Shown here in pieces: positions 1 through 64,000 of a DNA stretch of 64,000 bases. The notes beneath the pieces were generated by a model. The model did no database searches. It had not been told where the DNA came from and saw only the letters and a list, made by a program, of their open reading frames with translations. Both the position numbers and the translations under genes were made by a program. Source of the stretch: Candidatus Nomurabacteria bacterium (GTDB taxonomy: Bacteria > Patescibacteriota > Minisyncoccia > Phycocordibacterales > UBA9973); NCBI GenBank assembly GCA_943354905.1, contig CALRDL010000002.1, positions 6,478 to 70,477 of the forward strand, written 5' to 3'. Each line of letters opens with the position of its first letter. The stretch's first letter is position 1.

Positions 1-288
1 GTAACCAATTATGGTAAACTAATAAAAGAAAATGGTATAGATTTTAACCGGATTATTTTATTTGGATCTTATGCTAAAAATTTATTCCGTAAGGGAAGTG
101 ACATAGATGTAGCTGTGATCATAAAAGATTTAAAAGATGAAGATGAACATAAAACCCAAGTAGATTTAGGTAAATTGACTTGGAACTTCGATACTCGAAT
201 CGAACCACACCCTGTTTCCCTTGAGAGTTTTTTAAACAATGAAACACCTTTCGTTAAAGAAATAAAGAAATTTGGCTTGGTATTATAA
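1..288 (+). CDS. Nucleotidyltransferase-domain protein (MNT-like minimal nucleotidyltransferase), 5' end outside the window
   Basis: The translation contains LFGSYAKN...GSDIDVAV, the GS-X9-DxD signature of minimal nucleotidyltransferases. The frame is open from base 1 and stops near 288. Confidence 0.5.
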   Translation, partial: VTNYGKLIKENGIDFNRIILFGSYAKNLFRKGSDIDVAVIIKDLKDEDEHKTQVDLGKLTWNFDTRIEPHPVSLESFLNNETPFVKEIKKFGLVL

Positions 289-367
289 AATGAAAAAAAT
301 CGACGCGCAAGTCTTGATCTGGGAATACTAAGTTGATTTTTGGCTTAAAATCGGTTATTCTATCAAT

Positions 368-955
368 ATGAATTCACGAGCCGTTGTATTTTTTGGACGA
401 TCTGGTTGTGGGAAAGGTACTCAGGCCAAACTCTTGGCCAAGTATTTTGAATCTCAAGGTCGAGAAGTGATCTATGTCGAAACAGGTAGTACTTTTCGAG
501 AAATCACAAAGCAAGACAACTTATTAGGTAAAAATGTAAATAATATCCTATCCAACGGATTTCTTATCCCAGTTTTTTTGCCTATATGGATATGGACAGG
601 GATTATTGTTCAAAAATTTACTGGAAATCAAGATATGATATTTGATGGAGTTTGTCGCAGAAAAGAAGAATCAGTAGCTCTAGATTCTCTTTTTGATTTT
701 TATAAAATTGATAACCCAAATATCATTTTGATGAATGTTTCCAAAGATTGGTCTTATACAAGGATGATGGAGCGAAAGCGAGCCGATGATACGCCGGAAA
801 AAATCCAAAATAGACTCGATTGGTATGAAAAAGATGTTATTCCGTCTGTCGATCATTTTCGAAATAGGTCTGAATATAATTTTATTGAAATCAACGGAGA
901 ACAAAGTATAGAAAAAGTCCACGAAGATATTATTAAAGCTTTAGTATTTAATTAA
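368..955 (+). CDS. adk: Adenylate kinase
   Basis: P-loop GRSGCGKGTQA. An FDGVCRRKEES segment corresponds to the NMP-binding LDGFPR region, and the C-terminal R..DD..E....RL..Y pattern fits the LID/core region. Confidence 0.75.
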   Translation: MNSRAVVFFGRSGCGKGTQAKLLAKYFESQGREVIYVETGSTFREITKQDNLLGKNVNNILSNGFLIPVFLPIWIWTGIIVQKFTGNQDMIFDGVCRRKEESVALDSLFDFYKIDNPNIILMNVSKDWSYTRMMERKRADDTPEKIQNRLDWYEKDVIPSVDHFRNRSEYNFIEINGEQSIEKVHEDIIKALVFN

Positions 956-959
956 TTTT

Positions 960-1640
960 ATGGAAGAAACAATTATAATTTCGCTTGGAGGGTCTATGAT
1001 AATTCCAGAAGAAATAGATGTAGATTTTTTGCGTGAATTTAAATCCTTAATTCTTTCGCACGTAGCCAAAGGTAAAAAGTTTGTGATTATTTGTGGAGGA
1101 GGGAAAATAGCTCGCAAATATCAGGCAGTTGCGAAAATTTTAACTGAACCAAAGGATATAGATCTGGATTGGATCGGTATTGCATCTCTGAAATTAAATG
1201 CCGAACTTTTAAGAGTGATTTTTGGAGAATATGCTCACGACGTAGTAGTTTCAGACTTAAGAAATCCTATTATTTTTAATAAACCAGTGTTAGTGGGTTC
1301 TGCTCATCAACCGGGATGGAGCTCTGATATGGATACTGTTTGGGCGGCACAAACAGTTGGTGCAAAGAAATTAATTAATCTTTCCAACGTAGACCATGTT
1401 TACGATGCTGATCCCAGAATAAATCCAAATGCTAAAAAACTAGAGAATATTTCATGGGCTGATTATAGAAAAATTATTCCTAAAGAATGGACATCCGGAT
1501 TAAATTCTCCGTTCGACCCAATAGCATCCGAGCTTGCTCAAAAAGAGGGGATAAGTGTGATGATAATGAACGGCAAGCCACTCGACAATCTCAAGAATTA
1601 TCTAAACGGCGAAAAGTTTGAGGGAACAATAATTTCGTAA
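960..1640 (+). CDS. Amino-acid-kinase-fold protein, probably UMP kinase (archaeal-type PyrH-like)
   Basis: Carries IISLGGSM and ICGGGKIARKY glycine-rich motifs typical of the carbamate/UMP kinase fold. Its position next to adk supports a nucleotide kinase. Confidence 0.5.
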   Translation: MEETIIISLGGSMIIPEEIDVDFLREFKSLILSHVAKGKKFVIICGGGKIARKYQAVAKILTEPKDIDLDWIGIASLKLNAELLRVIFGEYAHDVVVSDLRNPIIFNKPVLVGSAHQPGWSSDMDTVWAAQTVGAKKLINLSNVDHVYDADPRINPNAKKLENISWADYRKIIPKEWTSGLNSPFDPIASELAQKEGISVMIMNGKPLDNLKNYLNGEKFEGTIIS

Positions 1641-1653
1641 GTTTTAAAATTTT

Positions 1654-2442
1654 ATGATTATCATAAAAACAAAAGAAGAAATAGAAATCCTTCGCGAAGG
1701 GGGGAGGAGGTTGGCGACTGTGCTTCAAAAATTGAAAGCCAAAGTTGCTTCTGGAATTTCTACTAAAGAACTCGACCTTTATGCAGAGAAATTAATTCGT
1801 GATGGTGGAGACGAGCCAGCTTTTTTGAATTATCGTCCCAGTGGAGCTAAGTCTCCATTTCCGGCGTCGCTTTGCGTATCTGTAAATGATGAAGTCGTTC
1901 ATGGGATTCCAAATAAAAATAAAATTTTAAAAGAAGGGGATATTGTTTCACTGGATTTAGGGATTAAACACAGAGGGTTGTTTACAGATAGTGCGATCAC
2001 TGTTCCTGTCGGGAATATTTCTTCAGGATCAGAGAAATTATTAGAAGTTACCGAGAGAGCTTTGTATGTCGGGATCGAGTCGGCTATAGCTGGAAATACA
2101 ACAGGGGATATCGGTTATGCCATCGAACAATTTGTACATTCTCGACCAGATAAAAATAAAAATCAGCAATATGGGATTGTTGAAGTTTTGGCTGGGCATG
2201 GAGTGGGGAAATATATTCACGAAGATCCATATATTCCGAATTTTGGGAAAAAAGGTAAAGGCGAAAAACTCGTTCCCGGAATGGTAGTCGCTCTCGAACC
2301 AATGTTAAACAACGGCACGAAGAATGTCACCATCGATGACGACGAATGGACTTTCCGTACAGCTGACGGCAAAAGAAGCGCGCACTTTGAACACACTATA
2401 CTTATCACTGAAAGCGAGGCCCAGATATTAACAAAAGTTTGA
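1654..2442 (+). CDS. map: Methionine aminopeptidase type I
   Basis: 262 aa with the pita-bread fold signatures: IKTKEEIEILREGGR, metal-ligand context HGIPN, D..DLG, and the C-terminal HFEHTI. Confidence 0.85.
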   Translation: MIIIKTKEEIEILREGGRRLATVLQKLKAKVASGISTKELDLYAEKLIRDGGDEPAFLNYRPSGAKSPFPASLCVSVNDEVVHGIPNKNKILKEGDIVSLDLGIKHRGLFTDSAITVPVGNISSGSEKLLEVTERALYVGIESAIAGNTTGDIGYAIEQFVHSRPDKNKNQQYGIVEVLAGHGVGKYIHEDPYIPNFGKKGKGEKLVPGMVVALEPMLNNGTKNVTIDDDEWTFRTADGKRSAHFEHTILITESEAQILTKV

Positions 2443-2527
2443 TTTAGTGGTAATATTATATAAAGAAATTTATGCTACAAAAAACTATAAAATCAGTGAT
2501 TAAAATTTCTTTTAATTAAAATAGTAT

Positions 2528-3514
2528 ATGGAAAATTTTTTACCAGATACAGCTCCAGTGTTATCTAAAAATAGTAGTAATTTGGAAAATAAAGAACAGG
2601 AATTTATTTATGAGTTAAGAGATGTTGAGGGCGGCGTCCGATGTAATATTAAAGTAACATTCATTAATGAAACTTTGCCTGAGTCTTTACAAGGCAGAAA
2701 TTGCAAGGTCTTGAAAAGAGTGTTGAGGATGTCTTTCGAGGGAGCTAAGTCAGTTGATATTTTTGCTTTATGTAAAAAATCTGAAGCAACTAAAGTTTTT
2801 TTTACTGATGATGATTACCGTTATGAACATACAACTGATGAAGTATTTATTCCTGAATTTAAAACCTTGATTGATTTATATATTGCCTTTCATGAAATTG
2901 GTCATGCTGTTCAGTACAAAGAAGATATATTTAAAAATGCATGCAGGCATGGAAAATTTTTAGATATTGAAAATTTTGCACCAGCTGTTTTGTTGGCGCG
3001 AGAGAAACGAGTTGCAATTCCTATGGCTGATGAATTCTTGAATGAACTTATGCAATACTCAGTTGAGTATAATAGATATTGTCAAAGAAATATAGATGGT
3101 TCTTTAACAGAAGATGACCATATAGGATGTGAAAGTGAAAATATAAAGTTTACAGATTTTTTAAAAGAACATGAAATTAAAGAAAGTTTAGTTTCATTGA
3201 TATCTTATGAGTTGCCAAGAAGTATCTTTGAGCGAGACGCTACATTAAGGGCAATGGTTTGGGTACGCAAGGCTTCACAAGAATTGCATATTTCTTTAAA
3301 TTTTAAAACTAAAAGAAGTGATGTTGTTGTTCTCGATGAGATGTCTAAAGAATTAACTAAATGCTTAGAAGAAGATGATGTTCCTGAAGAGGTACAGGAA
3401 GCTATTTTAAGAGTTTGTGGAATGGGAAATGTTGGAGTCAGAGAAGTGATGAACTTAGCGTTATTAACTCAAGAGTCTGATAAATCTGTTCATAAATTTT
3501 TTAATGATAAATAG
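2528..3514 (+). CDS. Hypothetical protein with an HExxH motif (possible zincin-like metallopeptidase)
   Basis: Only an FHEIGHAVQY motif is recognisable; there are no other family signatures. Confidence 0.3.
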   Translation: MENFLPDTAPVLSKNSSNLENKEQEFIYELRDVEGGVRCNIKVTFINETLPESLQGRNCKVLKRVLRMSFEGAKSVDIFALCKKSEATKVFFTDDDYRYEHTTDEVFIPEFKTLIDLYIAFHEIGHAVQYKEDIFKNACRHGKFLDIENFAPAVLLAREKRVAIPMADEFLNELMQYSVEYNRYCQRNIDGSLTEDDHIGCESENIKFTDFLKEHEIKESLVSLISYELPRSIFERDATLRAMVWVRKASQELHISLNFKTKRSDVVVLDEMSKELTKCLEEDDVPEEVQEAILRVCGMGNVGVREVMNLALLTQESDKSVHKFFNDK

Positions 3515-3586
3515 TTTTATAACAGAACTTACGCTCTCCCACAAAATAATACAAACATAATACCACATTTTTGTTAAATTTAGTTT

Positions 3587-3614
3587 GACAAAGTTTTTAC
3601 ATTGTATATACTGG
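3587..3614 (+). promoter_or_regulatory. Near-consensus sigma70-type promoter (TTGACA-N16-TATACT) upstream of the toxin-antitoxin pair
   Basis: The sequence tagtTTGACAaagtttttacattgtaTATACTgggtatt sits directly 5' of the 3602 ORF start. Confidence 0.4.
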
Positions 3615-3895
3615 GTATTATGAATACAATGATTACAATTCGGACAGATGCAGATTTAAAAAATCAAGCACAAAACCTTGCTGAAAGGTTAGGTATTTCT
3701 ATTTCTGCAATAGTAAATAATTCTTTAAGAGAATTTGTTCTTAATAAGAAAGTTGTTTTCGCTGAACCTTTGACTTTAAATATTGCTACAAGAAAGCGTT
3801 TAGATAAAATAATTAAAGAAATAGATAAGGGAAAAAATCTTTCTAAATCTTTTTATACAGCAAAAGATGCTATAGCACATCTGAAAAGTCTATAA
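3602..3895 (+). CDS. Type II antitoxin, DinJ/RelB-like (ribbon-helix-helix)
   Basis: The N-terminus ITIRTDADLKNQAQNLAERLGISISAIVNNSLREFV is RHH/DinJ-like. It lies immediately upstream of a RelE/YafQ-like toxin. Confidence 0.6.
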   Translation: MYILGIMNTMITIRTDADLKNQAQNLAERLGISISAIVNNSLREFVLNKKVVFAEPLTLNIATRKRLDKIIKEIDKGKNLSKSFYTAKDAIAHLKSL

Positions 3896-3901
3896 AATTA
3901 A

Positions 3902-4159
3902 ATGAAGATCAATTTTCATAAAAGTTTTGATAAGATGTTTGCGAAATTACCAAAATTTGTTAAAGAAAAGTTTTACATTAGACTTGAAATTTTCTCCCTC
4001 AATATCAATAATCCATTATTAAATATTCATCCACTAAAAGGTAAACGGAGAGGGCAATGGAGTATAAATATAACAGGGGATTGCAGAGCTTTATACATAG
4101 AGCAAGAAGATGGGGTGATTTTTTTAGAAATCGGCACGCATCCACAATTATATGAATAA
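3902..4159 (+). CDS. Type II toxin, RelE/YafQ (ParE superfamily) mRNA interferase
   Basis: 85 aa with HPLKGKRRGQWSINITGDCRALY, the conserved core of YafQ/RelE toxins. It sits 6 bp after the antitoxin gene. Confidence 0.65.
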   Translation: MKINFHKSFDKMFAKLPKFVKEKFYIRLEIFSLNINNPLLNIHPLKGKRRGQWSINITGDCRALYIEQEDGVIFLEIGTHPQLYE

Positions 4160-4365
4160 ATTTGAATACTTTTTAGCCACACTATTTTGATTAGAGAAGG
4201 AGAGGTGGAGATTTTGACGAAGATATAAAATATGAAATTTCATTCGATTGAAGATTTGAGAAATGGCTAATATCTAGTGTTTATGGAAATTATTCGACAT
4301 CCTGATATCATTAAAGATTTTAAAAAATTAGATAGAAATCCCTCACCCATGCTACAATATCTTAG

Positions 4366-7131
4366 ATGGATAAATCTTTTTTAAAAGATATGCCTAAGTT
4401 TAAGACTCCTGAAGAGGAGCTGGATTATCTGCGTGCCCATGTCGCCAAGCGTGAAGAAGAACTCATCAAGATAGGGCATATAGAACACGCTAAAGACAAC
4501 GCTACCATAGATGTGATTGAAGAATACAAAGATGCTCCGATAGAAAATGTAATCGAGGAGAGTCATAGACTTGACTCGAAACAAACAGAAGGTATAGTGT
4601 TAGCTCTCAAGCCCGAGAGTCATGACATTATTATGGAAGAGCTTTTAGGGCTAGTCATTACGAAGGGCATAAAGAATGCTTTGTCGGTTGTAGAAAATAT
4701 GGATAGTCCTCATATAGAAGATGATTTTCATAGAATACTTATTCAATATTTAAAAACAGGGCAAATAAATTTTCAATTTAAAGAAGGGACACCAATGTAC
4801 AAATCTTTAAATATGACTTTGTTTGAGATCACTCTTCCACCGCCTACGGATGAAATAGACAAGTCGAAAGGTTTTAAAGAATTTATCGGGGCAATGGAAC
4901 AATTTTATGCAGGAATGCATTCTATTTCGCAAGGCAAAAATAACAAAGAAGAAAATTATTTTACACTCGAGATTGCCCTGAGCGATGAGAGTGATGAAGT
5001 CATAATCTACGCTAGTATTCCAAACAAACACATCACCCTTTTTGAAAAACAGATTTTAGCATTTTATCACAATGCCAAAGTTAGCGAAGTTCCGGATGAC
5101 TACAACATCTTCAACGAGCAAGGCGCATCCGTGGGTGCTTATGCATCTTTTGCTGAACGAGGAGTTATGCCGATCAAGACTTATGACAACATCGAACACG
5201 ATCCGATGAACACTATCTTAAATGTTTTTTCTAAATTAAAAACCAAAGGTGAGGGTGCGGGGATTCAGCTCGTGATAGCTCCTGCTGGAGATCAGTTTAT
5301 AAATGAATTTCACAAAATTTTAGATGATGTAAAGGATGGACTTTCTGTAAAAAATGCTTCTGATAATTTTTATAAATTCAATAGTGCTTTTATGAAGATA
5401 GGCAAAGAATTCATATTTGGAACAAAAAAAGCACCAGAAGAAAATAAGGAACGAAATATGAAGGGCAGGAGAGCTGTAGACGAAGGAGCAGTGGAGAAAA
5501 TAGGTAATAAGACAAAGAGCACGATCATGAAGGCAAATATTCGGGTGGTGGCTTCAGCCGAAACAAAATCTCGAGCAGAAGAGATCTTGAAAGAACTGGA
5601 ATCTTCTTTTCATCAATTTTCTGAACCTGCTAGCAATTCTTTCTTTTTCGAACAAGCTCATGGTAGCAATTTGAAAAAGTTTTTTCATGATTTCTCATAT
5701 CGTTCTTTTTCACCTGATAAAATATTGCCGATGAATTTGAAAGAACTTTCTTCAGTTTTTCATTTTCCAGTAGGCATAGGTAGCCAGCCCCAACTCAAAG
5801 AAGCAAAGGCTGGCATCGCTCCGGCACCACTTGAGATGGGCCACGATGGAGTAACTCTTGGCATAAATGATTATCGAGGTAAAAAAACAGAAGTAAAACT
5901 CGCTCGTGAAGACCGTATGCGACATTTTTATGTTATTGGTCAGACTGGTACTGGTAAAACAAATATAATGTTGAATATGATAACTCAAGATATTAAAAAT
6001 GGAGATGGATGTTGTTATATAGATCCACACGGGACAGATATTCAAACCATCCTTTCTCGTATTCCAAAAGAGCGTATCGATGATGTCATATACTTTGATC
6101 CAGCATATACTGCGCGTCCTATGGGGCTGAATATGCTCGAGTATGATCTAAGATATCCAGAACAAAAGACTTTTGTGGTCAATGAACTCATGGGTATTTT
6201 TAATAAACTTTTTGATATGAAAGCCGGAGGTGGAGCTATGTTTGAACAATATTTCAGAAATAGTGCTTTCTTGGTGATGGAAGATCCAGAATCTGGCTCG
6301 ACATTGCTCGAGATCACTCGAGTTCTCGCTGATAAAGAATTTCGTGATATGAAACTCCAGAAATGCAAGAATCCGATCATTAAACAATTTTGGGTTTCAG
6401 CCGAACAGACGACAGGGGATCAAAGTCTCGCCAACTTCGTGCCATACATTTCTTCAAAGTTCGATAACTTTATCAGCAATGACATCATGCGTCCGGTTGT
6501 TCTCCAGCAAAATTCTGTTTTTAATTTTAGAAAAATAATGGACGAAAAGAAAATTCTTTTGGTAAATCTTTCCAAGGGTCGTCTCGGGGATATCAATGCG
6601 AACTTGATCGGCTTAGTCCTTGTCGGCAAGATCCAGATGGCGGCGCTTTCTCGCGTTGATATGTTTGGGAAACATATGAATGATTTCTATTTATATATCG
6701 ACGAGTTTCAAAACGTTACCACTGATTCTATCGCTTCTATTTTATCTGAAGCACGCAAATATAGACTTTCGCTTAATATTGCTCATCAATACATCTCTCA
6801 GCTTGAAGACAATATTAAAAATGCAGTTTTTGGAAATGTCGGCTCGATCGCAGTATTTCGTGTTGGGACCGAAGATGCGACTTTTCTCGAGCCAAAATTT
6901 AAACCTCAATTTACTGCTTCTGATATTACTAAATTAGACAATTTCAATGCTTATATGAGTATGCTGATCAAAGGTCAACCGACTAAGCCGTTTAATATTG
7001 CGACCATCGCTCCAGAAAAGGGTAATCCCGAAATAGTAGATAATCTCAAAGAACTTTCGTATGTAAAATATGGTCGTGATCGAGCCGAAGTCGAAGCCGA
7101 AATCATGGCGAAGTATCAGACGATGGAGTAA
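4366..7131 (+). CDS. Large P-loop ATPase of the FtsK/HerA/TraG-VirD4 (DUF87/AAA_10-like) superfamily
   Basis: 921 aa. Walker A is HFYVIGQTGTGKTNIM at about aa 520 and Walker B is FYLYIDEFQNV. The ~500-aa N-terminal soluble region has no recognisable motif. Confidence 0.5.
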   Translation: MDKSFLKDMPKFKTPEEELDYLRAHVAKREEELIKIGHIEHAKDNATIDVIEEYKDAPIENVIEESHRLDSKQTEGIVLALKPESHDIIMEELLGLVITKGIKNALSVVENMDSPHIEDDFHRILIQYLKTGQINFQFKEGTPMYKSLNMTLFEITLPPPTDEIDKSKGFKEFIGAMEQFYAGMHSISQGKNNKEENYFTLEIALSDESDEVIIYASIPNKHITLFEKQILAFYHNAKVSEVPDDYNIFNEQGASVGAYASFAERGVMPIKTYDNIEHDPMNTILNVFSKLKTKGEGAGIQLVIAPAGDQFINEFHKILDDVKDGLSVKNASDNFYKFNSAFMKIGKEFIFGTKKAPEENKERNMKGRRAVDEGAVEKIGNKTKSTIMKANIRVVASAETKSRAEEILKELESSFHQFSEPASNSFFFEQAHGSNLKKFFHDFSYRSFSPDKILPMNLKELSSVFHFPVGIGSQPQLKEAKAGIAPAPLEMGHDGVTLGINDYRGKKTEVKLAREDRMRHFYVIGQTGTGKTNIMLNMITQDIKNGDGCCYIDPHGTDIQTILSRIPKERIDDVIYFDPAYTARPMGLNMLEYDLRYPEQKTFVVNELMGIFNKLFDMKAGGGAMFEQYFRNSAFLVMEDPESGSTLLEITRVLADKEFRDMKLQKCKNPIIKQFWVSAEQTTGDQSLANFVPYISSKFDNFISNDIMRPVVLQQNSVFNFRKIMDEKKILLVNLSKGRLGDINANLIGLVLVGKIQMAALSRVDMFGKHMNDFYLYIDEFQNVTTDSIASILSEARKYRLSLNIAHQYISQLEDNIKNAVFGNVGSIAVFRVGTEDATFLEPKFKPQFTASDITKLDNFNAYMSMLIKGQPTKPFNIATIAPEKGNPEIVDNLKELSYVKYGRDRAEVEAEIMAKYQTME

Positions 7132-7134
7132 TTT

Positions 7135-7710
7135 ATGGAAGAATTTGAGATAAAATTTTTAGAGGTGGATGTGCCTGCTTTAGAAAAGAAGCTTGTGGAA
7201 ATAGGCGCAGAAAAAGTGGGGGAGTTTGACTATCTTAGAAAGATTTTTTATTTTAATGAAAATCATGTAGGTAGTGAAGATGGATGGATCAGAGTCCGTA
7301 CTGATGGCAAAGAAACTACTTTAACTTATAAAAAAAGTATAAAAGAAAAATTAGAAGATGGTACTGTAAAAAATACAGGTATGAATGAGATAGAGGTAAT
7401 AGTAGATGATTATGAAAAGACTTGTGAGCTTATAAATGCTATGGGGCTCATTTTGAATAAAACAGAAAAAAATAAAAGAATACGATACTCTAAAGGAGAT
7501 GTAGTTTTCGATATAGATTTCTGGCCATTTATTCCCACGTATTTAGAAATTGAATCTAGTTCATATGAAAAAACAAAAATTGCTGCGATAGAAATCGGTT
7601 TTGATCCAAATTTAGGAATTATAGGTAGTGCAGGTAGTGTTTATAAAAAATATGGTTTCAATATTAATGACTATTCTGCTATAACTTTTGAGGGTATGAT
7701 AAAGAAATAG
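7135..7710 (+). CDS. CYTH-domain protein (CyaB/triphosphate-tunnel metalloenzyme family), paralogue 1
   Basis: Starts EFEIKFLEV (the E-x-E-x-K signature) and continues ...GWIRVRTDG...TLTYK...YLEIE, which is the typical CYTH strand pattern. Confidence 0.6.
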   Translation: MEEFEIKFLEVDVPALEKKLVEIGAEKVGEFDYLRKIFYFNENHVGSEDGWIRVRTDGKETTLTYKKSIKEKLEDGTVKNTGMNEIEVIVDDYEKTCELINAMGLILNKTEKNKRIRYSKGDVVFDIDFWPFIPTYLEIESSSYEKTKIAAIEIGFDPNLGIIGSAGSVYKKYGFNINDYSAITFEGMIKK

Positions 7711-7772
7711 ATTTTGCAAAAAGGCTTTTTTCTGATAGGATAAGGATATTATAATATTAATTTTGAATTCAT

Positions 7773-8294
7773 ATGACACAAGAAAAGACATTGATAATTT
7801 TTAAGCCAGATGCTGTTCAGAGAGGTATCGTCGGAGAGATATTGGCTCGTTTTGAAAAAGTAGGACTCAAGATAGTCGCTGCTAAAATGCTCCAACCTGA
7901 CCAAAATCATTATTTCCATCATTATGAAAATATAGGTAAAATGGTTTCTCGTCGTGGACAAAAAGCCTTTGATGTAACTCTCGAAATGATGAACGCTGGT
8001 CCAGTCATTGCTTTTATCTTGGAAGGTATAGAGGCGGTTGCTCTCGTGCGCAAGATGGTGGGATCTACAGAACCAAAGAGCGCCCTTCCAGGCACTGTTC
8101 GAGGAGACTACTCTCACATGAGTTTTGCTCACGCAGATGTAAATGAGATAGGGATACCAAATCTAATGCATGCTTCCGGAGATGTTGAAGAAGCTAAATC
8201 CGAGATAGCTCACTGGTTTGCTGAGTCAGAACTTTTTGACTACGAAACTACTCACGAAAAATTTACTCAAGTAAAAAAGTCTCACAAAAAGTAA
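7773..8294 (+). CDS. ndk: Nucleoside diphosphate kinase
   Basis: Contains LIIFKPDAVQRGIVGEIL and the catalytic-His region (H..) NLMHASGDVEEAKSEIAHWF. Confidence 0.9.
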   Translation: MTQEKTLIIFKPDAVQRGIVGEILARFEKVGLKIVAAKMLQPDQNHYFHHYENIGKMVSRRGQKAFDVTLEMMNAGPVIAFILEGIEAVALVRKMVGSTEPKSALPGTVRGDYSHMSFAHADVNEIGIPNLMHASGDVEEAKSEIAHWFAESELFDYETTHEKFTQVKKSHKK

Positions 8295-8297
8295 TTT

Positions 8298-8328
8298 AAA
8301 AAACGTCCCGCATAAAGCGGGGCGTTTT
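8298..8328 (+). terminator. Rho-independent terminator after ndk
   Basis: The sequence aaaaACGTCCCGCataaaGCGGGGCGTtttaa is a 9-bp GC-rich stem followed by a T run. Confidence 0.6.
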
Positions 8329-8344
8329 AAGTTATAATATCTGT

Positions 8345-8899
8345 ATGTACGAAGTTGAAATTAAATCAAAACTAAAAGATCGAGAAACAGTTGTAGCCAA
8401 GCTAGAATCTTTGGGTTGTAAGTTTGGGCCGGAGCTTCATCAGGCTGACCACGTCTTTACACCCAAAGGAACATTTCTGCCGAGAAGTCCTTTGGGAAGC
8501 CCAGCTTTACGAGTGCGAAAACAAAATGATAAATATATTTTTACTTTAAAAATTTCTCAGTCTAATCATCAAGATTCTATTGAAAGGGAAATGGAAATTG
8601 GGGATGGCAAGATGATGATTGAAATCCTAGAACTCATGAAATGGAACAAAATGCCAATCGTAGAGAAGCGAAGAATTAAAACAAATTTTAAAGATATGGA
8701 AATAGTATTAGATACTGTCGAAAATCTAGGTGAATTTATTGAAGCCGAAAAAATAGTTACCGAAGAAAGCAGGGAAGCTAGAGCTAAAATTCAAGAAGAA
8801 TTGTTGGATTTTTTAGAGACAGTCGGAATTCCAAGAGAAGATCAGATTATAGATGGGAAATATGATATTATGCTTTATGAGAAGTTGAATGGAAGATAA
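8345..8899 (+). CDS. CYTH-domain protein, paralogue 2
   Basis: Starts YEVEIKSKL and continues ...ALRVRKQNDKYIFTLK...FIEAE, the CYTH pattern. Confidence 0.6.
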   Translation: MYEVEIKSKLKDRETVVAKLESLGCKFGPELHQADHVFTPKGTFLPRSPLGSPALRVRKQNDKYIFTLKISQSNHQDSIEREMEIGDGKMMIEILELMKWNKMPIVEKRRIKTNFKDMEIVLDTVENLGEFIEAEKIVTEESREARAKIQEELLDFLETVGIPREDQIIDGKYDIMLYEKLNGR

Positions 8900-9452
8900 A
8901 ATTATGTCTATTAAAATAACTTATTTTGTACATGGGACTACTACGGATAATGAGAAACATATTTCTTCAGGCTGGTATGATGTGGAACTTTCGGAGCTGG
9001 GAGTACAGCAATCCAAAGAATTACGGGAACAGGTAGAAGATGAAGTTTTTGATGTGGTTTTTTGTTCGGATTTAAAGAGAGCAGTAGATTCTGCACATTT
9101 TGTTTTCGAAGGAATATATCCGATTATTCTTGATGCTCGACTTCGCGAATGTAATTACGGAAAATTAAACGCCTCACCAAATGCTGTTGTCGAACCGTTG
9201 TGCGAAGACGAATGTATCTATAATAAATTCCCCGACGGGGAGAGTTATGAAGATGTAAAAGCTCGCATGGCGGACTTTCTGGAATTTCTAAAAAAGAATT
9301 ATGATGGAAAACATATAGCCATCGTAGCTCACAAAGCTCCACAGCTTTCTCTCGATGTATTATTAAAAGGTTATACATGGGAAGAAGCTTTAGCAAAAGA
9401 TTGGCGTAAGACAAAATCATGGCAACCAGGGTGGGAATACCAATTAAATTAA
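8889..9452 (+). CDS. Histidine phosphatase family protein (phosphoglycerate-mutase-like)
   Basis: The N-terminus ITYFVHGTTTDN is an RHG-type catalytic motif variant, and the overall size fits the family. Confidence 0.55.
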   Translation: MEDKIMSIKITYFVHGTTTDNEKHISSGWYDVELSELGVQQSKELREQVEDEVFDVVFCSDLKRAVDSAHFVFEGIYPIILDARLRECNYGKLNASPNAVVEPLCEDECIYNKFPDGESYEDVKARMADFLEFLKKNYDGKHIAIVAHKAPQLSLDVLLKGYTWEEALAKDWRKTKSWQPGWEYQLN

Positions 9453-9475
9453 CAGCCAGTGCCTTAGACTCTGTC
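9453..9475. repeat. REP-like 23-bp element, left copy (CAGCCAGTGCCTTAGACTCTGTC)
   Basis: The reverse complement recurs at 10161-10184 (one mismatch), and a third inverted copy lies inside the transposase ORF at 9669-9689. Confidence 0.6.
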
Positions 9476-9497
9476 TATATTATGCTATACTTAACTA

Positions 9498-10172
9498 ATG
9501 AGAAAACAACCAATAGTAACAGGTGAATATTATCACGTATATAATCGTGGCGTAGATAAAAGGGATATTTTTAATGATAATAATGATTTATACCGTTTTG
9601 TTGAGAGTATTTACGAATTTAATAAAATTGAAACAATAGGAAGCATAAGAGATGCGAGAAAGAATAAAACAGAGTCTAAGGCACTGGCTATGTTGTCTTT
9701 TGAGCCATTGGTTGCGATCGTTGCGTATTGTATTAATCCAAATCATTTTCATTTTGTGTTAAAACAACTAGCAGATGGTGGAATATCTAAGTTTATGCAA
9801 AAACTCCAAGGAGGATACACTTATTTTTTTAATGTGAAACATTCTCGAACGGGTTCTCTTTTTCAAGGTACTTTTAAATCACATCACATGAGTAGCGAAA
9901 ATTACTTCAATAAAATCCTCGGGTATGTAAATAAAAATTATCAAGTTCATAGTATTCCCAAAAAAAAGATGAGTTTTATTTTAGCTGGTGATTATGAGTA
10001 TGAGAATAATAATTTCAAAATTATCTCAAAGATAGAAGGTAAAAAATTTTTAGTGATTTTTGATGGACCCAAAAGTTTTAAAAAACATTGTGATGAGATG
10101 GTGGATATTGTAAGACAAGAAAGAGGTAAACTTTCGCTATTAGAAGAAGATAATTTACCAGACAGAGTCTAA
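9498..10172 (+). mobile_element. IS200/IS605-family Y1 (HuH) transposase, RAYT-like (REP-associated tyrosine transposase)
   Basis: Carries the YHVYNRG motif, the HuH motif HFHFVL, and the distal G.LFQG.F...H region typical of Y1 transposases/RAYTs. It is flanked by inverted REP-like 23-mers. Confidence 0.6.
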
Positions 10173-10184
10173 GGCTCTGGCTGG
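10161..10184. repeat. REP-like element, right (inverted) copy
   Basis: GACAGAGTCTAAGGCTCTGGCTGG is the reverse complement of the 9453-9475 element. It contains the transposase stop codon. Confidence 0.6.
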
Positions 10185-10231
10185 AGGGTTTTTGATGGTA
10201 AGTATGATATTATGCTTTATGAGAAGTTGAA

Positions 10232-10873
10232 TTGGAAATAAATTTTATGGAAAACCTAACAAATCTTTTTAAAATAATGCAGTTGACTCGTTCGATGCCT
10301 CAATACGGCTACGTAGTGGCAGGGATTAAGCAGAATGATTTAAGTAATTTGGCTGAGCATCATTATCTGGTGACATTCATTGCCTGGCAAATAGCTCTAT
10401 CTCTGAAAGAAAAAGGAGCGAATTTAGATATATTGAAAGTTTTAGAAATATCAATGGTGCATGATGTTGGGGAATTATTTGGTGGAGATGTCTCTTTTCA
10501 TTACGGCCGAGCACATAAAGTTGCAAGACAGAAAGCTAAGGAATTTGAAAAAGAAAATGTTCTATTTTTGAGTAGATTTTTTAATAAGCCAGAAAAGTTT
10601 TTGGAATTAAATTCTTTAGAGCGTGAAGAAGTAACTTCCGATGAAGCTATCATATCACGTTTTGCTGATCTCATAGAATGCATCTATTACAAAATGACTT
10701 TAGATAAAGTTACTCCAAAGGATATCGAGGAGACGGTGGAAGCTTTAAAGGCTAGAGCACTAGAAGCAAAAGATGAAATCACTAAAAAAGAATTATTAAA
10801 TTTTCTGGATGCTTTCTCTGGAGTTCTGGATGGAAAAAGCGTGCAAGATATTATTTGGGATAATAAAGATTAA
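10232..10873 (+). CDS. HD-domain phosphohydrolase (YfbR-like 5'-deoxynucleotidase family)
   Basis: The HD motif context is AEHHYLV...MVHDVGELFGGD, and the size (213 aa) fits. Confidence 0.55.
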   Translation: MEINFMENLTNLFKIMQLTRSMPQYGYVVAGIKQNDLSNLAEHHYLVTFIAWQIALSLKEKGANLDILKVLEISMVHDVGELFGGDVSFHYGRAHKVARQKAKEFEKENVLFLSRFFNKPEKFLELNSLEREEVTSDEAIISRFADLIECIYYKMTLDKVTPKDIEETVEALKARALEAKDEITKKELLNFLDAFSGVLDGKSVQDIIWDNKD

Positions 10874-10877
10874 TTTT

Positions 10878-11416
10878 ATGCAAGAAATTGAAACAAAAGT
10901 TTTGGAGGTTAATGTAGAAGAAATAAAAGTAAAGTTAAAAGACTTAGGGGCAAAAGAGACTCAAGACACTCGCCTTGTTGTTGATTGGTATTGTCCAAAG
11001 GGGATAGCCATACCGAACATCCTTGGTATCTTCGTGTGCGGACCACAACCGACGGCAAGAGTGAGGTGAGTTGGAAATCTTTACCGAAGATAGTAGGCAA
11101 TACTCGACATTCGGATGAAGTGAATATAAATGTTTCTGATGCAGTGATGGCCGGGAAACTTTTAAAAAATATTGGACTTGAAAATTATGCTCATCAAGAG
11201 AAAGATAGAATTTCTTTTACACTCAAGGATTGGAATTTTGACTTAGATCAATATCCGGGCATGCCAGCATATCTCGAGATCGAGGGGACTAGTCACGAAC
11301 ATGTGCAAGAGGCTATAAAAATTTTGAATTTAGAAAATCATACAAGCATCGGTGATGGTGAGAGAGTTTTGATAGAAAAGAAATACGGGCTTGATTGGTA
11401 CAGTATGCGTTTTTAG
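10878..11416 (+). pseudogene. CYTH-domain protein, paralogue 3, interrupted by a frameshift near 10,990-11,010
   Basis: The CYTH N-terminus MQEIETKVLEV... is in one frame (ORF 10809..11069). The continuation ...WYLRVRTTTDGKSEVSWKS...YLEIEG is in another frame (ORF 10985..11416). Confidence 0.5.
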
Positions 11417-11627
11417 ATTAATTTTTTTTGAGATAATTTAGATACAAAAAACTAGTTCTGTCTAGTTGCATATGTTTTAAGGTTTGTTACAATTTTAGTA
11501 GGGTTATTTCTGATTATTACCTAGAACAATAATTTATGGGAGTCTCGATTGGGTTAGACCTTGGTCTCTCGCATCTGACACCCACTTAGCTTTAAGCTAT
11601 GGTAATATTTCTGAAATAGTCCTAAGA

Positions 11628-11655
11628 AGCACCCCCGGTATACGGGGTTTTTTCT
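11628..11655 (+). terminator. Hairpin plus T-tract (cacCCCCGgtataCGGGGtttttt); a terminator or the 3' element of a small RNA or leader
   Basis: A GC stem followed by six T lies 7 bp upstream of the next start codon. Confidence 0.35.
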
Positions 11656-11661
11656 TACAAA

Positions 11662-12105
11662 TTGGGATATAATACTAAAATGGATAGAAAAAAATTATTA
11701 ATTCGAATAGCTTCGCTTATCTTTTTTATTTTTATATTAAATTATTTGGCTGGAAAGTTTTATTGGTATTCGGCTATATGGTATTTTGATATAATCATGC
11801 ATTTCTTGGGTGGTTTATGGGCAGGACTCGCTTCTATTTGGTTTTTTTCTCGCATTAGCGATAGCTTTAGCGATTCTCTCAGCTCTATTTCATTCAATAT
11901 AGTCCTGAAAATTCTTCTAGGTGTTTTAGTTATAGGCATAGCTTGGGAGATTTTTGAATTATATTTTATAAATCACATTGCCAGCAATCCTTTCGATCTT
12001 CTTGATACTATCTCTGACATATTTTTTGATTTATCTGGTGGCCTTTTTGCTATTTTGTATTTCTTTAATCAAATTATGCCAAAGAACAAAAATAAGGTAG
12101 AATAA
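11662..12105 (+). CDS. Small integral membrane protein (hypothetical)
   Basis: Four hydrophobic segments and no recognisable motifs. Confidence 0.3.
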   Translation: MGYNTKMDRKKLLIRIASLIFFIFILNYLAGKFYWYSAIWYFDIIMHFLGGLWAGLASIWFFSRISDSFSDSLSSISFNIVLKILLGVLVIGIAWEIFELYFINHIASNPFDLLDTISDIFFDLSGGLFAILYFFNQIMPKNKNKVE

Positions 12106-12110
12106 AGGTT

Positions 12111-13475
12111 ATGCAGAATAATGTAAAGATAACTTTTTGTGGAGGAACCGGCTCAGTAACTGGAGCCAATTTTTTATTGGAAATAGATGGCAAAAAAATC
12201 TTGATAGATTGTGGACTTACTCAAGGTAACAAGATCGCTGACGATACAAACTGGGATCCTTTTATCTATGATGCGAAAACCATAGATATACTTTTTATAA
12301 CTCATGCTCATATAGATCATTTAGGTAGAGTGCCAAAACTAATCCATGAAGGTTTTGTGGGGAAAATATATTCTACCGTACCTACCAAATCTCTAGCTCT
12401 GCCTATGCTCGAAGATACCGCTGGAATATTATCCAAAAATACTGAACTCAAATTAGACGAAGTATATTCAGCTGAGAATATAAAAACTTCTCTTTCCTTG
12501 TGGCAGGGCTTTGACTATCATGAGAATTTACAAATCACTCCGGAGTTAGAAGTATCATTTTATAATGCTGGGCACATTCTCGGCTCAGCTATGATTTTAT
12601 TTGTATATAAAGGCAAAAAGATTCTTTTCACTGGAGATCTAGGGAATAGCCCTTCTCCACTTTTGCCAGATACTGAAAAAGTTCCTAATGTTGATTATCT
12701 AATCATGGAGTCTGTGTATGGCGACAGGAATCACGAATCTAGAGACGAACGACGCAAGTTTTTAGAAGAAGTTATAGAAGATAATTATAAGCGAAAGGGT
12801 ACTCTGATCATTCCTACATTTTCTCTCGAACGTTCCCAAGAACTTCTCTTTGAATTAAATTCTTTAGTAGAAGGAAATAGAATTCCTGTTATGCCTATCT
12901 TTTTAGATTCACCACTCGCTATCCGCCTAACAGAAGTTTTCAAGAAACACAAAGATTATTTCAACGAACAAGCTCAAAAGGCTATGTCGAGTGATAAATA
13001 TTTATTTAATTTCCCTGGTCTTCGACATACTCTAAAATCAGAAGAGTCAAAAATGATTAGAAGCGTCCCGAATCCCAAGATAGTCATTGCTGGGAGCGGT
13101 ATGTCGACTGGCGGACGAGTGGTCCATCATGAAAGGCATTATTTGCCTGACCCGAACAACACTCTACTTCTTGCGGGGTATCAATCTGTAGGCACTCCAG
13201 GACGCTTGATTCAAGAAGGATTGAAGACCATACGCATCACGGGGGAAGAGGTAGAAGTCAGAGCGCATATTGTAAATATTTTTGGATATTCCGGACACAA
13301 AGATTCCAACGGTCTCTTAAATTTTGTAGAAGATATGCAAGAAACACTCAAAAAAGTTTTTGTAGTGATGGGAGAGCCAAAGAGCTCTATGTTCCTTGTT
13401 CAAAAATTGCGTGACAATCTGGCCATCGATGCTGTCGCTCCGGAGCAAGGGAGTAGTGTGGAATTAGATTTTTAA
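12111..13475 (+). CDS. Beta-CASP MBL-fold ribonuclease (RNase J/CPSF73-like)
   Basis: Metallo-beta-lactamase motif 2 is FITHAHIDHLG. The 454-aa length and the distal beta-CASP-type GHSGH-like region (FGYSGHKD) fit the family. Confidence 0.6.
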   Translation: MQNNVKITFCGGTGSVTGANFLLEIDGKKILIDCGLTQGNKIADDTNWDPFIYDAKTIDILFITHAHIDHLGRVPKLIHEGFVGKIYSTVPTKSLALPMLEDTAGILSKNTELKLDEVYSAENIKTSLSLWQGFDYHENLQITPELEVSFYNAGHILGSAMILFVYKGKKILFTGDLGNSPSPLLPDTEKVPNVDYLIMESVYGDRNHESRDERRKFLEEVIEDNYKRKGTLIIPTFSLERSQELLFELNSLVEGNRIPVMPIFLDSPLAIRLTEVFKKHKDYFNEQAQKAMSSDKYLFNFPGLRHTLKSEESKMIRSVPNPKIVIAGSGMSTGGRVVHHERHYLPDPNNTLLLAGYQSVGTPGRLIQEGLKTIRITGEEVEVRAHIVNIFGYSGHKDSNGLLNFVEDMQETLKKVFVVMGEPKSSMFLVQKLRDNLAIDAVAPEQGSSVELDF

Positions 13476-13498
13476 AAAAATAAATGTATAATTAGATC

Positions 13499-14101
13499 AT
13501 GCTTTCATCTTTAAATTTTGAAAAAAAACACGGACACAATCAAATAAAAATTTGCGTTTCTGGCGCGGCGGAGACTGGGCACTGTGGGATAGATGCGCTT
13601 GAGAAAGCTAAAGAGCTTGGCCGAGAGATAGTTCGTCAAGGCGCGGTCTTAGTTTCTGGCGCGACTACCGGCTTTCCACTTTGGGCTGCTATGGGCGCAA
13701 AAGAAGAGGGAGGTATCTCTATAGGTATTTCTCCAGCAGCTTCCGAGAAAGAACACGTCGAAGTCTACAAACTTCCACTGGATTATATGGATTTAATTAT
13801 CTATACAGGATTCGGGTATCCTGGGCGAGATATTCTCCTTACTAGAAGCTCAGATGCTGTCATATGTGGTTGTGGGCGAGTGGGGACTATACATGAGTTT
13901 ACTGTCGCATTCGAAGATGGTAAACCCATTGGAATATTTGAAGGTCCTTGGGAGATGGGGGATCAACTCAAAGATATAATCGAGAAAGGTCATCGTCCCA
14001 ATGCCAAGATAGTTTCTGGAGATGATCCTAAAAAACTAATAGAAGACATAATCATTTTGGTTAAAAAAGATAAAATATCTGAATATAAGATAGTTACCTA
14101 A
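13499..14101 (+). CDS. TIGR00725/LOG-like Rossmann-fold protein
   Basis: Contains ICVSGAAETG...LVSGATTG...GFPGRDIL..., the pattern seen in LOG/DprA-like SLOG proteins. Confidence 0.45.
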   Translation: MLSSLNFEKKHGHNQIKICVSGAAETGHCGIDALEKAKELGREIVRQGAVLVSGATTGFPLWAAMGAKEEGGISIGISPAASEKEHVEVYKLPLDYMDLIIYTGFGYPGRDILLTRSSDAVICGCGRVGTIHEFTVAFEDGKPIGIFEGPWEMGDQLKDIIEKGHRPNAKIVSGDDPKKLIEDIIILVKKDKISEYKIVT

Positions 14102-14129
14102 AAAGGCAGAAAATAATTTTTAGTTTTAA

Positions 14130-14474
14130 TTACTTTACTGTTTCTAAAACTTTAGCAAAAGTTTTTGGATTATTCTCGGCTAGGTCAGCCAAGATTTTGC
14201 GATCTAGCATTATGTTTTTCTTTTTGAGTGCGTCTATGAATTTTGAATAAGACATACCGAGCTCACGAGTGCCTGCGTTTATCTTGATATTCCACAATGT
14301 TCGGTTATCAGATTTTTTATCTTTTCGATGAGCAAAAGAATAATTCCCCGCGTGCAAGAGCGCGTCTTTTGCTTGTCTTTCTTTTGTGCTTCGTCCATGT
14401 CTAAAACCTTTCGTCTGTTTCAAGACACTTCTTCGTCTTTTCAATGCGTGTACTCCTTTTTTTACTCTGGTCAT
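14130..14474 (-). CDS. rplT: 50S ribosomal protein L20
   Basis: Contains RVKKGVHALKRRRSVLKQTKGFRHGRS...NRTLWNIKINA, the canonical L20 sequence. Confidence 0.9.
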   Translation of the reverse strand: MTRVKKGVHALKRRRSVLKQTKGFRHGRSTKERQAKDALLHAGNYSFAHRKDKKSDNRTLWNIKINAGTRELGMSYSKFIDALKKKNIMLDRKILADLAENNPKTFAKVLETVK

Positions 14475-14537
14475 AAATCAATTACGAATTTTCAATTATC
14501 AATTACGAATTTAAATTCGTAATTCGAAATTGTTAAT
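14475..14537 (-). promoter_or_regulatory. Palindrome- and repeat-rich leader between rpmI and rplT (possible L20 autoregulatory or attenuator structure)
   Basis: Contains a perfect 24-bp palindrome AATTACGAATTTAAATTCGTAATT plus CAATTACGAATTT direct repeats. Confidence 0.3.
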
Positions 14538-14735
14538 TTAACTAAATGGTAATAAGTGACTTCTTGGTTTGTTTTTGATTACAAAGTTTTTGCTCTTTCT
14601 GCCAGCGAGCTGGGTTGTTCTGGATTGCTTGGCATTAAAATGGTTGAATCCCGCCTTACGGGAAAGAATCTTGCCATTTTTGGTAAGTTTTAATCTTTTG
14701 CTAAATGACTTATTTGTTTTCATTCCCTTTCCCAT
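14538..14735 (-). CDS. rpmI: 50S ribosomal protein L35
   Basis: A 65-aa basic protein beginning MGKGMKTNKSFSKRLKLTKNGK, which is L35-like. It lies between infC and rplT. Confidence 0.85.
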   Translation of the reverse strand: MGKGMKTNKSFSKRLKLTKNGKILSRKAGFNHFNAKQSRTTQLAGRKSKNFVIKNKPRSHLLPFS

Positions 14736-14748
14736 AAATTTATTTAAA

Positions 14749-15279
14749 TTATCTCTTCTCTATTGTTGTTGTTAAACCCTTCGGACCTTTTTTGTATGCG
14801 TCTGATATTTTATAATCTTCGGTGATCAAATGTAAAATTCTATCCAAGCGTTCTTTTAAAAACTTTTCATCCATATATTTGGCGCGCCCAGCTAGGAAAA
14901 GTTCTACCTTGATTCTGTGTCCTTCCTTGAGCCATTTGGATGCAGTTTTGGCTTTGAGCTCTAGGTCGTGGTCTCCGGTGCCTATCTTGATCTGGATACC
15001 TTTGGTTTCTGTCGCCTTGGCTCCACCTTTTTGTTTCTTTAATTTTTTACTGGCTTCGTATTTATACTTACCGAAATCCATTATTTTTGCGAGTGGGGGA
15101 GTTGCGTTTGGGCTTATTTCTATCAAGTCCAAACCCTGATTTTGAGCCATTTCCAAGGCATCTCTAATACTTAAAACACCGATATTTTTGTTTTCGCTGT
15201 CCAAAACCCGAAGTTCTCCTGCCCGTATTTGGTTGTTTATTCTTTCACGCAATTGATAAATAGAACCAAAACCAGCCAA
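14749..15279 (-). CDS. infC: Translation initiation factor IF-3
   Basis: Contains INNQIRAGELRVLDSENKNIGVLSIRDALEMAQNQGLDLIEISPNATPP and heads the conserved infC-rpmI-rplT operon. Confidence 0.85.
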   Translation of the reverse strand: MAGFGSIYQLRERINNQIRAGELRVLDSENKNIGVLSIRDALEMAQNQGLDLIEISPNATPPLAKIMDFGKYKYEASKKLKKQKGGAKATETKGIQIKIGTGDHDLELKAKTASKWLKEGHRIKVELFLAGRAKYMDEKFLKERLDRILHLITEDYKISDAYKKGPKGLTTTIEKR

Positions 15280-15500
15280 AAGCTAGTGTCGATTAATTAA
15301 AATATAGCTTATTCGGGGTTGAAAGTCAACATATTGTGGACAAGGGGGAAATTTTGTTGAACCGCCTTAAAGATTACCTCATTCGGTTTTGGTCTTTTTA
15401 TCAAAGCAATAAAAACCTACGAAAAGGTCTTGCTGATGCTTGATTTTCTCTCGTTGGACTACTCACAATCAGGGTATTGAAGGATTATCAACAGAAGTGT

Positions 15501-15928
15501 TTATTTGAATAATGCAATCAAGCTAATTATGAGAGCGAGTCCAGATATTATAACTACAATTCTGGTCTCCTTAGCTTGGTCTTTTTTTAGCAGAGCATCA
15601 ATTATAATTTGACGTTCAATAGTTCCATTTGAATTGCCATAACTTCGAATTTTCCACTTAGAGGCTTCGTTCTCAAGAGCACTGTCTGACATCTTATGAT
15701 ATTTATCTGCGTTTGATGTAAAAAATCCCATATCATTTTTCATATAATTTTCTTATTTTGATAATTCCAATAAAGAAACATCAAGAAGATTATTAGTCCA
15801 CTAGTTAAAGAAAAGGCAATAAATTTCTCTCCTCCTGTTAGGTCTTCTCCATTTTTCAGCATGTGAACAAAGCTAATAAGTAATAACCACCAATTACGCC
15901 CAAGAAATTTTCTAAATGATTCTTTCAT
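15501..15928 (-). CDS. Two consecutive small membrane proteins (hypothetical; ORFs 15501..15743 and 15740..15928)
   Basis: Hydrophobic helices only. Confidence 0.2.
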
Positions 15929-15931
15929 AAT

Positions 15932-16453
15932 TTATCCGAATATACCCAGAAACTTTTTTATTTTACCATCTTCGCCAAGATAATTGTAAATAGTTTCGTG
16001 AAATTTTATATGGAATGCTTGCCGTACTTTTTGAAGTTTCTCTTGTATTATCTTATCGCCATGAAAAATCATAGCTCGCATAAACTGAGGGGAAGTGTCG
16101 GGGGGTAATTGACCATTTACTATTCTTTGCTCCATTATTCCTTTTGTTTTGTCCCAATCTTTTATATACACACTATGGGTTTTAGCAAACTGATACTTAT
16201 TCCCACAATTAAATATTAGGTCATCAACTTGAGCATTTTCCATTTCCCTCGTCATTTTAATAAAGCTTTCTAAAGCCAGCTCTTCCTCTTTTGAAAGTCC
16301 AGTATCCATATATTTTTTATTAGAAACTAAATTTTTTGCATTAAAAGAAACAAGAGCTTCTGTAGCCATTGCCTGTAAATACAATACAAGAGGAAGAAAC
16401 TTTTTTGTTTCCGTCCAAAATCTTTCATTTATTTCCTCGCTGAACTTCCACAT
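15932..16453 (-). CDS. Hypothetical protein; possibly the 3' part of a frameshifted gene continuing from ORF 16524..16712
   Basis: Two same-strand ORFs are separated by about 70 bp with no other feature between them. Confidence 0.25.
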   Translation of the reverse strand: MWKFSEEINERFWTETKKFLPLVLYLQAMATEALVSFNAKNLVSNKKYMDTGLSKEEELALESFIKMTREMENAQVDDLIFNCGNKYQFAKTHSVYIKDWDKTKGIMEQRIVNGQLPPDTSPQFMRAMIFHGDKIIQEKLQKVRQAFHIKFHETIYNYLGEDGKIKKFLGIFG

Positions 16454-16803
16454 TAGGTTATTGCTATGATGCTGACTTACTAACTTAAAATTATCCCATA
16501 CCCGTGCTCTTGAATTAGCTTCATCAAAAAATGAAACGTCTTCTTTCTGTAGTTTTAAAGTTCAACTTATCACAGAACTCAAGCATCATATCTTGAATAA
16601 ATTGCCAAGCTTGTCCTTTGAAAGAGCTGACATCAAAATCTTTCATATAGTTTTCAGACATAACAATAAAAGCTAGCTGATAATGGCTATCATGGGAAGC
16701 ACAGAACCCCACGCCAGCTAGGTCTTACGACCCTTTTATAAACGTTAAACCTTATACATTATAACACTAATTAAAAATAATGAAGAAATGAGTCACAGAT
16801 CAT

Positions 16804-17088
16804 TTACTCGTCGACAGATTTAGATAATTTTGTTGGAATATTTTTACTATACAAACTTATCAACTTTTCTTTTTTATCTCTACGCCATTTTTTAATTTGA
16901 ATTTCTCTTTTTCTTGCTTCTGCTAAAGAATGGTGATTTTCTAAAAACACAATTTTAAATTCATCGCAGTTTTTGGTAAAATCTGCACCTTGTTTTGTAT
17001 TATGTTCTTTCAATCTTCGTTCTGGATTATCTGTAATACCTATATATAAATTTCCGTATGAATTTTTAATCATGTATACGAAATACAT
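16804..17088 (-). CDS. GIY-YIG nuclease-family protein
   Basis: YFVYMIKNSYGNLYIGITDNPERRLKEHN is the canonical GIY-(10)-YIG motif followed by R..EH. Confidence 0.7.
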   Translation of the reverse strand: MYFVYMIKNSYGNLYIGITDNPERRLKEHNTKQGADFTKNCDEFKIVFLENHHSLAEARKREIQIKKWRRDKKEKLISLYSKNIPTKLSKSVDE

Positions 17089-17252
17089 ATATAGATTTTA
17101 ACATAAATCGATCCAAAATACGCCCATTCGAGTCCTCGCTTTGCTCGTCCCTCAGGGCACTCGCCTCAAAACAAAAAACATTCTTTGAAGAATGTTTTTT
17201 GTTTTCCGCTGTGGCTTGCCACGAGCGAGTTTTGCCTTAAGCAAAACGAGTC

Positions 17253-17647
17253 GAGTGGAACTGACGAGAATTGAACTCGTGTGCAATAGGTTTTTGTAAA
17301 GAAGTCTACATACATAGCATGCTTTTCTGTTTAAATTAAAATATTCTTAAGCAAGCGAAATATATTTTAATCGAGCTCTAAGTTTTTGTGAAATGCTCGA
17401 GCAAACATTTCCTTATCCCGATAATATTACACCTCTACTCATATATCGGAAGTCTATAAGAGAGACGCCAGCTCAGGCTTACGCGAAAGCTGGAGCGAAA
17501 GCAAAATCATTCATACCGAAGTATGGTGACGCTTTAGCCTTAGAAGTCAATTTTGCAATTAACATTTAGACAAATTTTTACGAGATTATGTCTATGCTCG
17601 ATACGCATCTTTGACAAATAGGCCTACTGTCTATGCCTTGCAGTCCC
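17253..17647 (-). ncRNA. ssrA: Candidate tmRNA (ssrA)
   Basis: On the minus strand the 5' GGGACTG pairs with the 3' CAGTTCC to give a 7-bp acceptor stem with a G3:U70 wobble, the Ala identity element. The T-arm is ACGAG-TTCAATT-CTCGT followed directly by CAGTTCC-A. The gene lies immediately downstream of smpB. An internal ORF ends ...NDFAFAPAFA-TAA, a Mycoplasma-like tag ending. Terminator-like hairpins follow at 17174-17205 and 17228-17248. Confidence 0.55.
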
Positions 17648-17660
17648 AGGTATTTTATTT

Positions 17661-18107
17661 TCAACGTCCTTTGTATTCTCTTCTGATCTCGCGATCCGTG
17701 TCGCGCTTTTTTATGCTCTCGCGCTTATCAAATTTCTTTTTGCCTTTTACTAAAGCAATTTGTATCTTGATTTTCCTACCCTTATTATACACTGAAATAG
17801 GCACTATTGTCAAACTCTTATTTTTCTCACTCCCAACCAATTCTGTATTTTCTTTTTTGGTTAATAAAAGTTTTCTGTTGCGAAGTGGGTCATAATCTTT
17901 CGGCGCATTTTTTACTTGGTATGGAGGAATATTTGAGTTGATTAAAAAGGCTTCTCCTCCTCGCACAATAACAAAAGCTCCCTCGAGAGACATTTGTCCA
18001 CCGCGGACAGACTTTACTTCCGTACCCAAAAGCTCAATACCTGCTTCGTACTTTTCCAAGATTTGATAATCAAATCTAGCTTTTCGGTTTTCTGTGTAAT
18101 TTGCCAT
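17661..18107 (-). CDS. smpB: SsrA-binding protein SmpB
   Basis: Contains NRKARFDYQILEKYEAGIELLGTEVKS...GAFV...Y...LLL, typical of SmpB. Confidence 0.9.
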   Translation of the reverse strand: MANYTENRKARFDYQILEKYEAGIELLGTEVKSVRGGQMSLEGAFVIVRGGEAFLINSNIPPYQVKNAPKDYDPLRNRKLLLTKKENTELVGSEKNKSLTIVPISVYNKGRKIKIQIALVKGKKKFDKRESIKKRDTDREIRREYKGR

Positions 18108-18171
18108 GATTTTAATCTTACCATAGATTCCGTGACTGTTTATTTTAGATTTTTTATGTTAATCTTTATTT

Positions 18172-27880: not shown

Positions 27881-28489
27881 TTAAATTCTAGAATACGAAA
27901 CTCCTTTTCCTGTTTTTCCGACTTGTTTAATTTTATTTTCCTTTCCCAAGATATTTAGATATCGGGTTGCTGTTGCGTCAGACACATGCAAATACTTTTC
28001 GACTTCGTCGTTAGTTATATTTTTCTTTTTCAAAAACAAAGTCATTATTTTTTCCAGTTTCTTTCTTTTGCCGATTTGGACTTTATCTAGGAACTTTTTC
28101 CATAAATCTTTTTGGGAGAGTTTTGTTTTTACTGGTTCAGGTCTGGATTCAGGAATTGGTTTTATTTCAGTTTGTTTAACTTCTTCTTTTACTGGTTCAG
28201 GTTTTACTTCGGGAACTTCTATCTCTACTCGCTCGCCTAACGGCTCGCTCGTAGAGTTCAACGGCTCAAATACCGGTGTTTGAGCCGTTGGGGTTTCAGT
28301 TACCTTAGGAGCTTCGTTCTCCATGGGGATTATCTCAGGGGGGATAGCTTGCTCTGGCTCGGCTTTCGCCTCGCCTAAAGCTTCGCTTGCGATAGAAGTA
28401 GGTTCAGGACTAGAAATCGGCTCCTGCGAAGCCTCGGGTTTAGGTTGAGTTATTGTCGTATCGCTTGAAGTTTCATCTACCATACTCAT
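27881..28489 (-). CDS. DNA-binding protein: Pro/Glu-rich low-complexity N-terminus plus C-terminal winged-HTH
   Basis: The C-terminus is ...NDEVEKYLHVSDATATRYLNILGKENKIKQVGKTGKGVSY. Confidence 0.35.
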   Translation of the reverse strand: MSMVDETSSDTTITQPKPEASQEPISSPEPTSIASEALGEAKAEPEQAIPPEIIPMENEAPKVTETPTAQTPVFEPLNSTSEPLGERVEIEVPEVKPEPVKEEVKQTEIKPIPESRPEPVKTKLSQKDLWKKFLDKVQIGKRKKLEKIMTLFLKKKNITNDEVEKYLHVSDATATRYLNILGKENKIKQVGKTGKGVSYSRI

Positions 28490-28542
28490 ATTATATCAGA
28501 ATTTTTATTGAAAAATAAACGAAAACATGGGATGATTAAGTT

Positions 28543-29202
28543 ATGAAAATTAAGGATTTTGACAAAGTAGATTTACCACGCGAAAAACTTGCGAAATACG
28601 GCTCAGGTAAATTAAAAGATCACGAACTTCTCGCAATTCTTCTCGGTTCTGGAATAAAAGGGCTGAATGTACTTGAACTTTCTAAAAAAATTCTCAAGGT
28701 TGTTGAGAAAATCGGAATAAAAAATATAACACTAAAAGATTTATTAGAAATAAAAGGACTTGGTAATGCTAAAGCTTCGCAAGTGTTCGCATTGTTTGAA
28801 TTGGGGAAGAGATTAAATTCCGATAATAAAACAGAAATTCTGTCAGCTAAAGATATTTGGAAATTATGCTCCGATGTCTGCGAATCAAAGAAAGAACATT
28901 TTCTCGCATTTTATTTAGATACACAAAATAGATTAATTGAAAAACAAGTTATTTCAATCGGCACGCTTAACTCAAGTCTTGTTCATCCAAGAGAAGTTTT
29001 TGAACCAGCTATCGCACTTCATTCAGCAAGCATAATAATTGCACATAATCATCCATCTCAAGATCTGACTCCATCTGCCGAAGATAAGAAAATTACAGAA
29101 AGACTTGTTGAAGCAGGGAAAATTTTAGGAATTGAAATTTACGACCATGTTATTTTGAGCAAATCGGGTTATCTAAGTTTTCAAAAAGAACATCTACTCT
29201 AA
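28543..29202 (+). CDS. radC: RadC-like JAB-domain protein
   Basis: Contains LLAILLGSG..G.NV...LGNAKA (HhH region) and the JAMM motif IIAHNHPSQDLTPSAEDKKIT. Confidence 0.8.
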   Translation: MKIKDFDKVDLPREKLAKYGSGKLKDHELLAILLGSGIKGLNVLELSKKILKVVEKIGIKNITLKDLLEIKGLGNAKASQVFALFELGKRLNSDNKTEILSAKDIWKLCSDVCESKKEHFLAFYLDTQNRLIEKQVISIGTLNSSLVHPREVFEPAIALHSASIIIAHNHPSQDLTPSAEDKKITERLVEAGKILGIEIYDHVILSKSGYLSFQKEHLL

Positions 29203-29261
29203 AACACCAAATACAGAACAAAAAGTTTTCCACAGGCTAGGGGGTTGCTTTTTTAGTTTAA

Positions 29262-29867
29262 ATGCAGTATACTATCTGTATGTATATGAAAATATCAAAT
29301 TTCGCAGAGGTAATAAATGGCTATACCTTTAGAGGAGCCATAGAAACTGCTGAAAATAGGGATATTCTTGTATTACAGGCAAAAGATATAACCCAAGGAG
29401 AAAATGTCACAGAAATTGAAAAACTAACCCCTATTTCCTTCAAGGGCACTCGCACAGCTTCATTTCTTCAAAAAGACGACGTCCTTGTAGTTTCTCGTGG
29501 TATGGGTGTTGGTTCGTTTCGTTCTGTCATTTTTAGTTTAGATACTTCTAATATTATCGCCTCATCATCACTTTTAATTTTAAGAATAAAAAATAAAGAA
29601 GTACTGCCAGAATACATATCGCTCTATTTTAATTCAATAGAAGGACAGAATAAAATTTTAGAAACAGTAGCGGGTTCATACATACGGGCAATATCACGGA
29701 AAAAGTTTGAAGAAGAAATAAAAATACCAATACCCCCGCTAGTAATACAACATTCTTTAATCAAACTAAACCAAAACATCAAACAGCAAGAAAAAATATA
29801 TGATAGGAAAAAAGAACTTAAAAAAGAAATTATTAACGCAACTATTACAAATTTAATTAAGAAATAA
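29262..29867 (+). CDS. hsdS: Type I R-M specificity subunit, half-size (single target-recognition domain)
   Basis: 201 aa with the N-terminal VINGYTFRG TRD start and a C-terminal conserved coiled region. It sits directly upstream of hsdM. Confidence 0.55.
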   Translation: MQYTICMYMKISNFAEVINGYTFRGAIETAENRDILVLQAKDITQGENVTEIEKLTPISFKGTRTASFLQKDDVLVVSRGMGVGSFRSVIFSLDTSNIIASSSLLILRIKNKEVLPEYISLYFNSIEGQNKILETVAGSYIRAISRKKFEEEIKIPIPPLVIQHSLIKLNQNIKQQEKIYDRKKELKKEIINATITNLIKK

Positions 29868-29868
29868 T

Positions 29869-31386
29869 ATGACTACACAAAAAGAAATAGAAAAACAAGA
29901 AGAATTAAACAAAGTCCTATGGGATTCAGCAAATTCTTCCCGTAGTCAGCTTAACGCTGCAGATTATATGGGCTATGTTTTACCCATGCTTTTTTTAAAG
30001 TATCTAAGTGATAAATCAAAACAAGCACACGAAGAATACAAAAAACGTTTTGGATCTGATGAAAAGCGTGTTGAAGAAAAAATGAAGCTTGACCGATTCT
30101 TTCTTCCTAAAAAAGCTTCATTTGATTATATCTATTCTATTATAGAGCAAGATAATTTGGGAGAAGAAATAAATAAAGCTCTTGAGCGAATAGAAGATGC
30201 AAACAAAGAAAAGCTTGAGGGTGTATTTAGTGTAGATTTCAATTCTGAGTCATCGCTTGGAAAATTAAATGAAAGAAATAAAATGTTGCGGAACCTTGTT
30301 AATGATTTTGCAAAAATTGACCTCTCAGAAGTGAAAGACGACATTATTGGTAATTCATATATGTATCTTATTGAACGCTTTGGGGCTGACGCAGGAAAAA
30401 AAGCGGGAGAATTTTTCACCGTGAGAAATGTCGCACACTTAGTGGCAAAACTTGCTGAGCCAAAATCGGGAGCTCGTATATGCGACCCTTGTTGCGGATC
30501 CGGCGGGCTACTTTTACTCGCAGGAGAAGAGGTAGAAAAACAAGGTTCAACAAATTATGCTCTCTATGGGCAAGAATCAACAGGTTCCACATATCAGCTT
30601 GCTCGAATGAATATGTTTCTTCATGGAAAAGATTCTGCTCGTCTTGAATGGGGTGATACTTTAAATAATCCTCTGCTTGTAGAAAATGACCACCTTATGA
30701 AGTTTGATAATATCGTAGCGAACCCACCTTTTTCTCTTAAGAAATGGGGTGCTGAACACGCTGATGCAGATAAATATAAAAGATTTTGGAGAGGTGTTCC
30801 ACCAAAAGATAAAGGAGACTTTGCATTTATTACCCACATGATAGAAACAGCCAAGCCAAAGACGGGACGCATTGCTGTTATTGTTCCTCATGGTGTACTT
30901 TTCCGCTCTGGCGCGGAAGGTAAAATCCGTGAGCAATTAATCAAAGAAAATATTATTGATGCTGTTATTGGACTTCCTGCGGGATTATTTCAAACTACTG
31001 GTATCCCTGTCGCTATTCTTGTAATAGATAGGTCAAGAGAAAAAGGTGGAGCAAATGAAAACAAAAAAGATATTTTCTTTATAGAGGCCTCAAAAGAATT
31101 CAAGGCAAACAAAGCTCAAAATATTCTAGCCGAAGAAAATATTGAAAAGATTTATTCCACATACAAGAAAAGAAAAGATGTAGAGAAATTTGCTCGGAGT
31201 GTAAAGTTTTCAGAGCTTGAAGAAAATGATTTTAATTTGAACATCACTCGCTATGTAGATACTTTTATAGAAGAAGAACCAGTGAACATAAAAGCAAACT
31301 TAAAAGAGCTTGCGGAATTAGAACCACAGCTTCAAAAATTGGAAAAACAAATGGTCGCGTATTTAAAGGAATTAGGGGTTAAATAA
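29869..31386 (+). CDS. hsdM: Type I R-M N6-adenine DNA methyltransferase subunit M
   Basis: HsdM N-domain, AdoMet motif CDPCCGSGG, and catalytic motif IVANPPFS. Confidence 0.85.
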   Translation: MTTQKEIEKQEELNKVLWDSANSSRSQLNAADYMGYVLPMLFLKYLSDKSKQAHEEYKKRFGSDEKRVEEKMKLDRFFLPKKASFDYIYSIIEQDNLGEEINKALERIEDANKEKLEGVFSVDFNSESSLGKLNERNKMLRNLVNDFAKIDLSEVKDDIIGNSYMYLIERFGADAGKKAGEFFTVRNVAHLVAKLAEPKSGARICDPCCGSGGLLLLAGEEVEKQGSTNYALYGQESTGSTYQLARMNMFLHGKDSARLEWGDTLNNPLLVENDHLMKFDNIVANPPFSLKKWGAEHADADKYKRFWRGVPPKDKGDFAFITHMIETAKPKTGRIAVIVPHGVLFRSGAEGKIREQLIKENIIDAVIGLPAGLFQTTGIPVAILVIDRSREKGGANENKKDIFFIEASKEFKANKAQNILAEENIEKIYSTYKKRKDVEKFARSVKFSELEENDFNLNITRYVDTFIEEEPVNIKANLKELAELEPQLQKLEKQMVAYLKELGVK

Positions 31387-31439
31387 AATTATTAATCAAT
31401 TTGTCGATGTCGGCAAATGATAATTAAAAAATTAATTAT

Positions 31440-32261
31440 ATGAAAACATCAATTTTTGAAGAATTAAAAAAGATAAATGAATATGGACAAGAATATTGGA
31501 GTGCTCGAAAGCTTGGGGAAGTTTTGGGATATTCAGAATATCGTTTTTTTATTCCAGTTATAGAGAAAGCAAAAAAAGCGTGTGAAAATAGCGGTTTTTT
31601 GCCACCCGACCATTTCGAGGATGTCCACGGTATGGTTCCCATAGGTTCTGGTGCGGAACGTCAAATTTCTGATACAAACATGTCTAGATATGCTTGTTAC
31701 CTAGTTGTTCAGAGTGCTGATTCTTCAAAAGTGATTGTAGGAAAAGCAAAATCATATTTTGCAATTCAAACCCGTAGACAAGAAACTCAAGACCAACTTT
31801 TAGATGATAGCAAGCGAGTTATGCTTCGTGGTGAAATGACAGAACATAATAAAAAACTTGCGAGTGCTGCAAAATCTGCGGGTGTTTTCAATTATGCTAA
31901 TTTTCAAGATGCTGGATATATAGGACTTTATGGCGGACTTCGTCAAAAAGATATTCATGCTCGAAAAAAATTAAATGAAAAACAAAGTATTCTTGATCAT
32001 ATGGGGAGTGAAGAATTAGCTGCGAATTTATTCCGAGCAACTCAAACAGAAGCAAAACTTCGTCGTGAAAATATTCGTGGTCAAGGATTAGCAAGTACTG
32101 CCCATCAAGAGGTCGGTGCAAAAGTTCGGAAAACTATTATTGAATTGGGTGGCACAATGCCTGAAAACCTGCCAACAGAGGAAAGTATTAGAGAGCCGAA
32201 AAAGAGACTGAAGGCAGTAAATAGAAAATTATTAAAAGGTAGTAAAAAGAAAGATAAATAA
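31440..32261 (+). CDS. DinD-like (DNA-damage-inducible protein D family) protein
   Basis: Contains YGQEYWSARKLGEVLGY...HFEDV..MV.IGSGAERQI.D...SRYACYL...YFAIQTRRQE, matching remembered E. coli DinD. Confidence 0.5.
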   Translation: MKTSIFEELKKINEYGQEYWSARKLGEVLGYSEYRFFIPVIEKAKKACENSGFLPPDHFEDVHGMVPIGSGAERQISDTNMSRYACYLVVQSADSSKVIVGKAKSYFAIQTRRQETQDQLLDDSKRVMLRGEMTEHNKKLASAAKSAGVFNYANFQDAGYIGLYGGLRQKDIHARKKLNEKQSILDHMGSEELAANLFRATQTEAKLRRENIRGQGLASTAHQEVGAKVRKTIIELGGTMPENLPTEESIREPKKRLKAVNRKLLKGSKKKDK

Positions 32262-32342
32262 ATTATCCACAACCATATCGTCCCATACGGACAAAATGGT
32301 CAAAACAGTCGAATTTAAAAGAATTAAGGGTTAAATAAATAT

Positions 32343-32972
32343 ATGAAACAAGAATATACACCACCAGCATATAAAGAAACAGCATTTAATTGTCCATTTT
32401 GTAATGCTTACGCTAATCAATTTTGGGATAGTCTCGCTAAGGTTGAACGTGCAAAATGGCATTATAGTGATGTTGATGGATGTGTGTGTACTCGTTGTGG
32501 TCATGAATCAATTTGGTTTAAAAATATAATGGTCTATCCTTCTTTTGAAGGAGTTCAGCCCCCAAATCAGGATTTAAGCGAAGATATTCAATTTGATTAT
32601 CAGGAAGCGGCATCGATACTTCAAAAATCGCCTCGTGGAGCGGCGGCTCTCCTTCGTCTTGCTATTCAAAAGTTATGTAAAGAGTTCGGAGAAGAAGGAA
32701 AAAACATTAACACTGACATAAAAAATCTTGTTGCAAAAGGTTTACCATCAGCCGTTCAAAAATCCCTTGATATTGTCCGAGTTATTGGAAACGACGCTGT
32801 TCACCCTGGGCAAATAGATATTAGTGATGATATCGAAACAGCAAAAGCATTATTTAAACTTGTTAATTTAATTGCTGAAAAAATAATAACAGAGAAAAAA
32901 GAGGTCGAAGAAATTTATAATAGTTTGCCTGAATCAAAGCGACAAGAAATTGAAAAGCGTGATTCTAAATAA
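32343..32972 (+). CDS. DUF4145-domain protein (frequent companion of type I R-M loci) with an N-terminal CxxC zinc-ribbon
   Basis: Contains AAALLRLAIQKL...LD.VRVIGNDAVH and an N-terminal CPFC...CTRC. Confidence 0.5.
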   Translation: MKQEYTPPAYKETAFNCPFCNAYANQFWDSLAKVERAKWHYSDVDGCVCTRCGHESIWFKNIMVYPSFEGVQPPNQDLSEDIQFDYQEAASILQKSPRGAAALLRLAIQKLCKEFGEEGKNINTDIKNLVAKGLPSAVQKSLDIVRVIGNDAVHPGQIDISDDIETAKALFKLVNLIAEKIITEKKEVEEIYNSLPESKRQEIEKRDSK

Positions 32973-33789
32973 AAATATGAACACTTTAAAAGAAAGATGG
33001 AGAATGTTTGGTAGTGTGGCTCTTGGTCCTGGGGCAATAATCTTTTCTTTGCTCACTGTAGGAAGTTTAATTGTTGCGTATATTTTTAACACCAACCTAC
33101 TGTTCTCTACACTCCTGACTATTCTTGCCAGTTTTTTTGCAAGTTTTGCCGGTAGTTTTATAAAAGACGACTATGACAAGATAGCAGGCCAAAATGTCTT
33201 GGAGAAAAAAGGTAGATCTGCTCTTCGTACCTTAGAATCATTAAATCGCCAAGTAAAAAGGATTTGTTCTTATGTTAGAGAAGAAATAGATAATAATAAA
33301 AAACCAAATCAGCATTTTTTGGTAGAAATAAATAGGCATATGTTTTCCATGGAAGACAGTATCGCTTCTAGTGTTGAAGATTGGGTGGATGTTATTCCCG
33401 AACTTGCTCAAACTATGGAAGAAATAAGAAAAATTAATAAGTTGTCTTTTGAAATTGAAGACTTAAAACAGAAAGAGCAAGAACACCAGAAAAATGAAGA
33501 AGATGGTGCTAAAAAAGAGGGTGAGTTAAGAAAAATAATTGAAGAGAAAGAATCGAGCTTAAGAGAATTACGACAAAAAAGAAGCATGTCAAATAATACT
33601 GTACTATTTAATCCTTCTATTATTTCTAACGGTGGGTCACCGTTTGCTTATCCAAACCAAGTTTTTCTTTCGTCTCCTTGTGCTAATTGCGGAAATCCAA
33701 TTGATCTCAGTTCTCCAATTTTGAGACTAAATTCAAGTCTTTGCCATAACTGTCAGGGCGCTGGAGGGCTTTATGCTAGAGCTTCATAA
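32950..33789 (+). CDS. Membrane-anchored coiled-coil protein (hypothetical) inside the hsd locus
   Basis: Two N-terminal TM helices, a charged coiled-coil middle region, and a C-terminal CANCG...CHNC. Confidence 0.3.
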   Translation: MKSVILNKNMNTLKERWRMFGSVALGPGAIIFSLLTVGSLIVAYIFNTNLLFSTLLTILASFFASFAGSFIKDDYDKIAGQNVLEKKGRSALRTLESLNRQVKRICSYVREEIDNNKKPNQHFLVEINRHMFSMEDSIASSVEDWVDVIPELAQTMEEIRKINKLSFEIEDLKQKEQEHQKNEEDGAKKEGELRKIIEEKESSLRELRQKRSMSNNTVLFNPSIISNGGSPFAYPNQVFLSSPCANCGNPIDLSSPILRLNSSLCHNCQGAGGLYARAS

Positions 33790-35050
33790 AAGTAAAATGA
33801 AACCTAACCAATCACAAAAAAATATTTCAAAAGAATGGCAAACAAGAAAACTAGACAGTATGTTTACCGTGCGTCGAGGTGGGTCACCAAGACCAATTGA
33901 AAGTTATATTACAAATAGAGCTGATGGGTTAAACTGGCTTAAAATTGGCGATATTGACGTTGGTGCAAAATATATTACGAAAACTAGTAGTAAAATCTTA
34001 AAAGAAGGATTATCTAGAACAACACTGGTCAAAAAAGGAGATTTTATACTTTCTAATTCCATGAGTTTTGGAAGACCATATATTATGGGTATAGATTCGT
34101 GTATTCACGACGGCTGGCTAACTTTTCAAGATATTAAAACTAATATTTTAGATCGTGATTTTTTATATTATCTACTTTCACAATCAAAAACCCAAGCAAT
34201 ATTTACATCAATTTCTGCTGGTTCTGGTGTTCAAAATTTAAAAAAAGAAACTGTTTCTGGTGTTGTATTATCAATTCCTCCTCTCCCTGAGCAAAACCGC
34301 ATCGTTGCAGTGCTTGAAACTTGGGACAAGGCGATTGAAAATTTAAATAAGAAAATTGAAATTAAAAAACAAATTAAAAAAGGTTTGATGCAGGATTTGT
34401 TGACTGGCAAAAAAAGATTAAGTGGATTTAAAGAAAAATGGGAAACAAAAACATTGGGAGATGTTTCTGATTTCATTAATGGCTATACCTTTAAAAGTGG
34501 AAATTATGTTGATGGAGGAAAGTATAAAATTATAACGATTGCTAATGTTCAAGATGGATTTATGTTTATTGACGAACCTAAAACCATTAATGAATTACCG
34601 GAAAATATAGGTAAGGAACAAATTTTAAAAAAGGGAGATATTTTAATATCTATGACGGGGAATGTTGGAAGAGTTTGTGTGGTCAATAGTGATAACTGTC
34701 TACTAAATCAAAGAGTTGGCAAAATTATGACTAAAGATATTAATAAGGAATTACTGTATTTATTTTTATACGATAGAAGGTTTCTATATCAAATGATTGG
34801 AAGTGCACAGGGTGGAGCACAAGCAAATTTATCAACCGAAGATATAAAAGAATATATTTTTGATCTTCCTAAAACAAAAGAAGAACAAAATGCTGTTGCT
34901 GAAATTTTAACTACTGCTGATAAGGAAATTACAGAGCTAGAAAAGAAATTATCAATTATAAAAGATCAGAAGAAGTTTTTATTAAACAATTTAATCACTG
35001 GGGCGATTCGAACTCCGGTGAATATGCAGTTGTACGGAAAAATCGTATAA
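33773..35050 (+). CDS. hsdS: Type I R-M specificity subunit, full length (two TRDs)
   Basis: 425 aa with two TRDs separated by the central conserved helix (PPLPEQNRI...) and the C-terminal repeat (LPKTKEEQNAVAEIL). Confidence 0.8.
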   Translation: MLELHKSKMKPNQSQKNISKEWQTRKLDSMFTVRRGGSPRPIESYITNRADGLNWLKIGDIDVGAKYITKTSSKILKEGLSRTTLVKKGDFILSNSMSFGRPYIMGIDSCIHDGWLTFQDIKTNILDRDFLYYLLSQSKTQAIFTSISAGSGVQNLKKETVSGVVLSIPPLPEQNRIVAVLETWDKAIENLNKKIEIKKQIKKGLMQDLLTGKKRLSGFKEKWETKTLGDVSDFINGYTFKSGNYVDGGKYKIITIANVQDGFMFIDEPKTINELPENIGKEQILKKGDILISMTGNVGRVCVVNSDNCLLNQRVGKIMTKDINKELLYLFLYDRRFLYQMIGSAQGGAQANLSTEDIKEYIFDLPKTKEEQNAVAEILTTADKEITELEKKLSIIKDQKKFLLNNLITGAIRTPVNMQLYGKIV

Positions 35051-35288
35051 CTGAAACATTATCAATTAAAGTTTAATTATGGCGAATATGCCACAAATAG
35101 AAATATGAAAAAGAAACAAACACAAGAAAAGAAAACGACTCCAAAAGAAGAAGAGTGGATGAAGCTATTTAGTGAGGTTACTGGAGCAGTGTTTGTTGAT
35201 GTAACACCAGAGAAATTATCACAAAGAAATTTTAAAGGAGTAAGGGTGTTAAATGGTCGTGTTGTAAATAAAAAGAAATTAAAATAAT

Positions 35289-38200
35289 ATGTTAGAAAAA
35301 GTAAATTTTGATGAGGCAAAGCAGTCGCAACTTCCATTCATAGAGTTGTTATTTAATATGGGCTATAAGTATATTTCGACAGATGAAGCCCTACGACAAC
35401 GTGGTGGTGATACAACAAACTTTATACTTTCTGATATTGCTGTGAAAAAATTGATGGAAATAAACGGCTATGAGGTTGATGAGGTTAAATATAAATTCAG
35501 TGAGAAAGATGTACGAGATGTGATAGACGAAATAGAGCATATTCAATATGAAGGGCTTATTGATACGGCGCAAAATATTTACAATATGATTATGCCGACT
35601 TCTGGAGGCAAGACTATCAAAGTAAGCCATGATGGCAAGCCGATTTCTAAAAACTTTAGATTTATAGATTTCAAAAATATTGAAAATAATAATTTTCATG
35701 TTACGGCTGAATTTACAGCTAGTGGAAAGCAAAATATCCGTCCTGATATTGTTTGTTTTATAAATGGTATTCCTTTTGCAATTATTGAGAATAAGAAAAA
35801 AAGTGTTTCTATCAAAGAAGCTATTGGGGATTTGATAAAAAAGCAAAGTCCTGAATATTGCCCTAAATTATATACTTATGCTCAACTTCTAGTGGCGACA
35901 AATGCTAGTGAATTACAATATGGAACGACTGGGACGTTAAATAAATTTTTTGCTGTTTGGAAAGAGAAAGGAAAAGATATAAAAGAAATAGACGCTCATA
36001 TCAAAGAAATAATGTCTAAACCTATTGATAAAGAAGTCTATTCTCAGATACTCACAGATCTTAATGGGTGGACAAAAGGACATACACAAAAGATAGATAG
36101 GGTTATTACGGGTCAAGACAGAGGTATTGTTTCATTATTTGAGCCGGAAAGACTTTTAGATTTAACTAAAAATCATATTCTTTTTGACGCAGGAGTAAAG
36201 AAAATTTCCCGCTATCAACAATATTTTGCTATTCGTAAGATGTTGAAGAGAATTGAGGAAGAGGAAATTGTAAATGAAGATACTACTCGCCGAAAGGGCG
36301 GGCTTGTTTGGCATACTCAAGGTTCTGGTAAATCTCTCACTATGGTTATGTTTGTGAAAGCTCTTATTGAAGACCCTAAGATTATTAATCCGAGAGTTAT
36401 TATTGTCACAGACAGACGCGACCTTGATAGACAAATTAGAGATACTTTCAAAAATTGTAATTTAAAAAAGGAAGTAGTGCAGGCTACAAGCGGGCAACAT
36501 TTACTCAATTTAATTAAAGAAAAGAATTTAGGCGTTATTACTACAATTATTGATAAATTTGAATCAGCAAGTAAAAAATATGCTAATTTTGTAGATAAAG
36601 ATAATAATATTTTTGTTTTAATTGACGAAGCTCACAGAAGTCAAAGTGGTATGGCAAATTTTGAAATGAATAGGATTATTCCCAATGCTTGTTATATAGG
36701 ATTTACGGGAACACCTTTAATGAGAAGTGAGGGAGAAAGCTGGAGAAAATTTGGCGGATATATTGATAAATATACGATAGATGATGCTCTTGCTGATAAA
36801 ATCATTCTACCTCTTATTTACGAGGGACGATATATAAATTTAGAACAAAATAAAACACAAATAGATAAACATATTGATCGTGTGTCAGAAGATATGAGCA
36901 GGAAATACAATGAAAATACAGTAAGTAATGAGCATAAAATAAAACTCCAAAAGCAAATTACAGCTGATATTCTAAAAAATAATCCACAAAGAATAGAAGA
37001 AATTGCTAGAGACATAGAAAAACACTTCACAGAACATTTCAAAGACACAGGACTCAAAGCTCAAATTGTTGCCCCATCAAAATATTCAGCTATCTTATTC
37101 CAAAACTTTTTTGAAAAGCGCGGAAATATAAATACTGCTGTGGTTATTTCTGACGAGCATGATGACGGCGATGAAGATAATACTCACAAAATAGAAGTAG
37201 TGAAGTATTTAGACAAAATTCGCAAAAATCACAGCAGTATTACGAAATACGAAAAAGATGTTATTGAAAGCTTCAAACATGGCGAAGGTGGAGTTGAAAT
37301 AATCATTGTGGTAGATAAACTCTTGACGGGCTTTGATGCTCCGAGAAATACTGTCTTATATCTTTCTAAAGATCTACATGACCACGGACTACTTCAAGCA
37401 ATTGCTCGTGTAAATAGACTTTTTGAAAATAATAAACTACCAAAGACGGCTGGATATATTATTGATTATTCAGAAAATGCTAAAAACATAGATACAGCTA
37501 TGAAGCTTTTCGGTAACTATGACGAAAATGATGTTAAAGGAACACTGATTGATGTATCAGAGAAAATAAATGAATTAGAACAGAGTTATGGTTTAATTCA
37601 TGACTTATTTAATGAAATAAAAAATTCGTCTGACGACGAAGTTTATTTGCAATTTCTTAAGGATGAAGCAAAAAGAGAAATGTTTTATAAAAGCTTAAAT
37701 GATTTTATAAGAAACTTAAATGAATGTTTTATTTTACAGGATTTTGTTCATGAATTCAAAGATAAGATAGGAATGTATAAAAAAGATTTAAAGAAATTTA
37801 TGGAAATCCGAAAATCAGCCAGTCTTCTTTATAGAGAAAGGGTGGATTTGTCAGAATATAAACAGTCATTGATTAAAATTCTTGATAAATATGTTGACGC
37901 CAAAGGAGTTGAATTGCTCACAAAACAAGTAAATATTACAGACAGGGAGCAATTTAAAGAAGCTGTTGAAAATCTTGGTTCTAATAAATCAAAAGCGGAA
38001 GCGATAGCCTCTCAAACACAAAGAACTATTAGCGAACAAATGTATAAAGATCCAGAATTTTTTGAAAGATTTTCAAAGAAGATAGAGGAAATCATAGAAA
38101 AAATGAGGTTGGGAAAATTAGCGGATATTGAAGCCCTAAAGCAAATGAGACTCATTAGTGACGATGTGCTCAATAAAAAAGGAGATGACTTGCCAAAGGA

Positions 38201-38507
38201 GATAAAAGGGCTAAATGGCTCAGATGTCTTTTATCGTAATTTAAAGGTCCAATTTGAGGGTTTAGGGGTCAATAATGGGGTATATGTCTCAATTGTCCTA
38301 GATATTTTCTCTATACTTAAACAGGGAGCAATAATTGACTGGCAGAAAAATATGGATGTTAAAAGAAAAATTAGAAACACAATTGATGACTATTTATATG
38401 ATGTAGTAAAAGGAGAAAAAGGAATAGATATTGATAGTGATTTTATTAAATCAATTATTGATACCATTATGCTTTTAGCTGAAAATAACTTTGAACTATT
38501 TTTATAA
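35289..38507 (+). CDS. hsdR: Type I R-M restriction subunit R (helicase/endonuclease)
   Basis: 1072 aa with PD-(D/E)xK N-domain residues, GSGKSLTMV and DEAHRSQ helicase motifs, and a C-terminal helical domain. Confidence 0.85.
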   Translation: MLEKVNFDEAKQSQLPFIELLFNMGYKYISTDEALRQRGGDTTNFILSDIAVKKLMEINGYEVDEVKYKFSEKDVRDVIDEIEHIQYEGLIDTAQNIYNMIMPTSGGKTIKVSHDGKPISKNFRFIDFKNIENNNFHVTAEFTASGKQNIRPDIVCFINGIPFAIIENKKKSVSIKEAIGDLIKKQSPEYCPKLYTYAQLLVATNASELQYGTTGTLNKFFAVWKEKGKDIKEIDAHIKEIMSKPIDKEVYSQILTDLNGWTKGHTQKIDRVITGQDRGIVSLFEPERLLDLTKNHILFDAGVKKISRYQQYFAIRKMLKRIEEEEIVNEDTTRRKGGLVWHTQGSGKSLTMVMFVKALIEDPKIINPRVIIVTDRRDLDRQIRDTFKNCNLKKEVVQATSGQHLLNLIKEKNLGVITTIIDKFESASKKYANFVDKDNNIFVLIDEAHRSQSGMANFEMNRIIPNACYIGFTGTPLMRSEGESWRKFGGYIDKYTIDDALADKIILPLIYEGRYINLEQNKTQIDKHIDRVSEDMSRKYNENTVSNEHKIKLQKQITADILKNNPQRIEEIARDIEKHFTEHFKDTGLKAQIVAPSKYSAILFQNFFEKRGNINTAVVISDEHDDGDEDNTHKIEVVKYLDKIRKNHSSITKYEKDVIESFKHGEGGVEIIIVVDKLLTGFDAPRNTVLYLSKDLHDHGLLQAIARVNRLFENNKLPKTAGYIIDYSENAKNIDTAMKLFGNYDENDVKGTLIDVSEKINELEQSYGLIHDLFNEIKNSSDDEVYLQFLKDEAKREMFYKSLNDFIRNLNECFILQDFVHEFKDKIGMYKKDLKKFMEIRKSASLLYRERVDLSEYKQSLIKILDKYVDAKGVELLTKQVNITDREQFKEAVENLGSNKSKAEAIASQTQRTISEQMYKDPEFFERFSKKIEEIIEKMRLGKLADIEALKQMRLISDDVLNKKGDDLPKEIKGLNGSDVFYRNLKVQFEGLGVNNGVYVSIVLDIFSILKQGAIIDWQKNMDVKRKIRNTIDDYLYDVVKGEKGIDIDSDFIKSIIDTIMLLAENNFELFL

Positions 38508-39213
38508 TATGAAAAAATTTGTCTTTGGAACATTCATATATGAATATCATCTTATCAAACAAGATAGAAAAACTCTTTCTTTGACAGTTGTTCCCGATTT
38601 AAAAATCATTCTTAAATGTCCGCATAATGCTGATGATAAGAGGATAGAGGAATTTTTGAAAAGAAAATGGTTTTGGCTAGAAAAACAACTTTCCTTTTTC
38701 AAGAAATATCAAAGAAATATTTACCAAAAAGAATATATTTCTGGCGAGGGATATTTATATCTTGGCAGACAATACAAACTTGTCGTTAAACACGGCAAGG
38801 AAGATCTGGTCACCCTTACAAAAGGCAAACTAATGGTGTCTTCGACTAAATTAGTATCAAATGGCAATTACAATAAAAAATTGATTGATATTTGGTTTTT
38901 AGAAAAAATGCAGAAAATCTTTCAAGAAAGATTTTCTGCTATGTTGGATAAATTTGATTACAAAAATAATCCAGTTTTGAAAATACGAGAAATGAAAAAA
39001 CGCTGGGGTAGTTTTTTGAATAAAGACAAAATTTTTCTCAATCCCAAGCTCATTAGTACACCAAAAGAATGTATTGATTACGTAATAGTTCATGAGCTTT
39101 GTCATCTAAAATACAAAAATCATGACAAAAGGTTTTTTGAGTTGTTCAATAAAAAATTTCCAAAATGGGAAAAAGTTAAAGATAAATTAGAAATTTTAGG
39201 AGTAGGTATTTAA
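38491..39213 (+). CDS. DUF45/YgjP-like (M48-related) zinc metallopeptidase
   Basis: Contains YVIVHELCHL (HExxH) and lies downstream of hsdR, a known association. Confidence 0.55.
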   Translation: MNYFYNMKKFVFGTFIYEYHLIKQDRKTLSLTVVPDLKIILKCPHNADDKRIEEFLKRKWFWLEKQLSFFKKYQRNIYQKEYISGEGYLYLGRQYKLVVKHGKEDLVTLTKGKLMVSSTKLVSNGNYNKKLIDIWFLEKMQKIFQERFSAMLDKFDYKNNPVLKIREMKKRWGSFLNKDKIFLNPKLISTPKECIDYVIVHELCHLKYKNHDKRFFELFNKKFPKWEKVKDKLEILGVGI

Positions 39214-39214
39214 T

Positions 39215-39452
39215 TGAAGCCCACCCTCGCCCCATCGCCCATACCAAAAAAAAGAATTCCCCCCCCGCCAAACTAAAATAGAATGGAAATGCGATGGAGT
39301 GAGGGCAGACGACGAGCTTAAGCTCGTCGTGGCGGAATTGTTAGCGTTACCACATTAGTAGAGCGTGAAAAATAGTTTAGAAAAATAATAGTCGTAGAGC
39401 GTGAGATTAAGTATTTTGCTGGAAAAAAGTTCGTGCAAAGGTTAGGATTACT
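39215..39452. repeat. GC-rich repeat modules (homologous to 27317-27400 in inverted orientation) preceding the recombinase left inverted repeat
   Basis: The shared string is cctcgcccc..cccataccaaa...cccccgc..aaa...atggaaatg..tgg. Confidence 0.5.
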
Positions 39453-39591
39453 CCGCAAATTGAAACTTCCTCGGCAGAAAGCGAAAAAAGCGGGCGCGCC
39501 AAAGGCGCGGTATGAAGTGATGAAATGAAATCCGCCTTGCGGGTGCAGGTGAAAATGGAGGGCGGGCAGAAAAAGAAATGAGATTGAAATA
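39453..39591. repeat. Left terminal inverted repeat (~139 bp) of the serine-recombinase element
   Basis: Its reverse complement matches 41018-41149 almost perfectly, with a single ~7-nt indel. Confidence 0.75.
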
Positions 39592-39620
39592 GTATTATCA
39601 GTTTTGAATCCAAAAGCAAT

Positions 39621-41198
39621 ATGAACAAACCAAAATATTTTCTCTATGCTCGCAAGTCCACAGAAGATGATGACAGACAAGTCATGTCCATTGAAGCACA
39701 GCTTTTTGAATTGCGTGAATTTGCGAGCAGAGAAAATCTTGAAATTCTTGAAGAATTTCAAGAGTCAAAAAGCGCAAAGAGTCCGGGACGAAGTGTCTTC
39801 GGCGAAATGATGAATAAAATTGAAAGTATGGATGGTGTTGGTATTCTTGGATGGCACCCGGATCGTTTAGCGAGAAATTCAATTGACGGTGGACGCATCA
39901 TTTATGCCGTAGACACTACAAAAATAGTTTCTTTACGCTTTCCGACATTTTGGTTTGAACCCACACCGCAGGGGCTGTTTATGCTTCAAGTGGCATTCGG
40001 ACAAAGTAAATATTATTCTGACAACCTAAAACAGAATGTTGAGCGAGGTTTTCGCCAAAAACTGCGACGAGGTGAATGGCTAACGCGCGCGCCATTTGGT
40101 TATGTGAACAATTTAATTACGCACAATATTGAACCTGATCCGGTGAAATCTAAAATCATCGTGCGCGCGTACAAAGCGTACGCAACAGGTTCACATACTC
40201 TCGTTTCGTTATCGCAGTTTTTGGCGGAACATGGTGTTGTCCAAAAGTCCGGAACGCCACTTGTCAAAGCTTCCGTGCAAAGAATGTTATCCAATCGCGC
40301 ATATCTCGGCCTCGTCAAACACCACGGCGAGTTCTTCACCGGAAGCTTTGCGTCAATTCTTTCTCCAACACTATTTGAAGCTGTGCAAAAAGTTTTAGAG
40401 AGACGAGCACATCCGAGACATAGCAAGATATCTCACAATTTTCCATTCACCGGTCTTTTTCGATGCGCTGAATGTGACAGTATGATTTCCGCACAATGGG
40501 CAACTGGAAAATGTGGTGGGCGGTATCGGTACTATCGATGCTCGAAAAAACGCGGTGTCTGTTTACAAAAATATCTTCGTGAAGATCTGCTCGTCTCCCA
40601 AATCAGAGAACAGCTTCAAGCAGTGTCGCTTCCCGAAGAGTGGTCGGATTATATGCTCAAAAAGGTAGAAAGATTTGAGCATGAAGAAACCAACGCTTCA
40701 GAAAGTCGGCTCGGGCAGATGAAAGAAGATTTAAAAATGCTTGAAGCGAAACTCGACGCATTAGTTGATTTATACTTAAACAAAGATATTGAAAGAGAAA
40801 TATATTTAGTGAAAAAAGATATTTTAATGCGTCAAAAAATCTCGCTTCAAGCCAAATCTTCATCTACCCGAGCCGAGAGAAAGAATTGGGTCGAACCCCT
40901 GCGGAAATGGATTTTGGATTCAAAACACGCGGGGTTTCTCGCTACGAGTGAAAATCTCCACGAAATGAGAGATTTTCTTCGTTCCTTTGGAACGAACCCC
41001 GCGCTGAATGACAAAACTATTTCAATCTCATTTTGCCCGCCCTCCATTTTCACCTGCACCCGCAAGGCGGATTTCATTTCATCACTTCATACCGCGCCTT
41101 TGGCGCGCCCGCTTTTTTCGCTTTCTGCCGAGGAAGTTTCAATTTGCGGACAGAGTGAGATTCGAACTCACGGTCCTTTTAAGGGGACGGCGGTTTAG
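39621..41198 (+). mobile_element. Large serine recombinase (resolvase/invertase catalytic domain plus recombinase domain plus zinc ribbon). The annotated C-terminus reads through the right inverted repeat and tRNA, so the true stop is uncertain
   Basis: Catalytic-Ser motif YARKSTEDDDRQVMSIEAQ, resolvase fold (GILGWHPDRLAR), and zinc ribbon CAECDSM...CGGRYRYYRC. Confidence 0.7.
41018..41149. repeat. Right terminal inverted repeat of the serine-recombinase element, ending exactly at the 3' end of the minus-strand tRNA
   Basis: Reverse complement of 39453-39591. The last bases (..ATTTGCGG) overlap the tRNA acceptor/discriminator. Confidence 0.75.
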
Positions 41199-41233
41199 TA
41201 AACCGCTCCCGTAAACCACTTGGGTATCTGTCC
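41147..41233 (-). tRNA. Type II (long variable arm) tRNA, Ser-like, with apparent anticodon ACT (unusual); CCA not encoded
   Basis: Minus strand: acceptor GGACAGA/TCTGTCC with discriminator G, D-stem CCC/GGG, anticodon stem-loop GCGGT-TTACTAA-ACCGC, long variable hairpin GTCC..GGAC, T-arm GTGAG-TTCGAAT-CTCAC. Confidence 0.45.
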
Positions 41234-41333
41234 AGATACAAATCGAGTATAGCAGAAAAAAATAAAAAATGCAGAGAAATTTATGGAAAAATACAAGAAA
41301 TATGTTAGAGTAGTTAAGTAATAGATTACGTAT

Positions 41334-41423
41334 GGAGCCGTGGGAGAGCGGTCTAATCTACATCTTTGCTAAAGATGCAGGGGTTAAACCCCCTCGCGAG
41401 TTCGAATCTCGCCGGCTCCGCCA
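41334..41423 (+). tRNA. tRNA-Ser(GCU), CCA encoded
   Basis: Acceptor GGAGCCG/CGGCTCC with discriminator G followed by CCA, anticodon stem-loop CATCT-TTGCTAA-AGATG, long variable arm CAGGGGTTAAACCCCCT, T-arm GCGAG-TTCGAAT-CTCGC. Confidence 0.7.
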
Positions 41424-41465
41424 AAATTGGGAATCCGCATTTCTGGCGGGAATGCTTCACCCGAA

Positions 41466-41667
41466 TTTTTGTGGTATCTACTGGACAAAGTTCGAATGTT
41501 TTTTGCTAATAATCCTGACGACCAATGATGCGCGCCTCGTTCGCTCCCTGTGGTCGCGGGAGCAAAAACCAAAAATTTTCCTTACCTTTCTTATTTTCCT
41601 CGGCGGGGGGTGTGGGGGGGGGAGCCGACAAAAAATGGAAAGGAAATTTTTGGTTTTGCTTCGCCGC
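41466..41667. repeat. Inverted repeat copy 1 (~200 bp, GC-rich, with G6/G9 homopolymers) bounding the xre-fic cassette
   Basis: Its reverse complement matches 43846-44047. The central 150 bp are near-identical and the edges diverge. Confidence 0.7.
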
Positions 41668-41729
41668 TATGTTAATAATATACGAAAATGGTATATTCCA
41701 CAATAGACTATATTATGTTAATATCTATA

Positions 41730-41947
41730 TGTCGAAAAAATATTTGCCAAAATATCAAAAACTCACCGCAAAACTTCTTTCTGCTCGCCTAGAAGCAGGT
41801 TTAACACAGGTTGAAGTAGGTAAAAAGCTCAAGAAACCACAGGTGTATCTTTCTAAGATAGAACGAGGTGAGCGCGGAGTTGATGTGGTAGAATTAGCAG
41901 AACTGGCAAAGATTTACAATAAAGACATTAACTATTTTGTAAAATAA
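41730..41947 (+). CDS. XRE-family helix-turn-helix transcriptional regulator
   Basis: Contains LSARLEAGLTQVEVGKKLKKPQVYLSKIERGER, an HTH_3-type motif. The longer upstream extension given in the ORF track (41525..) lies inside the repeat and is probably not translated. A paralogue lies at 62047-62268. Confidence 0.55.
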
Positions 41948-42115
41948 TATGCCCAGAAACACTGAGCAAAAGAAAAAAGAGATAGAAGGCATCCTGGCTC
42001 GATACGAGGCAGGAATGATTATTCTAAGGCAGAAGCGAGATAAGATTATTTCCACTTTTCTTGAGTTGTTGAAAGAGAAAAAACTTGAAGAATTAAGAAA
42101 TTCACTCAAACAATT

Positions 42116-43576
42116 ATGAAATCCCCCGAAAATTTTACACCACCACAGACAGAAGTATCAAAAACTGAAAGTGAGATGACTCTATCTCCAGAGGTTGAAG
42201 TAGTGGAAGCCACTACTGAGTCGCTGGAACAATACAAAGAAACAGTAGAAGCTCATATTGATGAGCAATCGACAAATATAAATGCAGAAGCTGGACAAAA
42301 GATTGAAAGTTCCGCTAAAAATATGAATGTATCCCCTGAATTACTGGATTCAACAAAAGCAGAGAGTGGGTTAGAAAACCAAATGGCTGAAATTCAAGAT
42401 GAAGCAAATCAATTAAATCGAGTAGTAAAATTAGAGATTTCTGAAACGGTCGCAGAAGCTCCAGTGGAGAACACTCCTGAATCGGAAGTAAATCTCTCGG
42501 GAGGAAATGAATCAAAGGAAGATAAATTAGAAACCGGAGGAAAAGTTTTTGAATTTTTAGACCGCACAAAATTTTTGGATGTTCGAAAATCAGACGAACA
42601 ATTTAATGAGTGGCTTCAAAAACTTTCTTACGAAGATTATACAGATTACGTTACGCGCCTAAATGGTATTTTACGCGAAGTTCCAATAAAAGATCGTGGG
42701 GTAGATGGCGGAGAGGGTGAAGAAGTTTCTATCGGTACTAGAGGATATAATTTTTATGTTCCACCTGGTGCTGAACAAAAAGATGGTTTAATGCGAGAAA
42801 GTTTTCAAGCTCTCAAACAAATACCAGACAACGAAGATCGTGCTCTTTTAGCGTATTATACGATGCAAGCCGTTCACCCGTATGCTGACGGAAATGGTAG
42901 AACTGGTAGATTACTCCATGAAATAATTTCTGAAGACGGTAAAGAAATCACTAGCGAAAAACTCTCTGAACTTTTGGATCATGAGGAAAAAGGGCCGAAT
43001 GCTGTTGGAAAAGGACAAGATATTTTCTCTGAAAGAGTTTTAGAACCAAGCAGTGCGTATGAGTACATTAACCGAGAAGTTGCAAAAGAGGTTCTTGGTG
43101 ATGATTTTTTTAAGCAATATGGCTCTATCCATGTCGAACGTGGAGTTGGTAAAGATGCTGCTTTTTTACCAACAGCAGTAAAAGAAAAATTATCGCCAGA
43201 AGATGTAATTTTAGCTGAAAAAATTTTAGGTGAAGCAGGCATAAAAAATTTCTCTACTAGCGGCATAGTTTTAGCAAGGCTACTTTTGGAAAAAAGTGAT
43301 GAAATTTATAATCAATATCACTACGAGTATCCATTAAATGAGGAGGCTGACATGTCTATGGAGGGTATGGAAAAAAAGTATTTTGGAATTGATGGGCAAA
43401 ATCTTATGGCAAATTTGAGTGAAGAAGATGCACACAGGTTGATAGAAATTCACGCAAGTGTAAAAAATAGATTTATTGAAGACATGATTGATATTTTTGT
43501 ACATCCAGAGAATCGTCAAATGAAAGACGAAAACGGGAAAGATATTCCGATCAAGAGCGTCTTTCGTCGCAGTTAA
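42116..43576 (+). CDS. Fic-domain protein (AMPylase/Fic-Doc family)
   Basis: Canonical Fic motif HPYADGNGRTGRLL and an acidic N-terminal region. A small ORF (~41949-42118) lies between xre and this gene. Confidence 0.7.
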   Translation: MKSPENFTPPQTEVSKTESEMTLSPEVEVVEATTESLEQYKETVEAHIDEQSTNINAEAGQKIESSAKNMNVSPELLDSTKAESGLENQMAEIQDEANQLNRVVKLEISETVAEAPVENTPESEVNLSGGNESKEDKLETGGKVFEFLDRTKFLDVRKSDEQFNEWLQKLSYEDYTDYVTRLNGILREVPIKDRGVDGGEGEEVSIGTRGYNFYVPPGAEQKDGLMRESFQALKQIPDNEDRALLAYYTMQAVHPYADGNGRTGRLLHEIISEDGKEITSEKLSELLDHEEKGPNAVGKGQDIFSERVLEPSSAYEYINREVAKEVLGDDFFKQYGSIHVERGVGKDAAFLPTAVKEKLSPEDVILAEKILGEAGIKNFSTSGIVLARLLLEKSDEIYNQYHYEYPLNEEADMSMEGMEKKYFGIDGQNLMANLSEEDAHRLIEIHASVKNRFIEDMIDIFVHPENRQMKDENGKDIPIKSVFRRS

Positions 43577-43581
43577 GGGAG

Positions 43582-43627
43582 CAATCCCCGCCGTTTTATA
43601 ATATCTCCTAAAAAACGGCGGGGATTT
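43582..43627 (+). terminator. Strong hairpin terminator after fic
   Basis: CAATCCCCGCCGTTTT..(loop)..AAAACGGCGGGGATTTG forms a ~15-bp stem. Confidence 0.5.
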
Positions 43628-43845
43628 GTGCGCGCACAGGGCGGGCGGGGCAAGCACATACAGATTTGTTTGTGCCTAGCACAATCCGCTTTATGAGTTA
43701 CCACTGTTCTCTGTCGAAGCCACAGAGTATCAAGCTACCACAGAACATCGAGAGGAAGCGCCTCGTCTCGCCGCAAGGACGGAGAAATGAACAACGCCAA
43801 AGAACCACAAATGATATAATGAAAATGTTAATTTCATAGTCTGTA

Positions 43846-44047
43846 GCGGCGAAGCAAAACCAAAAATTTCCTTTCCATTTTTTGTCGACTCCCCCCCACC
43901 CCCCGCCGAGGAAAATAAGAAAGGTAAGGAAAATTTTTGGTTTTTGCTCCCGCGACCACAGGGAGCGAACGAGGCGCGCGATTAGTAGCTTTCATCAGGA
44001 TTTAGCTCGAAGTAATTTCGAACTTTGTCCAGTAGATACCACAAAAA
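43846..44047. repeat. Inverted repeat copy 2 bounding the xre-fic cassette
   Basis: Reverse complement of 41466-41667. Confidence 0.7.
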
Positions 44048-44130
44048 TTGGCATAAGGTACATTTTCCGTGGCTTGTTTTGAGGGTTTTACCCTTGTGGT
44101 ATATAACTAGAAGTGCTAACTTTTAATTAT

Positions 44131-44337
44131 GAATTTAAAAAAACAACAAAATATGTAGTATTTGTGGTTCTAGTGAGGTGATTAAAAGAGGAATACAAGA
44201 TGGAGTACAAGTATATAAATGTAAAAAATGTGGAATTAGATTTAGAAATCAAAGAAGAGAGAAAGTAAATTTAGAAAAATATATTTTACCAAAAACTGAT
44301 TTAAAAAGCCACGGAAAATGTATCTTATGCCTCAAAT
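44131..44337 (+). pseudogene. Remnant of an IS transposase N-terminal zinc-ribbon (IS1595/ISXO2- or IS1-like), frameshifted with no intact start
   Basis: The translation ICGSSEVIKRGIQDGVQVYKCKKCGIRFRNQRREKVNLEKY... shows a CxxC-x16-CxxC transposase zinc-ribbon pattern. The only ATG is in another frame. Confidence 0.3.
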
Positions 44338-44877
44338 AATCTAATTTCTGATTTTACAGAAGAAGTTCAAGCATCTATAGAGGTTAAAAAATAGTAGGAT
44401 TCTATAAAATTATAGTTATCCACAACAACTTGAATAATTCCTGTATTTTAGTATACTATAAGTATCTCATTTACCTAGTGTAAAAGGAGCACTTGAAACG
44501 CCTCGCAAGAGGCGTTTCTTGCTATGTGGGGCTAGAATTTTTGGAATACTTTTCAAACTCTTTGCGGTGTCGTTTTTTCTGATATGGATAATCAACGTAG
44601 ATTCCAGTGATAATATAAAATCCATGTTTATTTTCATCTAGTATCACAAGATAGCTACCACATTCTAAATATAGGCACACACGATTTGTTTTTCGTTTAT
44701 TGCAGTAATTTTTTCTTTTGGTACATATATAGAACCAAGCACCATAACTGGGGCTTTATCAAACTCTAAATGGTTGCTTTCGTCGCAGTAAATATTGTAT
44801 TCGGTCATAACGCATTGTATTATAGCAAAATTTTGTAGTTTTTGGGAGCAAAAATCATGCGCGCGAACGGGAGGGTG

Positions 44878-45010
44878 GGTTAAGCACATGCATTCTGTGC
44901 CTCGGGCATTTCCGCTAGGGTGTTCACGATTAAAGGACGAGTGCCTGACCCGAATTGCAATCCATAATCGAAAGCGAAAGCTACACACCAAACATAATAT
45001 TGAAAAACGT
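44878..45010. repeat. GC-rich repeat module (same family as 27727-27833 inverted and 43630-43690)
   Basis: The string gcgaacgggagggtgggttaagcacatgcattctgtgcctcgggcatttccgctagggtg..aaaggacgagtgcct..aattgcaa..agcgaaagc aligns with the other copies. Confidence 0.55.
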
Positions 45011-45171
45011 AGAGTGGGGATGGCGATAGTGCGACCCGTATATCTAAAACTATTTTAGAAAAATTCTAGCTAATCTCAATTCTTCATACGAATAATCCTC
45101 TCCCAAAATTTCGCGAACTGGAGCCAATAACATACCGCCAGTTTTTTTAAATGCATCTCTGATTATTTCCT

Positions 45172-46404
45172 TTAGTTTCTTATCTCTAATGGAGCCCTTT
45201 TAACACACTTGTCGCAATTTTCACAATTTACTTGCATATAGTCCTCGTTAAAATATCCGAGTAAGAATTTACGACGGCACTTGTACAAATTCCCATACTG
45301 GATTACTTTGTCCAAATTCTCTTGCGCATTTTTCTGTTCTTTTATATCGGTCATGCCTCGAATAAAATAGTCTTGCTTAAATTTATCAGCATAAGAGAAC
45401 AACAGTACACACCTTGACGGGGAACCATCTCTGCCTCCTCGACCAGTCTCTTGATAATATCCTTCGATGGATTTCGGCAGACTTTGATGGATGACAAGAC
45501 GCACATCTGGTTTGTCTATGCCCATACCGAAAGCGATAGTCGCAACCATGATCTGTACTTCATTTTTAATAAATTTGTCTTGATTATCCCTTCTAGTTGT
45601 CGCATCTAGCCCTGCATGATATGCTGCTGATTTATGGCCATAATGGTTTAAATTATGCACTAAATTCTCTGTGTCATTACGCGAGAAACAATATATTATG
45701 ACACTTTTGTTTTTATGACTTTGTAATAACGCAAGAATTAATTTTAAAGAATCTTTTTTAGGTATGACTTCATAGCTCAGATTTGGTCTATTGAAACTAG
45801 AAATAAAAACTTGGGGATTATCTAAATTAAGTTGTTTGACTATATCCTCACGGACCCTCGTGGTGGCAGTAGCAGTCAGAGCAATGATTGGAATCGTGGA
45901 GAATTTTTTTCGTAATAGTTTTAAATTTCTGTAGTCGGGCCTAAAATCATGACCCCATTCCGAAATACAATGTGCTTCGTCAATCGCGATTAAACTGATC
46001 TTTAGAGTGTGTAAAAATTCTTCGAAACCCGGCACTGACAATCTTTCGGGAGCTATGTATATAATTTTTAATTTTCCTGTTTTGGCTCGATTCATTACAT
46101 TCACAATCTCTATTTGAGAAAGTGTGCTGTTTATTAGCTCAGCGGTTATACTTTTTTTATTTAGGGCATCTACCTGATCTTTCATTAAAGAAATCAAGGG
46201 TGATATGACAACCGCCACCCCTTCCAGCATCATAGCTGGTAACTGAAAACACAGGGATTTTCCTCCACCTGTAGGCATTAGCACTACGCAATCTTTTCCA
46301 ACCAAAACTCGCTCAATTATTTCTTTCTGAAGTGGTCTAAATTCTTCGTAGCCAAAATGTTTTTTTAAAATACCTTGCAAGGCAGATTTATCTTGATTTA
46401 CCAT
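45172..46404 (-). CDS. recQ: ATP-dependent DNA helicase RecQ (short form, no HRDC)
   Basis: Contains GYEEFRPLQKEII, PTGGGKSLCFQLPA, DEAHCISEWGHDFRPDY, and the zinc-binding C...C..C..C. Confidence 0.85.
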   Translation of the reverse strand: MVNQDKSALQGILKKHFGYEEFRPLQKEIIERVLVGKDCVVLMPTGGGKSLCFQLPAMMLEGVAVVISPLISLMKDQVDALNKKSITAELINSTLSQIEIVNVMNRAKTGKLKIIYIAPERLSVPGFEEFLHTLKISLIAIDEAHCISEWGHDFRPDYRNLKLLRKKFSTIPIIALTATATTRVREDIVKQLNLDNPQVFISSFNRPNLSYEVIPKKDSLKLILALLQSHKNKSVIIYCFSRNDTENLVHNLNHYGHKSAAYHAGLDATTRRDNQDKFIKNEVQIMVATIAFGMGIDKPDVRLVIHQSLPKSIEGYYQETGRGGRDGSPSRCVLLFSYADKFKQDYFIRGMTDIKEQKNAQENLDKVIQYGNLYKCRRKFLLGYFNEDYMQVNCENCDKCVKRAPLEIRN

Positions 46405-46559
46405 ATTGGTATATTATACTTTATAGAAAAATAGTCTATATTTATTTTAGCTCTAGACTAGCTAACAAATGCTAAACTAGAGAATATGTTGAAAAGAAAA
46501 GCTCGTTTAGGAAAAAGTAAAGGAAAGATGAGTATAAGAAAAATACTTTGCAAACATAC

Positions 46560-46588
46560 TTGACAATACCCCCTAGGGGTATATACTC
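46560..46588 (+). promoter_or_regulatory. Promoter (TTGACA-N16-TATACT) whose spacer carries a perfect GC-rich palindrome ATACCCCCTAGGGGTAT; predicted CsoR operator
   Basis: Located immediately upstream of csoR-copA. A palindrome of this type resembles remembered CsoR boxes. Confidence 0.5.
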
Positions 46589-46593
46589 TCATT

Positions 46594-46857
46594 ATGCAAA
46601 CAAATAAGCCAAAACTTATACGCCATCTGAAAATAATTGAGGGGCAAATAAGGGGTCTACAAAATATGATAGAGAAAGATACTTATTGTATTGATGTTAT
46701 CACTCAAACATCTGCCATAAAACAATCACTCTCTAGTATAGAAGATACTCTCATGGAAGGACATCTTGGACATTGTGTGGTCAATCAAATAAAGAAAGGT
46801 CAAACAGAAAAAGCTACAGGTGAAATATTAAAAGTGTATCGCCTAAAACGCAAGTAG
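46594..46857 (+). CDS. csoR: CsoR/RcnR-family metal-sensing transcriptional repressor
   Basis: 87-aa four-helix family: L.RI.GQ..GL.....Y C.DV..Q..A.......H L..HC, which is the Cys-His-Cys metal site pattern. Confidence 0.75.
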   Translation: MQTNKPKLIRHLKIIEGQIRGLQNMIEKDTYCIDVITQTSAIKQSLSSIEDTLMEGHLGHCVVNQIKKGQTEKATGEILKVYRLKRK

Positions 46858-46871
46858 AATTTTATAAAATT

Positions 46872-49226
46872 ATGAACCACACACAAACATATAGAATAAA
46901 AGGAATGCACTGTGCCTCGTGTGCTGGGATTATTGAGAAAACTTTCAAAAAAATGGATGGTGTTGATTTGGCTGAAGTAAACTACGGAACTGAAACTGCG
47001 AAGGTTGCTTTTGATCCGTCAAAGACAAATCCTCACCATCTCTCGGAGAATATAGAAAAGCTTGGCTACTCTCTTGATATACCAGAAACAGCTGAAGCTA
47101 TGGGTATGTCTGAAAATGAGCATGCTACTCATTTAGGTTTGAACCAATCAAAAAAAGAGAAATTAGCTGAAGTCGCAGACATGCGATCAAAAGTTTTGTC
47201 TGCAATTCCGCTAGCCATCTTTAGTATTTTTGTTATGGGATGGGATATTTTTGCTCAATACGGAATAGTCTCGAAAATGAGTGTGACAATATATGAATTC
47301 GTACACCATATTCTTCCAATTTTTGCTACCTATGTACTCTTTGTGGTCGGAAAACCATATCTCCTTGGTTTTTATAGATTTTTGCGTTACGGCAAAGCCA
47401 ATATGGATACGCTTATCGGTATTGGTACTGTCTCGGCTTTTTTATACAGCTTTGCTGTTACGGCTTTTGAAGATGTTTTGAAGCCGTTTATAAATGTTGA
47501 TCACACTTACTATGATGTAACGATTGTCGTCATTACTTTTATCGCACTCGGAAAATATTTAGAAGCAAGGTCTAAAATAAAGACGGGAGATGCTATTGAA
47601 AAACTTCTCAATCTTCAGGCAAAAACCGCAATGGTTATTCGAGATGGAAAAGAAATGGAAATTTCAGTTGATCAAGTAGTTCACGGTGATTTAATTATTA
47701 TAAAACCCGGAGCTAAAATTCCGGTTGATGGTGTGATAACCGAGGGTATGTCTTATATCGATGAGTCGATGGTTACAGGAGAACCTATGCCTACTCAGAA
47801 AAAAGTTGGCGATAATGTTGTGTCAGGCACATTGAATACCAGCGGATCATTCACCTTTAAAGCTACTAAAGTGGGATCGGAAACCTTGCTTGCTCAGATT
47901 ATAAAAATGGTAGAGGAGGCACAAGGGAGCAAAGCACCAATCCAAGCTCTTGCGGATAAAATCTCAAGCGTTTTTGTGCCTGTTGTAATTGTTCTCTCAT
48001 TCTTGACTTTGGGATCATGGCTTTTGTTTGGAACTGGTCCTTTAGGATTTTCGCAAGCATTATCATTTGGGCTCGTTTCTTTTGTTGGAATTTTAGTCAT
48101 TGCTTGTCCTTGTGCGCTTGGTCTTGCAACGCCAACCGCTATTATTGTCGGAGTGGGTAAAGGAGCAAAAGAGGGTATTCTCGTAAAAGATGCGGCAACT
48201 CTCGAGAAGCTCCACAAAGTAGATATTGTCATTGTTGATAAAACAGGAACGATTACTATTGGAAAGCCGACACTTGTCAATATAGTTTTGGCTCCTCAAG
48301 GTCAAACCTTAGGAATTCAAAAAGGTTCGACCTTTTCCCACCAAGAGGTGGAATTTATATCCATACTCGCTTCTCTTGAGAAAAAATCTGAACATCCTAT
48401 TGCTCATGCGATTGTGAATTATGTCGAAGATCCTGTAAGGGCACAGGAAAAAAATATCTCAATATCAGATGTTTCAAACTTTGAAAGCATTCAAGGTAAG
48501 GGTCTTAAGGGAATAATTGACGGCACAGAATATTTTGTCGGAAATGCAAAACTGATACAAGGCCTTGGTGTATCATTTGATGCATCAAAAATGGAGCAAT
48601 ATACTTCGGAAGGCAAGACTCCTGTTATTCTCACAACCAAAGAAAGAGTTCTAGGATTTGTTATGGTTTCTGATGAGGTAAAAGTTGCATCAAAGCAGGC
48701 TATTACTGATCTCCACAAGCTCGGTATCAAAGTGATTATGCTTACAGGTGATGATGAAAAGGCAGCCAAGCACATTGCATCGCTTGTCGGTATTGATGAA
48801 GTAGTTGCGCATGTTTTACCACAAGACAAGCTCGCAAAAATTAAAGAGCTTCAGTCACAAGGGAAGATTGTCGCTATGGCAGGGGATGGTGTGAACGATG
48901 CACCTGCTTTGGCCCAAGCCGACGTAGGTATCGCTATGGGGACTGGAACGGATGTGGCGATTGAGTCGGCAGGAATTACACTACTCGGCGGAGATATTTC
49001 CAAACTTGTGAAAGCAATAAAACTTTCAAAAATGACTATGCGAGGTATTAAACAAAATCTTTTCTGGGCATTTATTTACAACATCGTGGGCATTCCACTT
49101 GCAGCTGGAGTTTTCTATCCCGTCTTCGGCTGGCTCCTATCACCTGTATTTGCAGGATTTGCTATGGCGATGTCGTCAGTGTCTGTGGTCGGAAATTCAC
49201 TGCGAATTAAAGGAATGAAATTATAA
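46872..49226 (+). CDS. copA: Copper-translocating P1B-type ATPase
   Basis: N-terminal HMA domain GMHCASCAG, TGE, CPC (ACPCALGLATP), DKTGTIT, and GDGVNDAP. Confidence 0.9.
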   Translation: MNHTQTYRIKGMHCASCAGIIEKTFKKMDGVDLAEVNYGTETAKVAFDPSKTNPHHLSENIEKLGYSLDIPETAEAMGMSENEHATHLGLNQSKKEKLAEVADMRSKVLSAIPLAIFSIFVMGWDIFAQYGIVSKMSVTIYEFVHHILPIFATYVLFVVGKPYLLGFYRFLRYGKANMDTLIGIGTVSAFLYSFAVTAFEDVLKPFINVDHTYYDVTIVVITFIALGKYLEARSKIKTGDAIEKLLNLQAKTAMVIRDGKEMEISVDQVVHGDLIIIKPGAKIPVDGVITEGMSYIDESMVTGEPMPTQKKVGDNVVSGTLNTSGSFTFKATKVGSETLLAQIIKMVEEAQGSKAPIQALADKISSVFVPVVIVLSFLTLGSWLLFGTGPLGFSQALSFGLVSFVGILVIACPCALGLATPTAIIVGVGKGAKEGILVKDAATLEKLHKVDIVIVDKTGTITIGKPTLVNIVLAPQGQTLGIQKGSTFSHQEVEFISILASLEKKSEHPIAHAIVNYVEDPVRAQEKNISISDVSNFESIQGKGLKGIIDGTEYFVGNAKLIQGLGVSFDASKMEQYTSEGKTPVILTTKERVLGFVMVSDEVKVASKQAITDLHKLGIKVIMLTGDDEKAAKHIASLVGIDEVVAHVLPQDKLAKIKELQSQGKIVAMAGDGVNDAPALAQADVGIAMGTGTDVAIESAGITLLGGDISKLVKAIKLSKMTMRGIKQNLFWAFIYNIVGIPLAAGVFYPVFGWLLSPVFAGFAMAMSSVSVVGNSLRIKGMKL

Positions 49227-49263
49227 ATGGTCGCATTATTAAATTAATTAATTAAAAAATATT

Positions 49264-49632
49264 ATGAAAAACATTCAGAAAATTATTCTATTTTTCACTT
49301 CTATTGTTCTCCTGCATTTTTTTGCTAACACTTTCGGCTTGTATGAGATGTCCTTTGTTTGGTTCGATAATATTTTGCATATATTAACTGGCATTGGATT
49401 CGGATTAGTGTGGCTGTGGGTTTTCAGAGGCTCATTAAAAGGAGCAATTATCTTTGTTGTTGCACTTGCTATACTCTGGGAACTCCTCGAGTTTGGTTTC
49501 TTGCAATTATTCCCAATCTACGCCTATAAATTAAGTATTTTTTCACCTAATATTGGAGAAGCTTTAGAAGATATCTTTTCTAATATATTCGGTGTAGCCA
49601 TCATGGCAATATATTTAAAATTAAAGGAATGA
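49264..49632 (+). CDS. Small membrane protein (hypothetical)
   Basis: Hydrophobic helices; the gene ends within the junction repeat TTAAAGGAATGAAATTATAA. Confidence 0.3.
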   Translation: MKNIQKIILFFTSIVLLHFFANTFGLYEMSFVWFDNILHILTGIGFGLVWLWVFRGSLKGAIIFVVALAILWELLEFGFLQLFPIYAYKLSIFSPNIGEALEDIFSNIFGVAIMAIYLKLKE

Positions 49633-49679
49633 AATTATAAAGGTCGAATATTATTAAATTAATCAAAAAATAAATTATT

Positions 49680-49901
49680 ATGAAACTTTCAAAAATATTT
49701 CATGTTATAGGTGCTATTGTCGGATGGGTTGGAGTTATTGCTCTTTTGAGCGCTTGGTTTGCAAGTAAAAATGGTTTAGTATTAGGAATGAGTGAGACGC
49801 ATCTTTTTATGGATGCAATAGTTCTTGTGCTTGTTGCTATCTGGCTTCAACTTGGAACAATTCACCACATGATGTTGGAGAAGACTGGGGAGAAAATATA
49901 A
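49680..49901 (+). CDS. 73-aa two-TM protein, paralogue family member 1 (C-terminal IHHMMLEKTGEKI)
   Basis: Near-identical family members lie at 51264..51485 and 52840..53061. Confidence 0.45.
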   Translation: MKLSKIFHVIGAIVGWVGVIALLSAWFASKNGLVLGMSETHLFMDAIVLVLVAIWLQLGTIHHMMLEKTGEKI

Positions 49902-49910
49902 CTATCATTT

Positions 49911-50303
49911 ATGATTACTCAAAAACTAAAAACCATATTTTTTATATCAATTCCAATCTTTATTGCTCACGGCATTGAAGAGTATTTTACTGGCTTATAT
50001 AATTTTGATTTTTTCTATCAATCTTTTTCTAATCCAAAATTAGTATTTGTAATTGTTGTTCCTGTCTTAGCAAATATTTTATTAATAGTTTCTTATGTAC
50101 TTGTTAAAAAAAATAAATGGGTGTTTGGTTTATCTTTTTTACTAGGGCTACTCTTTATTTTTGAATTAACTCATATCTATGAAGCTATTATGGTAAGGGG
50201 CTATTATCCTGGATTATATACTGCAATTCCTTTACTAATTGTCGGATTTCTTTTCTGGAAAGAATTATTAAAAAATTATAAAAGTCGAACATTATTAAAA
50301 TAA
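49911..50303 (+). CDS. Small membrane protein (hypothetical)
   Basis: Three or four TM helices. Confidence 0.3.
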   Translation: MITQKLKTIFFISIPIFIAHGIEEYFTGLYNFDFFYQSFSNPKLVFVIVVPVLANILLIVSYVLVKKNKWVFGLSFLLGLLFIFELTHIYEAIMVRGYYPGLYTAIPLLIVGFLFWKELLKNYKSRTLLK

Positions 50304-50314
50304 ATAAAAATAAC

Positions 50315-50938
50315 ATGAATAATAAAATTGTATTTGGAATAGGAGGAGTCGTAGTCGGTTTAGTTTTAGCAGGCATGTTTGGGGGAAGTATGTTTTCTGC
50401 ATTTAACAATGGGAATAATAGAATGATGGGTAACAATCAAAATACAGGAAGTAGTCAAATGATGGGGAGTATAGACAAACATTTCATCGAGCAGATGATT
50501 CCGCACCATGATGGAGCTGTTGCGATGGCAACACTCGCTCTCGAAAAATCAAAGCGTCCCGAAATTAAAACTCTCGCGAACGCAATAATTGAAGCTCAAA
50601 ATAAAGAAATAGTGGATATGCGAAGCTGGTATAAAAATTGGTTTGGTAAAAATGTTCCAAAAGAAAGTACAGGTATGATGGAGGGAGGAATGATGTCCGG
50701 GGGTGGAATGCATATGGGAGGAGATGAAGATATTAAGGCTCTAAAAAATGCGATAGATTTTGACAAGGCATTTCTTGAGGGGATGATCCCACATCATCAG
50801 TTAGCTATAATGATGGCACAGATGTTGAAGTCAGGAACTGATAGACCAGAGATGCTGACACTTGCGGATAATATCATCGAATCACAATCTAAAGAGATAA
50901 AACAAATGCAAGGTTGGTATAGTAATTGGTATAAATAA
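50315..50938 (+). CDS. DUF305-family protein (copper-resistance-associated four-helix protein)
   Basis: Two F.E.MIPHH repeats plus a Met/Gly-rich linker (MMEGGMMSGGGMHMGG). Confidence 0.7.
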   Translation: MNNKIVFGIGGVVVGLVLAGMFGGSMFSAFNNGNNRMMGNNQNTGSSQMMGSIDKHFIEQMIPHHDGAVAMATLALEKSKRPEIKTLANAIIEAQNKEIVDMRSWYKNWFGKNVPKESTGMMEGGMMSGGGMHMGGDEDIKALKNAIDFDKAFLEGMIPHHQLAIMMAQMLKSGTDRPEMLTLADNIIESQSKEIKQMQGWYSNWYK

Positions 50939-50988
50939 AATTATAAACATCTGTCGAGATTATTAAAAGTTAATTAAAATAAAAATAT

Positions 50989-51243
50989 ATGCATAATTCA
51001 TCATGTTGTGGGGGAAAAGGAGAAAAAGATAGGTCATGTTGTAATGCAGAAGATAAGTCTTGTTGCGGGGAAGGAAAAACATCTGGAAATATGGTCGTGG
51101 ATGTAGTGTGTGGCATGGAAGTTGATCCGAAAGAAACCAAGATTCAATTGGAGTACAAAAATAAAGTATATTACTTCTGTAACGTTGATTGCAAAAGTAA
51201 ATTTGAAAACGATCCTGAGAAATACGTTGTTAAAAATAATTAA
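50989..51243 (+). CDS. YHS/TRASH-domain metal-binding protein with an N-terminal Cys-rich segment
   Basis: Contains DVVCGMEVD....YKNKVYYFCNVDC (YHS domain) and an N-terminal SCCGG..SCCN..SCCGEG segment. Confidence 0.6.
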   Translation: MHNSSCCGGKGEKDRSCCNAEDKSCCGEGKTSGNMVVDVVCGMEVDPKETKIQLEYKNKVYYFCNVDCKSKFENDPEKYVVKNN

Positions 51244-51263
51244 TAAATTAATTAAAAAATATT

Positions 51264-51485
51264 ATGAAACTATCAAAATTATTTCACGTTCTAGCTGCTG
51301 TTGCGGGATGGGTTGGAGTTATTATGCTTTTCAGCGCTTGGTCTGCCGGAGAAAATGGTACAGTGTTTGGGTTTACACAAACACATCTTTTTACTGATGC
51401 AGCCATACTTGTTTTGGTTGCTATCTGGATGCAACTTGCTACTACGCATCATATGACGCTTGAGAAGACTGGAGAGAAAATATAA
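51264..51485 (+). CDS. 73-aa two-TM protein, paralogue family member 2
   Basis: MKLSKLFHVLAAVAGWVGVIMLFSAW...ATTHHMTLEKTGEKI. Confidence 0.45.
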   Translation: MKLSKLFHVLAAVAGWVGVIMLFSAWSAGENGTVFGFTQTHLFTDAAILVLVAIWMQLATTHHMTLEKTGEKI

Positions 51486-51510
51486 GATATTAAAAATAAA
51501 CCTTTAATTT

Positions 51511-52818
51511 ATGGATAAATCAAGCAAAAAATATGTAGTTATTATTCTGGGTATTTTCCTCATTGGTTTGAGTATTTTACTATTTGCTCGGCAAGTTGAG
51601 ATTTTATCACTTTTTAAATTCGTGTTCATTCGAGTTTTCGGTCTAGTGATCTCTCTTGGAGCTGCTGGATTCTTTATTTTCTGGATTATTCGCAAATTCC
51701 ATTCGTTGAAGATCGCTGCCATTTTCTCAGTTATTCTTGTTGGAGTTTCTTTCTTTCTTTTTATGCCTTATGCATTTCCGGAGCGACTGCAGTACCCTTT
51801 CTTTTTGAAAACATTCGGACCTTCTGATGGGCCGAGTCTCCCGCTCAAAAACGTGCTGACGTTCTTTTTGAAGCAATCAAATATGGAGCGGGTATCAGAT
51901 ATCGCCCGAGATCCTAATGATCTGCCACCACCAATCACACGTATCTCCCCTGAGCGCGTAAAAATTGAACTAGAAACACAAGAGGTAATCGCTGAAATGG
52001 CAGATGGGGTAAAGTTTAATTATTGGACATTTAATGGCACTGTGCCAGGACCGTTTCTGCGTGTGAGAGAGGGAGACACTGTTGATCTAACTCTTAAAAA
52101 CAGTGCTTCCAGTCTCCATCATCATAATATTGACCTTCATGCCGTTACCGGGCCTGGTGGCGGAGCGGCTGTTACTAATATTGCCCCTGGTGAATCCAAA
52201 ACCTTTACTTTCAAAGCCATAAATCCAGGACTGTACGTCTATCATTGTGCGCATCCAAATGTTGCTACCCATGATGCTCATGGTATGTATGGTCTTATTC
52301 TCGTCGAACCAAAGGAGGGTCTTCCAAAAGTTGATAAGGAATTTTATGTTATGCAAGGTGAATTTTATAGCACTGGTGGATTGGGAAAGAAAGGACTCCA
52401 GATCTTTGACGCTCAAAAGATGCTTGACGGAAAGCCTGAATATGTGGTCTTTAACGGTCGTGTTGGAGGATTAAACAGTAAAATGAAAGCTCAAGTTGGA
52501 GAAAAAATACGAATATTTGTGGGCAACGGAGGTGTGAACTTTATTTCCTCTTTTCATGTGATCGGAGAAATATTTGACACTGTGTATCCCGAAGGATCAA
52601 TGGGCGGAGCGATGTTTAAGAATGTTCAGACTACATTGGTTCCCGCAGGAGGATCAGCAATCGTCGAGTTTGATACCGAAGTACCCGGCAAGTATATACT
52701 AGTAGACCATGCTCTTTCAAGATTAGACCGTGGTGCCTGGGGGGTACTAGAACTTATTGGTGAACCAAGCAAAGATATCTTTGACGGAGTGTTTGATATT
52801 AATAATAAAAGTCATTAA
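51511..52818 (+). CDS. nirK: Copper-containing nitrite reductase (NirK-type two-domain cupredoxin) with an N-terminal membrane anchor
   Basis: HHHNIDLHAVTGPGGGA corresponds to the NirK HNIDFHAATG region holding T1 and T2 Cu His ligands. YHCAHPNVATHDAHGM has H-C adjacent and then C-x7-H-x4-M, the T1 Cu ligands. About three TM helices at the N-terminus. Confidence 0.6.
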   Translation: MDKSSKKYVVIILGIFLIGLSILLFARQVEILSLFKFVFIRVFGLVISLGAAGFFIFWIIRKFHSLKIAAIFSVILVGVSFFLFMPYAFPERLQYPFFLKTFGPSDGPSLPLKNVLTFFLKQSNMERVSDIARDPNDLPPPITRISPERVKIELETQEVIAEMADGVKFNYWTFNGTVPGPFLRVREGDTVDLTLKNSASSLHHHNIDLHAVTGPGGGAAVTNIAPGESKTFTFKAINPGLYVYHCAHPNVATHDAHGMYGLILVEPKEGLPKVDKEFYVMQGEFYSTGGLGKKGLQIFDAQKMLDGKPEYVVFNGRVGGLNSKMKAQVGEKIRIFVGNGGVNFISSFHVIGEIFDTVYPEGSMGGAMFKNVQTTLVPAGGSAIVEFDTEVPGKYILVDHALSRLDRGAWGVLELIGEPSKDIFDGVFDINNKSH

Positions 52819-52839
52819 ATTAGTTTATAAAAATATATT

Positions 52840-53061
52840 ATGAAAATATCAAAAATAATGCATGTTGCTAGTGTTATCGTGGGGTTGATCGGAGTGGTTG
52901 TCTTTGTTAGGACACTTGGAGTTCCGTCAGATGGAATGGTTTTTGGAATCGCAAAGTTTGATGCGCTATTTTGTGTAGCAATTCTTTTCCTTATTGCTAT
53001 ATGGGTTCAGATTGGAACAATTCACCACATGATGTTGGAGAAGACTGGGGAAATTATTTAA
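52840..53061 (+). CDS. 73-aa two-TM protein, paralogue family member 3
   Basis: ...IGTIHHMMLEKTGEII; followed by the junction repeat. Confidence 0.45.
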   Translation: MKISKIMHVASVIVGLIGVVVFVRTLGVPSDGMVFGIAKFDALFCVAILFLIAIWVQIGTIHHMMLEKTGEII

Positions 53062-53083
53062 AGGAATGAAATTATAACAATTT

Positions 53084-53491
53084 ATGAAAATTAAAACTAT
53101 TTGTATTTGTGGGTCTATGAAACTTAAAGATAGGATTATAGAAATAGGAGAAAAACTTAAAGTTTTGGGTTATGATGTTTATACTCCAAACATTTCAGAA
53201 ACTAATAATTATTCTGTAATGACAGAAGAAGAACAAAAAATTCATAAGAATAGAATGATTGTCGATCATCTTTATAAAATAAAAAAATCAGATACAATTT
53301 TAGTTATAAACGAAAAACTCAATGACATAGAAGGATATATCGGAGCAAATTCATTTCTTGAAATCGGATTTGCTTTTGCCCTAGAAAAGAAAATATTTTT
53401 GCTTAACAATATTCCTCAACAACCGAATTCAGTTGAGATAAAAGGTATGTTACCAGAGGTTATTAATGGTGACTTATTAAAAATAAAATAA
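53084..53491 (+). CDS. Nucleoside 2-deoxyribosyltransferase-like Rossmann protein (hypothetical)
   Basis: ICGSMK... at the N-terminus and a ...EIGFAFA.. acidic motif near the C-terminus resemble the NDT/Rcl-like family. This is weak. Confidence 0.3.
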   Translation: MKIKTICICGSMKLKDRIIEIGEKLKVLGYDVYTPNISETNNYSVMTEEEQKIHKNRMIVDHLYKIKKSDTILVINEKLNDIEGYIGANSFLEIGFAFALEKKIFLLNNIPQQPNSVEIKGMLPEVINGDLLKIK

Positions 53492-53495
53492 ATTT

Positions 53496-54113
53496 ATGAT
53501 TTCGTGGATAATTATTTGGTTAATTTTTTGGGTTAGTGCGCTAGGTTTTACTAGTTATCTTTTTAAAAAGCACAGGATTACTTATTATGAAAAATCTTGG
53601 CAACATACTCTTTTTTTCATAATCCTCTCACTAATCCTTTTTGTTGTTTATCAAAACCAGTTTTCTGTATATTTTACCAGTCTTTCCTTGTGGCATTTAA
53701 TGGCTGTTGTAGCTTTATTTATAATCTGGCTTCTTGTTCCAAATCTTTACAAAAATGATTACTACGCTAAAAAAGAAAGGTTTGGTTATCAGTTACCAAA
53801 GTTTTTTGAAATTCTTTTTCAAGATATTTGTTTCTTAGGCGGGCTACTTACTTTCGGACTTTCTCCCGTTTTTTTTGGTTTAGTATTTTTTGTAGTTCAC
53901 ATACCTGCCGTATTTCTCCTCCCGAAAAAATTTGCTCTTTTTCCAATAATCGGCTCACTCTTTGGTGGAATAATTTTTGCATATTTGCAGTCTCAGGGAA
54001 TTTTAGGATTTTTAGTTGCATTTTTAATACATTTATCATTTTGGAGTTCCTTACATTACGCACTCTCACAATCAAAAAGTGGCTTTTTGGGGATAATGCC
54101 ACTAAAAAGATAA
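53496..54113 (+). CDS. Integral membrane protein (hypothetical)
   Basis: Six hydrophobic segments. Confidence 0.3.
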   Translation: MISWIIIWLIFWVSALGFTSYLFKKHRITYYEKSWQHTLFFIILSLILFVVYQNQFSVYFTSLSLWHLMAVVALFIIWLLVPNLYKNDYYAKKERFGYQLPKFFEILFQDICFLGGLLTFGLSPVFFGLVFFVVHIPAVFLLPKKFALFPIIGSLFGGIIFAYLQSQGILGFLVAFLIHLSFWSSLHYALSQSKSGFLGIMPLKR

Positions 54114-54205
54114 ATTTTATGAAAAATCAAACACAACAAAACAATAAAAACCAATTAGCGATTTTTGAAAATTTTAAGATATAAAAAAGTAAGAACGAAA
54201 ATTAT

Positions 54206-54941
54206 ATGAAAAAATTAAATTCACAAATTGTCATATATAAAGACCAAAATGGAAATATTAAAATAGATGTGCGTTTTGATGGTGAAAATGTGTGGCTCAC
54301 ACAGGATTTGATGGCAGAGCTTTTTGGAAAGGGAAGATCTACAATCACAGAACATATTCAGAACATATTTAAAGAAGGAGAATTGGATGAAAAACTGGTA
54401 AGTCGGGATTTCCGACATACCACTAAGCATGGGGCAATAAAAGGTAAAACACAAGACTCTTCTATAAAATATTATAATCTTAAAGTTATAATTGCTGTAG
54501 GATATAGAGTTAAATCATCTCAAGGTACGAGATTTAGGCAATGGGCGACAGAAAGATTAGGGGAGTATGTTTTGAAAGGTTTTGTGGTGGATAGCGAACG
54601 ATTGAAAAATCCAGATTTACCTTTTAATTATTTTGAAGAACTTGAAAGAACTGTAGCAGATATACGCACTAGCGAAAAAGTTTTTTATCGTAAAATCACT
54701 GATATTTATGCTACGAGTATTGATTACGATCCGACGAGCGATGCAAGTAAATGAAAGAAATATTTTACAAGATGCAGGAAAGGTATCTCATCAGCTGATG
54801 GTAGAACTTGCTGAAAAGAAGTTTGATGAGTATAAACAAATAGAAGCCAAGCAAGATGTGGATTTTGATGAAGTAATACTTAAAGCGCTTGAGAGCGTAA
54901 AAAAGAAGGATATAAAAGTAGTTAAAGATAAGAAGTTATAA
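54206..54941 (+). pseudogene. rhuM: RhuM-family (virulence-associated/Bro-N-related) gene, frameshifted near 54,750
   Basis: The RhuM N-part VIIAVGYRVKSSQGTRFRQWATERL.EYV.KGF is in ORF 54206..54754. The C-part ...ERNILQDAGKVSHQLMVELAEKKFDEYK is in ORF 54708..54941 in another frame. Confidence 0.5.
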
Positions 54942-54966
54942 ATTATAAATATGGTAAAATAAAATT

Positions 54967-55500
54967 ATGATATATTTCGTACGACATGGAGAAACTGAGT
55001 CAAATATAAGAGGTGTTTTTGCTGGGCAAAAAGACGATTCTATTCTTACTGAAAAAGGAAAAGAACAAGCAAGAATTACAGCTCAAAATATAAAATCTCA
55101 AATTCCAAAAATTGATAGAGTTATCTGTTCACCATTAAAAAGAACAGTTGAGACGGCACAAATAATTGCAAAAGATATTAACTTTGATTTATATAAAATA
55201 GAAATTGATAACCGTATTATTGAACACGACACAGGGAGTATGACTGGGACTCCGTTCGCAGGTGTTTCGTCTTTCGCTTTAACAACTTGTGATGGAGCAG
55301 AAGATAGTGATAAATTTCGTGACAGAGTATTTTCTTTTTTCAAAGATTTATCAGAAAATCCTGAAACTATTTTAGTTGTTAGTCATGGAGCAGTAGGGAG
55401 AATGTTAGAAACTATCAAAAAAAATGGTGATACAAAATTACTCTACGACATTCCTGTTTGGGATAATGCTTCCGTGACTAAAATTGATTGGATTAAATAA
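54967..55500 (+). CDS. Histidine phosphatase family protein (second copy in the window)
   Basis: MIYFVRHGETESNIRGVFAGQ.D..LT.KG..QA (RHGE catalytic motif) and a distal SHGA. Confidence 0.65.
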   Translation: MIYFVRHGETESNIRGVFAGQKDDSILTEKGKEQARITAQNIKSQIPKIDRVICSPLKRTVETAQIIAKDINFDLYKIEIDNRIIEHDTGSMTGTPFAGVSSFALTTCDGAEDSDKFRDRVFSFFKDLSENPETILVVSHGAVGRMLETIKKNGDTKLLYDIPVWDNASVTKIDWIK

Positions 55501-55503
55501 TTT

Positions 55504-55875
55504 ATGGACAAAAATCAGTTAGCAATTTTTGAAAATTTTAAGATTAGGCGACATTTTGATGAGAAAGAAGAAAAATGGTATTTTTCTGTGGTGGATATTG
55601 TGGCGGCGTTGACAGATTCTATTAATCCAACAGATTATTTAAAGAAGTTACGAAAGAGAGATTTAGAGGTTGGAACATACATAGGGACAAATTGTCCCCA
55701 TGTAGAAATGCTTACGAAAACTGGAAAATATAGGAAAACATTAGCTGGAAACCCAGAAAATTTACTGCGTATTATTCAAGCTATACCATCTAAAAAAGCC
55801 GAACCTATAAAACTTTGGTTGGCAAAGGAGAATTTTTTATTAGCAAAACAAAAAGAAGAAAGCATCGCGTCTTAA
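55504..55875 (+). CDS. Bro-N domain protein. A 5' fragment of the same gene (MKNQ..NQLAIFENFKI) is duplicated at 54118-54183
   Basis: NQLAIFENFKIRRHFDEKEEKWYFSVVDIVAALTDS is the Bro-N consensus. Confidence 0.5.
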   Translation: MDKNQLAIFENFKIRRHFDEKEEKWYFSVVDIVAALTDSINPTDYLKKLRKRDLEVGTYIGTNCPHVEMLTKTGKYRKTLAGNPENLLRIIQAIPSKKAEPIKLWLAKENFLLAKQKEESIAS

Positions 55876-55882
55876 TTGACGA

Positions 55883-56938
55883 TTGCACGATGTGATTTCG
55901 CTAAATCATATGAAAACATATACATTCCATGTTTCTGGCACACATTGCGCATCATGCAAAATCTTGATTGAAGATATTTTGAACGAGCAAGATTTTATTA
56001 AAAAATCAAAAGTGGATTTGAAGAAAGAAACTGTGGAAATTGAAACTGATGGCGAAAAAGATCCCGAAGAAATCATAAACGTATTAAATGAAAAAATAAA
56101 ACTAAATGGTTATATGCTTAGTGTCGTTAGGCAAGACCTAACGACAGAGGATAGCGATGTAATTTGGAAAGCTCTGCCTATTGGGCTCGCTTTTCTAGTC
56201 CTCTTTTTTATTTTACAAAAGTCCGGTATTCTAAATCTCGGATTTGGGAGCGAGGCAACACCTACAACCAGTTTCATGATTGGTCTTATTGCTTCAGTGT
56301 CTTCCTGTCTTGCTGTTGTCGGTGGGCTTGTGTTGTCTCTTTCAGCAAAGGTATCACAAGATAAAATTAACGACACTAAAACTTTTCTGCTTTTTCACAT
56401 AGGAAGACTGTTCAGTTTTGCACTGCTCGGAGGAGTGTTGGGGATAATGGGGCAAGCGATAGGGATCAATGTTACTTTTACTGCAGTTTTGGGACTCCTA
56501 GCTTCAATGGTGATGTTGGTGCTTGGATTAAATTTAGTGGGAATATTTGCGAAAAACAAAATTGCACTATCTTCTGACATTTTTCAAAAAGTTTTTTCTA
56601 TCTTTAAAAAAATAGAACATAAAACACTCACTCCACTTTTAGTTGGCTTTGGAACATTCTTTTTACCTTGCGGATTTACTCAAGCGATGCAAGTCGCCGC
56701 TTTATCTAGTGTCTCATTTCTTTCGGGAATGCTTATTATGTTTGCTTTCGCTCTCGGGACTTTGCCGATGCTCATATTACTCTCATTTGGTTCGGCATCT
56801 TTTGCTCATAGTAAACATGGCAAACACGCACCTCTCTTCTTTAAATCTGCAGGCATAGTCGTGATTGGGCTTGGAATATTTGGATTACTGACAGGACTCA
56901 CAGGTTTGGGTATTATTAATCCACTATTTAGTATTTAA
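55883..56938 (+). CDS. HMA-domain (GTHCASC) fused to a multi-TM permease (DsbD_2/UreH-like); putative metal transporter
   Basis: An N-terminal ferredoxin-like HMA with the CxxC motif, then six to eight TM helices with FLPCGFTQ. Confidence 0.5.
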   Translation: MHDVISLNHMKTYTFHVSGTHCASCKILIEDILNEQDFIKKSKVDLKKETVEIETDGEKDPEEIINVLNEKIKLNGYMLSVVRQDLTTEDSDVIWKALPIGLAFLVLFFILQKSGILNLGFGSEATPTTSFMIGLIASVSSCLAVVGGLVLSLSAKVSQDKINDTKTFLLFHIGRLFSFALLGGVLGIMGQAIGINVTFTAVLGLLASMVMLVLGLNLVGIFAKNKIALSSDIFQKVFSIFKKIEHKTLTPLLVGFGTFFLPCGFTQAMQVAALSSVSFLSGMLIMFAFALGTLPMLILLSFGSASFAHSKHGKHAPLFFKSAGIVVIGLGIFGLLTGLTGLGIINPLFSI

Positions 56939-56956
56939 TTTTGATATAATTACCAG

Positions 56957-57358
56957 ATGAACAAAATAGTTTTAATTATTATAACTCTTGGACTTGTTGT
57001 CGTTCTCGGCATCGTATTTTGGGGTGGTGGTTCAAAACCACAGACAGGTGAAAATGTTGCAGACGAAGGACAAAGTGTTGAAATAAAAAATGGTGTCCAA
57101 TATATCACCATTGATGCGAAAGGCGGGTATTTCCCCAAAGTCGTTACAGCTCAAGGTGGTATACCTACAAAACTTATTGTAAAAACAAACGGTACTTTTG
57201 ACTGCTCGGCATCGCTTGTAGTCCGTTCTGTCGGATTTCAAAAGATTTTACCCCCAACAGGAGAAACAGAAATTGACCTAGGCATTCCTAAATCAGGCGA
57301 GCCAGTCGTAGGGGTCTGCGGTATGGGAATGTATAATTTTCAAATTAATTTTAGTTAG
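56957..57358 (+). CDS. TM-anchored cupredoxin-like domain protein
   Basis: An N-terminal TM helix plus a small beta domain with C...GVCGMGMY. It is frequently paired with HMA permeases. The family assignment is tentative. Confidence 0.35.
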   Translation: MNKIVLIIITLGLVVVLGIVFWGGGSKPQTGENVADEGQSVEIKNGVQYITIDAKGGYFPKVVTAQGGIPTKLIVKTNGTFDCSASLVVRSVGFQKILPPTGETEIDLGIPKSGEPVVGVCGMGMYNFQINFS

Positions 57359-57459
57359 GATTATTTTTGTTCATAATAGTCCGCACAATAAATAAAAACT
57401 CCGAAAGGCGTTTTTATTTTGCAAAAGATGTCGAAATAAACTAGTATTAACTATTGTAA

Positions 57460-57532
57460 GCCGTTATAGCTCAGGTAGTAGAGCACGTCATTGGTAATGA
57501 CGAGGTCAACAGTGCAAATCTGTTTAACGGCT
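57460..57532 (+). tRNA. tRNA-Thr(GGT)
   Basis: Acceptor GCCGTTA/TAACGGC, D-arm GCTCAGGTAGTAGAGC, anticodon stem-loop CGTCA-TTGGTAA-TGACG, T-arm AACAG-TGCAAAT-CTGTT (an atypical T-loop). Confidence 0.55.
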
Positions 57533-57625
57533 CATTTTCTGTCATTTATTTGCACTTAAAACTAGTTTCAAGTATAATATATTCAAATTTGAAACAAATT
57601 TGAAAGTCAATATTATAAAATATTT

Positions 57626-58291
57626 ATGATAAGCAAAAAACAAAAAGAAATATACGATTTCATTGTGTCTTATGCAAAAGACAATGGGTACGCCCCATCG
57701 CTAGAAGAGATAGCTAAAAATTTCTCTTTTTTGGCGTACCCCTCTTCTGCTCACTACCATGTAAAAAAATTACAAGATGAAGGATACATTGAAAGAGAAT
57801 CAAATATTCCTAGATCAATTGGTATATATAGAGATAAAACAATAAAAACTCCTTTTCTAAAAACTACAGGGTTAGATTCAATAAGAATACCGATTCTAGG
57901 AGCCGTAAATGCTGGCCCCGCTACTATTTTTGCAGAGGAAAATATTGAGGGATATTTAAAAGTTTCTCGTAGTTTATTAAATAATAAAAATGAAGTTTTT
58001 GCTTTGAGAGTTGAGGGTGACTCAATGAACAAGGCAAGGATTGATCGTAAGAATATAGAAACAGGTGATTTTGTTTTAATTGATTCTGAATATAAAAATC
58101 CAAAAAACGGTGACCTTGTTTTGTCTGTAATTGACGGATGTGCAAACATTAAGAAGTTTGAAAAAAATGATAAAACTGGCGAGGTAAGACTGGTGTCAGA
58201 ATCTACAAATTCTACACACAAACCGATTTTTGTATCTAGTAAAGACGATTTTATGATAAATGGAAAAATTATTTTAGTAGTTAAAAAATAG
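57626..58291 (+). CDS. lexA: LexA repressor
   Basis: The N-terminal wHTH (QKEIYDFI...GYAPSLEEIA) and the S24 peptidase core (...VEGDSMNKARI... with Lys in the ...K.. context). Confidence 0.8.
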   Translation: MISKKQKEIYDFIVSYAKDNGYAPSLEEIAKNFSFLAYPSSAHYHVKKLQDEGYIERESNIPRSIGIYRDKTIKTPFLKTTGLDSIRIPILGAVNAGPATIFAEENIEGYLKVSRSLLNNKNEVFALRVEGDSMNKARIDRKNIETGDFVLIDSEYKNPKNGDLVLSVIDGCANIKKFEKNDKTGEVRLVSESTNSTHKPIFVSSKDDFMINGKIILVVKK

Positions 58292-58326
58292 GCTAGCCCT
58301 TCCCAAAAGAAAGTTAATTTTCTATA

Positions 58327-60867
58327 ATGTATATGATGAACAATGGAATCAAAAAAAAGCCCTTAACTTACATAAGCCTGTTTAGTAGTGCTGGCGTTGG
58401 TTGTTATGGATTTAAACTTGAAGATTTTGAATGTGTTGCGACAAATGAAATTATAGAAAGACGTTTGAATGTACAAAAACATAATAATAAATGTCGTTAT
58501 GAAAGTGGTTATATAGCTGATGATATCCTAAAAGAGGAAACCAAAAATAAAATAAGAAAAGAACTCGAATTTTGGAAGAAAAATCATGATGTTAAAGAAC
58601 TTGATGTTTTAATTTCAACTCCACCCTGCCAAGGAATGTCAGTTGCAAATCATAAAAAGGGTGACGAGTTAGCTCGTAATTCTTTGGTTATAGAATCTAT
58701 TAAACTTGTTGACGAAATTAGACCTAAATTCTTTATCTTTGAAAATGTTAGGGCTTTTTTGAATAGTTTATGCACTGATACTGATGGAAAAGATAAAAAA
58801 ATTCGTGAAGCCATCGAATTAAATTTAGGAGGTAAATATAATATACATTACCAAGTAATAAATTTTAAAGATTATGGTAACCCGTCTAGCAGAACTAGAA
58901 CTCTTGTTCTCGGTACAAGAAAAGACTTGCAAGAAATAACCCCATTAGATTTTATGCCAACTTTGCAAAAAGAAAAAACAATTCGGGAAGTTATCGGTCA
59001 TTTACCAAGTTTAAAAGTTATGGGAGAAAGTGATACGAAAGACATTTATCATAATTTTAGATCATATGCAGATCGTATGCGAAATTGGATAAGTGGAACA
59101 AAAGAAGGTGAGTCGGCTTTTGATAACAAAAATCCAAAATTTCGTCCACATAAAATAATTGATGGGGAGCTAGTTTCTAATACGCAAAAAAATGCTGATA
59201 AATACAGTAGGTGTTTCTGGAATAAAGTTTGCCCTTGTATTCATACAAGAAATGATATTCTCGCTAGTCAAGCAACCATACATCCATCCGATGATCGTGT
59301 TTTTAGTGTAAGAGAGTTAATGAAACTTATGTCTATTCCAGACTCATATAGATGGACTGGTATATCTGAAGAAAAACTTAATAACTTATCACCTGAAGAA
59401 AAATTAAAATTCTTTAAGAAAGAAGAAGTGAATATACGTCAATCAATCGGTGAAGCTGTTCCCACAATTATTTTTCAACAAATCGCTAAGAATATAAAAA
59501 GATCTATCCAGCGAAATATTTTAGATGAAAAAGATATAGAAAAAATTATCATTAACAACAATCTAACTGAAATAGAGAATTTAAAATCTTTTCTTAATGA
59601 GCATTTAGTTAAATATTCATTTGCCGAATTATCAAAAATAGTAGAATTAGCTAATGCCTATAGATTTAAACACGCGGCTTATTATACTCGTCAAGATATA
59701 TGCTTTACCGTTATTAAAGATTTACCTGATGCTTCAAATTTCAATTCAATTAAAATTTTAGAGCCATCCGTTGGGGCAGGAAACTTTTTACCCCTTTTAA
59801 TTGAAAAATACAAATCGATTTCAAGTGTCCAGATTGATGTAATAGATATAGATAAAAACGCAATTGATATACTAAAAATCTTAATCAAAAAACTAAATAT
59901 CCCAGTAAATATAAAAATCAATTTTCTAAACGAAGATTTTCTCTTATTTGGACAGAATGGCCTTTTCTCAAATGAGAATGTCCACTACGATATAGTCGTC
60001 GGCAATCCTCCCTTTGGAAAAATTTCTGACAACGAATCATTACTCACGGAATACAAAAGAGGAAAATTTAATACAAAAACTAGTAATTTGTTTTCCTTTT
60101 TTCTCGAGAAATCCATTAATCATGCAGATACTGTTGCATTAATAATACCAAAAAGTTTTTTATCATCTCCTGAATTTGATGCTACTCGAGAGTTTGTTTC
60201 TAAATTTGCAGTGTCAAAAATCACAGACTACGGAGAAAAAGGATTTAAGGGGGTCAAAATAGAAACGATAAGTCTTATTATAAATACAAAAAAAACAAGT
60301 ATAAATAATCAGACTTTAGTTGAATCTTATATAAAAAATGAATTTGGTTTTAAAGACCAAAATTATATTTGCTCTAAAGAATTTCCTTATTGGCTAGTGT
60401 ATCGAGATTCATTTTTTGACGAAGTAGCTTCAAGGCTTAGTTTTGGAGTATTCACTGCATATAGAGATAGGCAAATAACTAAACAGATTACAAAAAATAA
60501 AGGACAAATACGAGTTCTCAAATCAAGAAATATTGGAAGTAATAAAATTGTAAATATTCCAGATTATGATTCCTATGTAGATGAGTATAAAAATCTATCG
60601 ATAGCAAAATATATAAACCACGACGAAGCTGTTCTTGTTCCAAATCTCACATATAATCCTAGAGCCTGTTTTCTTCCAGAAAATACCATCGTGGATGGTT
60701 CTGTCGCAATTCTTATTCCTATAAATAAAACAAAAATTACAAAAAATGATCTCGCATATTACAATTCAGAGGAATTTGTTGGATTCTATCGAGTTGCTAG
60801 AAATTATGGTACCAGATCTCTCAATATAGATAACAATTCAGTTTTCTTCTTTGGGTTAAAAGTCTAA
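58327..60867 (+). CDS. Fused DNA methyltransferase: N-terminal C5-cytosine MTase plus C-terminal N6-adenine/N4 (NPPF) MTase
   Basis: FSSAGVGCYG (motif I), PPCQGMSVAN (PCQ motif IV), FIFENVRAF (ENV), then a second domain with EPSVGAGNFL and VVGNPPFGK. Confidence 0.65.
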   Translation: MYMMNNGIKKKPLTYISLFSSAGVGCYGFKLEDFECVATNEIIERRLNVQKHNNKCRYESGYIADDILKEETKNKIRKELEFWKKNHDVKELDVLISTPPCQGMSVANHKKGDELARNSLVIESIKLVDEIRPKFFIFENVRAFLNSLCTDTDGKDKKIREAIELNLGGKYNIHYQVINFKDYGNPSSRTRTLVLGTRKDLQEITPLDFMPTLQKEKTIREVIGHLPSLKVMGESDTKDIYHNFRSYADRMRNWISGTKEGESAFDNKNPKFRPHKIIDGELVSNTQKNADKYSRCFWNKVCPCIHTRNDILASQATIHPSDDRVFSVRELMKLMSIPDSYRWTGISEEKLNNLSPEEKLKFFKKEEVNIRQSIGEAVPTIIFQQIAKNIKRSIQRNILDEKDIEKIIINNNLTEIENLKSFLNEHLVKYSFAELSKIVELANAYRFKHAAYYTRQDICFTVIKDLPDASNFNSIKILEPSVGAGNFLPLLIEKYKSISSVQIDVIDIDKNAIDILKILIKKLNIPVNIKINFLNEDFLLFGQNGLFSNENVHYDIVVGNPPFGKISDNESLLTEYKRGKFNTKTSNLFSFFLEKSINHADTVALIIPKSFLSSPEFDATREFVSKFAVSKITDYGEKGFKGVKIETISLIINTKKTSINNQTLVESYIKNEFGFKDQNYICSKEFPYWLVYRDSFFDEVASRLSFGVFTAYRDRQITKQITKNKGQIRVLKSRNIGSNKIVNIPDYDSYVDEYKNLSIAKYINHDEAVLVPNLTYNPRACFLPENTIVDGSVAILIPINKTKITKNDLAYYNSEEFVGFYRVARNYGTRSLNIDNNSVFFFGLKV

Positions 60868-60869
60868 AA

Positions 60870-62045
60870 CTAAATATTAGAGAATACTGATTCTACTTGA
60901 TCTAAACTAGAAGTTTCTTTTAATTTAAGATTAAAGGCTGAGTTTATTACTTGTATGAATCTATTCAACATATAAAAATCCTCCCCATTTTTTAAAGATG
61001 TTTTTATATTTTCAAATTTTCTTTTTAGACAAACTTTTTGAAACTCAGGATCAATTCTGTGTGTGTTACCTTGAATATGAGCATACGACAAGTGTTGTCC
61101 TGGAGTTAGTGCAATTAAATTTTCTCTAAAGAGGGCGAACTCGGGATTTGAATGTTGGGGTAACATATGGTGAATATGAACGCCTCCCTCTGGTGTGAAA
61201 TTATATTCTTGCTCTTGAATTTCACTAATTCCATTATATTTTTTCTTTATATCAGCTTTAACTTTCTGTAATAATACTACCCCGACAACACCACTTGCAT
61301 CGATATCTAAGAGTATGCTTTCTCTATACTCTTGTCTTGTCATACCTGACGGCATGTTTTCGTCTCTGAAATTTTTACGATTATATATCAAAAAAGAATA
61401 CGGACATGGGCCACTTGTTATGTTTGAACCATCCTCTCCGGGTATTCTGTGTTTATAACAATAAACATTAAACATTTTATTAAATACTCGGTAAGTATGT
61501 TTACGATCAGTGCCTCTTATTTTTGTATTGATTTTTGCCCATAACCAATACTTATCTTTAGCAATTAAGTGATTTGCTTGTGTAGGATTATTTTTGTATT
61601 TTTCAAAATCTACAATAAGCCCATTATCAGTTAAAAATTTCTCAGTATATTCAGTTAAGAATTTAGAAGCATTAAGGTCGTTCGTAGACATATACTCCAA
61701 TGCCTCCAGATTTGTAATCTTGTATTGTTTGGGGCGGTCACTAACTTTTTCAAGAATACCTGCGTAAGATAATAGTCCTAATTGATAGGAACTAACTTTG
61801 TTATATTCTCTTGGGGCAAGAGCTTGTGATGGTTTGGAAAAATAATCTTGCATTAAATTATCGAATAAAGACGAAAGTCTTATTTCGCTATCTGAAAATA
61901 CTAGATTTCTATCGTTTTTTGTAATATCAAGAATAACCAAAGAAACACACCATAATAAATCTGGCGTAGTTTTCTGCTCGTAATGAAGCCCTTGTTTAGG
62001 GATTTTTCTTAAATTTTTATTTGTAAAATACTCTTGGAAATTCAT
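60870..62045 (-). CDS. Putative type II restriction endonuclease (partner of the fused MTase)
   Basis: It is convergent with and abuts the MTase, and is co-transcribed with an upstream C-protein. It has a His-rich GGVHIHHMLPQH segment. No family could be assigned. Confidence 0.4.
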   Translation of the reverse strand: MNFQEYFTNKNLRKIPKQGLHYEQKTTPDLLWCVSLVILDITKNDRNLVFSDSEIRLSSLFDNLMQDYFSKPSQALAPREYNKVSSYQLGLLSYAGILEKVSDRPKQYKITNLEALEYMSTNDLNASKFLTEYTEKFLTDNGLIVDFEKYKNNPTQANHLIAKDKYWLWAKINTKIRGTDRKHTYRVFNKMFNVYCYKHRIPGEDGSNITSGPCPYSFLIYNRKNFRDENMPSGMTRQEYRESILLDIDASGVVGVVLLQKVKADIKKKYNGISEIQEQEYNFTPEGGVHIHHMLPQHSNPEFALFRENLIALTPGQHLSYAHIQGNTHRIDPEFQKVCLKRKFENIKTSLKNGEDFYMLNRFIQVINSAFNLKLKETSSLDQVESVFSNI

Positions 62046-62046
62046 A

Positions 62047-62268
62047 TCATTTTATGAAAAAAGACAGCTCCTTTTTATAAATTTTTGCAAACTCTTTGAG
62101 TTGTGTAATATCAAGTCTGCGTTGCCCAGCTTCAATTTTTGATACATGAGGTTGAGTTTTACGAAGTAGCTTCGCTACATCAGCTTGATCTAATCCAGCT
62201 TCAAGACGAGCTTTTTTAAGCTGTTCAACAGTATATTTATGATCTTTAGAAAAAATCGCCTTTGTCAT
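62047..62268 (-). CDS. XRE-family HTH controller (C) protein of the type II R-M module
   Basis: 73 aa with LKKARLEAGLDQADVAKLL..QPHVSKIEAGQR. It sits immediately upstream of, and overlaps, the REase gene, which is the classic C-protein arrangement. Confidence 0.5.
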   Translation of the reverse strand: MTKAIFSKDHKYTVEQLKKARLEAGLDQADVAKLLRKTQPHVSKIEAGQRRLDITQLKEFAKIYKKELSFFIK

Positions 62269-62509
62269 ATCCTTGTATTATAGTATTCCGTTGTGTTATA
62301 TTCCAAGTTGTTATATGATATATAAGGACTGCTTCCCACCAAAAATCCGCCGTGTATTCCCATTGACAGGTACCCCAAATTTAAGACACCTTTTTAGGTA
62401 AGATTGATAACTTAGATTCTAGAAAATAAGTTAGTTTGTTAGTATCACAAATATATTGTGATACTATAATAGTTATAGACATTTTATATATTAATTATTA
62501 AATTATTTT

Positions 62510-63316
62510 ATGAACTTTAAAGAATACAAATCAACGTCTGAAGAAATAAAAAGTGCAGAGCAAATGATGACTCCAAAACAACAACTCGCTTTTAATTTAC
62601 GCGAAAAGTTTTTGAGCAACAACTTTGAAATACCAGAAAACGCCACCGAACAACAAAAGGCAGATGTTGAAAAAGAAACTGGAGATGTTGCTAGAATTCT
62701 CAATGAGTATGGAAAGCCATGGTTTCTTGGTGGTGGTACTTCGTTAGAATTGGCACAGGGCGAAATAACTCGCGATCATCACGATAGCGACATAGTAATG
62801 CCTTATGAAAATGTAGCCGACTTTTTTGATTATGCACATGAGCTTGGCTATAGATTTACTGATATGAAAGAAAAAGATATTTTGTCTAAAGAAGATTTAG
62901 TAAATGAAAGAGAAAATGCTTTTCTTCATAAAATTGATAGAACCAAATCTGGTACACAAGGTTTTGAAATAATTTTTTTGCTTCAAAAATTGACGAAGCA
63001 ATTTCAAAAAGCAGTGAGAAATTTAACACTACTATCGGTCAAGTTTTTGAAATTTCTAGTCACATAAGTTCTCCAGAAAATTTTCTTGATGAAGTTAAAA
63101 AAGAATTTGGCGAAGATTTAGTTGCACAAAGAAAGGTAGAATTTGATGAAGTCGCTAAATTCCTTTTTGGAGAAAAGAAACCGACAGAGGAAGAATTTAG
63201 AGAATTTGCACATCGTGCATTCAATATTCAGAAATATCTTGAAGAGAAAATGAAAAGTGAGGCATTGGATATGCAAAGATGGGAAGTCAGGAATAAGAAT
63301 GAAAAAGTTATAAAAT
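62510..63316 (+). pseudogene. Nucleotidyltransferase (Lnu/ANT-like fold), apparently frameshifted near 63,000-63,070
   Basis: WFLGGGTSLELAQGEITRDHHDSDIV is the GG...(R)xHxD(I)D nucleotidyltransferase motif. The continuation (...FGEDLVAQRKVEFDEVAKFL...) is in another frame. Confidence 0.4.
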
Positions 63317-63769
63317 AGGTTATTATTTTTAGCCGTCGAATTTCCAAAAACTCCATTCCGAAATTAAAAAACTTTTTCGGCGCCAAGTCATCGTTCTTGT
63401 TTTGTTGCCCACTCAAAGGCATAAATTAAATCGCCAGAAACCGTCGTACGACCTTCTTGTGCTTTAAATCCTTCATTTTTGATTTTTTCGGCATCCTTCT
63501 CTGAACTCGTGCCGTGCGTGATAAATTCAGGTGATTTCATATCAATTTATTTGTATTGTGTAAGATACCACAATTCTTAAGACAAAAATTCTAGTAATTA
63601 ATTTAATTTTAATATGCTGGGTTCTTTAAAGCAAATTCTCTCAACGACATTCTTAATATTGTATGAATTCTAATATTTGTGTATATGTATTCTTTGGTTA
63701 GATTACTAATACGACTATTTTACTATTAATCTTACCGGAATGTGTGTCTTAAATTCGGCATCCGAACCC

Positions 63770-64000
63770 GATTTTGTTTTTTGGCGGTGTGTGTTGGACA
63801 AAGTTCGAAACTATTTCGAGCAAAATCCAAACGATTAAAATGGACTCGGCAGGGCGAAATAATTTGTCTAGGGGAAAGGATTCGCCCTGCCTCGGCTGAT
63901 TTCCCGCCCGCAGGAGAGATCCGCTATGAGGAAAAGTCAAGCATTTCGGTAGACAGTTTTGTGTTTCAACATCATCCAAACTATGTTCACAATCTGACGG
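63770..64000. repeat. Another copy of the GC-rich repeat family (truncated by the window end)
   Basis: Shares TGGACAAAGTTCGAA with the ends of the xre-fic inverted repeats, shares ccgctatgaggaaaag with 27845-27860, and has the hairpin GGCAGGGCGAA...TTCGCCCTGCC. Confidence 0.5.

Follow-up and report, generated by a model that had tools for sequence, protein, structure and literature searches.

Islands and prophages that have a large serine recombinase (LSR) at one end and lie at the 3' end of a tRNA gene are among the closest described systems. Examples are SCC with Ccr and the LSR variants of marine cyanobacterial cargo elements (bioRxiv 10.1101/2020.12.28.424599). Their recombinases combine Resolvase, Recombinase and Zn-ribbon domains, derivatives without a recombinase occur and the cargo consists of accessory or defence genes. 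Integrons have a recombinase divergent from the cargo bay, boundary repeats that form hairpins and receive insertions of the IS110/IS1111 type, exchangeable cargo and tandem cassettes. Passenger genes without a transposase are located between long inverted repeats in mobile insertion cassettes and MITE-bounded genes. All these features are shared by the islands described here. Patescibacteria have tiny genomes. To our knowledge, few mobile elements are recognised in this group and the route by which defence genes are exchanged is largely unknown.

The window (the whole stretch of 64,000 nucleotides that was analysed) contains a Fic gene enclosed by inverted repeats next to a tRNA-Ser gene. Probably, these repeats form the two arms that bound a single cargo cassette. 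This cassette would be a member of a large family of small islands that integrate at tRNA-Ser genes of Patescibacteria, with the window copy being non-autonomous and carrying Fic as cargo. Literature searched on serine recombinases, inverted repeats, defence islands and tRNA in Patescibacteria/CPR does not describe this architecture. The family of serine-recombinase islands at tRNA-Ser of Patescibacteria is widespread and apparently undescribed.

The Fic cassette and its arms

The left, tRNA-proximal arm (type 2, 41464–41669, + strand) and the right, distal arm (43844–44049, − strand) are inverted copies of ~200 bp each. The repeat search finds three collinear inverted blocks: 41464–41521/43992–44049 (58 nt, 81%), 41530–41618/43891–43979 (89 nt, 99%) and 41606–41669/43844–43907 (64 nt, 92%). 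BLAST merges these blocks into a single gapped inverted pair of 206–212 bp with 89% identity. The inverted repeats with a near-identical core that the preliminary description had reported were thus recovered by repeat search, BLAST and alignment alike. In the alignment of the two arms the outermost 33 nt are identical. They are followed by ~40 nt that are diverged and contain indels, with the divergence setting in exactly after GGACAAAGTTCGAA, and the innermost ~155 nt are near-identical except for a G-run. Components of the left arm are its outer terminus and the GGACAAAGTTCGAA half-palindrome, together with a long hairpin and a loop rich in G (G6TGTG9). The outer half-palindrome of the right arm comes from a different subfamily (ATTACTTCGAGCTAAATCC), and the difference between the arms falls exactly at the palindrome centre. 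Homopolymer runs had been suspected of slippage; the G-run indeed differs between the arms (G6-TGT-G9 in the left, G6-T-G7 in the right) and also varies among relatives (G6 to G9).

The arms enclose an XRE gene, a small ORF, a Fic gene and a strong terminator, all of which were listed in the preliminary description and were found again by Pfam, ORF analysis and folding. The ORF list of the cassette contains no recombinase gene. The XRE regulator (72 aa, 41729–41947, + strand; Pfam HTH_3, E=3e-12) is controller-protein-like. It is 78–81% identical to the XRE proteins of two loci (L121 and L093) that have type-2 arms and unrelated cargo. The arms of both loci are shared with the window (about 80% nucleotide identity). 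Similarity stops at the XRE stop codon (41947) and returns at the terminator (43576/43621). By these sequence relationships the XRE regulator is part of the conserved chassis and not of the cargo. The terminator-like bidirectional hairpin (43583–43626, either strand; −29.3 kcal/mol, z=−4.8) opens the conserved distal chassis block (43576–43668 and 43754–43843), which is kept in L093, L121, L122 and L124 despite unlike cargo. Outside the cassette, the supposed IS zinc-ribbon remnant could not be upheld, as the 53-aa ORF at 44178–44339 matches only DUF7128 (E=0.009).

The Fic-domain protein (486 aa, 42116–43576, + strand) belongs to the Fic/DOC family, with a PF02661 match above the cut-off (E=3.4e-8). 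Its catalytic motif HPYADGNGRTGR (residues 254–265) fits HxFx(D/E)GNGRxxR, and His254, Gly259, Asn260, Gly261, Arg262 and Arg265 are invariant in 32 homologues. On the family alignment the motif is intact; its loss had been named as an argument against the module. The suggested check for the inhibitory motif (S/T)xxxE(G/N) gave no regular-expression match in Fic, in the small ORF or in the XRE regulator, and the 32-member alignment has no conserved column that shows it. The inhibitory helix of the auto-inhibited Fic classes I–III was not found. The protein differs from the ~365-aa family, which is specific to Patescibacteria, by a 115-aa coiled-coil insertion near the N-terminus. SoFic and FICD are the best sequence and profile matches. 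The SoFic PADLOC model PDLC03963 is matched with E=2.9e-11 over model positions 117–208 of 361 only. A Foldseek comparison of the Fic model with the PDB gave only weak matches to the core (E about 0.01, TM about 0.2).

The small ORF (56 aa, 41949–42119, + strand) is predicted to be helical and has no family match. In L005 and L211, which carry the most similar XRE-Fic cassettes, the XRE gene directly precedes fic and the 56-aa ORF is missing. Thus, this ORF does not correspond to the conserved small upstream antitoxin gene of a FicTA-type pair. XRE-Fic is a recurrent cargo, present in the window and in these two loci; the latter are flanked by arms of other subtypes and their Fic proteins have 63–68% identity. 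More distant Fic homologues (61–64%) have no arms and are found in ordinary chromosomal contexts among housekeeping genes, so the cassette is not universally syntenic in relatives; universal synteny had been named as an argument against the module. The Fic protein may be an XRE-restrained toxin or defence effector whose target protein is AMPylated or modified in a related, nucleotide-derived way. The occurrence of the same family in ordinary chromosomal contexts counts against taking toxicity as given.

The arm family and the recombinase module at tRNA-Ser

A scan of GTDB with the pattern of the arm outer module gave loci in at least 117 species genomes, almost all from Patescibacteria. The shared arm of ~200 bp has a sharp outer terminus, a near-invariant imperfect palindrome of 37 bp and conserved hairpins. 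Conservation starts sharply at GCGGTG and the flanks are unrelated. The palindrome, 12–48 nt inside the terminus, is the best conserved part of the arm, not the junction. There are a few arm types and each is more than 90% conserved across CPR classes. Convergent arm pairs with a spacing of 1.6–6.9 kb enclose a small XRE gene and variable cargo; about 20 pairs have arms that are 95–100% identical, and 20 more pairs are present in JGI contigs. The cargo consists mostly of R-M, TA or defence genes, for instance a ThsB-TIR gene, a Panacea antitoxin-domain gene, HNH nucleases and, in sister cassettes, R-M genes (AccI, HincII, HpaII, HindVP and others). Viral contigs scanned with the strict outer-module pattern contained no match, and blastn with the arm found none in plasmid and phage collections.

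Sequence comparison of more than 200 loci establishes the architecture of the complete island: the 3' end of tRNA-Ser, an LSR gene in inverted repeats of ~120 bp, an arm, the XRE gene, the cargo and a second arm. In 28 GTDB loci an LSR directly adjoins the XRE-side arm on its outer side. In the JGI metagenomes the arm terminus is 153–157 nt from the LSR match (59 of 65 loci) and tRNA-Ser follows within 450 nt downstream of the LSR (51 of 62), an arrangement also present in 13 GTDB loci. The 3' end of the recombinase is always at the tRNA. Thus, a recombinase and a boundary at the tRNA 3' end are present as in tRNA-integrated islands. The repeats F and F' bracket the LSR in all eight relatives examined and are 84–100% identical. 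In ~30 of ~30 cassettes whose recombinase side is known (about 10 GTDB loci and 20 of 20 from JGI), the XRE gene and the cargo face away from the recombinase. The earlier view of the cassette as a mobile toxin or defence-like module rather than a housekeeping locus gains support, as the same arms bound R-M, TIR and Panacea cassettes and arm cassettes adjoin an LSR at tRNA-Ser genes.

LSR clades and arm types go together. Main-clade LSRs (70–96% mutual identity) pair with GGACAAAGTTCGAA arms. The LSRs of the window clade are 38–42% identical to the main clade and pair with CCTTTGCRCGAAC arms (window, L215–L217 and L211). The terminus mimics the last six tRNA bases, which read TGGCGG for the main clade and GTGA(G/C)C for the window-type clade, and the tRNA T-loop motif (TTCGAA or CGAAC) follows 5–6 bp farther out at the arm termini. 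The attP and attB half-sites of serine integrases show the same register arrangement. The F sequence beside the junction is only moderately conserved. A strain polymorphism is seen between two loci of the window-type clade: the sequences of L215 and L216 match at 99.5% as far as CTCCGC, at the 3' end of a tRNA-Ser(CGA), and diverge completely from exactly this point; L216 has an extra R-M segment with another recombinase.

The recombinase in the window (39621–41198, + strand) has the three Pfam domains of an LSR (Resolvase, Recombinase and Zn_ribbon_recom). Its core extends to about 41020 and the ORF continues into the downstream repeat. It belongs to a clade separate from the partners of Fic-type arms; this clade is large (5294 proteins at E≤1e-30). 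Exact-protein look-ups for this recombinase and for the XRE regulator gave no additional contexts. The gene is bracketed by repeat F (~125–150 bp, 39452–39600, + strand; 125 nt at 98%, 149 nt at 94%) and its inverted copy F' (41009–41150, − strand). The latter abuts the 3' end of tRNA-Ser(ACU) (41146–41233, − strand; ARAGORN, Rfam tRNA 51.7 bits), which is most likely the integration point of a neighbouring recombinase island. The same arrangement is found in L214. The divergent arm of the neighbouring island (arm0, 39213–39457, − strand) has the outer module CCTTTGCACGAAC in place of GGACAAAGTTCGAA. This outer module adjoins LSRs of the same clade in L215–L217 and bounds XRE-Fic in L211. A truncated partner of arm0 is located at about 27318–27392 (+ strand), with a type I R-M system in between. 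Inversion of the whole segment between the two tRNA-Ser genes relative to L077 was considered and dropped; two islands, one per tRNA-Ser, fit better. A third arm in the window, of type 1, is present at 63779–63930 (+ strand).

The tRNA-Ser(GCU) gene (41334–41423, + strand; ARAGORN) ends 40 nt before the left arm, in agreement with the distance given earlier. Its 3' end is the probable integration point of the Fic cassette. The quasi-palindromic spacer of ~40 nt (41424–41463, no strand assigned) was compared with the junctions of L035, L059, L113 and L077; if counted between the tRNA CCA and the conserved core of the arm, its length is ~46 nt. It would consist of the first ~13 nt of the repeat that otherwise follows the tRNA and the last ~32 nt of the repeat that otherwise precedes the arm, and a similar gap of 46 nt is found in the tandem cassettes of L131 and L117. 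The spacer may well be the scar left by a deleted recombinase module. No main-clade, i.e. cognate, recombinase is present in the 64-kb window.

Proposed movement and competing explanations

We propose that the arm termini are DNA sites of the recombinase. A complete island begins at the tRNA-Ser 3' end with the LSR gene, aimed at the tRNA and bracketed by F' and F (~120 bp). An arm, the small XRE gene and the variable cargo, both transcribed away from the recombinase, and a terminator follow. The second, inverted arm ends the island against host DNA. The junction of tRNA and F' would represent attL, that of the distal arm and host DNA attR, and that of F and the proximal arm an internal attP-like copy. 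Integration would occur at tRNA-Ser, and new cargo would be gained by recombination within the conserved chassis (arm and XRE on one side, terminator and arm on the other). The window copy would be a non-autonomous derivative in the canonical place at tRNA-Ser(GCU), with the ~40-nt palindromic scar replacing the recombinase module. The only recombinase nearby comes from another clade with different arms.

Several observations are difficult to reconcile with this mechanism. Simple attP x attB integration does not account for the near-perfect identity of the two arms in a cassette and of F with F'; a gene conversion or a duplicative step is needed. A circle with two equivalent attP copies predicts two isomers and only one is seen. 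Since conservation is strongest in the palindrome and not at the junction, the crossover point is uncertain. In the data reached, no recombination product of the Fic cassette (empty site, circle junction or alternative orientation) was found.

A more far-reaching interpretation is tentative. Arms and recombinase module together might form a CPR-native gene-capture platform of a serine recombinase, analogous to integrons or to recombinase-mediated cassette exchange. P-type (cargo) and P'-type (recombinase) half-site units would be joined, stacked and swapped at tRNA-Ser and would spread defence genes across the radiation.

It is unlikely that the arms serve chiefly as structured cis-regulatory or RNA elements (XRE leader and promoter at one end, insulator or terminator at the other) that are kept alike by gene conversion and have no direct role in movement. 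The hairpins are conserved: hairpin A shows five compensatory pairs and the G-rich loop is invariant. Arm type and XRE type co-vary, a conserved terminator block lies inward of the distal arm and the F hairpin has the form of a terminator. However, the compensatory changes are confined to one small lineage and the window arm does not fold clearly better than shuffled sequences (+ strand, z=−1.2; − strand, z=−2.9). Rfam gives no match either: in Rfam 15 no arm reached the gathering score across the whole window, and a permissive search (E≤1) of 39000–44600 and 27200–28600 returned only noise for the arms. A promoter consensus scan was not above shuffles and is therefore uninformative. The sharp termini, the tRNA mimicry and the co-variation with recombinase clades would also be left unexplained. 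An RNA element and boundary arms of an island are compatible with each other.

A mobile insertion cassette with terminal inverted repeats, or a MITE pair, moved in trans by a transposase of the DDE or IS110 type would be a further reading. In its favour, long inverted ends surround passenger genes but no transposase gene, the vicinity includes an IS110 element and further mobile debris, genomes contain many copies and assemblies are interrupted at the arms. Yet no target-site duplication was found at about 120 aligned termini and no transposase in ~40 cassettes examined. The constant partners are instead tRNA-Ser and a serine recombinase at its fixed distance of 153–157 nt. The IS110-family element in the window breaks the G-rich loop of the third arm and lies between CCCGCAGGAG and GGGGAGGAATGCGGG. 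It is an insertion into the arm loop and an IS110 origin of the arms was ruled out. With neither target duplication nor transposase, the repeats were also ruled out as ends of a transposase-type element, and movement in trans is very unlikely.

Highly improbable is an invertible, phase-variable switch in which the neighbouring recombinase flips fic on and off and the G-runs add control by slippage. Long inverted repeats adjoining a serine recombinase, a quasi-palindromic site within the arms and the variable length of the G-run would be expected for such a switch. The cargo, however, has one orientation in all ~30 cassettes compared across genomes, which argues against a flip switch, and the recombinase 3' end is invariably on the tRNA side. 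Furthermore, XRE and its upstream region are inside the segment and would invert along with it, the window arms are unlike exactly at the palindrome centre and the adjoining recombinase is of a non-cognate clade.

An assembly artefact or a chance repeat has a negligible probability: metagenome assemblers can create inverted duplications, but edges and G-run are unlike between the two arms, which excludes an assembly duplication, the 89-nt match at 99% excludes chance, independent short-read assemblies (L001, L003 and L004, two of them from the same sample) end within the arms and hundreds of unrelated contigs show this architecture too.

Relation to known systems

A conserved chassis that carries R-M, TIR, TA and Fic genes at tRNA-Ser in hundreds of contigs and at least 117 species genomes would be a major route of gene flow. 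The compact recombinase with sites of ~50 bp and natural tRNA targets would be a candidate tool for genome engineering. For annotation, the chassis accounts for frequent contig breaks in CPR assemblies. For Fic biology, a Fic protein without a recognisable inhibitory motif sits in a slot for defence cargo.

Compared to other LSR islands at tRNA genes, long near-perfect inverted repeats bracket each module (~120 bp for the recombinase, ~200 bp for the cargo) and an internal mirror image of the tRNA junction is retained. Conservation of the arms exceeds 90% across CPR classes, and the islands are very small (3.5–9 kb) and occur in tandem. Integrons use a tyrosine recombinase (IntI, with attI and attC) whereas a serine recombinase is present here; IntI and attI/attC sites are not part of the island. 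In integrons there is one attC per cassette, here there are inverted pairs of 200 bp. Each cassette has its own regulator and promoter and the platform is located at a tRNA gene, unlike in integrons.

The islands do not qualify as IS/TIR transposons or mobile insertion cassettes. In contrast to the latter, target duplications are lacking, the repeats do not correspond to IS ends and the constant partner is a site-specific serine recombinase. The hypothetical excised circle would consist of a recombinase and a cargo segment with two inverted repeats of ~330 bp and resembles amphimeric replicons (2-micron/FLP; pSM19035/beta), but replication genes are lacking and no flip isomers are seen.

The Fic protein shares the canonical motif with known toxins and defence proteins (VbhT/VbhA FicTA, SoFic and FICD), and a small upstream gene and a regulator are common features as well. 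Unlike in these systems, no inhibitory motif is present in cis or in the small ORF, and only the catalytic core resembles solved structures. The order of genes recalls R-M operons regulated by C proteins, in which a 65–73-aa HTH_3 gene likewise comes first, before a potentially lethal enzyme. Here, however, the regulated gene is fic and the regulator belongs to the mobile chassis.

The Fic cassette and its inverted arms

The cassette encoding a Fic-domain protein beside tRNA-Ser(GCU) is a non-autonomous representative of a serine-recombinase island variant that is widespread. It lies in a stretch of higher G+C (39.2–44.05 kb) in a patescibacterial host of low GC content (~31%). The preliminary description had placed XRE and fic genes, a small ORF and a terminator between long inverted repeats next to this tRNA, and this arrangement is borne out. 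A repeat search of the window found three collinear inverted blocks: 41464–41521/43992–44049 (81%), 41530–41618/43891–43979 (89 nt, 99%) and 41606–41669/43844–43907 (92%). BLAST merges them into one inverted pair of 206–212 bp, referred to as the arms. The left arm starts 40 nt past the end of the tRNA. Enclosed are the XRE gene (41729–41947), a 56-aa ORF, the fic gene (42116–43576, motif HPYADGNGRTGR) and a hairpin of -29 kcal/mol.

In an alignment of the two arms the outermost 33 nt are identical. Divergence with indels over ~40 nt sets in exactly 3' of GGACAAAGTTCGAA, and the innermost ~155 nt are near-identical save for a G-run (G6TGTG9 versus G6TG7). Repeat search and folding show that both arms are rich in internal hairpins. 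The insertion-sequence remnant with a zinc ribbon proposed to the right of the cassette was not confirmed; Pfam does not support an IS origin. A 29-nt inverted repeat (44050–44078/44303–44331, 93%) is found there, MITE-like, around 224 nt in which a CxxC...CxxC ORF of 53 aa (44178–44339) begins.

The pattern GGACAAAGTTCGAANNNNNTTNGNNNNNAATCC, scanned against one genome per GTDB species, matches at least 117 loci, nearly all in Patescibacteria and from many classes. In a motif-anchored alignment, conservation begins abruptly at GCGGTG, the flanks are unrelated and no target duplication is present at the arm termini. Convergent arm pairs occur in ~20 loci, 1.7–5.9 kb apart, with partners 95–100% identical. 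The inner parts of the arms sort into a few types, and those of the window are type 2. Type-1 arms are more than 90% identical among 37 distinct sequences; they contain a 37-bp imperfect palindrome (TTGGACAAAGTTCGAAA-CTA-TTTCGAGCAAAATCCAA), one hairpin with five compensatory pairs and another with an invariant G-rich loop. The arms match no Rfam family and have no similarity to sequences in plasmid and phage collections.

The G-rich loop is itself a target of insertions. A third, partial arm copy at 63779 is interrupted by an IS110-family element, as is visible in a sister contig. This element (DEDD transposase) lies inside the loop directly after CCCGCAGGAG (63779–64000 in the window, 6356–7984 in the related contig L002), and the related loci L067 and L083 carry a different insert at the same position. 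Relatives of a non-coding, GC-rich and hairpin-rich sequence of ~460 nt (27417–27880) are inserted in the arms of L067 and L083. A fragment of this sequence (150 nt, 92% identity) is located just right of the Fic cassette at 44876–45026. The sequence has no match in Rfam and may represent a separate element, either mobile or acting as RNA.

The recombinase module and its predicted site

An XRE-type gene of 64–91 codons is almost always located just within one arm, followed by co-directional cargo. Immediately outside this arm a large serine recombinase (LSR) is encoded in 28 GTDB loci. A search of JGI metagenomes with a profile of the arm-adjacent LSR gave at least 492 relatives, and 80 loci were retained. 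In this set the arm terminus is 153–157 nt from the LSR match in 59 of 65 loci, and a convergent tRNA-Ser (GGA, CGA, UGA, GCU or ACU) lies within 450 nt downstream of the LSR in 51 of 62. The LSR gene is flanked by its own inverted repeats F' and F (~120 nt, 84–100% identical, 8/8 loci); F' continues into the six bases that end the tRNA, and F into those that begin the arm. This gives the canonical order tRNA-Ser, F', LSR (reading towards the tRNA), F, arm, XRE, cargo (both reading away from it), arm, host. Variants have the LSR module between two head-to-head arms (L172, L173, L154) or tandem cassettes 46–174 nt apart (L131, L117, L169, L170). Several LSR ORFs (window 41020–41198; L029, L035, L040 and others) overrun the conserved core by 50–60 codons into F', and the C-terminal tail of the protein is therefore encoded by the repeat.

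Inverted arms around a gene cassette could also form an inversion switch. The orientation is the same across ~30 cassettes, which argues strongly against this.

The arm terminus is the predicted site of the LSR, and the best evidence is the co-variation of LSR clade and arm module. Arms with GGACAAAGTTCGAA go with LSRs of a main clade (70–96% identical among themselves). The LSR of the window, 38–42% identical to these, falls outside that clade and into a second one of very large size (5294 proteins at E≤1e-30). Arms accompanying second-clade LSRs (L215–L217 and the window with arm0, the divergent arm of the neighbouring left-hand island) have CCTTTGCRCGAAC as their module, equally far from the LSR, and arms of this kind also bound the XRE-Fic cassette of L211. 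In both clades the six bases that end the cognate tRNA reappear at the arm terminus, where the T-loop motif is displaced outwards by 5–6 bp relative to its place in the tRNA. In the main clade the arm reads TGGCGG + 16 nt + TTCGAA and the tRNA TGGCGG + 11 nt + TTCGAA; in the window-type clade the arm reads GTGAGC + 17 nt + CGAAC and the tRNA GTGACC + 11 nt + CGAAC. This offset would correspond to the one between attP and attB half-sites in serine integrases. The crossover may lie at the terminus or in the palindrome, and only one isomer is seen.

Two samples of a single study yielded L215 and L216, which share 99.5% identity as far as CTCCGC, where a tRNA-Ser(CGA) has its 3' end (position 9941), and are unrelated beyond it. 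The extra segment in L216 comprises at least 7.6 kb with restriction-modification (R-M) genes and a second LSR. This is a strain-level presence/absence polymorphism exactly at the predicted kind of site.

Two islands and the exchange of their parts

The right-hand island of the window consists of tRNA-Ser(GCU), a ~40-nt spacer, arm, XRE, 56-aa ORF, Fic and terminator, and closes with a distal block, which is conserved, and the second arm. Over its first 13 nt the spacer matches the start of F', and over its last 32 nt the end of F as found in the related locus L059. We read the spacer as the likely scar of a lost LSR module.

The left-hand island occupies tRNA-Ser(ACU) (41146–41233, minus strand), a gene in divergent orientation. 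It includes F' (41009–41150), the LSR gene (39621–41198), F (39452–39600), arm0 (39213–39457), a type I R-M system accompanied by RadC and YgjP, and a truncated partner arm (~27318–27392). The anticodon ACU (A34) is unusual for bacteria. This tRNA recurs beside tRNA-Ser(GCU) in L077, L113 and L214, and is also present in three JGI loci, which marks it as a genuine gene in these lineages. The close relative L059 has 93% identity through hsdR and ygjP; at the equivalent place it has a main-clade LSR (39% identity to that of the window) and a canonical arm. Thus, LSR-plus-arm modules have been exchanged against constant cargo.

Cargo is likewise replaced. L121 and L093 share type-2 arms (~80% nt identity) and XRE (78–81% aa identity) with the window, whereas their cargo is unlike its own (Ham1 and unknowns in one, zinc-ribbon proteins and a Panacea domain in the other). 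Beyond the XRE stop codon (41947) the sequences are no longer similar; stretches of similarity begin once more at the terminator (43576/43621) and then at 43754. The chassis of arms, XRE and terminator is therefore conserved and the cargo replaced; homologous recombination within the chassis would be the simplest explanation. XRE-Fic is present in three chassis types (window, L005 and L211). L005 holds the closest Fic homologue (68% identity), also preceded by XRE and flanked by inverted repeats of at least 125 nt (98% identity), which have the outer module in common with the window arms and a different inner sequence. More distant homologues (61–64%) are found without arms amid ribosomal, Ruv and tRNA-synthetase genes.

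Cargo elsewhere includes R-M genes (AccI, HincII, HpaII and HindVP with C5, N6 and EcoRI-type methylases; Mrr; GmrSD; type III Res), ThsB-TIR with a membrane protein, HNH with DHH, a SocA/Panacea domain and some metabolic or metal-resistance genes. The window holds a second controller-type module (58327–62268) of XRE (73 aa), a 391-aa unknown and an 846-aa Eco57I-like methylase/endonuclease. A LexA-like gene adjoins it, and LexA-methyltransferase fusions recur in related loci. Three direct repeats of ~230 nt (66–77% identical, ~1580-nt spacing) occupy 49672–53061, a copper-resistance region downstream of a P-type ATPase.

The Fic protein and known systems

The Fic family is specific to Patescibacteria, with a length of ~365 aa and invariant catalytic residues. 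The protein of the window has an acidic insertion of 115 aa (residues ~26–113, 42190–42520) missing from the 365-aa homologues, which AlphaFold renders as two long helices forming a helical hairpin. Mean pLDDT of the model is 80, and most of the core exceeds 90. Sequence and profile searches lead to SoFic and FICD; the fold search gave weak matches to the core only. The inhibitory motif (S/T)xxxE(G/N) is absent from Fic, the 56-aa ORF and XRE, and the Fic family shows no conserved instance of it. As a toxin or an effector in defence, Fic would modify a target protein, and its activity would be held in check transcriptionally by XRE, a control by a small regulator like that in C-protein R-M operons.

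The proposal of a mobile toxin/effector or defence-like module is thus supported. As far as could be found, the island variant is undescribed, no account of its architecture having been met in the literature; other phyla are known to have tRNA-targeting cargo elements, with derivatives that lack a recombinase (bioRxiv 10.1101/2020.12.28.424599).

Follow-up and report, generated by a model that had tools for sequence, protein, structure and literature searches.

A copper nitrite reductase gene within a predicted CsoR-controlled copper-handling operon of a CPR bacterium

Genes and features of the copper island

The window analysed here is a 64 kb stretch of DNA, to which all positions refer. Between 46560 and 57358 every gene lies on the plus strand, in a run that opens with the best sigma-70-like promoter of the region. 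The initial annotation had described a copper module between recQ and tRNA-Thr/lexA, and each of the genes that it named was found in its place on this strand. The features of the island and its boundaries are as follows.

45172–46404, minus strand: recQ, flanking gene
46560–46587, plus strand: csoR promoter (−35 TTGACA at 46560–46565, 16 nt spacer, −10 TATACT at 46582–46587)
46566–46582, strand not assigned: predicted type-2 CsoR operator, ATACCCC-CTA-GGGGTAT (TAC-N9-GTA), conserved in orthologous promoters
46594–46857, plus strand: csoR, Cu(I)-sensing repressor (PF02583, E 2.4e-24; best NCBIfam match of the RicR/CsoR type)
46872–49226, plus strand: copA, P1B-1 Cu(I)-exporting ATPase (TIGR01511, 579 bits; cut-off 397)
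49264–49632, plus strand: 122-residue polytopic membrane protein (hydrophobic segments; weak precomputed DUF2238 match)
49680–49901, plus strand: s73a, first of three paralogous copies of a 73-residue two-helix membrane protein
49911–50303, plus strand: HXXEE-family membrane protein (PF13787, E 1.2e-8)
50315–50938, plus strand: DUF305/CopM-type extracytoplasmic copper-binding protein (PF03713, E 8.9e-47; NF049983, 123.6 bits; cut-off 90)
50989–51243, plus strand: small protein with a YHS/TRASH metal-binding domain (PF04945, E 5e-13)
51264–51485, plus strand: s73b, second copy, 70% identical to s73a
51511–52818, plus strand: nirK, class II (AniA-like) copper nitrite reductase, 435 residues (TIGR02376, 332.7 bits)
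52840–53061, plus strand: s73c, third copy, of a second subtype, 48% identical to s73a
53084–55875, plus strand: 2.8 kb block without evident copper role (from Pfam matches)
55883–56938, plus strand: HMA and DsbD_2 (CcdA-like) membrane fusion protein (PF13386, E 2.5e-31; PF00403)
56957–57358, plus strand: membrane-anchored CupA-like Cu(I) chaperone of cupredoxin fold (S. pneumoniae CupA 2mry/4f2e, E 3.2e-7)
57390–57422, plus strand: terminator-like hairpin followed by a U-run (−12.4 kcal/mol, z −2.76)
57460–57533, plus strand: tRNA-Thr(GGU), downstream island boundary
57626–58291: lexA, flanking gene

Sequence comparison establishes the identities of these parts, each of which is of a known kind, and the nearest homologues suggest a host close to Zambryskibacteria and Nomurabacteria. 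CsoR has the x-C-H-C ligand set (C32, H57 and C61), with Tyr31 adjoining Cys32, while CopA has one N-terminal HMA domain and carries CASC14, TGE302, CPC412, DKTGT456, YN736 and MAMSS765. The DUF305 protein is anchored at its N-terminus and contains two repeats of the CopM type, and the YHS protein has a Cys-rich N-terminus with three CC pairs. The HMA–DsbD_2 protein has CASC in its HMA domain, with Cys142 and Cys263 within hydrophobic stretches, and the likely start of its gene is the ATG at 55910, matching the public gene call. A Pfam search with the 122-residue membrane protein gave no match. The unstudied 73-residue membrane protein has an invariant His8 and His62-His63; its gene is a signature of CsoR/CopA operons in CPR bacteria, and the three copies may bind copper.

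The last gene of the island had been called a cupredoxin. This description holds for the fold, as the match to CupA indicates, but not for a blue-copper type. The protein contains no histidine and has Cys83 and C121-G-M-G-M, cysteines which align with the ligand cysteines of S. pneumoniae CupA. With no histidine and with the Cys...CxMxM Cu(I) site, it is a copper chaperone and not a blue-copper protein that donates electrons to NirK. The S. pneumoniae copY-cupA-copA operon likewise places a membrane-anchored cupredoxin-fold chaperone with this site beside a Cu(I) ATPase, but it is regulated by CopY rather than CsoR. The island CopA has a classical HMA domain in place of the CupA-like domain of pneumococcal CopA, and only in the island is the CupA-like gene paired with an HMA–DsbD_2 membrane protein.

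From 46594 to 57358 the intergenic gaps are all 50 nt or less, with one exception of 92 nt, and only 25 nt separate s73b from nirK. From the csoR promoter onwards no intergenic terminator-like site was found on the plus strand before 57390, the hairpin at 57390–57422 being the sole one; all plus-strand terminator-like matches inside the island fall within coding sequence. The gene array contains no regulator gene other than csoR. This arrangement suggests that nirK may be co-transcribed from the csoR promoter. An internal promoter for nirK may also exist, one weak candidate being a promoter-like match of nine of 12 positions just upstream of the gene (51460–51488), a quality that occurs at the chance rate.

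The 2.8 kb block encodes a nucleoside deoxyribosyltransferase-like protein of 135 residues, a membrane protein of 205 residues, a split rhuM, a histidine phosphatase and a Bro-N protein. None of the other copper islands examined has a counterpart of its first two genes, and a 35 nt direct repeat (D7) is present at 54146–54180 and 55510–55544. The block probably entered as a secondary insertion.

The csoR promoter and operator

The initial annotation had proposed a csoR promoter with a CsoR box in its spacer, and our promoter scan supports this: TTGACA-N16-TATACT was the top match in the region 46300–57700, agreeing at 11 of 12 positions. The operator fills the spacer and overlaps the −10 element. 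It had been termed a perfect palindrome, but the reverse complement of the 17-mer differs at three positions and the operator is therefore only a pseudo-palindrome, with 7 nt arms around a 3 nt centre (7-3-7); the other register of the 17-mer holds a perfect CCCCTAGGGG core. The spacer sequence TACCCCCTAGGGGTA is identical to the core of CsoR operators defined by experiment in Streptomyces lividans: the box in the csoR promoter has the same 15 nt core as the copZA1 and copZA2 operators (PMC3902906). The operator is unique in the window, where about 0.02 chance matches are expected at three or fewer mismatches, and the looser pattern TACCC-N1-9-GGGTA matches only at this operator, compared with 0.13 matches expected. 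Absence of the box from orthologous promoters had been named as grounds for abandoning the proposal; we found it in the same position, between the −35 and −10 elements, in 23 non-redundant orthologous csoR promoters. The layout TTGAC(A)-box-TATACT-6/7 nt-ATG was also seen in orthologous promoters read by eye. In the island the csoR ATG is 6 nt downstream of the −10 element, which suggests that the mRNA is leaderless.

The csoR-copZA and csoR-copA efflux operons of M. tuberculosis, B. subtilis, S. lividans and L. monocytogenes share with the island an x-C-H-C CsoR, a type-2 G/C-tract pseudo-palindrome (TAC-N9-GTA) overlapping the promoter, with the core of the S. lividans copZA operators, and a P1B-1 CopA downstream. 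Unlike these operons, the island has no separate CopZ and instead encodes the CupA-like chaperone and the HMA–DsbD_2, CopM, YHS and 73-residue hairpin proteins; its putative operon extends to about 10.8 kb and includes a nitrite reductase gene, and its csoR mRNA is apparently leaderless. The island also resembles in content the regulon of RicR, the M. tuberculosis CsoR paralogue which controls mmcO, lpqS, mymT and socAB: there, as predicted for the island, a CsoR-family repressor controls an extracytoplasmic multi-copper enzyme and copper-induced small proteins of unknown function. The RicR regulon is scattered, whereas the island is one contiguous array, and the enzyme here is NirK and not a multicopper oxidase.

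The nitrite reductase

The product of 51511–52818 had been proposed to be a NirK-type reductase, and it is a true class II NirK, exceeding the curated TIGR02376 cut-off of 296.3 bits. It aligns with Neisseria AniA (1kbv) with an E value of 2.8e-106, most positions being identical across 290 residues. The type 1 copper ligands (H205, C246, H254 and M259) and the type 2 histidines (H210, H245 and H400) are kept, as are Asp208, His349 and Ile351, which are invariant across 20 CPR NirKs. A signal or transmembrane anchor had been suggested for checking, and a hydrophobic N-terminal membrane anchor was found at about residues 8–86, followed by a conserved linker (about 86–133). An additional hydrophobic segment, 27 residues long, is present at the N-terminus of this copy. 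Three hydrophobic segments precede the catalytic domain, and both the N-terminus (MDKSSKK) and a loop (RKFHSLK) carry positive charge, from which the domain is predicted to face outwards.

The supposition that a respiratory-type enzyme such as NirK is rare in streamlined genomes did not hold for NirK, as CPR NirK is common and has been in print since 2017 (PMC5581439, PMC12931201). The island enzyme falls in the published CPR clade, with homologues 60–90% identical and an N-terminal anchor common to all, and has the catalytic core, with every copper ligand and catalytic residue, and the membrane attachment of AniA and these CPR enzymes. It differs in that its anchor consists of transmembrane helices and a conserved 45-residue linker, as opposed to a lipid anchor, and in being embedded in a csoR-copA array.

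Linkage of nirK to copper genes and its interpretation

When one genome per species was scanned with a pattern, 398 stretches were found to encode a relative, and the best 80 of these are titled almost all as CPR/Patescibacteria MAGs. In 19 of these best 80 loci there are copper genes no more than 10 kb from nirK, the nearest within 2.4 kb in 16 of the 19, and their density drops threefold from the 0–2.5 kb bin to the 7.5–10 kb bin. The placement of nirK thus recurs in related genomes, in several orders: csoR-copA-...-nirK (L024, L029, L036 and L045), copA-x-DUF411/CopG-nirK (L019 and L030), and divergent csoR and nirK separated by a gap that contains the box (L007 and L022). The order s73-HXXEE-s73-nirK recurs in L036. 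CsoR control of nirK is no general rule, since nirK precedes csoR/copA in L003 and L032. An ArsR-like gene directly precedes nirK in 19 of the best 80 loci. We found no mention of a csoR-copA context of nirK in the CPR literature searched for nirK, copA and copper. In Bradyrhizobium diazoefficiens nirK expression is influenced by copper status and CsoR, but indirectly and with the genes unlinked (PMC10457146), whereas here nirK and csoR share one co-directional array.

In our view, held with moderate confidence, the island represents a CPR copper-handling operon under CsoR control which acquired a genuine nitrite reductase gene, and copper-gated co-expression would let copper exported by CopA load NirK. 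At low copper, apo-CsoR on the spacer-filling operator would block RNA polymerase; Cu(I) binding to Cys32, His57 and Cys61 would release it. A probably leaderless transcript would then extend from the csoR ATG across the densely packed, co-directional genes as far as the hairpin at 57390–57422. Cu(I) would leave the cytoplasm via CopA and may be bound or relayed at the membrane by the CopM/DUF305, YHS, HMA–DsbD_2, CupA-like and three His-rich 73-residue hairpin proteins. NirK, anchored at the outer face of the membrane and requiring two coppers per subunit, would reduce nitrite to NO. Since the enzyme would be made when and where copper is exported, metal loading of NirK is possible, and delivery from CopA to NirK may occur in this way.

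It is possible, though rather unlikely, that nirK and its flanking 73-residue copies are separately transcribed cargo in a recombination-prone island, their location incidental and copper regulation functionally irrelevant. This part of the genome is mosaic and variable, with type I restriction-modification systems, a serine recombinase, Fic, a methyltransferase, the rhuM pseudogene and Bro-N, so that the co-location of nirK and copper genes could partly reflect gene traffic. The copper genes are already split by the unrelated 2.8 kb block, and the repeated intergenic sequences D1 and D2, together with D7, point to rearrangement. nirK is missing from compact relatives such as L092 and L093 (csoR-copA-s73-DUF305-HMA-DsbD_2-CupA-like), only one of 86 copper islands anchored on the 73-residue gene has a true nirK, and 61 of the best 80 nirK loci have no copper gene within reach; the weak promoter-like site ahead of nirK also fits this reading. 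However, the linkage in the other 19 loci takes several gene orders and spans lineages in which NirK identity is only 60–65%, which makes single-event hitch-hiking unlikely, and the short gap between s73b and nirK is terminator-free.

We consider it improbable that NirK serves copper defence rather than nitrogen metabolism, as a low-oxygen nitrite-dependent Cu(I) oxidase or an extracytoplasmic copper sink, in the manner of multicopper oxidases elsewhere. We know of no report of either activity for any NirK. Multicopper oxidase-type ORFs do occur in 11 of 86 related CPR copper islands, and eight of these, the ones not truncated at a contig end, have HCH and four HxH motifs, as in a three-domain enzyme. 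CPR genomes lack electron-transport chains and offer no satisfying respiratory role for NirK (PMC5581439), and no electron donor for it, blue-copper or cytochrome included, was found in the 64 kb window. Against this, the invariance of Asp208, His349 and Ile351, which are specific to nitrite reduction, fits selection for nitrite chemistry over simple copper binding. Furthermore, a Met-rich three-domain multicopper oxidase directly adjoins nirK in L036 and L006, so NirK is no simple replacement for it.

It is hardly credible that a generic two-domain multicopper oxidase or some inactive relative has been mistaken here for NirK: the Pfam matches of the ORF are limited to the generic Cu-oxidase_3 and Cu-oxidase_2, but the NirK equivalog score, the AniA alignment and the full ligand set, with the type 2 histidines whose absence was to have told against NirK, stand beside an HCA rather than HCH motif, no set of four HxH motifs, and CopA, CueO and laccase models that score no higher than 55 bits, with cut-offs above 470, and generic identity is refuted on this evidence.

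Downstream of nirK, we note that s73c carries a nonsense variant, at position 52933 of the window, in a near-identical contig recovered from a different sample.

Layout and promoter of the copper island

The window has a GC content of about 35%, and its proteins have their nearest relatives in Patescibacteria/CPR MAGs, including Zambryskibacteria, Nomurabacteria, Doudnabacteria and Paceibacterota. The copper island (46560–57358) lies between recQ and a tRNA-Thr gene, and its components are listed below.

Features of the copper island and its flanks, in order
45172–46404, reverse strand: recQ, upstream flank
46560–46587, forward strand: csoR promoter, TTGACA-N16-TATACT
46566–46582: CsoR operator, supported by sequence
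1: csoR (ATG at 46594)
2: copA
3: gene for a 122-aa membrane protein
4: s73a, gene for a 73-aa membrane protein (49680–49901)
5: gene for an HXXEE protein
6: gene for a DUF305/CopM protein
7: gene for a Cys-rich YHS protein
8: s73b, second 73-aa gene copy (51264–51485)
9: nirK, 435-aa product (51511–52818)
10: s73c, third 73-aa gene copy (52840–53061)
11–15, no evident copper role: nucleoside deoxyribosyltransferase-like protein, 205-aa membrane protein, split rhuM, histidine phosphatase, Bro-N protein
16: gene for an HMA-DsbD_2 membrane protein
17: gene for a 133-aa cupredoxin-fold protein
57390–57422, forward strand: hairpin with U-run
57460–57533: tRNA-Thr, island edge

All genes between recQ and tRNA-Thr are on the forward strand, with intergenic gaps of 3–50 nt and a single exception of 92 nt. 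The hairpin with U-run (−12.4 kcal/mol, z −2.76) is the sole intergenic terminator-like structure found on this strand. An Rfam scan of the island returned nothing besides the tRNA-Thr at its edge, and a megablast comparison with plasmids gave nothing beyond a trivial 87-nt match. A second public assembly holds the same contig with two base differences; the contig occurs in samples ERZ27280224 and ERR5863117.

In 11.4 kb the csoR promoter gives the strongest sigma-70-type match; its spacer reads ATACCCC-CTA-GGGGTAT. The initial annotation described this element as a perfect palindrome; because the reverse complement of the 17-mer mismatches at 3 positions, it is instead a 7-3-7 pseudo-palindrome, with 7-nt arms and a 3-nt centre. 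The core, TACCCCCTAGGGGTA, is identical to that of the Streptomyces lividans copZA1 and copZA2 operators and obeys the TAC-N9-GTA rule of type-2 CsoR sites (PMC3902906). As is expected of a Cu(I)-sensing CsoR, a predicted type-2 operator with two G/C tracts and the TAC-N9-GTA spacing is therefore found at its own promoter. No other CsoR box or TACCC-N-GGGTA site is present elsewhere in the 64-kb window. Absence of the box from orthologous promoters would have counted against the operator, but we found it between TTGAC(A) and the −10 element in 23 non-redundant promoters of csoR genes from the fetched loci. In most of these the encoded CsoR is at least about 49% identical to that of the window; a second CsoR subfamily, 35–43% identical, mostly lacks the box. 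The window CsoR itself scores 86 bits against PF02583 (cut-off 22.8) and carries the x-C-H-C Cu(I) ligand fingerprint (Cys32, His57 and Cys61). This ligand set, together with a conserved box identical to that of S. lividans, supports the reading of 46566–46582 as a CsoR operator as far as sequence analysis allows.

In the window (46582–46596) the csoR ATG lies 6–7 nt past the −10 hexamer, and the same spacing was read by eye from the printed sequences of most orthologues (promoters from loci L007, L022, L029, L053, L087, L089, L092, L116, L154 and L163). Such short spacing implies that csoR mRNA would be leaderless in these CPR lineages.

Nitrite reductase and other copper proteins

The 435-aa product had been proposed to be a copper nitrite reductase, and this identification holds. 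It scores 332.7 bits against the TIGR02376 equivalog model (curated cut-off 296.3), covering model positions 4–322 of 326, and it keeps every copper ligand and catalytic residue. The type-1 ligands (His205, Cys246, His254 and Met259), the type-2 ligands (His210, His245 and His400) and the catalytic Asp208 and His349, plus Ile351, are invariant or nearly so in an alignment of 20 CPR homologues. The top solved relatives are class II enzymes, led by Neisseria AniA (1kbv; E = 2.8e-106), with which residues 134–423 align end to end, followed by Hyphomicrobium and other three-domain NirKs. Misidentification of a generic multicopper oxidase is refuted, since multicopper oxidase models, whose cut-offs exceed 470 bits, give no more than 55 bits and the sequence has HCA rather than the HCH of three-domain CueO- or CopA-type oxidases.

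Residues 1–90 of NirK comprise three hydrophobic segments. The N-terminus (MDKSSKK) and a loop (RKFHSLK) carry positive charge, from which the catalytic domain is predicted to lie outside the membrane. An AlphaFold model of the full-length protein, aimed at the conserved linker, was poor (mean pLDDT 63). Most homologues begin 27 residues later and have two hydrophobic segments. The window codon at that position is GTT and cannot be the nirK start. The gene is therefore taken to begin with the ATG at 51511, codon 19 (an in-frame TTG) being a possible alternative.

Relatives of this protein are numerous. A word-filtered search scored 8000 candidates, all with E at or below 1e-30; the 120 matches listed mostly span about 400–420 aa and share the anchor, and those few whose source is named are CPR copper nitrite reductases. 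When one genome per species was scanned with a pattern, 398 stretches proved to encode a relative. CPR nirK was analysed in 2017 (PMC5581439) and again in 2025 (PMC12931201). The supposed rarity of NirK in streamlined genomes is thus not borne out. CPR cells are reported to lack respiratory chains, which leaves their NirK with no satisfying respiratory role (PMC5581439), and the wide occurrence of nirK in such cells is a puzzle for the field. A Pfam survey of 40 other ORFs in the window found none of the partners sought (nor, nirV, cytochromes or blue-copper proteins). The anchored type of NirK is not confined to CPR, since the gammaproteobacterial plasmid pWTT2411 of Methylophaga pinxianii carries a nirK whose product shares the N-terminal anchor and linker (NZ_CP095734.1, 170967–172277; 57.6% identity over residues 29–431). 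There, again among metal-resistance genes, a cadR/cation-transporter pair stands on each side of nirK, the two copies being inverted, and an NnrS fragment adjoins.

The other major proteins belong to known families. CopA has the features of a P1B-1 Cu(I) ATPase (N-terminal HMA CxxC, transmembrane CPC, YN, MxxSS and DKTGT) and scores 579 bits against TIGR01511 (cut-off 397), and the DUF305 protein exceeds the NCBIfam and Pfam cut-offs for CopM/DUF305. The 133-aa protein aligns with Streptococcus pneumoniae CupA (2mry/4f2e; E = 3.2e-7), with Cys83 and the C121-G-M-G-M motif falling on the Cu(I) ligands of CupA and a hydrophobic segment (residues 1–27) forming an N-terminal membrane anchor, as in CupA-type chaperones. 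It contains no histidine and so lacks the His-Cys-His-Met site of blue copper proteins (azurin, pseudoazurin and plastocyanin). We considered it as an electron donor for NirK and rejected this role because of the missing histidines and the CupA ligand set; its sequence is that of a copper chaperone with a membrane anchor rather than of an electron carrier. The HMA-DsbD_2 and CupA-like pair follows copA in many related islands (e.g. L003, L024, L032, L045, L087 and L092).

The three 73-aa proteins share 48–70% identity. Their family has 795 members in a 90%-clustered collection; in a clustering of 1.84 billion proteins at 50% identity it accounts for just 77 clusters. Nearly all the matches listed are exactly 73 residues long; none of the members listed has a Pfam match, and all those named at source are hypothetical. 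His8, Trp55, His62, His63 and Glu67 are invariant, and Met64 nearly so. The predicted structure is a two-helix hairpin (pLDDT 90.6) in which, by our reading of the model, His8 and His62-His63-Met64 would lie on the same membrane face. In a set of 86 loci anchored on this gene, it stands beside csoR, copA, DUF305, YHS, HMA-DsbD_2 or CupA-like genes in 77 (47 of the 50 loci of at least 8 kb), often about 40 nt 3′ of copA or 10–300 nt 3′ of csoR. The family is thus found almost only in CPR CsoR/CopA operons, and from this context and the conserved His and Met residues we infer that its members handle copper. It is a core, unannotated part of these operons and would be inexpensive to study biochemically.

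A similar AT-rich intergenic sequence (the D2 repeat family) lies 5′ of each 73-aa gene copy. The near-identical contig from another sample (L001) differs from the window at 2 of 13426 bases, one of them (L001 position 8945, window 52933) in the Gly32 codon of s73c. This difference most likely creates a stop, because the public gene call on L001 is a 31-residue product; the third copy therefore looks dispensable.

Linkage of nirK to copper genes

Linkage was assessed in 80 related nirK loci (the best 80 of the 398 stretches) by counting csoR, copA, DUF305, HMA-DsbD_2, CupA-like and 73-aa genes. Nineteen of the 80 have a copper gene no more than 10 kb from nirK, the nearest being within 2.4 kb in 16, and copper-gene density drops threefold from the 0–2.5 kb bin to the 7.5–10 kb bin. 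The arrangements include the following.

nirK on the same strand, 3′ of copA: L013, L019, L024, L029, L030, L036, L045, L067
copA-x-DUF411(CopG)-nirK: L019, L030
nirK 5′ of csoR or copA: L003, L032
nirK and csoR divergent, with a CsoR box in the gap: L007, L022

Copper genes apart, the genes seen most often beside nirK in the 80 loci encode a ribonucleotide reductase, in divergent orientation (21 loci), and an ArsR-family regulator, Cys-rich and 121 aa long, whose gene ends about 10 nt 5′ of nirK (19 loci); neither is beside the window nirK. Eight loci have a conserved 176-aa gene, taken to be a putative cobalamin adenosyltransferase, beside the ribonucleotide reductase, and in nine a FAD-linked oxidase lies 3′ of nirK.

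Incidental co-location of nirK and copper genes in a mosaic region is the main rival explanation. It is in keeping with the presence of a true nirK in only one of the 86 islands anchored on the 73-aa gene, and it sits poorly with the fall in copper-gene density away from nirK. We take the linkage, as judged from these loci, to be recurrent and non-random, yet a minority arrangement. We found no description of it in the literature searched.

The recurrent embedding of nirK in CsoR/CopA operons offers a concrete, testable idea about CPR NirK, covering both its timing (copper sufficiency or stress) and the metal supply of an outer-face enzyme. Apo-CsoR would occlude the csoR promoter, and Cu(I) would release it; the whole array, presumably including nirK, would then be transcribed. 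CopA would export Cu(I) and the chaperone-like proteins would manage copper at the membrane, perhaps handing it to an outward-facing NirK made where and when copper is delivered and predicted to reduce nitrite to NO. The stricter proposal is that in lineages such as this one NirK synthesis requires Cu(I) sensing by CsoR, that a dedicated export route through CopA and the CupA-like protein loads the enzyme and that the 73-aa hairpins are copper partners of CopA, so that CPR have tied nitrite reduction to copper status; we regard it as possible but unlikely. The hairpins, with their invariant histidines, would then be a new kind of membrane partner of CopA that relays or senses copper.

A second rival is that NirK serves copper defence. 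A multicopper oxidase-type ORF is present in 11 of the 86 islands; of these ORFs, the eight that no contig end truncates contain HCH plus four HxH motifs, and in L084 the product includes the full set of three Cu-oxidase domains. Simple replacement of this oxidase by NirK is weakened because L036 (6922–9672) and L006 (8044–11224) carry both, a Met-rich three-domain multicopper oxidase lying directly 5′ of nirK in a copper island. In a more radical version of the copper-linked scheme, NirK would oxidize exported Cu(I) with nitrite, as an oxygen-independent counterpart of CueO.

The initial annotation was correct and careful, and the system it describes is assembled from known parts. Existing knowledge is not overturned; all major parts come from known families, and the operator is of textbook form. 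The novelty is moderate and lies in nirK wired into a CsoR/CopA array and in the uncharacterized small-protein family.

Surroundings of the island

The copper island has mosaic surroundings. The stretch 29262–43576 encodes a type I restriction–modification system that has two S subunits, as well as a large serine recombinase and a Fic protein, and a fused C5/Eco57I-type methyltransferase (58327–60867) lies 3′ of lexA. Within the island, a 35-nt direct repeat (54146–54180 and 55510–55544; 91% identical) corresponds to the 5′ end of the Bro-N gene, the first copy encoding a mere 21-codon stub. The repeats flank a broken rhuM (54206–54941; two ORFs, matching Pfam profile positions 2–115 and 210–249 of 252) and a histidine phosphatase gene, and the block looks like an insertion or recombination scar. 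Between the Fic gene and recQ (43880–45170) there is no convincing long ORF; a 29-nt inverted repeat (44050–44078 and 44303–44331; 93% complementary) surrounds a 53-aa zinc-finger-like ORF, and this stretch may be mobile element debris.

ARAGORN predicts two tRNA-Ser genes, at 41146–41233 (reverse strand, anticodon ACT) and 41334–41423 (forward strand, GCT), neither of which is reported by Rfam at the gathering threshold. The former and the serine recombinase ORF (39621–41198) overlap at the 3′ end of the latter; given this overlap and the unusual anticodon, the tRNA prediction may be spurious or may mark the remnant of an attachment site. A tRNA-Ile at 20587–20661 has the anticodon TAT (UAU), which is uncommon in bacteria, AUA usually being read by a lysidine-modified CAU tRNA. 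A cluster at 7135–11416 encodes three CYTH-domain proteins, a nucleoside diphosphate kinase, a histidine phosphatase and an HD-domain protein and includes an IS200-type transposase-like gene.

Follow-up and report, generated by a model that had tools for sequence, protein, structure and literature searches.

Gene layout of the copper operon

The window, a 64,000-nt stretch of DNA from a Candidatus Nomurabacteria bacterium, carries a copper gene cluster whose genes, promoter and repeat copies all lie on the + strand. The operon promoter (46560–46590) consists of TTGACA, ATACCCCCTAGGGGTAT and the −10 box TATACT, the box being ∼7 nt 5′ of the csoR ATG. It is the best sigma-70 match of the region (11 of 12 positions), and its sequence is that of a canonical promoter overlapped by a predicted CsoR operator; the identical layout was seen 5′ of csoR in many related loci. 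The genes csoR (46594–46857; PF02583, E = 2.4e-24), encoding the copper-sensing repressor, and copA (46872–49226), encoding a Cu P1B-type ATPase, come first. CopA, the only one within the 64-kb window, has an N-terminal HMA domain (matches to HMA, E1-E2_ATPase and Hydrolase) and the C-terminus ..NSLRIKGMKL. The locus has csoR, an operator overlapping the promoter and a P1B-type Cu-ATPase, that is, all the marks of a CsoR-regulated copper operon.

Downstream of copA lies ORF122 (49264–49632), which encodes a DUF2238-like membrane protein. The next genes include those for an HXXEE-domain membrane protein (49911–50303; PF13787, E = 1.2e-8), a DUF305/CopM-type metallochaperone with an N-terminal TM segment (50315–50938; PF03713, E = 8.9e-47; NF049983 CopM), a YHS-domain protein with a Cys-rich N-terminus (50989–51243; PF04945, E = 5e-13) and a homologue of NirK-type copper nitrite reductase (51511–52818; TIGR02376, 332.7 bits against a cut-off of 296.3) that has an N-terminal TM extension of ∼125 aa. 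A sequence-only reading of this DNA had pointed to three paralogous 73-aa ORFs in the same region, and these are indeed present: S1 (49680–49901), S2 (51264–51485) and S3 (52840–53061), each encoding a protein with two TM segments. Further downstream are the genes for an HMA-DsbD_2 membrane protein (55910–56938), which in other genomes usually comes next after S (25 of 83 S genes), and a Cupredoxin_1 protein (56957–57358), the final gene of the copper cluster, 3′ of which is a tRNA-Thr at 57460. A search of the operon interior for a good internal promoter or terminator found none, and a recognisable Shine-Dalgarno sequence was absent at every cistron junction read in the operon. The closest recombinase, of the large serine type, lies ∼5.4 kb 5′ of csoR.

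The S family and its genomic context

S matched no known family in Pfam or NCBIfam, with no significant match for any of 36 members, and had no significant PDB match by sequence or by fold. The database holds 795 relatives in Patescibacteria, almost all of ∼73 aa; there are 206 S matches in GTDB species genomes, and the matches in a library of 1.84 billion proteins are 38–343 aa long and mostly stand-alone proteins of ∼55–95 aa. S is an undescribed family of membrane proteins with two helices and ∼73 aa, and is almost confined to Patescibacteria. Since length and sequence are conserved in the 795 relatives and dN/dS of the S genes is 0.10–0.32, the S ORFs are real genes.

The sequence-only reading took the small proteins for a conserved family tied to copper genes, and in this it was borne out well beyond the contig: co-directional copper genes were present within 8 kb of S in 75 of 80 loci from different species, with csoR in 59 and copA in 62 of the 80. 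S is a regular component of CsoR-repressed copper-export operons of the form csoR-copA-[YHS]-[DUF305]-S-[HMA-DsbD_2-cupredoxin]. Minimal csoR-copA-S operons occur as well (L002, L003, L006, L010, L045 and L067). The copy number seen in the window did not turn out to be typical of related genomes, in which a single S copy per operon is the usual state (75 of 80 loci). S also adjoins the genes for NirK, DUF305, YHS and HMA-DsbD_2 proteins, an observation that speaks against CopA as a necessary partner.

The AlphaFold2 model of S is a helical hairpin (pLDDT 89.8; helices 3–27 and 39–69). The counts of K+R are 1.95 at the N-terminus and 1.92 at the C-terminus versus 0.91 in the loop, and therefore an N-in/C-in topology is indicated. 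Each residue of the signature K2, K5, H8, G15xxG18, G36, W55, H62-H63-M64 and E67 is kept in at least 81 of 85 members, and S1, S2 and S3 all carry the full set; in the wider family conservation reaches at least 90% for H8 and E67, and most members keep H63. Positions 41 and 45 are always occupied by a pair of potential ligands, either H/D or D/C. In the modelled hairpin the conserved residues point to a His/Met/Glu site on the cytoplasmic face of the membrane. Such a His/Glu site would suit not only Cu(I) but equally Cu(II) or Zn. The conserved polar stripe of helix 2 (positions 41, 45, 57, 60, 64 and 67) could instead line a pore.

Relationship of the three S copies

The three paralogues had been described as near-identical and tandem, each junction being marked by a 20-bp repeat; none of these three statements holds. 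Identity to S1 is 70% for S2 and 48% for S3, other genes lie between the copies (spacings of 1584 and 1576 nt), and the 20-mer flanks S1 upstream only, S3 downstream only and S2 on neither side. S1 and S2 belong to subtype A (H41/D45), the copies of which are devoid of Cys, and S3 belongs to subtype B (D41/C45). S2 is the copy closest to orthologues in other genomes, to which it is 84% (the L001 orthologue), 79% and 77% identical versus 66–70% to S1, and subtype B co-occurs with subtype A in other genomes (L013, L034 and L046). In a second assembly of the same population S3 has a premature stop (G to T at 52933).

The S copies are not recent duplicates; S1 and S2 represent one old subtype and S3 another. 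A 40-nt tract of S1 (49852–49891) consists of subtype-B sequence and is identical to S3 at 53012–53051 (40 of 40 nt, versus 58% identity over nt 1–174), a trace of S3-to-S1 gene conversion. The three copies would comprise two old subtypes (A, S1 and S2; B, S3) plus one accreted extra A, and they still exchange sequence, as the S3-to-S1 conversion and the tails common to S1 and S2 show. The earlier proposal, a recent local tandem duplication seeded by the 20-mer, would agree with the similar S intervals (1584 and 1576 nt) and with exact short repeats at several junctions, but S1 and S2 are far less alike than S2 and its L001 orthologue, S3 is of the other subtype, which co-occurs with subtype A in other genomes too, the genes between the S copies are mutually unrelated and S2 lacks the 20-mer. 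This model is already contradicted by the present data, and we give it hardly any credence.

The copA end and rearrangements at the junctions

The 20-mer TTAAAGGAATGAAATTATAA has three exact copies in the 64 kb, all in the operon, while 0.12 are expected by chance; allowing up to three mismatches adds no match in the 64 kb. The whole metagenome collection contains just 11 exact matches, two of which are copA ends, and the repeat is not a generic AT-rich motif. The sequence-only reading had the triple occurrence right; its start positions (49206, 49615 and 53055) were not, the true ones being 49207, 49621 and 53058. It was also correct that the same DNA serves as stop context in three frames. 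Copy 1 (49207–49226) is the native 3′ end of copA and supplies its TAA at positions 18–20 of the repeat, copy 2 (49621–49640) supplies the ORF122 TGA at positions 10–12, and copy 3 (53058–53077) supplies the S3 TAA at positions 2–4. Because a stop is present in every frame, the 20-mer closes any ORF joined to it. An identical 20-mer terminates copA in two other species (L084 and L087), and related versions end copA in eight further loci (L002, L003, L004, L006, L007, L014, L023 and L045). The 20-mer is copA's own 3′ coding terminus (..SLRIKGMKL and the stop) and is conserved in other species.

ORF122 is inserted into the copA-to-S junction. Its native C-terminal tail is replaced by the 20-mer-encoded ..KLKE, and the junction is duplicated over 65–70 nt (49205–49269 versus 49619–49688), with copy 2 inside the duplication. 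Non-copper genes fill a 2.8-kb block (53062–55909) that has copy 3 at its left edge and splits the otherwise conserved S/HMA-DsbD_2 adjacency; in relatives the HMA-DsbD_2 gene is directly 3′ of S. Recombination acted at these junctions. The two extra 20-mer copies mark rearrangement events in which the conserved copA-to-S junction would have been reused, one sitting in the 65–70-nt duplication around the inserted ORF122 and the other bordering the 2.8-kb insert 3′ of S3. Of the idea that a duplication/recombination scar drives expansion of the family, the recombination at junctions thus stands, while scar-driven expansion does not, the 20-mer being the native copA end. The closest available genomes, with only ∼73% nucleotide identity in copA, are too distant to give the order or the mechanism of the rearrangements.

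The intercistronic linker

A second recurring element follows the copA end. Linker/leader 1 (49227–49263), the best R1 match (27.9 bits), has the core GGTCGC at 49229–49234 followed by ATTATTAAATTAATTAATTAAAAAATATT; linker/leader 2 (49641–49679) reads AGGTCGAATATTATTAAATTAATCAAAAAATAAATTATT, and linker cores 3 and 4 (50277–50297 and 50942–50965) read TTATAAAAGTCGAACATTATTA and TATAAACATCTGTCGAGATTATTA. A conserved leader had been described before each paralogue. This is true of S2, where an exact 24-mer (51246–51269) is common with 49246–49269 5′ of ORF122, exactly 2000 nt away; the exact leader AATTAATTAAAAAATATTATGAAA is found only at these two places (49246 and 51246), and S1 and S3 have degenerate versions. 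The linker motif also encodes the final codons (..KNYKSRTLLK and the stop) of the HXXEE gene, likewise in L063.

The cross-species conservation of the linker sequence points to selective maintenance of the junction repeat, at least in part, so that a scar alone would not account for it. One may go further and regard the junction DNA (copA tail plus GGTCGA..ATTATTA..leader) as a selected functional intercistronic element. It could then be a site of RNA processing or internal start joined to an AU-rich, Shine-Dalgarno-less leader, which would give an equal 5′ end to each cistron, and the similarity of junctions would promote recombination only secondarily. Sequence and position of the linker (start codon ∼30–46 nt beyond the TCG core) are conserved at copA-to-S junctions in several species, the linker is also found 3′ of the HXXEE and DUF305 genes, and a second class of csoR promoters (TTGACA, 17 nt, TAnnnT, ∼8 nt, AGGTCGA) has a predicted 5′ UTR that opens with the linker sequence. 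The linker model gave 21 matches, each within a copper operon and on the operon strand, and the rest of the window had none; the cistron junctions, read as they are without a recognisable Shine-Dalgarno sequence, would fit such a role. Against it, RNAalifold predicts 0 pairs in the linker RNA, Rfam gives no match at E up to 1 over 46300–53600, internal linker copies lack an acceptable −35/−10 pair upstream, the distance between the two conserved linker blocks varies, the motif gets translated in HXXEE genes, and the CopA C-terminus explains the conservation of the 20-mer itself. We therefore regard this reading as possible and rather less than probable.

Comparison with known systems

The closest parallel is PacL (DUF1490; PacL1/Rv3269, PacL2 and PacL3) of Mycobacterium tuberculosis, small membrane proteins encoded with P-ATPases, of which PacL3 is encoded in a CsoR-regulated operon; the TM helix of PacL proteins carries a conserved Lys and GxxG, a His metal-binding motif lies in the C-terminal cytoplasmic part, and several paralogues may occur per genome (PMC13043812). 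S likewise is a small membrane protein of P1B-ATPase operons, with K2/K5, G15xxG18 and H62-H63-M64..E67 as putative counterparts. However, S has two TM helices instead of one, lacks the Ala/Glu-repeat cytoplasmic or soluble domain, is ∼20 residues shorter and belongs to another phylum, and none of 36 members matched the DUF1490 profile in Pfam at E up to 1. The resemblance would be functional and architectural only.

DUF2933 (PF11666) comprises uncharacterised small His-rich membrane proteins of ∼60–70 aa that recur in regulator-CopA-cupredoxin clusters of Gammaproteobacteria (PMC8478169). In other Patescibacteria loci a DUF2933 gene is directly 3′ of S; the two families resemble each other in the N-terminal helix (..SK..IG.VG..), and DUF2933 also has a His/Met motif after helix 2, but this motif is CPLMHxFxH versus TIHHM.LE in S. 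Assignment of S to DUF2933 was rejected (no Pfam match at E up to 1, hhalign probability of 4.7% against DUF2933-like neighbours, CPLMHxFxH absent), as was assignment to DUF5676 (2TM family; hhalign probability of 0.7% against DUF5676-like neighbours).

CopZ and CupA are soluble or anchored Cu(I) chaperones that are encoded beside copA under a copper repressor and presumably hand copper over to the pump. S occupies the same operon position and would have the same presumed role by analogy; unlike them it lacks the HMA fold and MxCxxC, forms an integral membrane hairpin and in subtype A is cysteine-free. A CopZ/HMA chaperone was accordingly rejected as the identity of S (no HMA match; no Cys in S1 and S2).

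The operon as a whole shares csoR, a G/C-tract pseudopalindromic operator over the promoter and a P1B-ATPase with the cso/cop operons of M. tuberculosis, Listeria and Bacillus; it differs in the conserved intercistronic linker and in the unusual accessory set (three S, HXXEE, DUF305/CopM, YHS, NirK-like, HMA-DsbD_2 and cupredoxin). As in integron attC arrays and Xer-dependent pdif arrays, a short sequence recurs between the resistance genes, whose order differs from genome to genome, but the repeats of the window have no inverted-repeat or foldable structure and spacing within the motif varies. No integron integrase or tyrosine integrase was found in the copper cluster; with no integrase and 0 linker pairs (RNAalifold), an integron cassette site was rejected for the junction repeat. 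The resemblance to gene-cassette arrays is superficial.

Possible function of S

CcoS/FixS are small membrane maturation factors, CcoS/FixS being encoded beside the Cu-ATPase CcoI, and S might by likeness be an assembly or copper-insertion factor for the extracytoplasmic cuproproteins of the operon (NirK-like, cupredoxin and DUF305/CopM). S would then take up CopA-exported copper through the outward-facing end of helix 2 (subtype A, H41/D45; subtype B, D41/C45) and pass it on. Such a role would agree with the invariable presence of a ligand-capable pair at 41 and 45, with S2 and S3 flanking the NirK-like gene in the window, with a co-directional NirK gene near S in ∼20 of 80 loci and with HMA-DsbD_2 plus cupredoxin genes 3′ of 25 of 83 S genes. 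Yet NirK is missing from most loci, operons reduced to csoR, copA and S occur, and the best-conserved residues (H8, H62, H63 and E67) are predicted on the cytoplasmic side. The match to the FixS Pfam family (E = 0.35, one of 36 members) is not significant and was rejected. All in all, we consider the insertion factor unlikely. A small copper-conducting pore or permease made of S oligomers and lined by helix 2 seems to us very improbable. In its favour, one helix face is conserved ([H/D]41, [D/C]45, L49, A53, Q57, T60, M64 and E67), as are the small-residue motifs G15xxG18 and G36, and the best fold matches are pore-forming helical hairpins; neither these nor any sequence matches are significant, however, the pore being an inference only, and a passive cation pore would admit copper down the membrane potential in a copper-induced resistance operon.

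From gene context and conserved residues we infer instead that S works like mycobacterial PacL, as a membrane copper-binding accessory. S would insert with both termini cytoplasmic; H8 (beginning of helix 1) and H62-H63-M64..E67 (final part of helix 2) would meet at the cytoplasmic membrane face and bind copper, and the invariant G15xxG18 would pack helices with other S molecules or a partner. In this role S, embedded in the membrane, would serve CopA and the operon's other membrane copper proteins as a PacL-like chaperone or scaffold. To the explanation as a whole (functional S genes with such an accessory role, copies that are not recent and a 20-mer that is a reused copA end), we assign a probability of roughly 60%. 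A wider view, which we put forward as speculation with the odds well against it, is that these operons may be modules joined by a portable strand-specific GGTCGA..ATTATTA leader, which would provide a common 5′ end (processing or start site plus a Shine-Dalgarno-less leader) and homology for inserting, duplicating and swapping S, ORF122, HXXEE, DUF305 and YHS genes without a dedicated integrase; S would then represent a novel type of copper chaperone or scaffold, embedded in the membrane, that replaces CopZ in these minimal cells.

Three S genes in a CsoR-controlled copper operon

Three ORFs, S1 (49680–49901), S2 (51264–51485) and S3 (52840–53061), each exactly 73 codons long, encode members of an unnamed family of two-helix membrane proteins, designated S. 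The sequence-only reading had described them as tandem paralogues; the coordinates and the length of the small ORFs were right, but other genes interleave the copies. The operon is preceded by a canonical promoter that a CsoR operator overlaps (46560–46590; TTGACA-ATACCCCCTAGGGGTAT-ATACT). The gene order is csoR, copA, ORF122 (49264–49632, a weak match to DUF2238), S1 and the gene for an HXXEE membrane protein, followed by genes for DUF305/CopM and a Cys-rich YHS protein, S2, a gene for a NirK-type copper protein and S3. Unrelated genes fill a 2.8-kb block 3′ of S3, and genes for HMA-DsbD_2 and a cupredoxin come next. We found no convincing internal promoter or terminator in the operon. The NirK-type gene inside this CsoR-controlled operon (51511–52818) encodes a homologue of copper nitrite reductase (TIGR02376 above cut-off) with a ∼125-aa N-terminal membrane extension.

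The three S genes form a single repeat family of 230 nt, with DNA identity to S1 of 77% and 66% and protein identity of 70% (S2) and 48% (S3); S1 and S2 belong to subtype A and S3 to subtype B. The S2 protein is 84, 79 and 77% identical to its orthologues in three related loci (L001, L002 and L007), but only 66–70% identical to S1; therefore, as judged by these comparisons, the copies are old rather than recent local duplicates. Their nearly equal spacing (1584 and 1576 nt) could be taken as a sign of a duplicated unit; however, since the genes between the copies are unrelated, we consider it a coincidence.

S1 and S3 share a 40-nt tract without a single difference (49852–49891 and 53012–53051), as opposed to 58% identity across nucleotides 1–174. 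The donor of this tract was S3, because the tract codes for the subtype-B C-terminus (..GTIHHMMLEKTGE). S1 and S2 have in common a tail, GAGAAAATATAA (EKI*), which is absent from every orthologue.

L081 (ENA ERZ27280224), another assembly of this population, is 99.985% identical to the window, with two SNPs in 13.4 kb. One difference, at 52933 (position 8945 in L081), changes the S3 codon Gly32 from GGA to TGA, leaving 31 aa under genetic code 11. Gly32 is kept in all three S paralogues of the window. In some CPR lineages TGA is decoded as Gly. Taken as a nonsense mutation, the stop in place of Gly32 suggests that the third S copy is dispensable.

S is a family of small membrane proteins

Searches of Pfam, NCBIfam and PDB, by sequence and by fold, gave no family match for S. 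Hits to DUF4134 (below cut-off) and to holin and PMT fragments were dismissed as generic two-TM noise, and pore-toxin hairpins, found by Foldseek in PDB with E above 1, were rejected as its fold. A profile search yielded 795 relatives, almost all 73 aa long, from MAGs of Patescibacteria and annotated at most as ‘hypothetical’; the peptides are thus conserved well beyond this contig. The matches of an exhaustive HMMER search, clustered at 50% identity, fell into 78 groups; almost all are short (about 40–97 aa) stand-alone proteins, and one marginal match has 343 aa. For orthologue pairs dN/dS was 0.10–0.32.

The AlphaFold2 model of S is a confident helical hairpin (pLDDT 89.8) with helices at residues 3–27 and 39–69. 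Since K+R is higher at the N-terminus (1.95) and at the C-terminus (1.92) than in the loop (0.91), the charge distribution indicates that both termini would be cytoplasmic. Residues K2, K5, H8, G15, G18, G36, L51, A53, W55, H62, H63, M64 and E67 are each kept in at least 81 of 85 S sequences; across the wider family, conservation of H8, L51 and E67 reaches at least 90%, and H63 is kept by most members. In the helical register H8 shares a face with G15 and opposes T60–H63, from which we infer a putative His/Met/Glu site at the cytoplasmic face of the membrane.

The closest functional analogue of S, by likeness of features, would be PacL (DUF1490) of Mycobacterium tuberculosis. PacL proteins, small membrane proteins that partner metal P-ATPases and include one from the CsoR-regulated operon, have a TM helix with a conserved Lys and GxxG as well as a His motif at the C-terminus (PMC13043812). 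S is not a PacL member, as it has two helices, no Ala/Glu domain and no profile match. DUF2933, a small, His-rich and uncharacterised membrane protein encoded in CopA-cupredoxin clusters (PMC8478169), is similar to S in architecture, but homology is not detectable; in some loci it adjoins S downstream. Homology to DUF2933-like or DUF5676-like neighbours was rejected by hhalign.

Genomic context of S genes

When one genome for each GTDB species was scanned, 206 S relatives came up; the counts of context refer to the 80 best loci. Copper genes run in the same direction as S in 75 of these 80 loci; csoR does so in 59 and copA in 62. Typically the gene before S is DUF305, CopA or YHS and the gene after it is HMA-DsbD_2 (25 of 83 S genes). 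Within ±8 kb one S copy is present in 75 loci, two in four, and three in the window alone. The two subtypes, A with H41/D45 and B with D41/C45, are found together in L013, L034 and L046. On the evidence of these sequences, S is a real, conserved and unannotated membrane protein family of copper operons, with three copies in the window being unusual.

Directly after S we observed a DUF2933 protein (L036 and L069), a DUF5676-like protein of 87–90 aa (L042, L043, L047 and L054) or a small protein MHDHNN..MMWMMIPC..GGCCH (L044, L051 and L057); in L093 a DUF5676-like protein directly follows a homologue of ORF122. Given such varied tiny proteins directly 3′ of S or of the ORF122 homologue, these copper operons of Patescibacteria gather several kinds of tiny His/Met/Cys-rich membrane proteins, perhaps metal-handling. 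NirK was observed, co-directional with copper genes, in S loci L005, L011, L013, L017–L020, L022, L025, L026, L032, L036, L042, L044, L046, L058, L070, L072 and L074, often paired with an HXXEE protein.

A linker element of copper operons

The 3′ end of copA is followed by a linker, TATAAA-GGTCGA-(1–4 nt)-ATTATTA, and then by an AT-rich stretch; the start codon comes about 30–46 nt after the TCG core. The window has four copies, all inside the copper operon; other species also have the linker where copA meets S, as well as behind HXXEE and DUF305 genes, and it precedes both S subtypes. HXXEE genes translate it (..KxYKxRxLL*). Each of the 21 matches of a sequence-only linker model lies in a copper operon and on the operon strand. 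For a second class of csoR promoter (TTGACA, 17 nt, TAnnnT, ∼8 nt, AGGTCGA), the predicted 5′ UTR likewise opens with the linker. This class, with promoter/operator TTGACA-AATAGGGTATGGGGGTA-TAGAGT-ATAGG.. replacing the ATACCCCCTAGGGGTAT palindrome, was observed in L026, L027, L042, L043, L046, L047, L048, L051, L052, L054, L055, L070 and L073; most of these promoters are followed by AGGTCGA or a close variant of it, a leader of the GGTCGA type.

Several readings of the linker were considered. As a structured RNA it failed, with no pairs in RNAalifold and no match in Rfam; as an internal sigma-70 promoter it had no acceptable −35/−10 pair, by scan or by eye; and as an attC- or dif-like recombinase site it showed, by inspection, no arm symmetry and variable spacing. 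Its reading as a decayed tandem duplicate of the copA tail was dropped as well: the identity is about 52%, which in such AT-rich sequence cannot be told from chance. The most attractive reading is that the linker would act as a shared 5′-end or translation-leader element and also provide homology for module shuffling.

The copA terminus at rearrangement junctions

The 20-mer TTAAAGGAATGAAATTATAA is present at exactly three sites in 64 kb (49207, 49621 and 53058) and is thus not an abundant motif; no further match was found there with up to three mismatches (0.12 expected). The three exact copies had been reported by the sequence-only reading at coordinates off by 1–6 nt. The 20-mer carries one stop per reading frame and, as that reading proposed, ends three genes in three frames: copA at its positions 18–20, ORF122 (TGA) at 10–12 and S3 at 2–4. 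Two further proposals did not hold: not every junction is marked by the 20-mer, as S2 lacks it on either side, and the exact leader does not precede each S gene, as the 24-mer AATTAATTAAAAAATATTATGAAA precedes ORF122 (49246–49269) and S2 (51246–51269) only. These two copies are exactly 2000 nt apart; the window has no other, even at three mismatches.

The 20-mer is the native 3′ end of copA and codes for ..SLRIKGMKL*. Near variants end copA in L002, L003, L004, L006, L007, L014, L023 and L045. The metagenome collection has 11 exact matches: two are copA ends from other species, in single copy each (L084 and L087, whose CopA is 77% identical to that of the window), and nine are in unrelated contexts.

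The copA-to-S junction at 49205–49269 (tail, linker, leader and ATGAAA) is repeated at 49619–49688, so that it flanks ORF122 on both sides. The two homologues of ORF122 found (128–129 aa) end in ..KYHKQHE* or ..LKSHE*; since the window copy ends unlike them in ..KLKE*, coded by the 20-mer, its own tail has been replaced. On its left the 2.8-kb block is bounded by the third 20-mer; the block splits the otherwise conserved adjacency of S and HMA-DsbD_2. From the replaced tail, the duplicated junction and the block edge we conclude that the extra 20-mers are probably footprints of rearrangement. They could have arisen when circles integrated at short homologies in the Campbell manner or, as the other option, when a duplicated stretch was then replaced. 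Even the nearest copA loci share only about 73% identity with copA of the window. In L093, an unrelated metagenome contig, a relic of a copA 3′ end (GTGGTCAGCAATTCACTACGACTTAAAGCAAAGAAAAT, 893–966) lies directly upstream of the ORF122 homologue, and the gene upstream is not copA; thus, parts of the copA tail move together with downstream genes in at least two genomes. The repeat, then, is accounted for mainly as a copA terminus reused at rearrangement junctions.

A 35-nt direct repeat (54146–54180 and 55510–55544, 91% identical) encloses 1.36 kb of the 2.8-kb block, with a split RhuM gene (54206–54754 and 54708–54941) and a His_Phos_1 gene. Its first copy is a cut-off Bro-N start (mini-ORF 54119–54184) and its second the start of an intact Bro-N gene. 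The pattern matches that proposed for the ORF122 insertion, a duplicated start of the downstream gene flanking the insert.

A large serine recombinase gene (39621–41198; Resolvase, Recombinase and Zn_ribbon_recom domains) is located ∼5.4 kb upstream of csoR and adjoined by two tRNA-Ser genes (41146–41423); a tRNA-Thr gene (57460–57533) is directly 3′ of the last copper gene. The region of 40–57.5 kb might be an integrated element; no clear compositional island signal was seen. Elsewhere in the window there are a tmRNA gene (17253–17647; Rfam, 109 bits) and large ORFs (29869–38507) that, going by their sequences alone, look like a type I restriction-modification cluster.

Implications

Genomes of Patescibacteria are tiny, and a 73-aa gene that they retain in copper operons of many species is therefore probably important. 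If S were a membrane copper chaperone or scaffold, the principle of PacL-type small partners would extend to a second, unrelated fold and phylum, and S would be a simple target for heterologous testing. The role of nirK in CPR bacteria was called ‘questionable’ (Danczak et al. 2017, PMC5581439); in the window, and in roughly one in four related loci, it lies near the copper genes and in the same orientation, which points to a role tied to copper homeostasis, instead of or besides denitrification. Finally, the mosaic of exact short repeats reveals how copper operons of Patescibacteria get remodelled.
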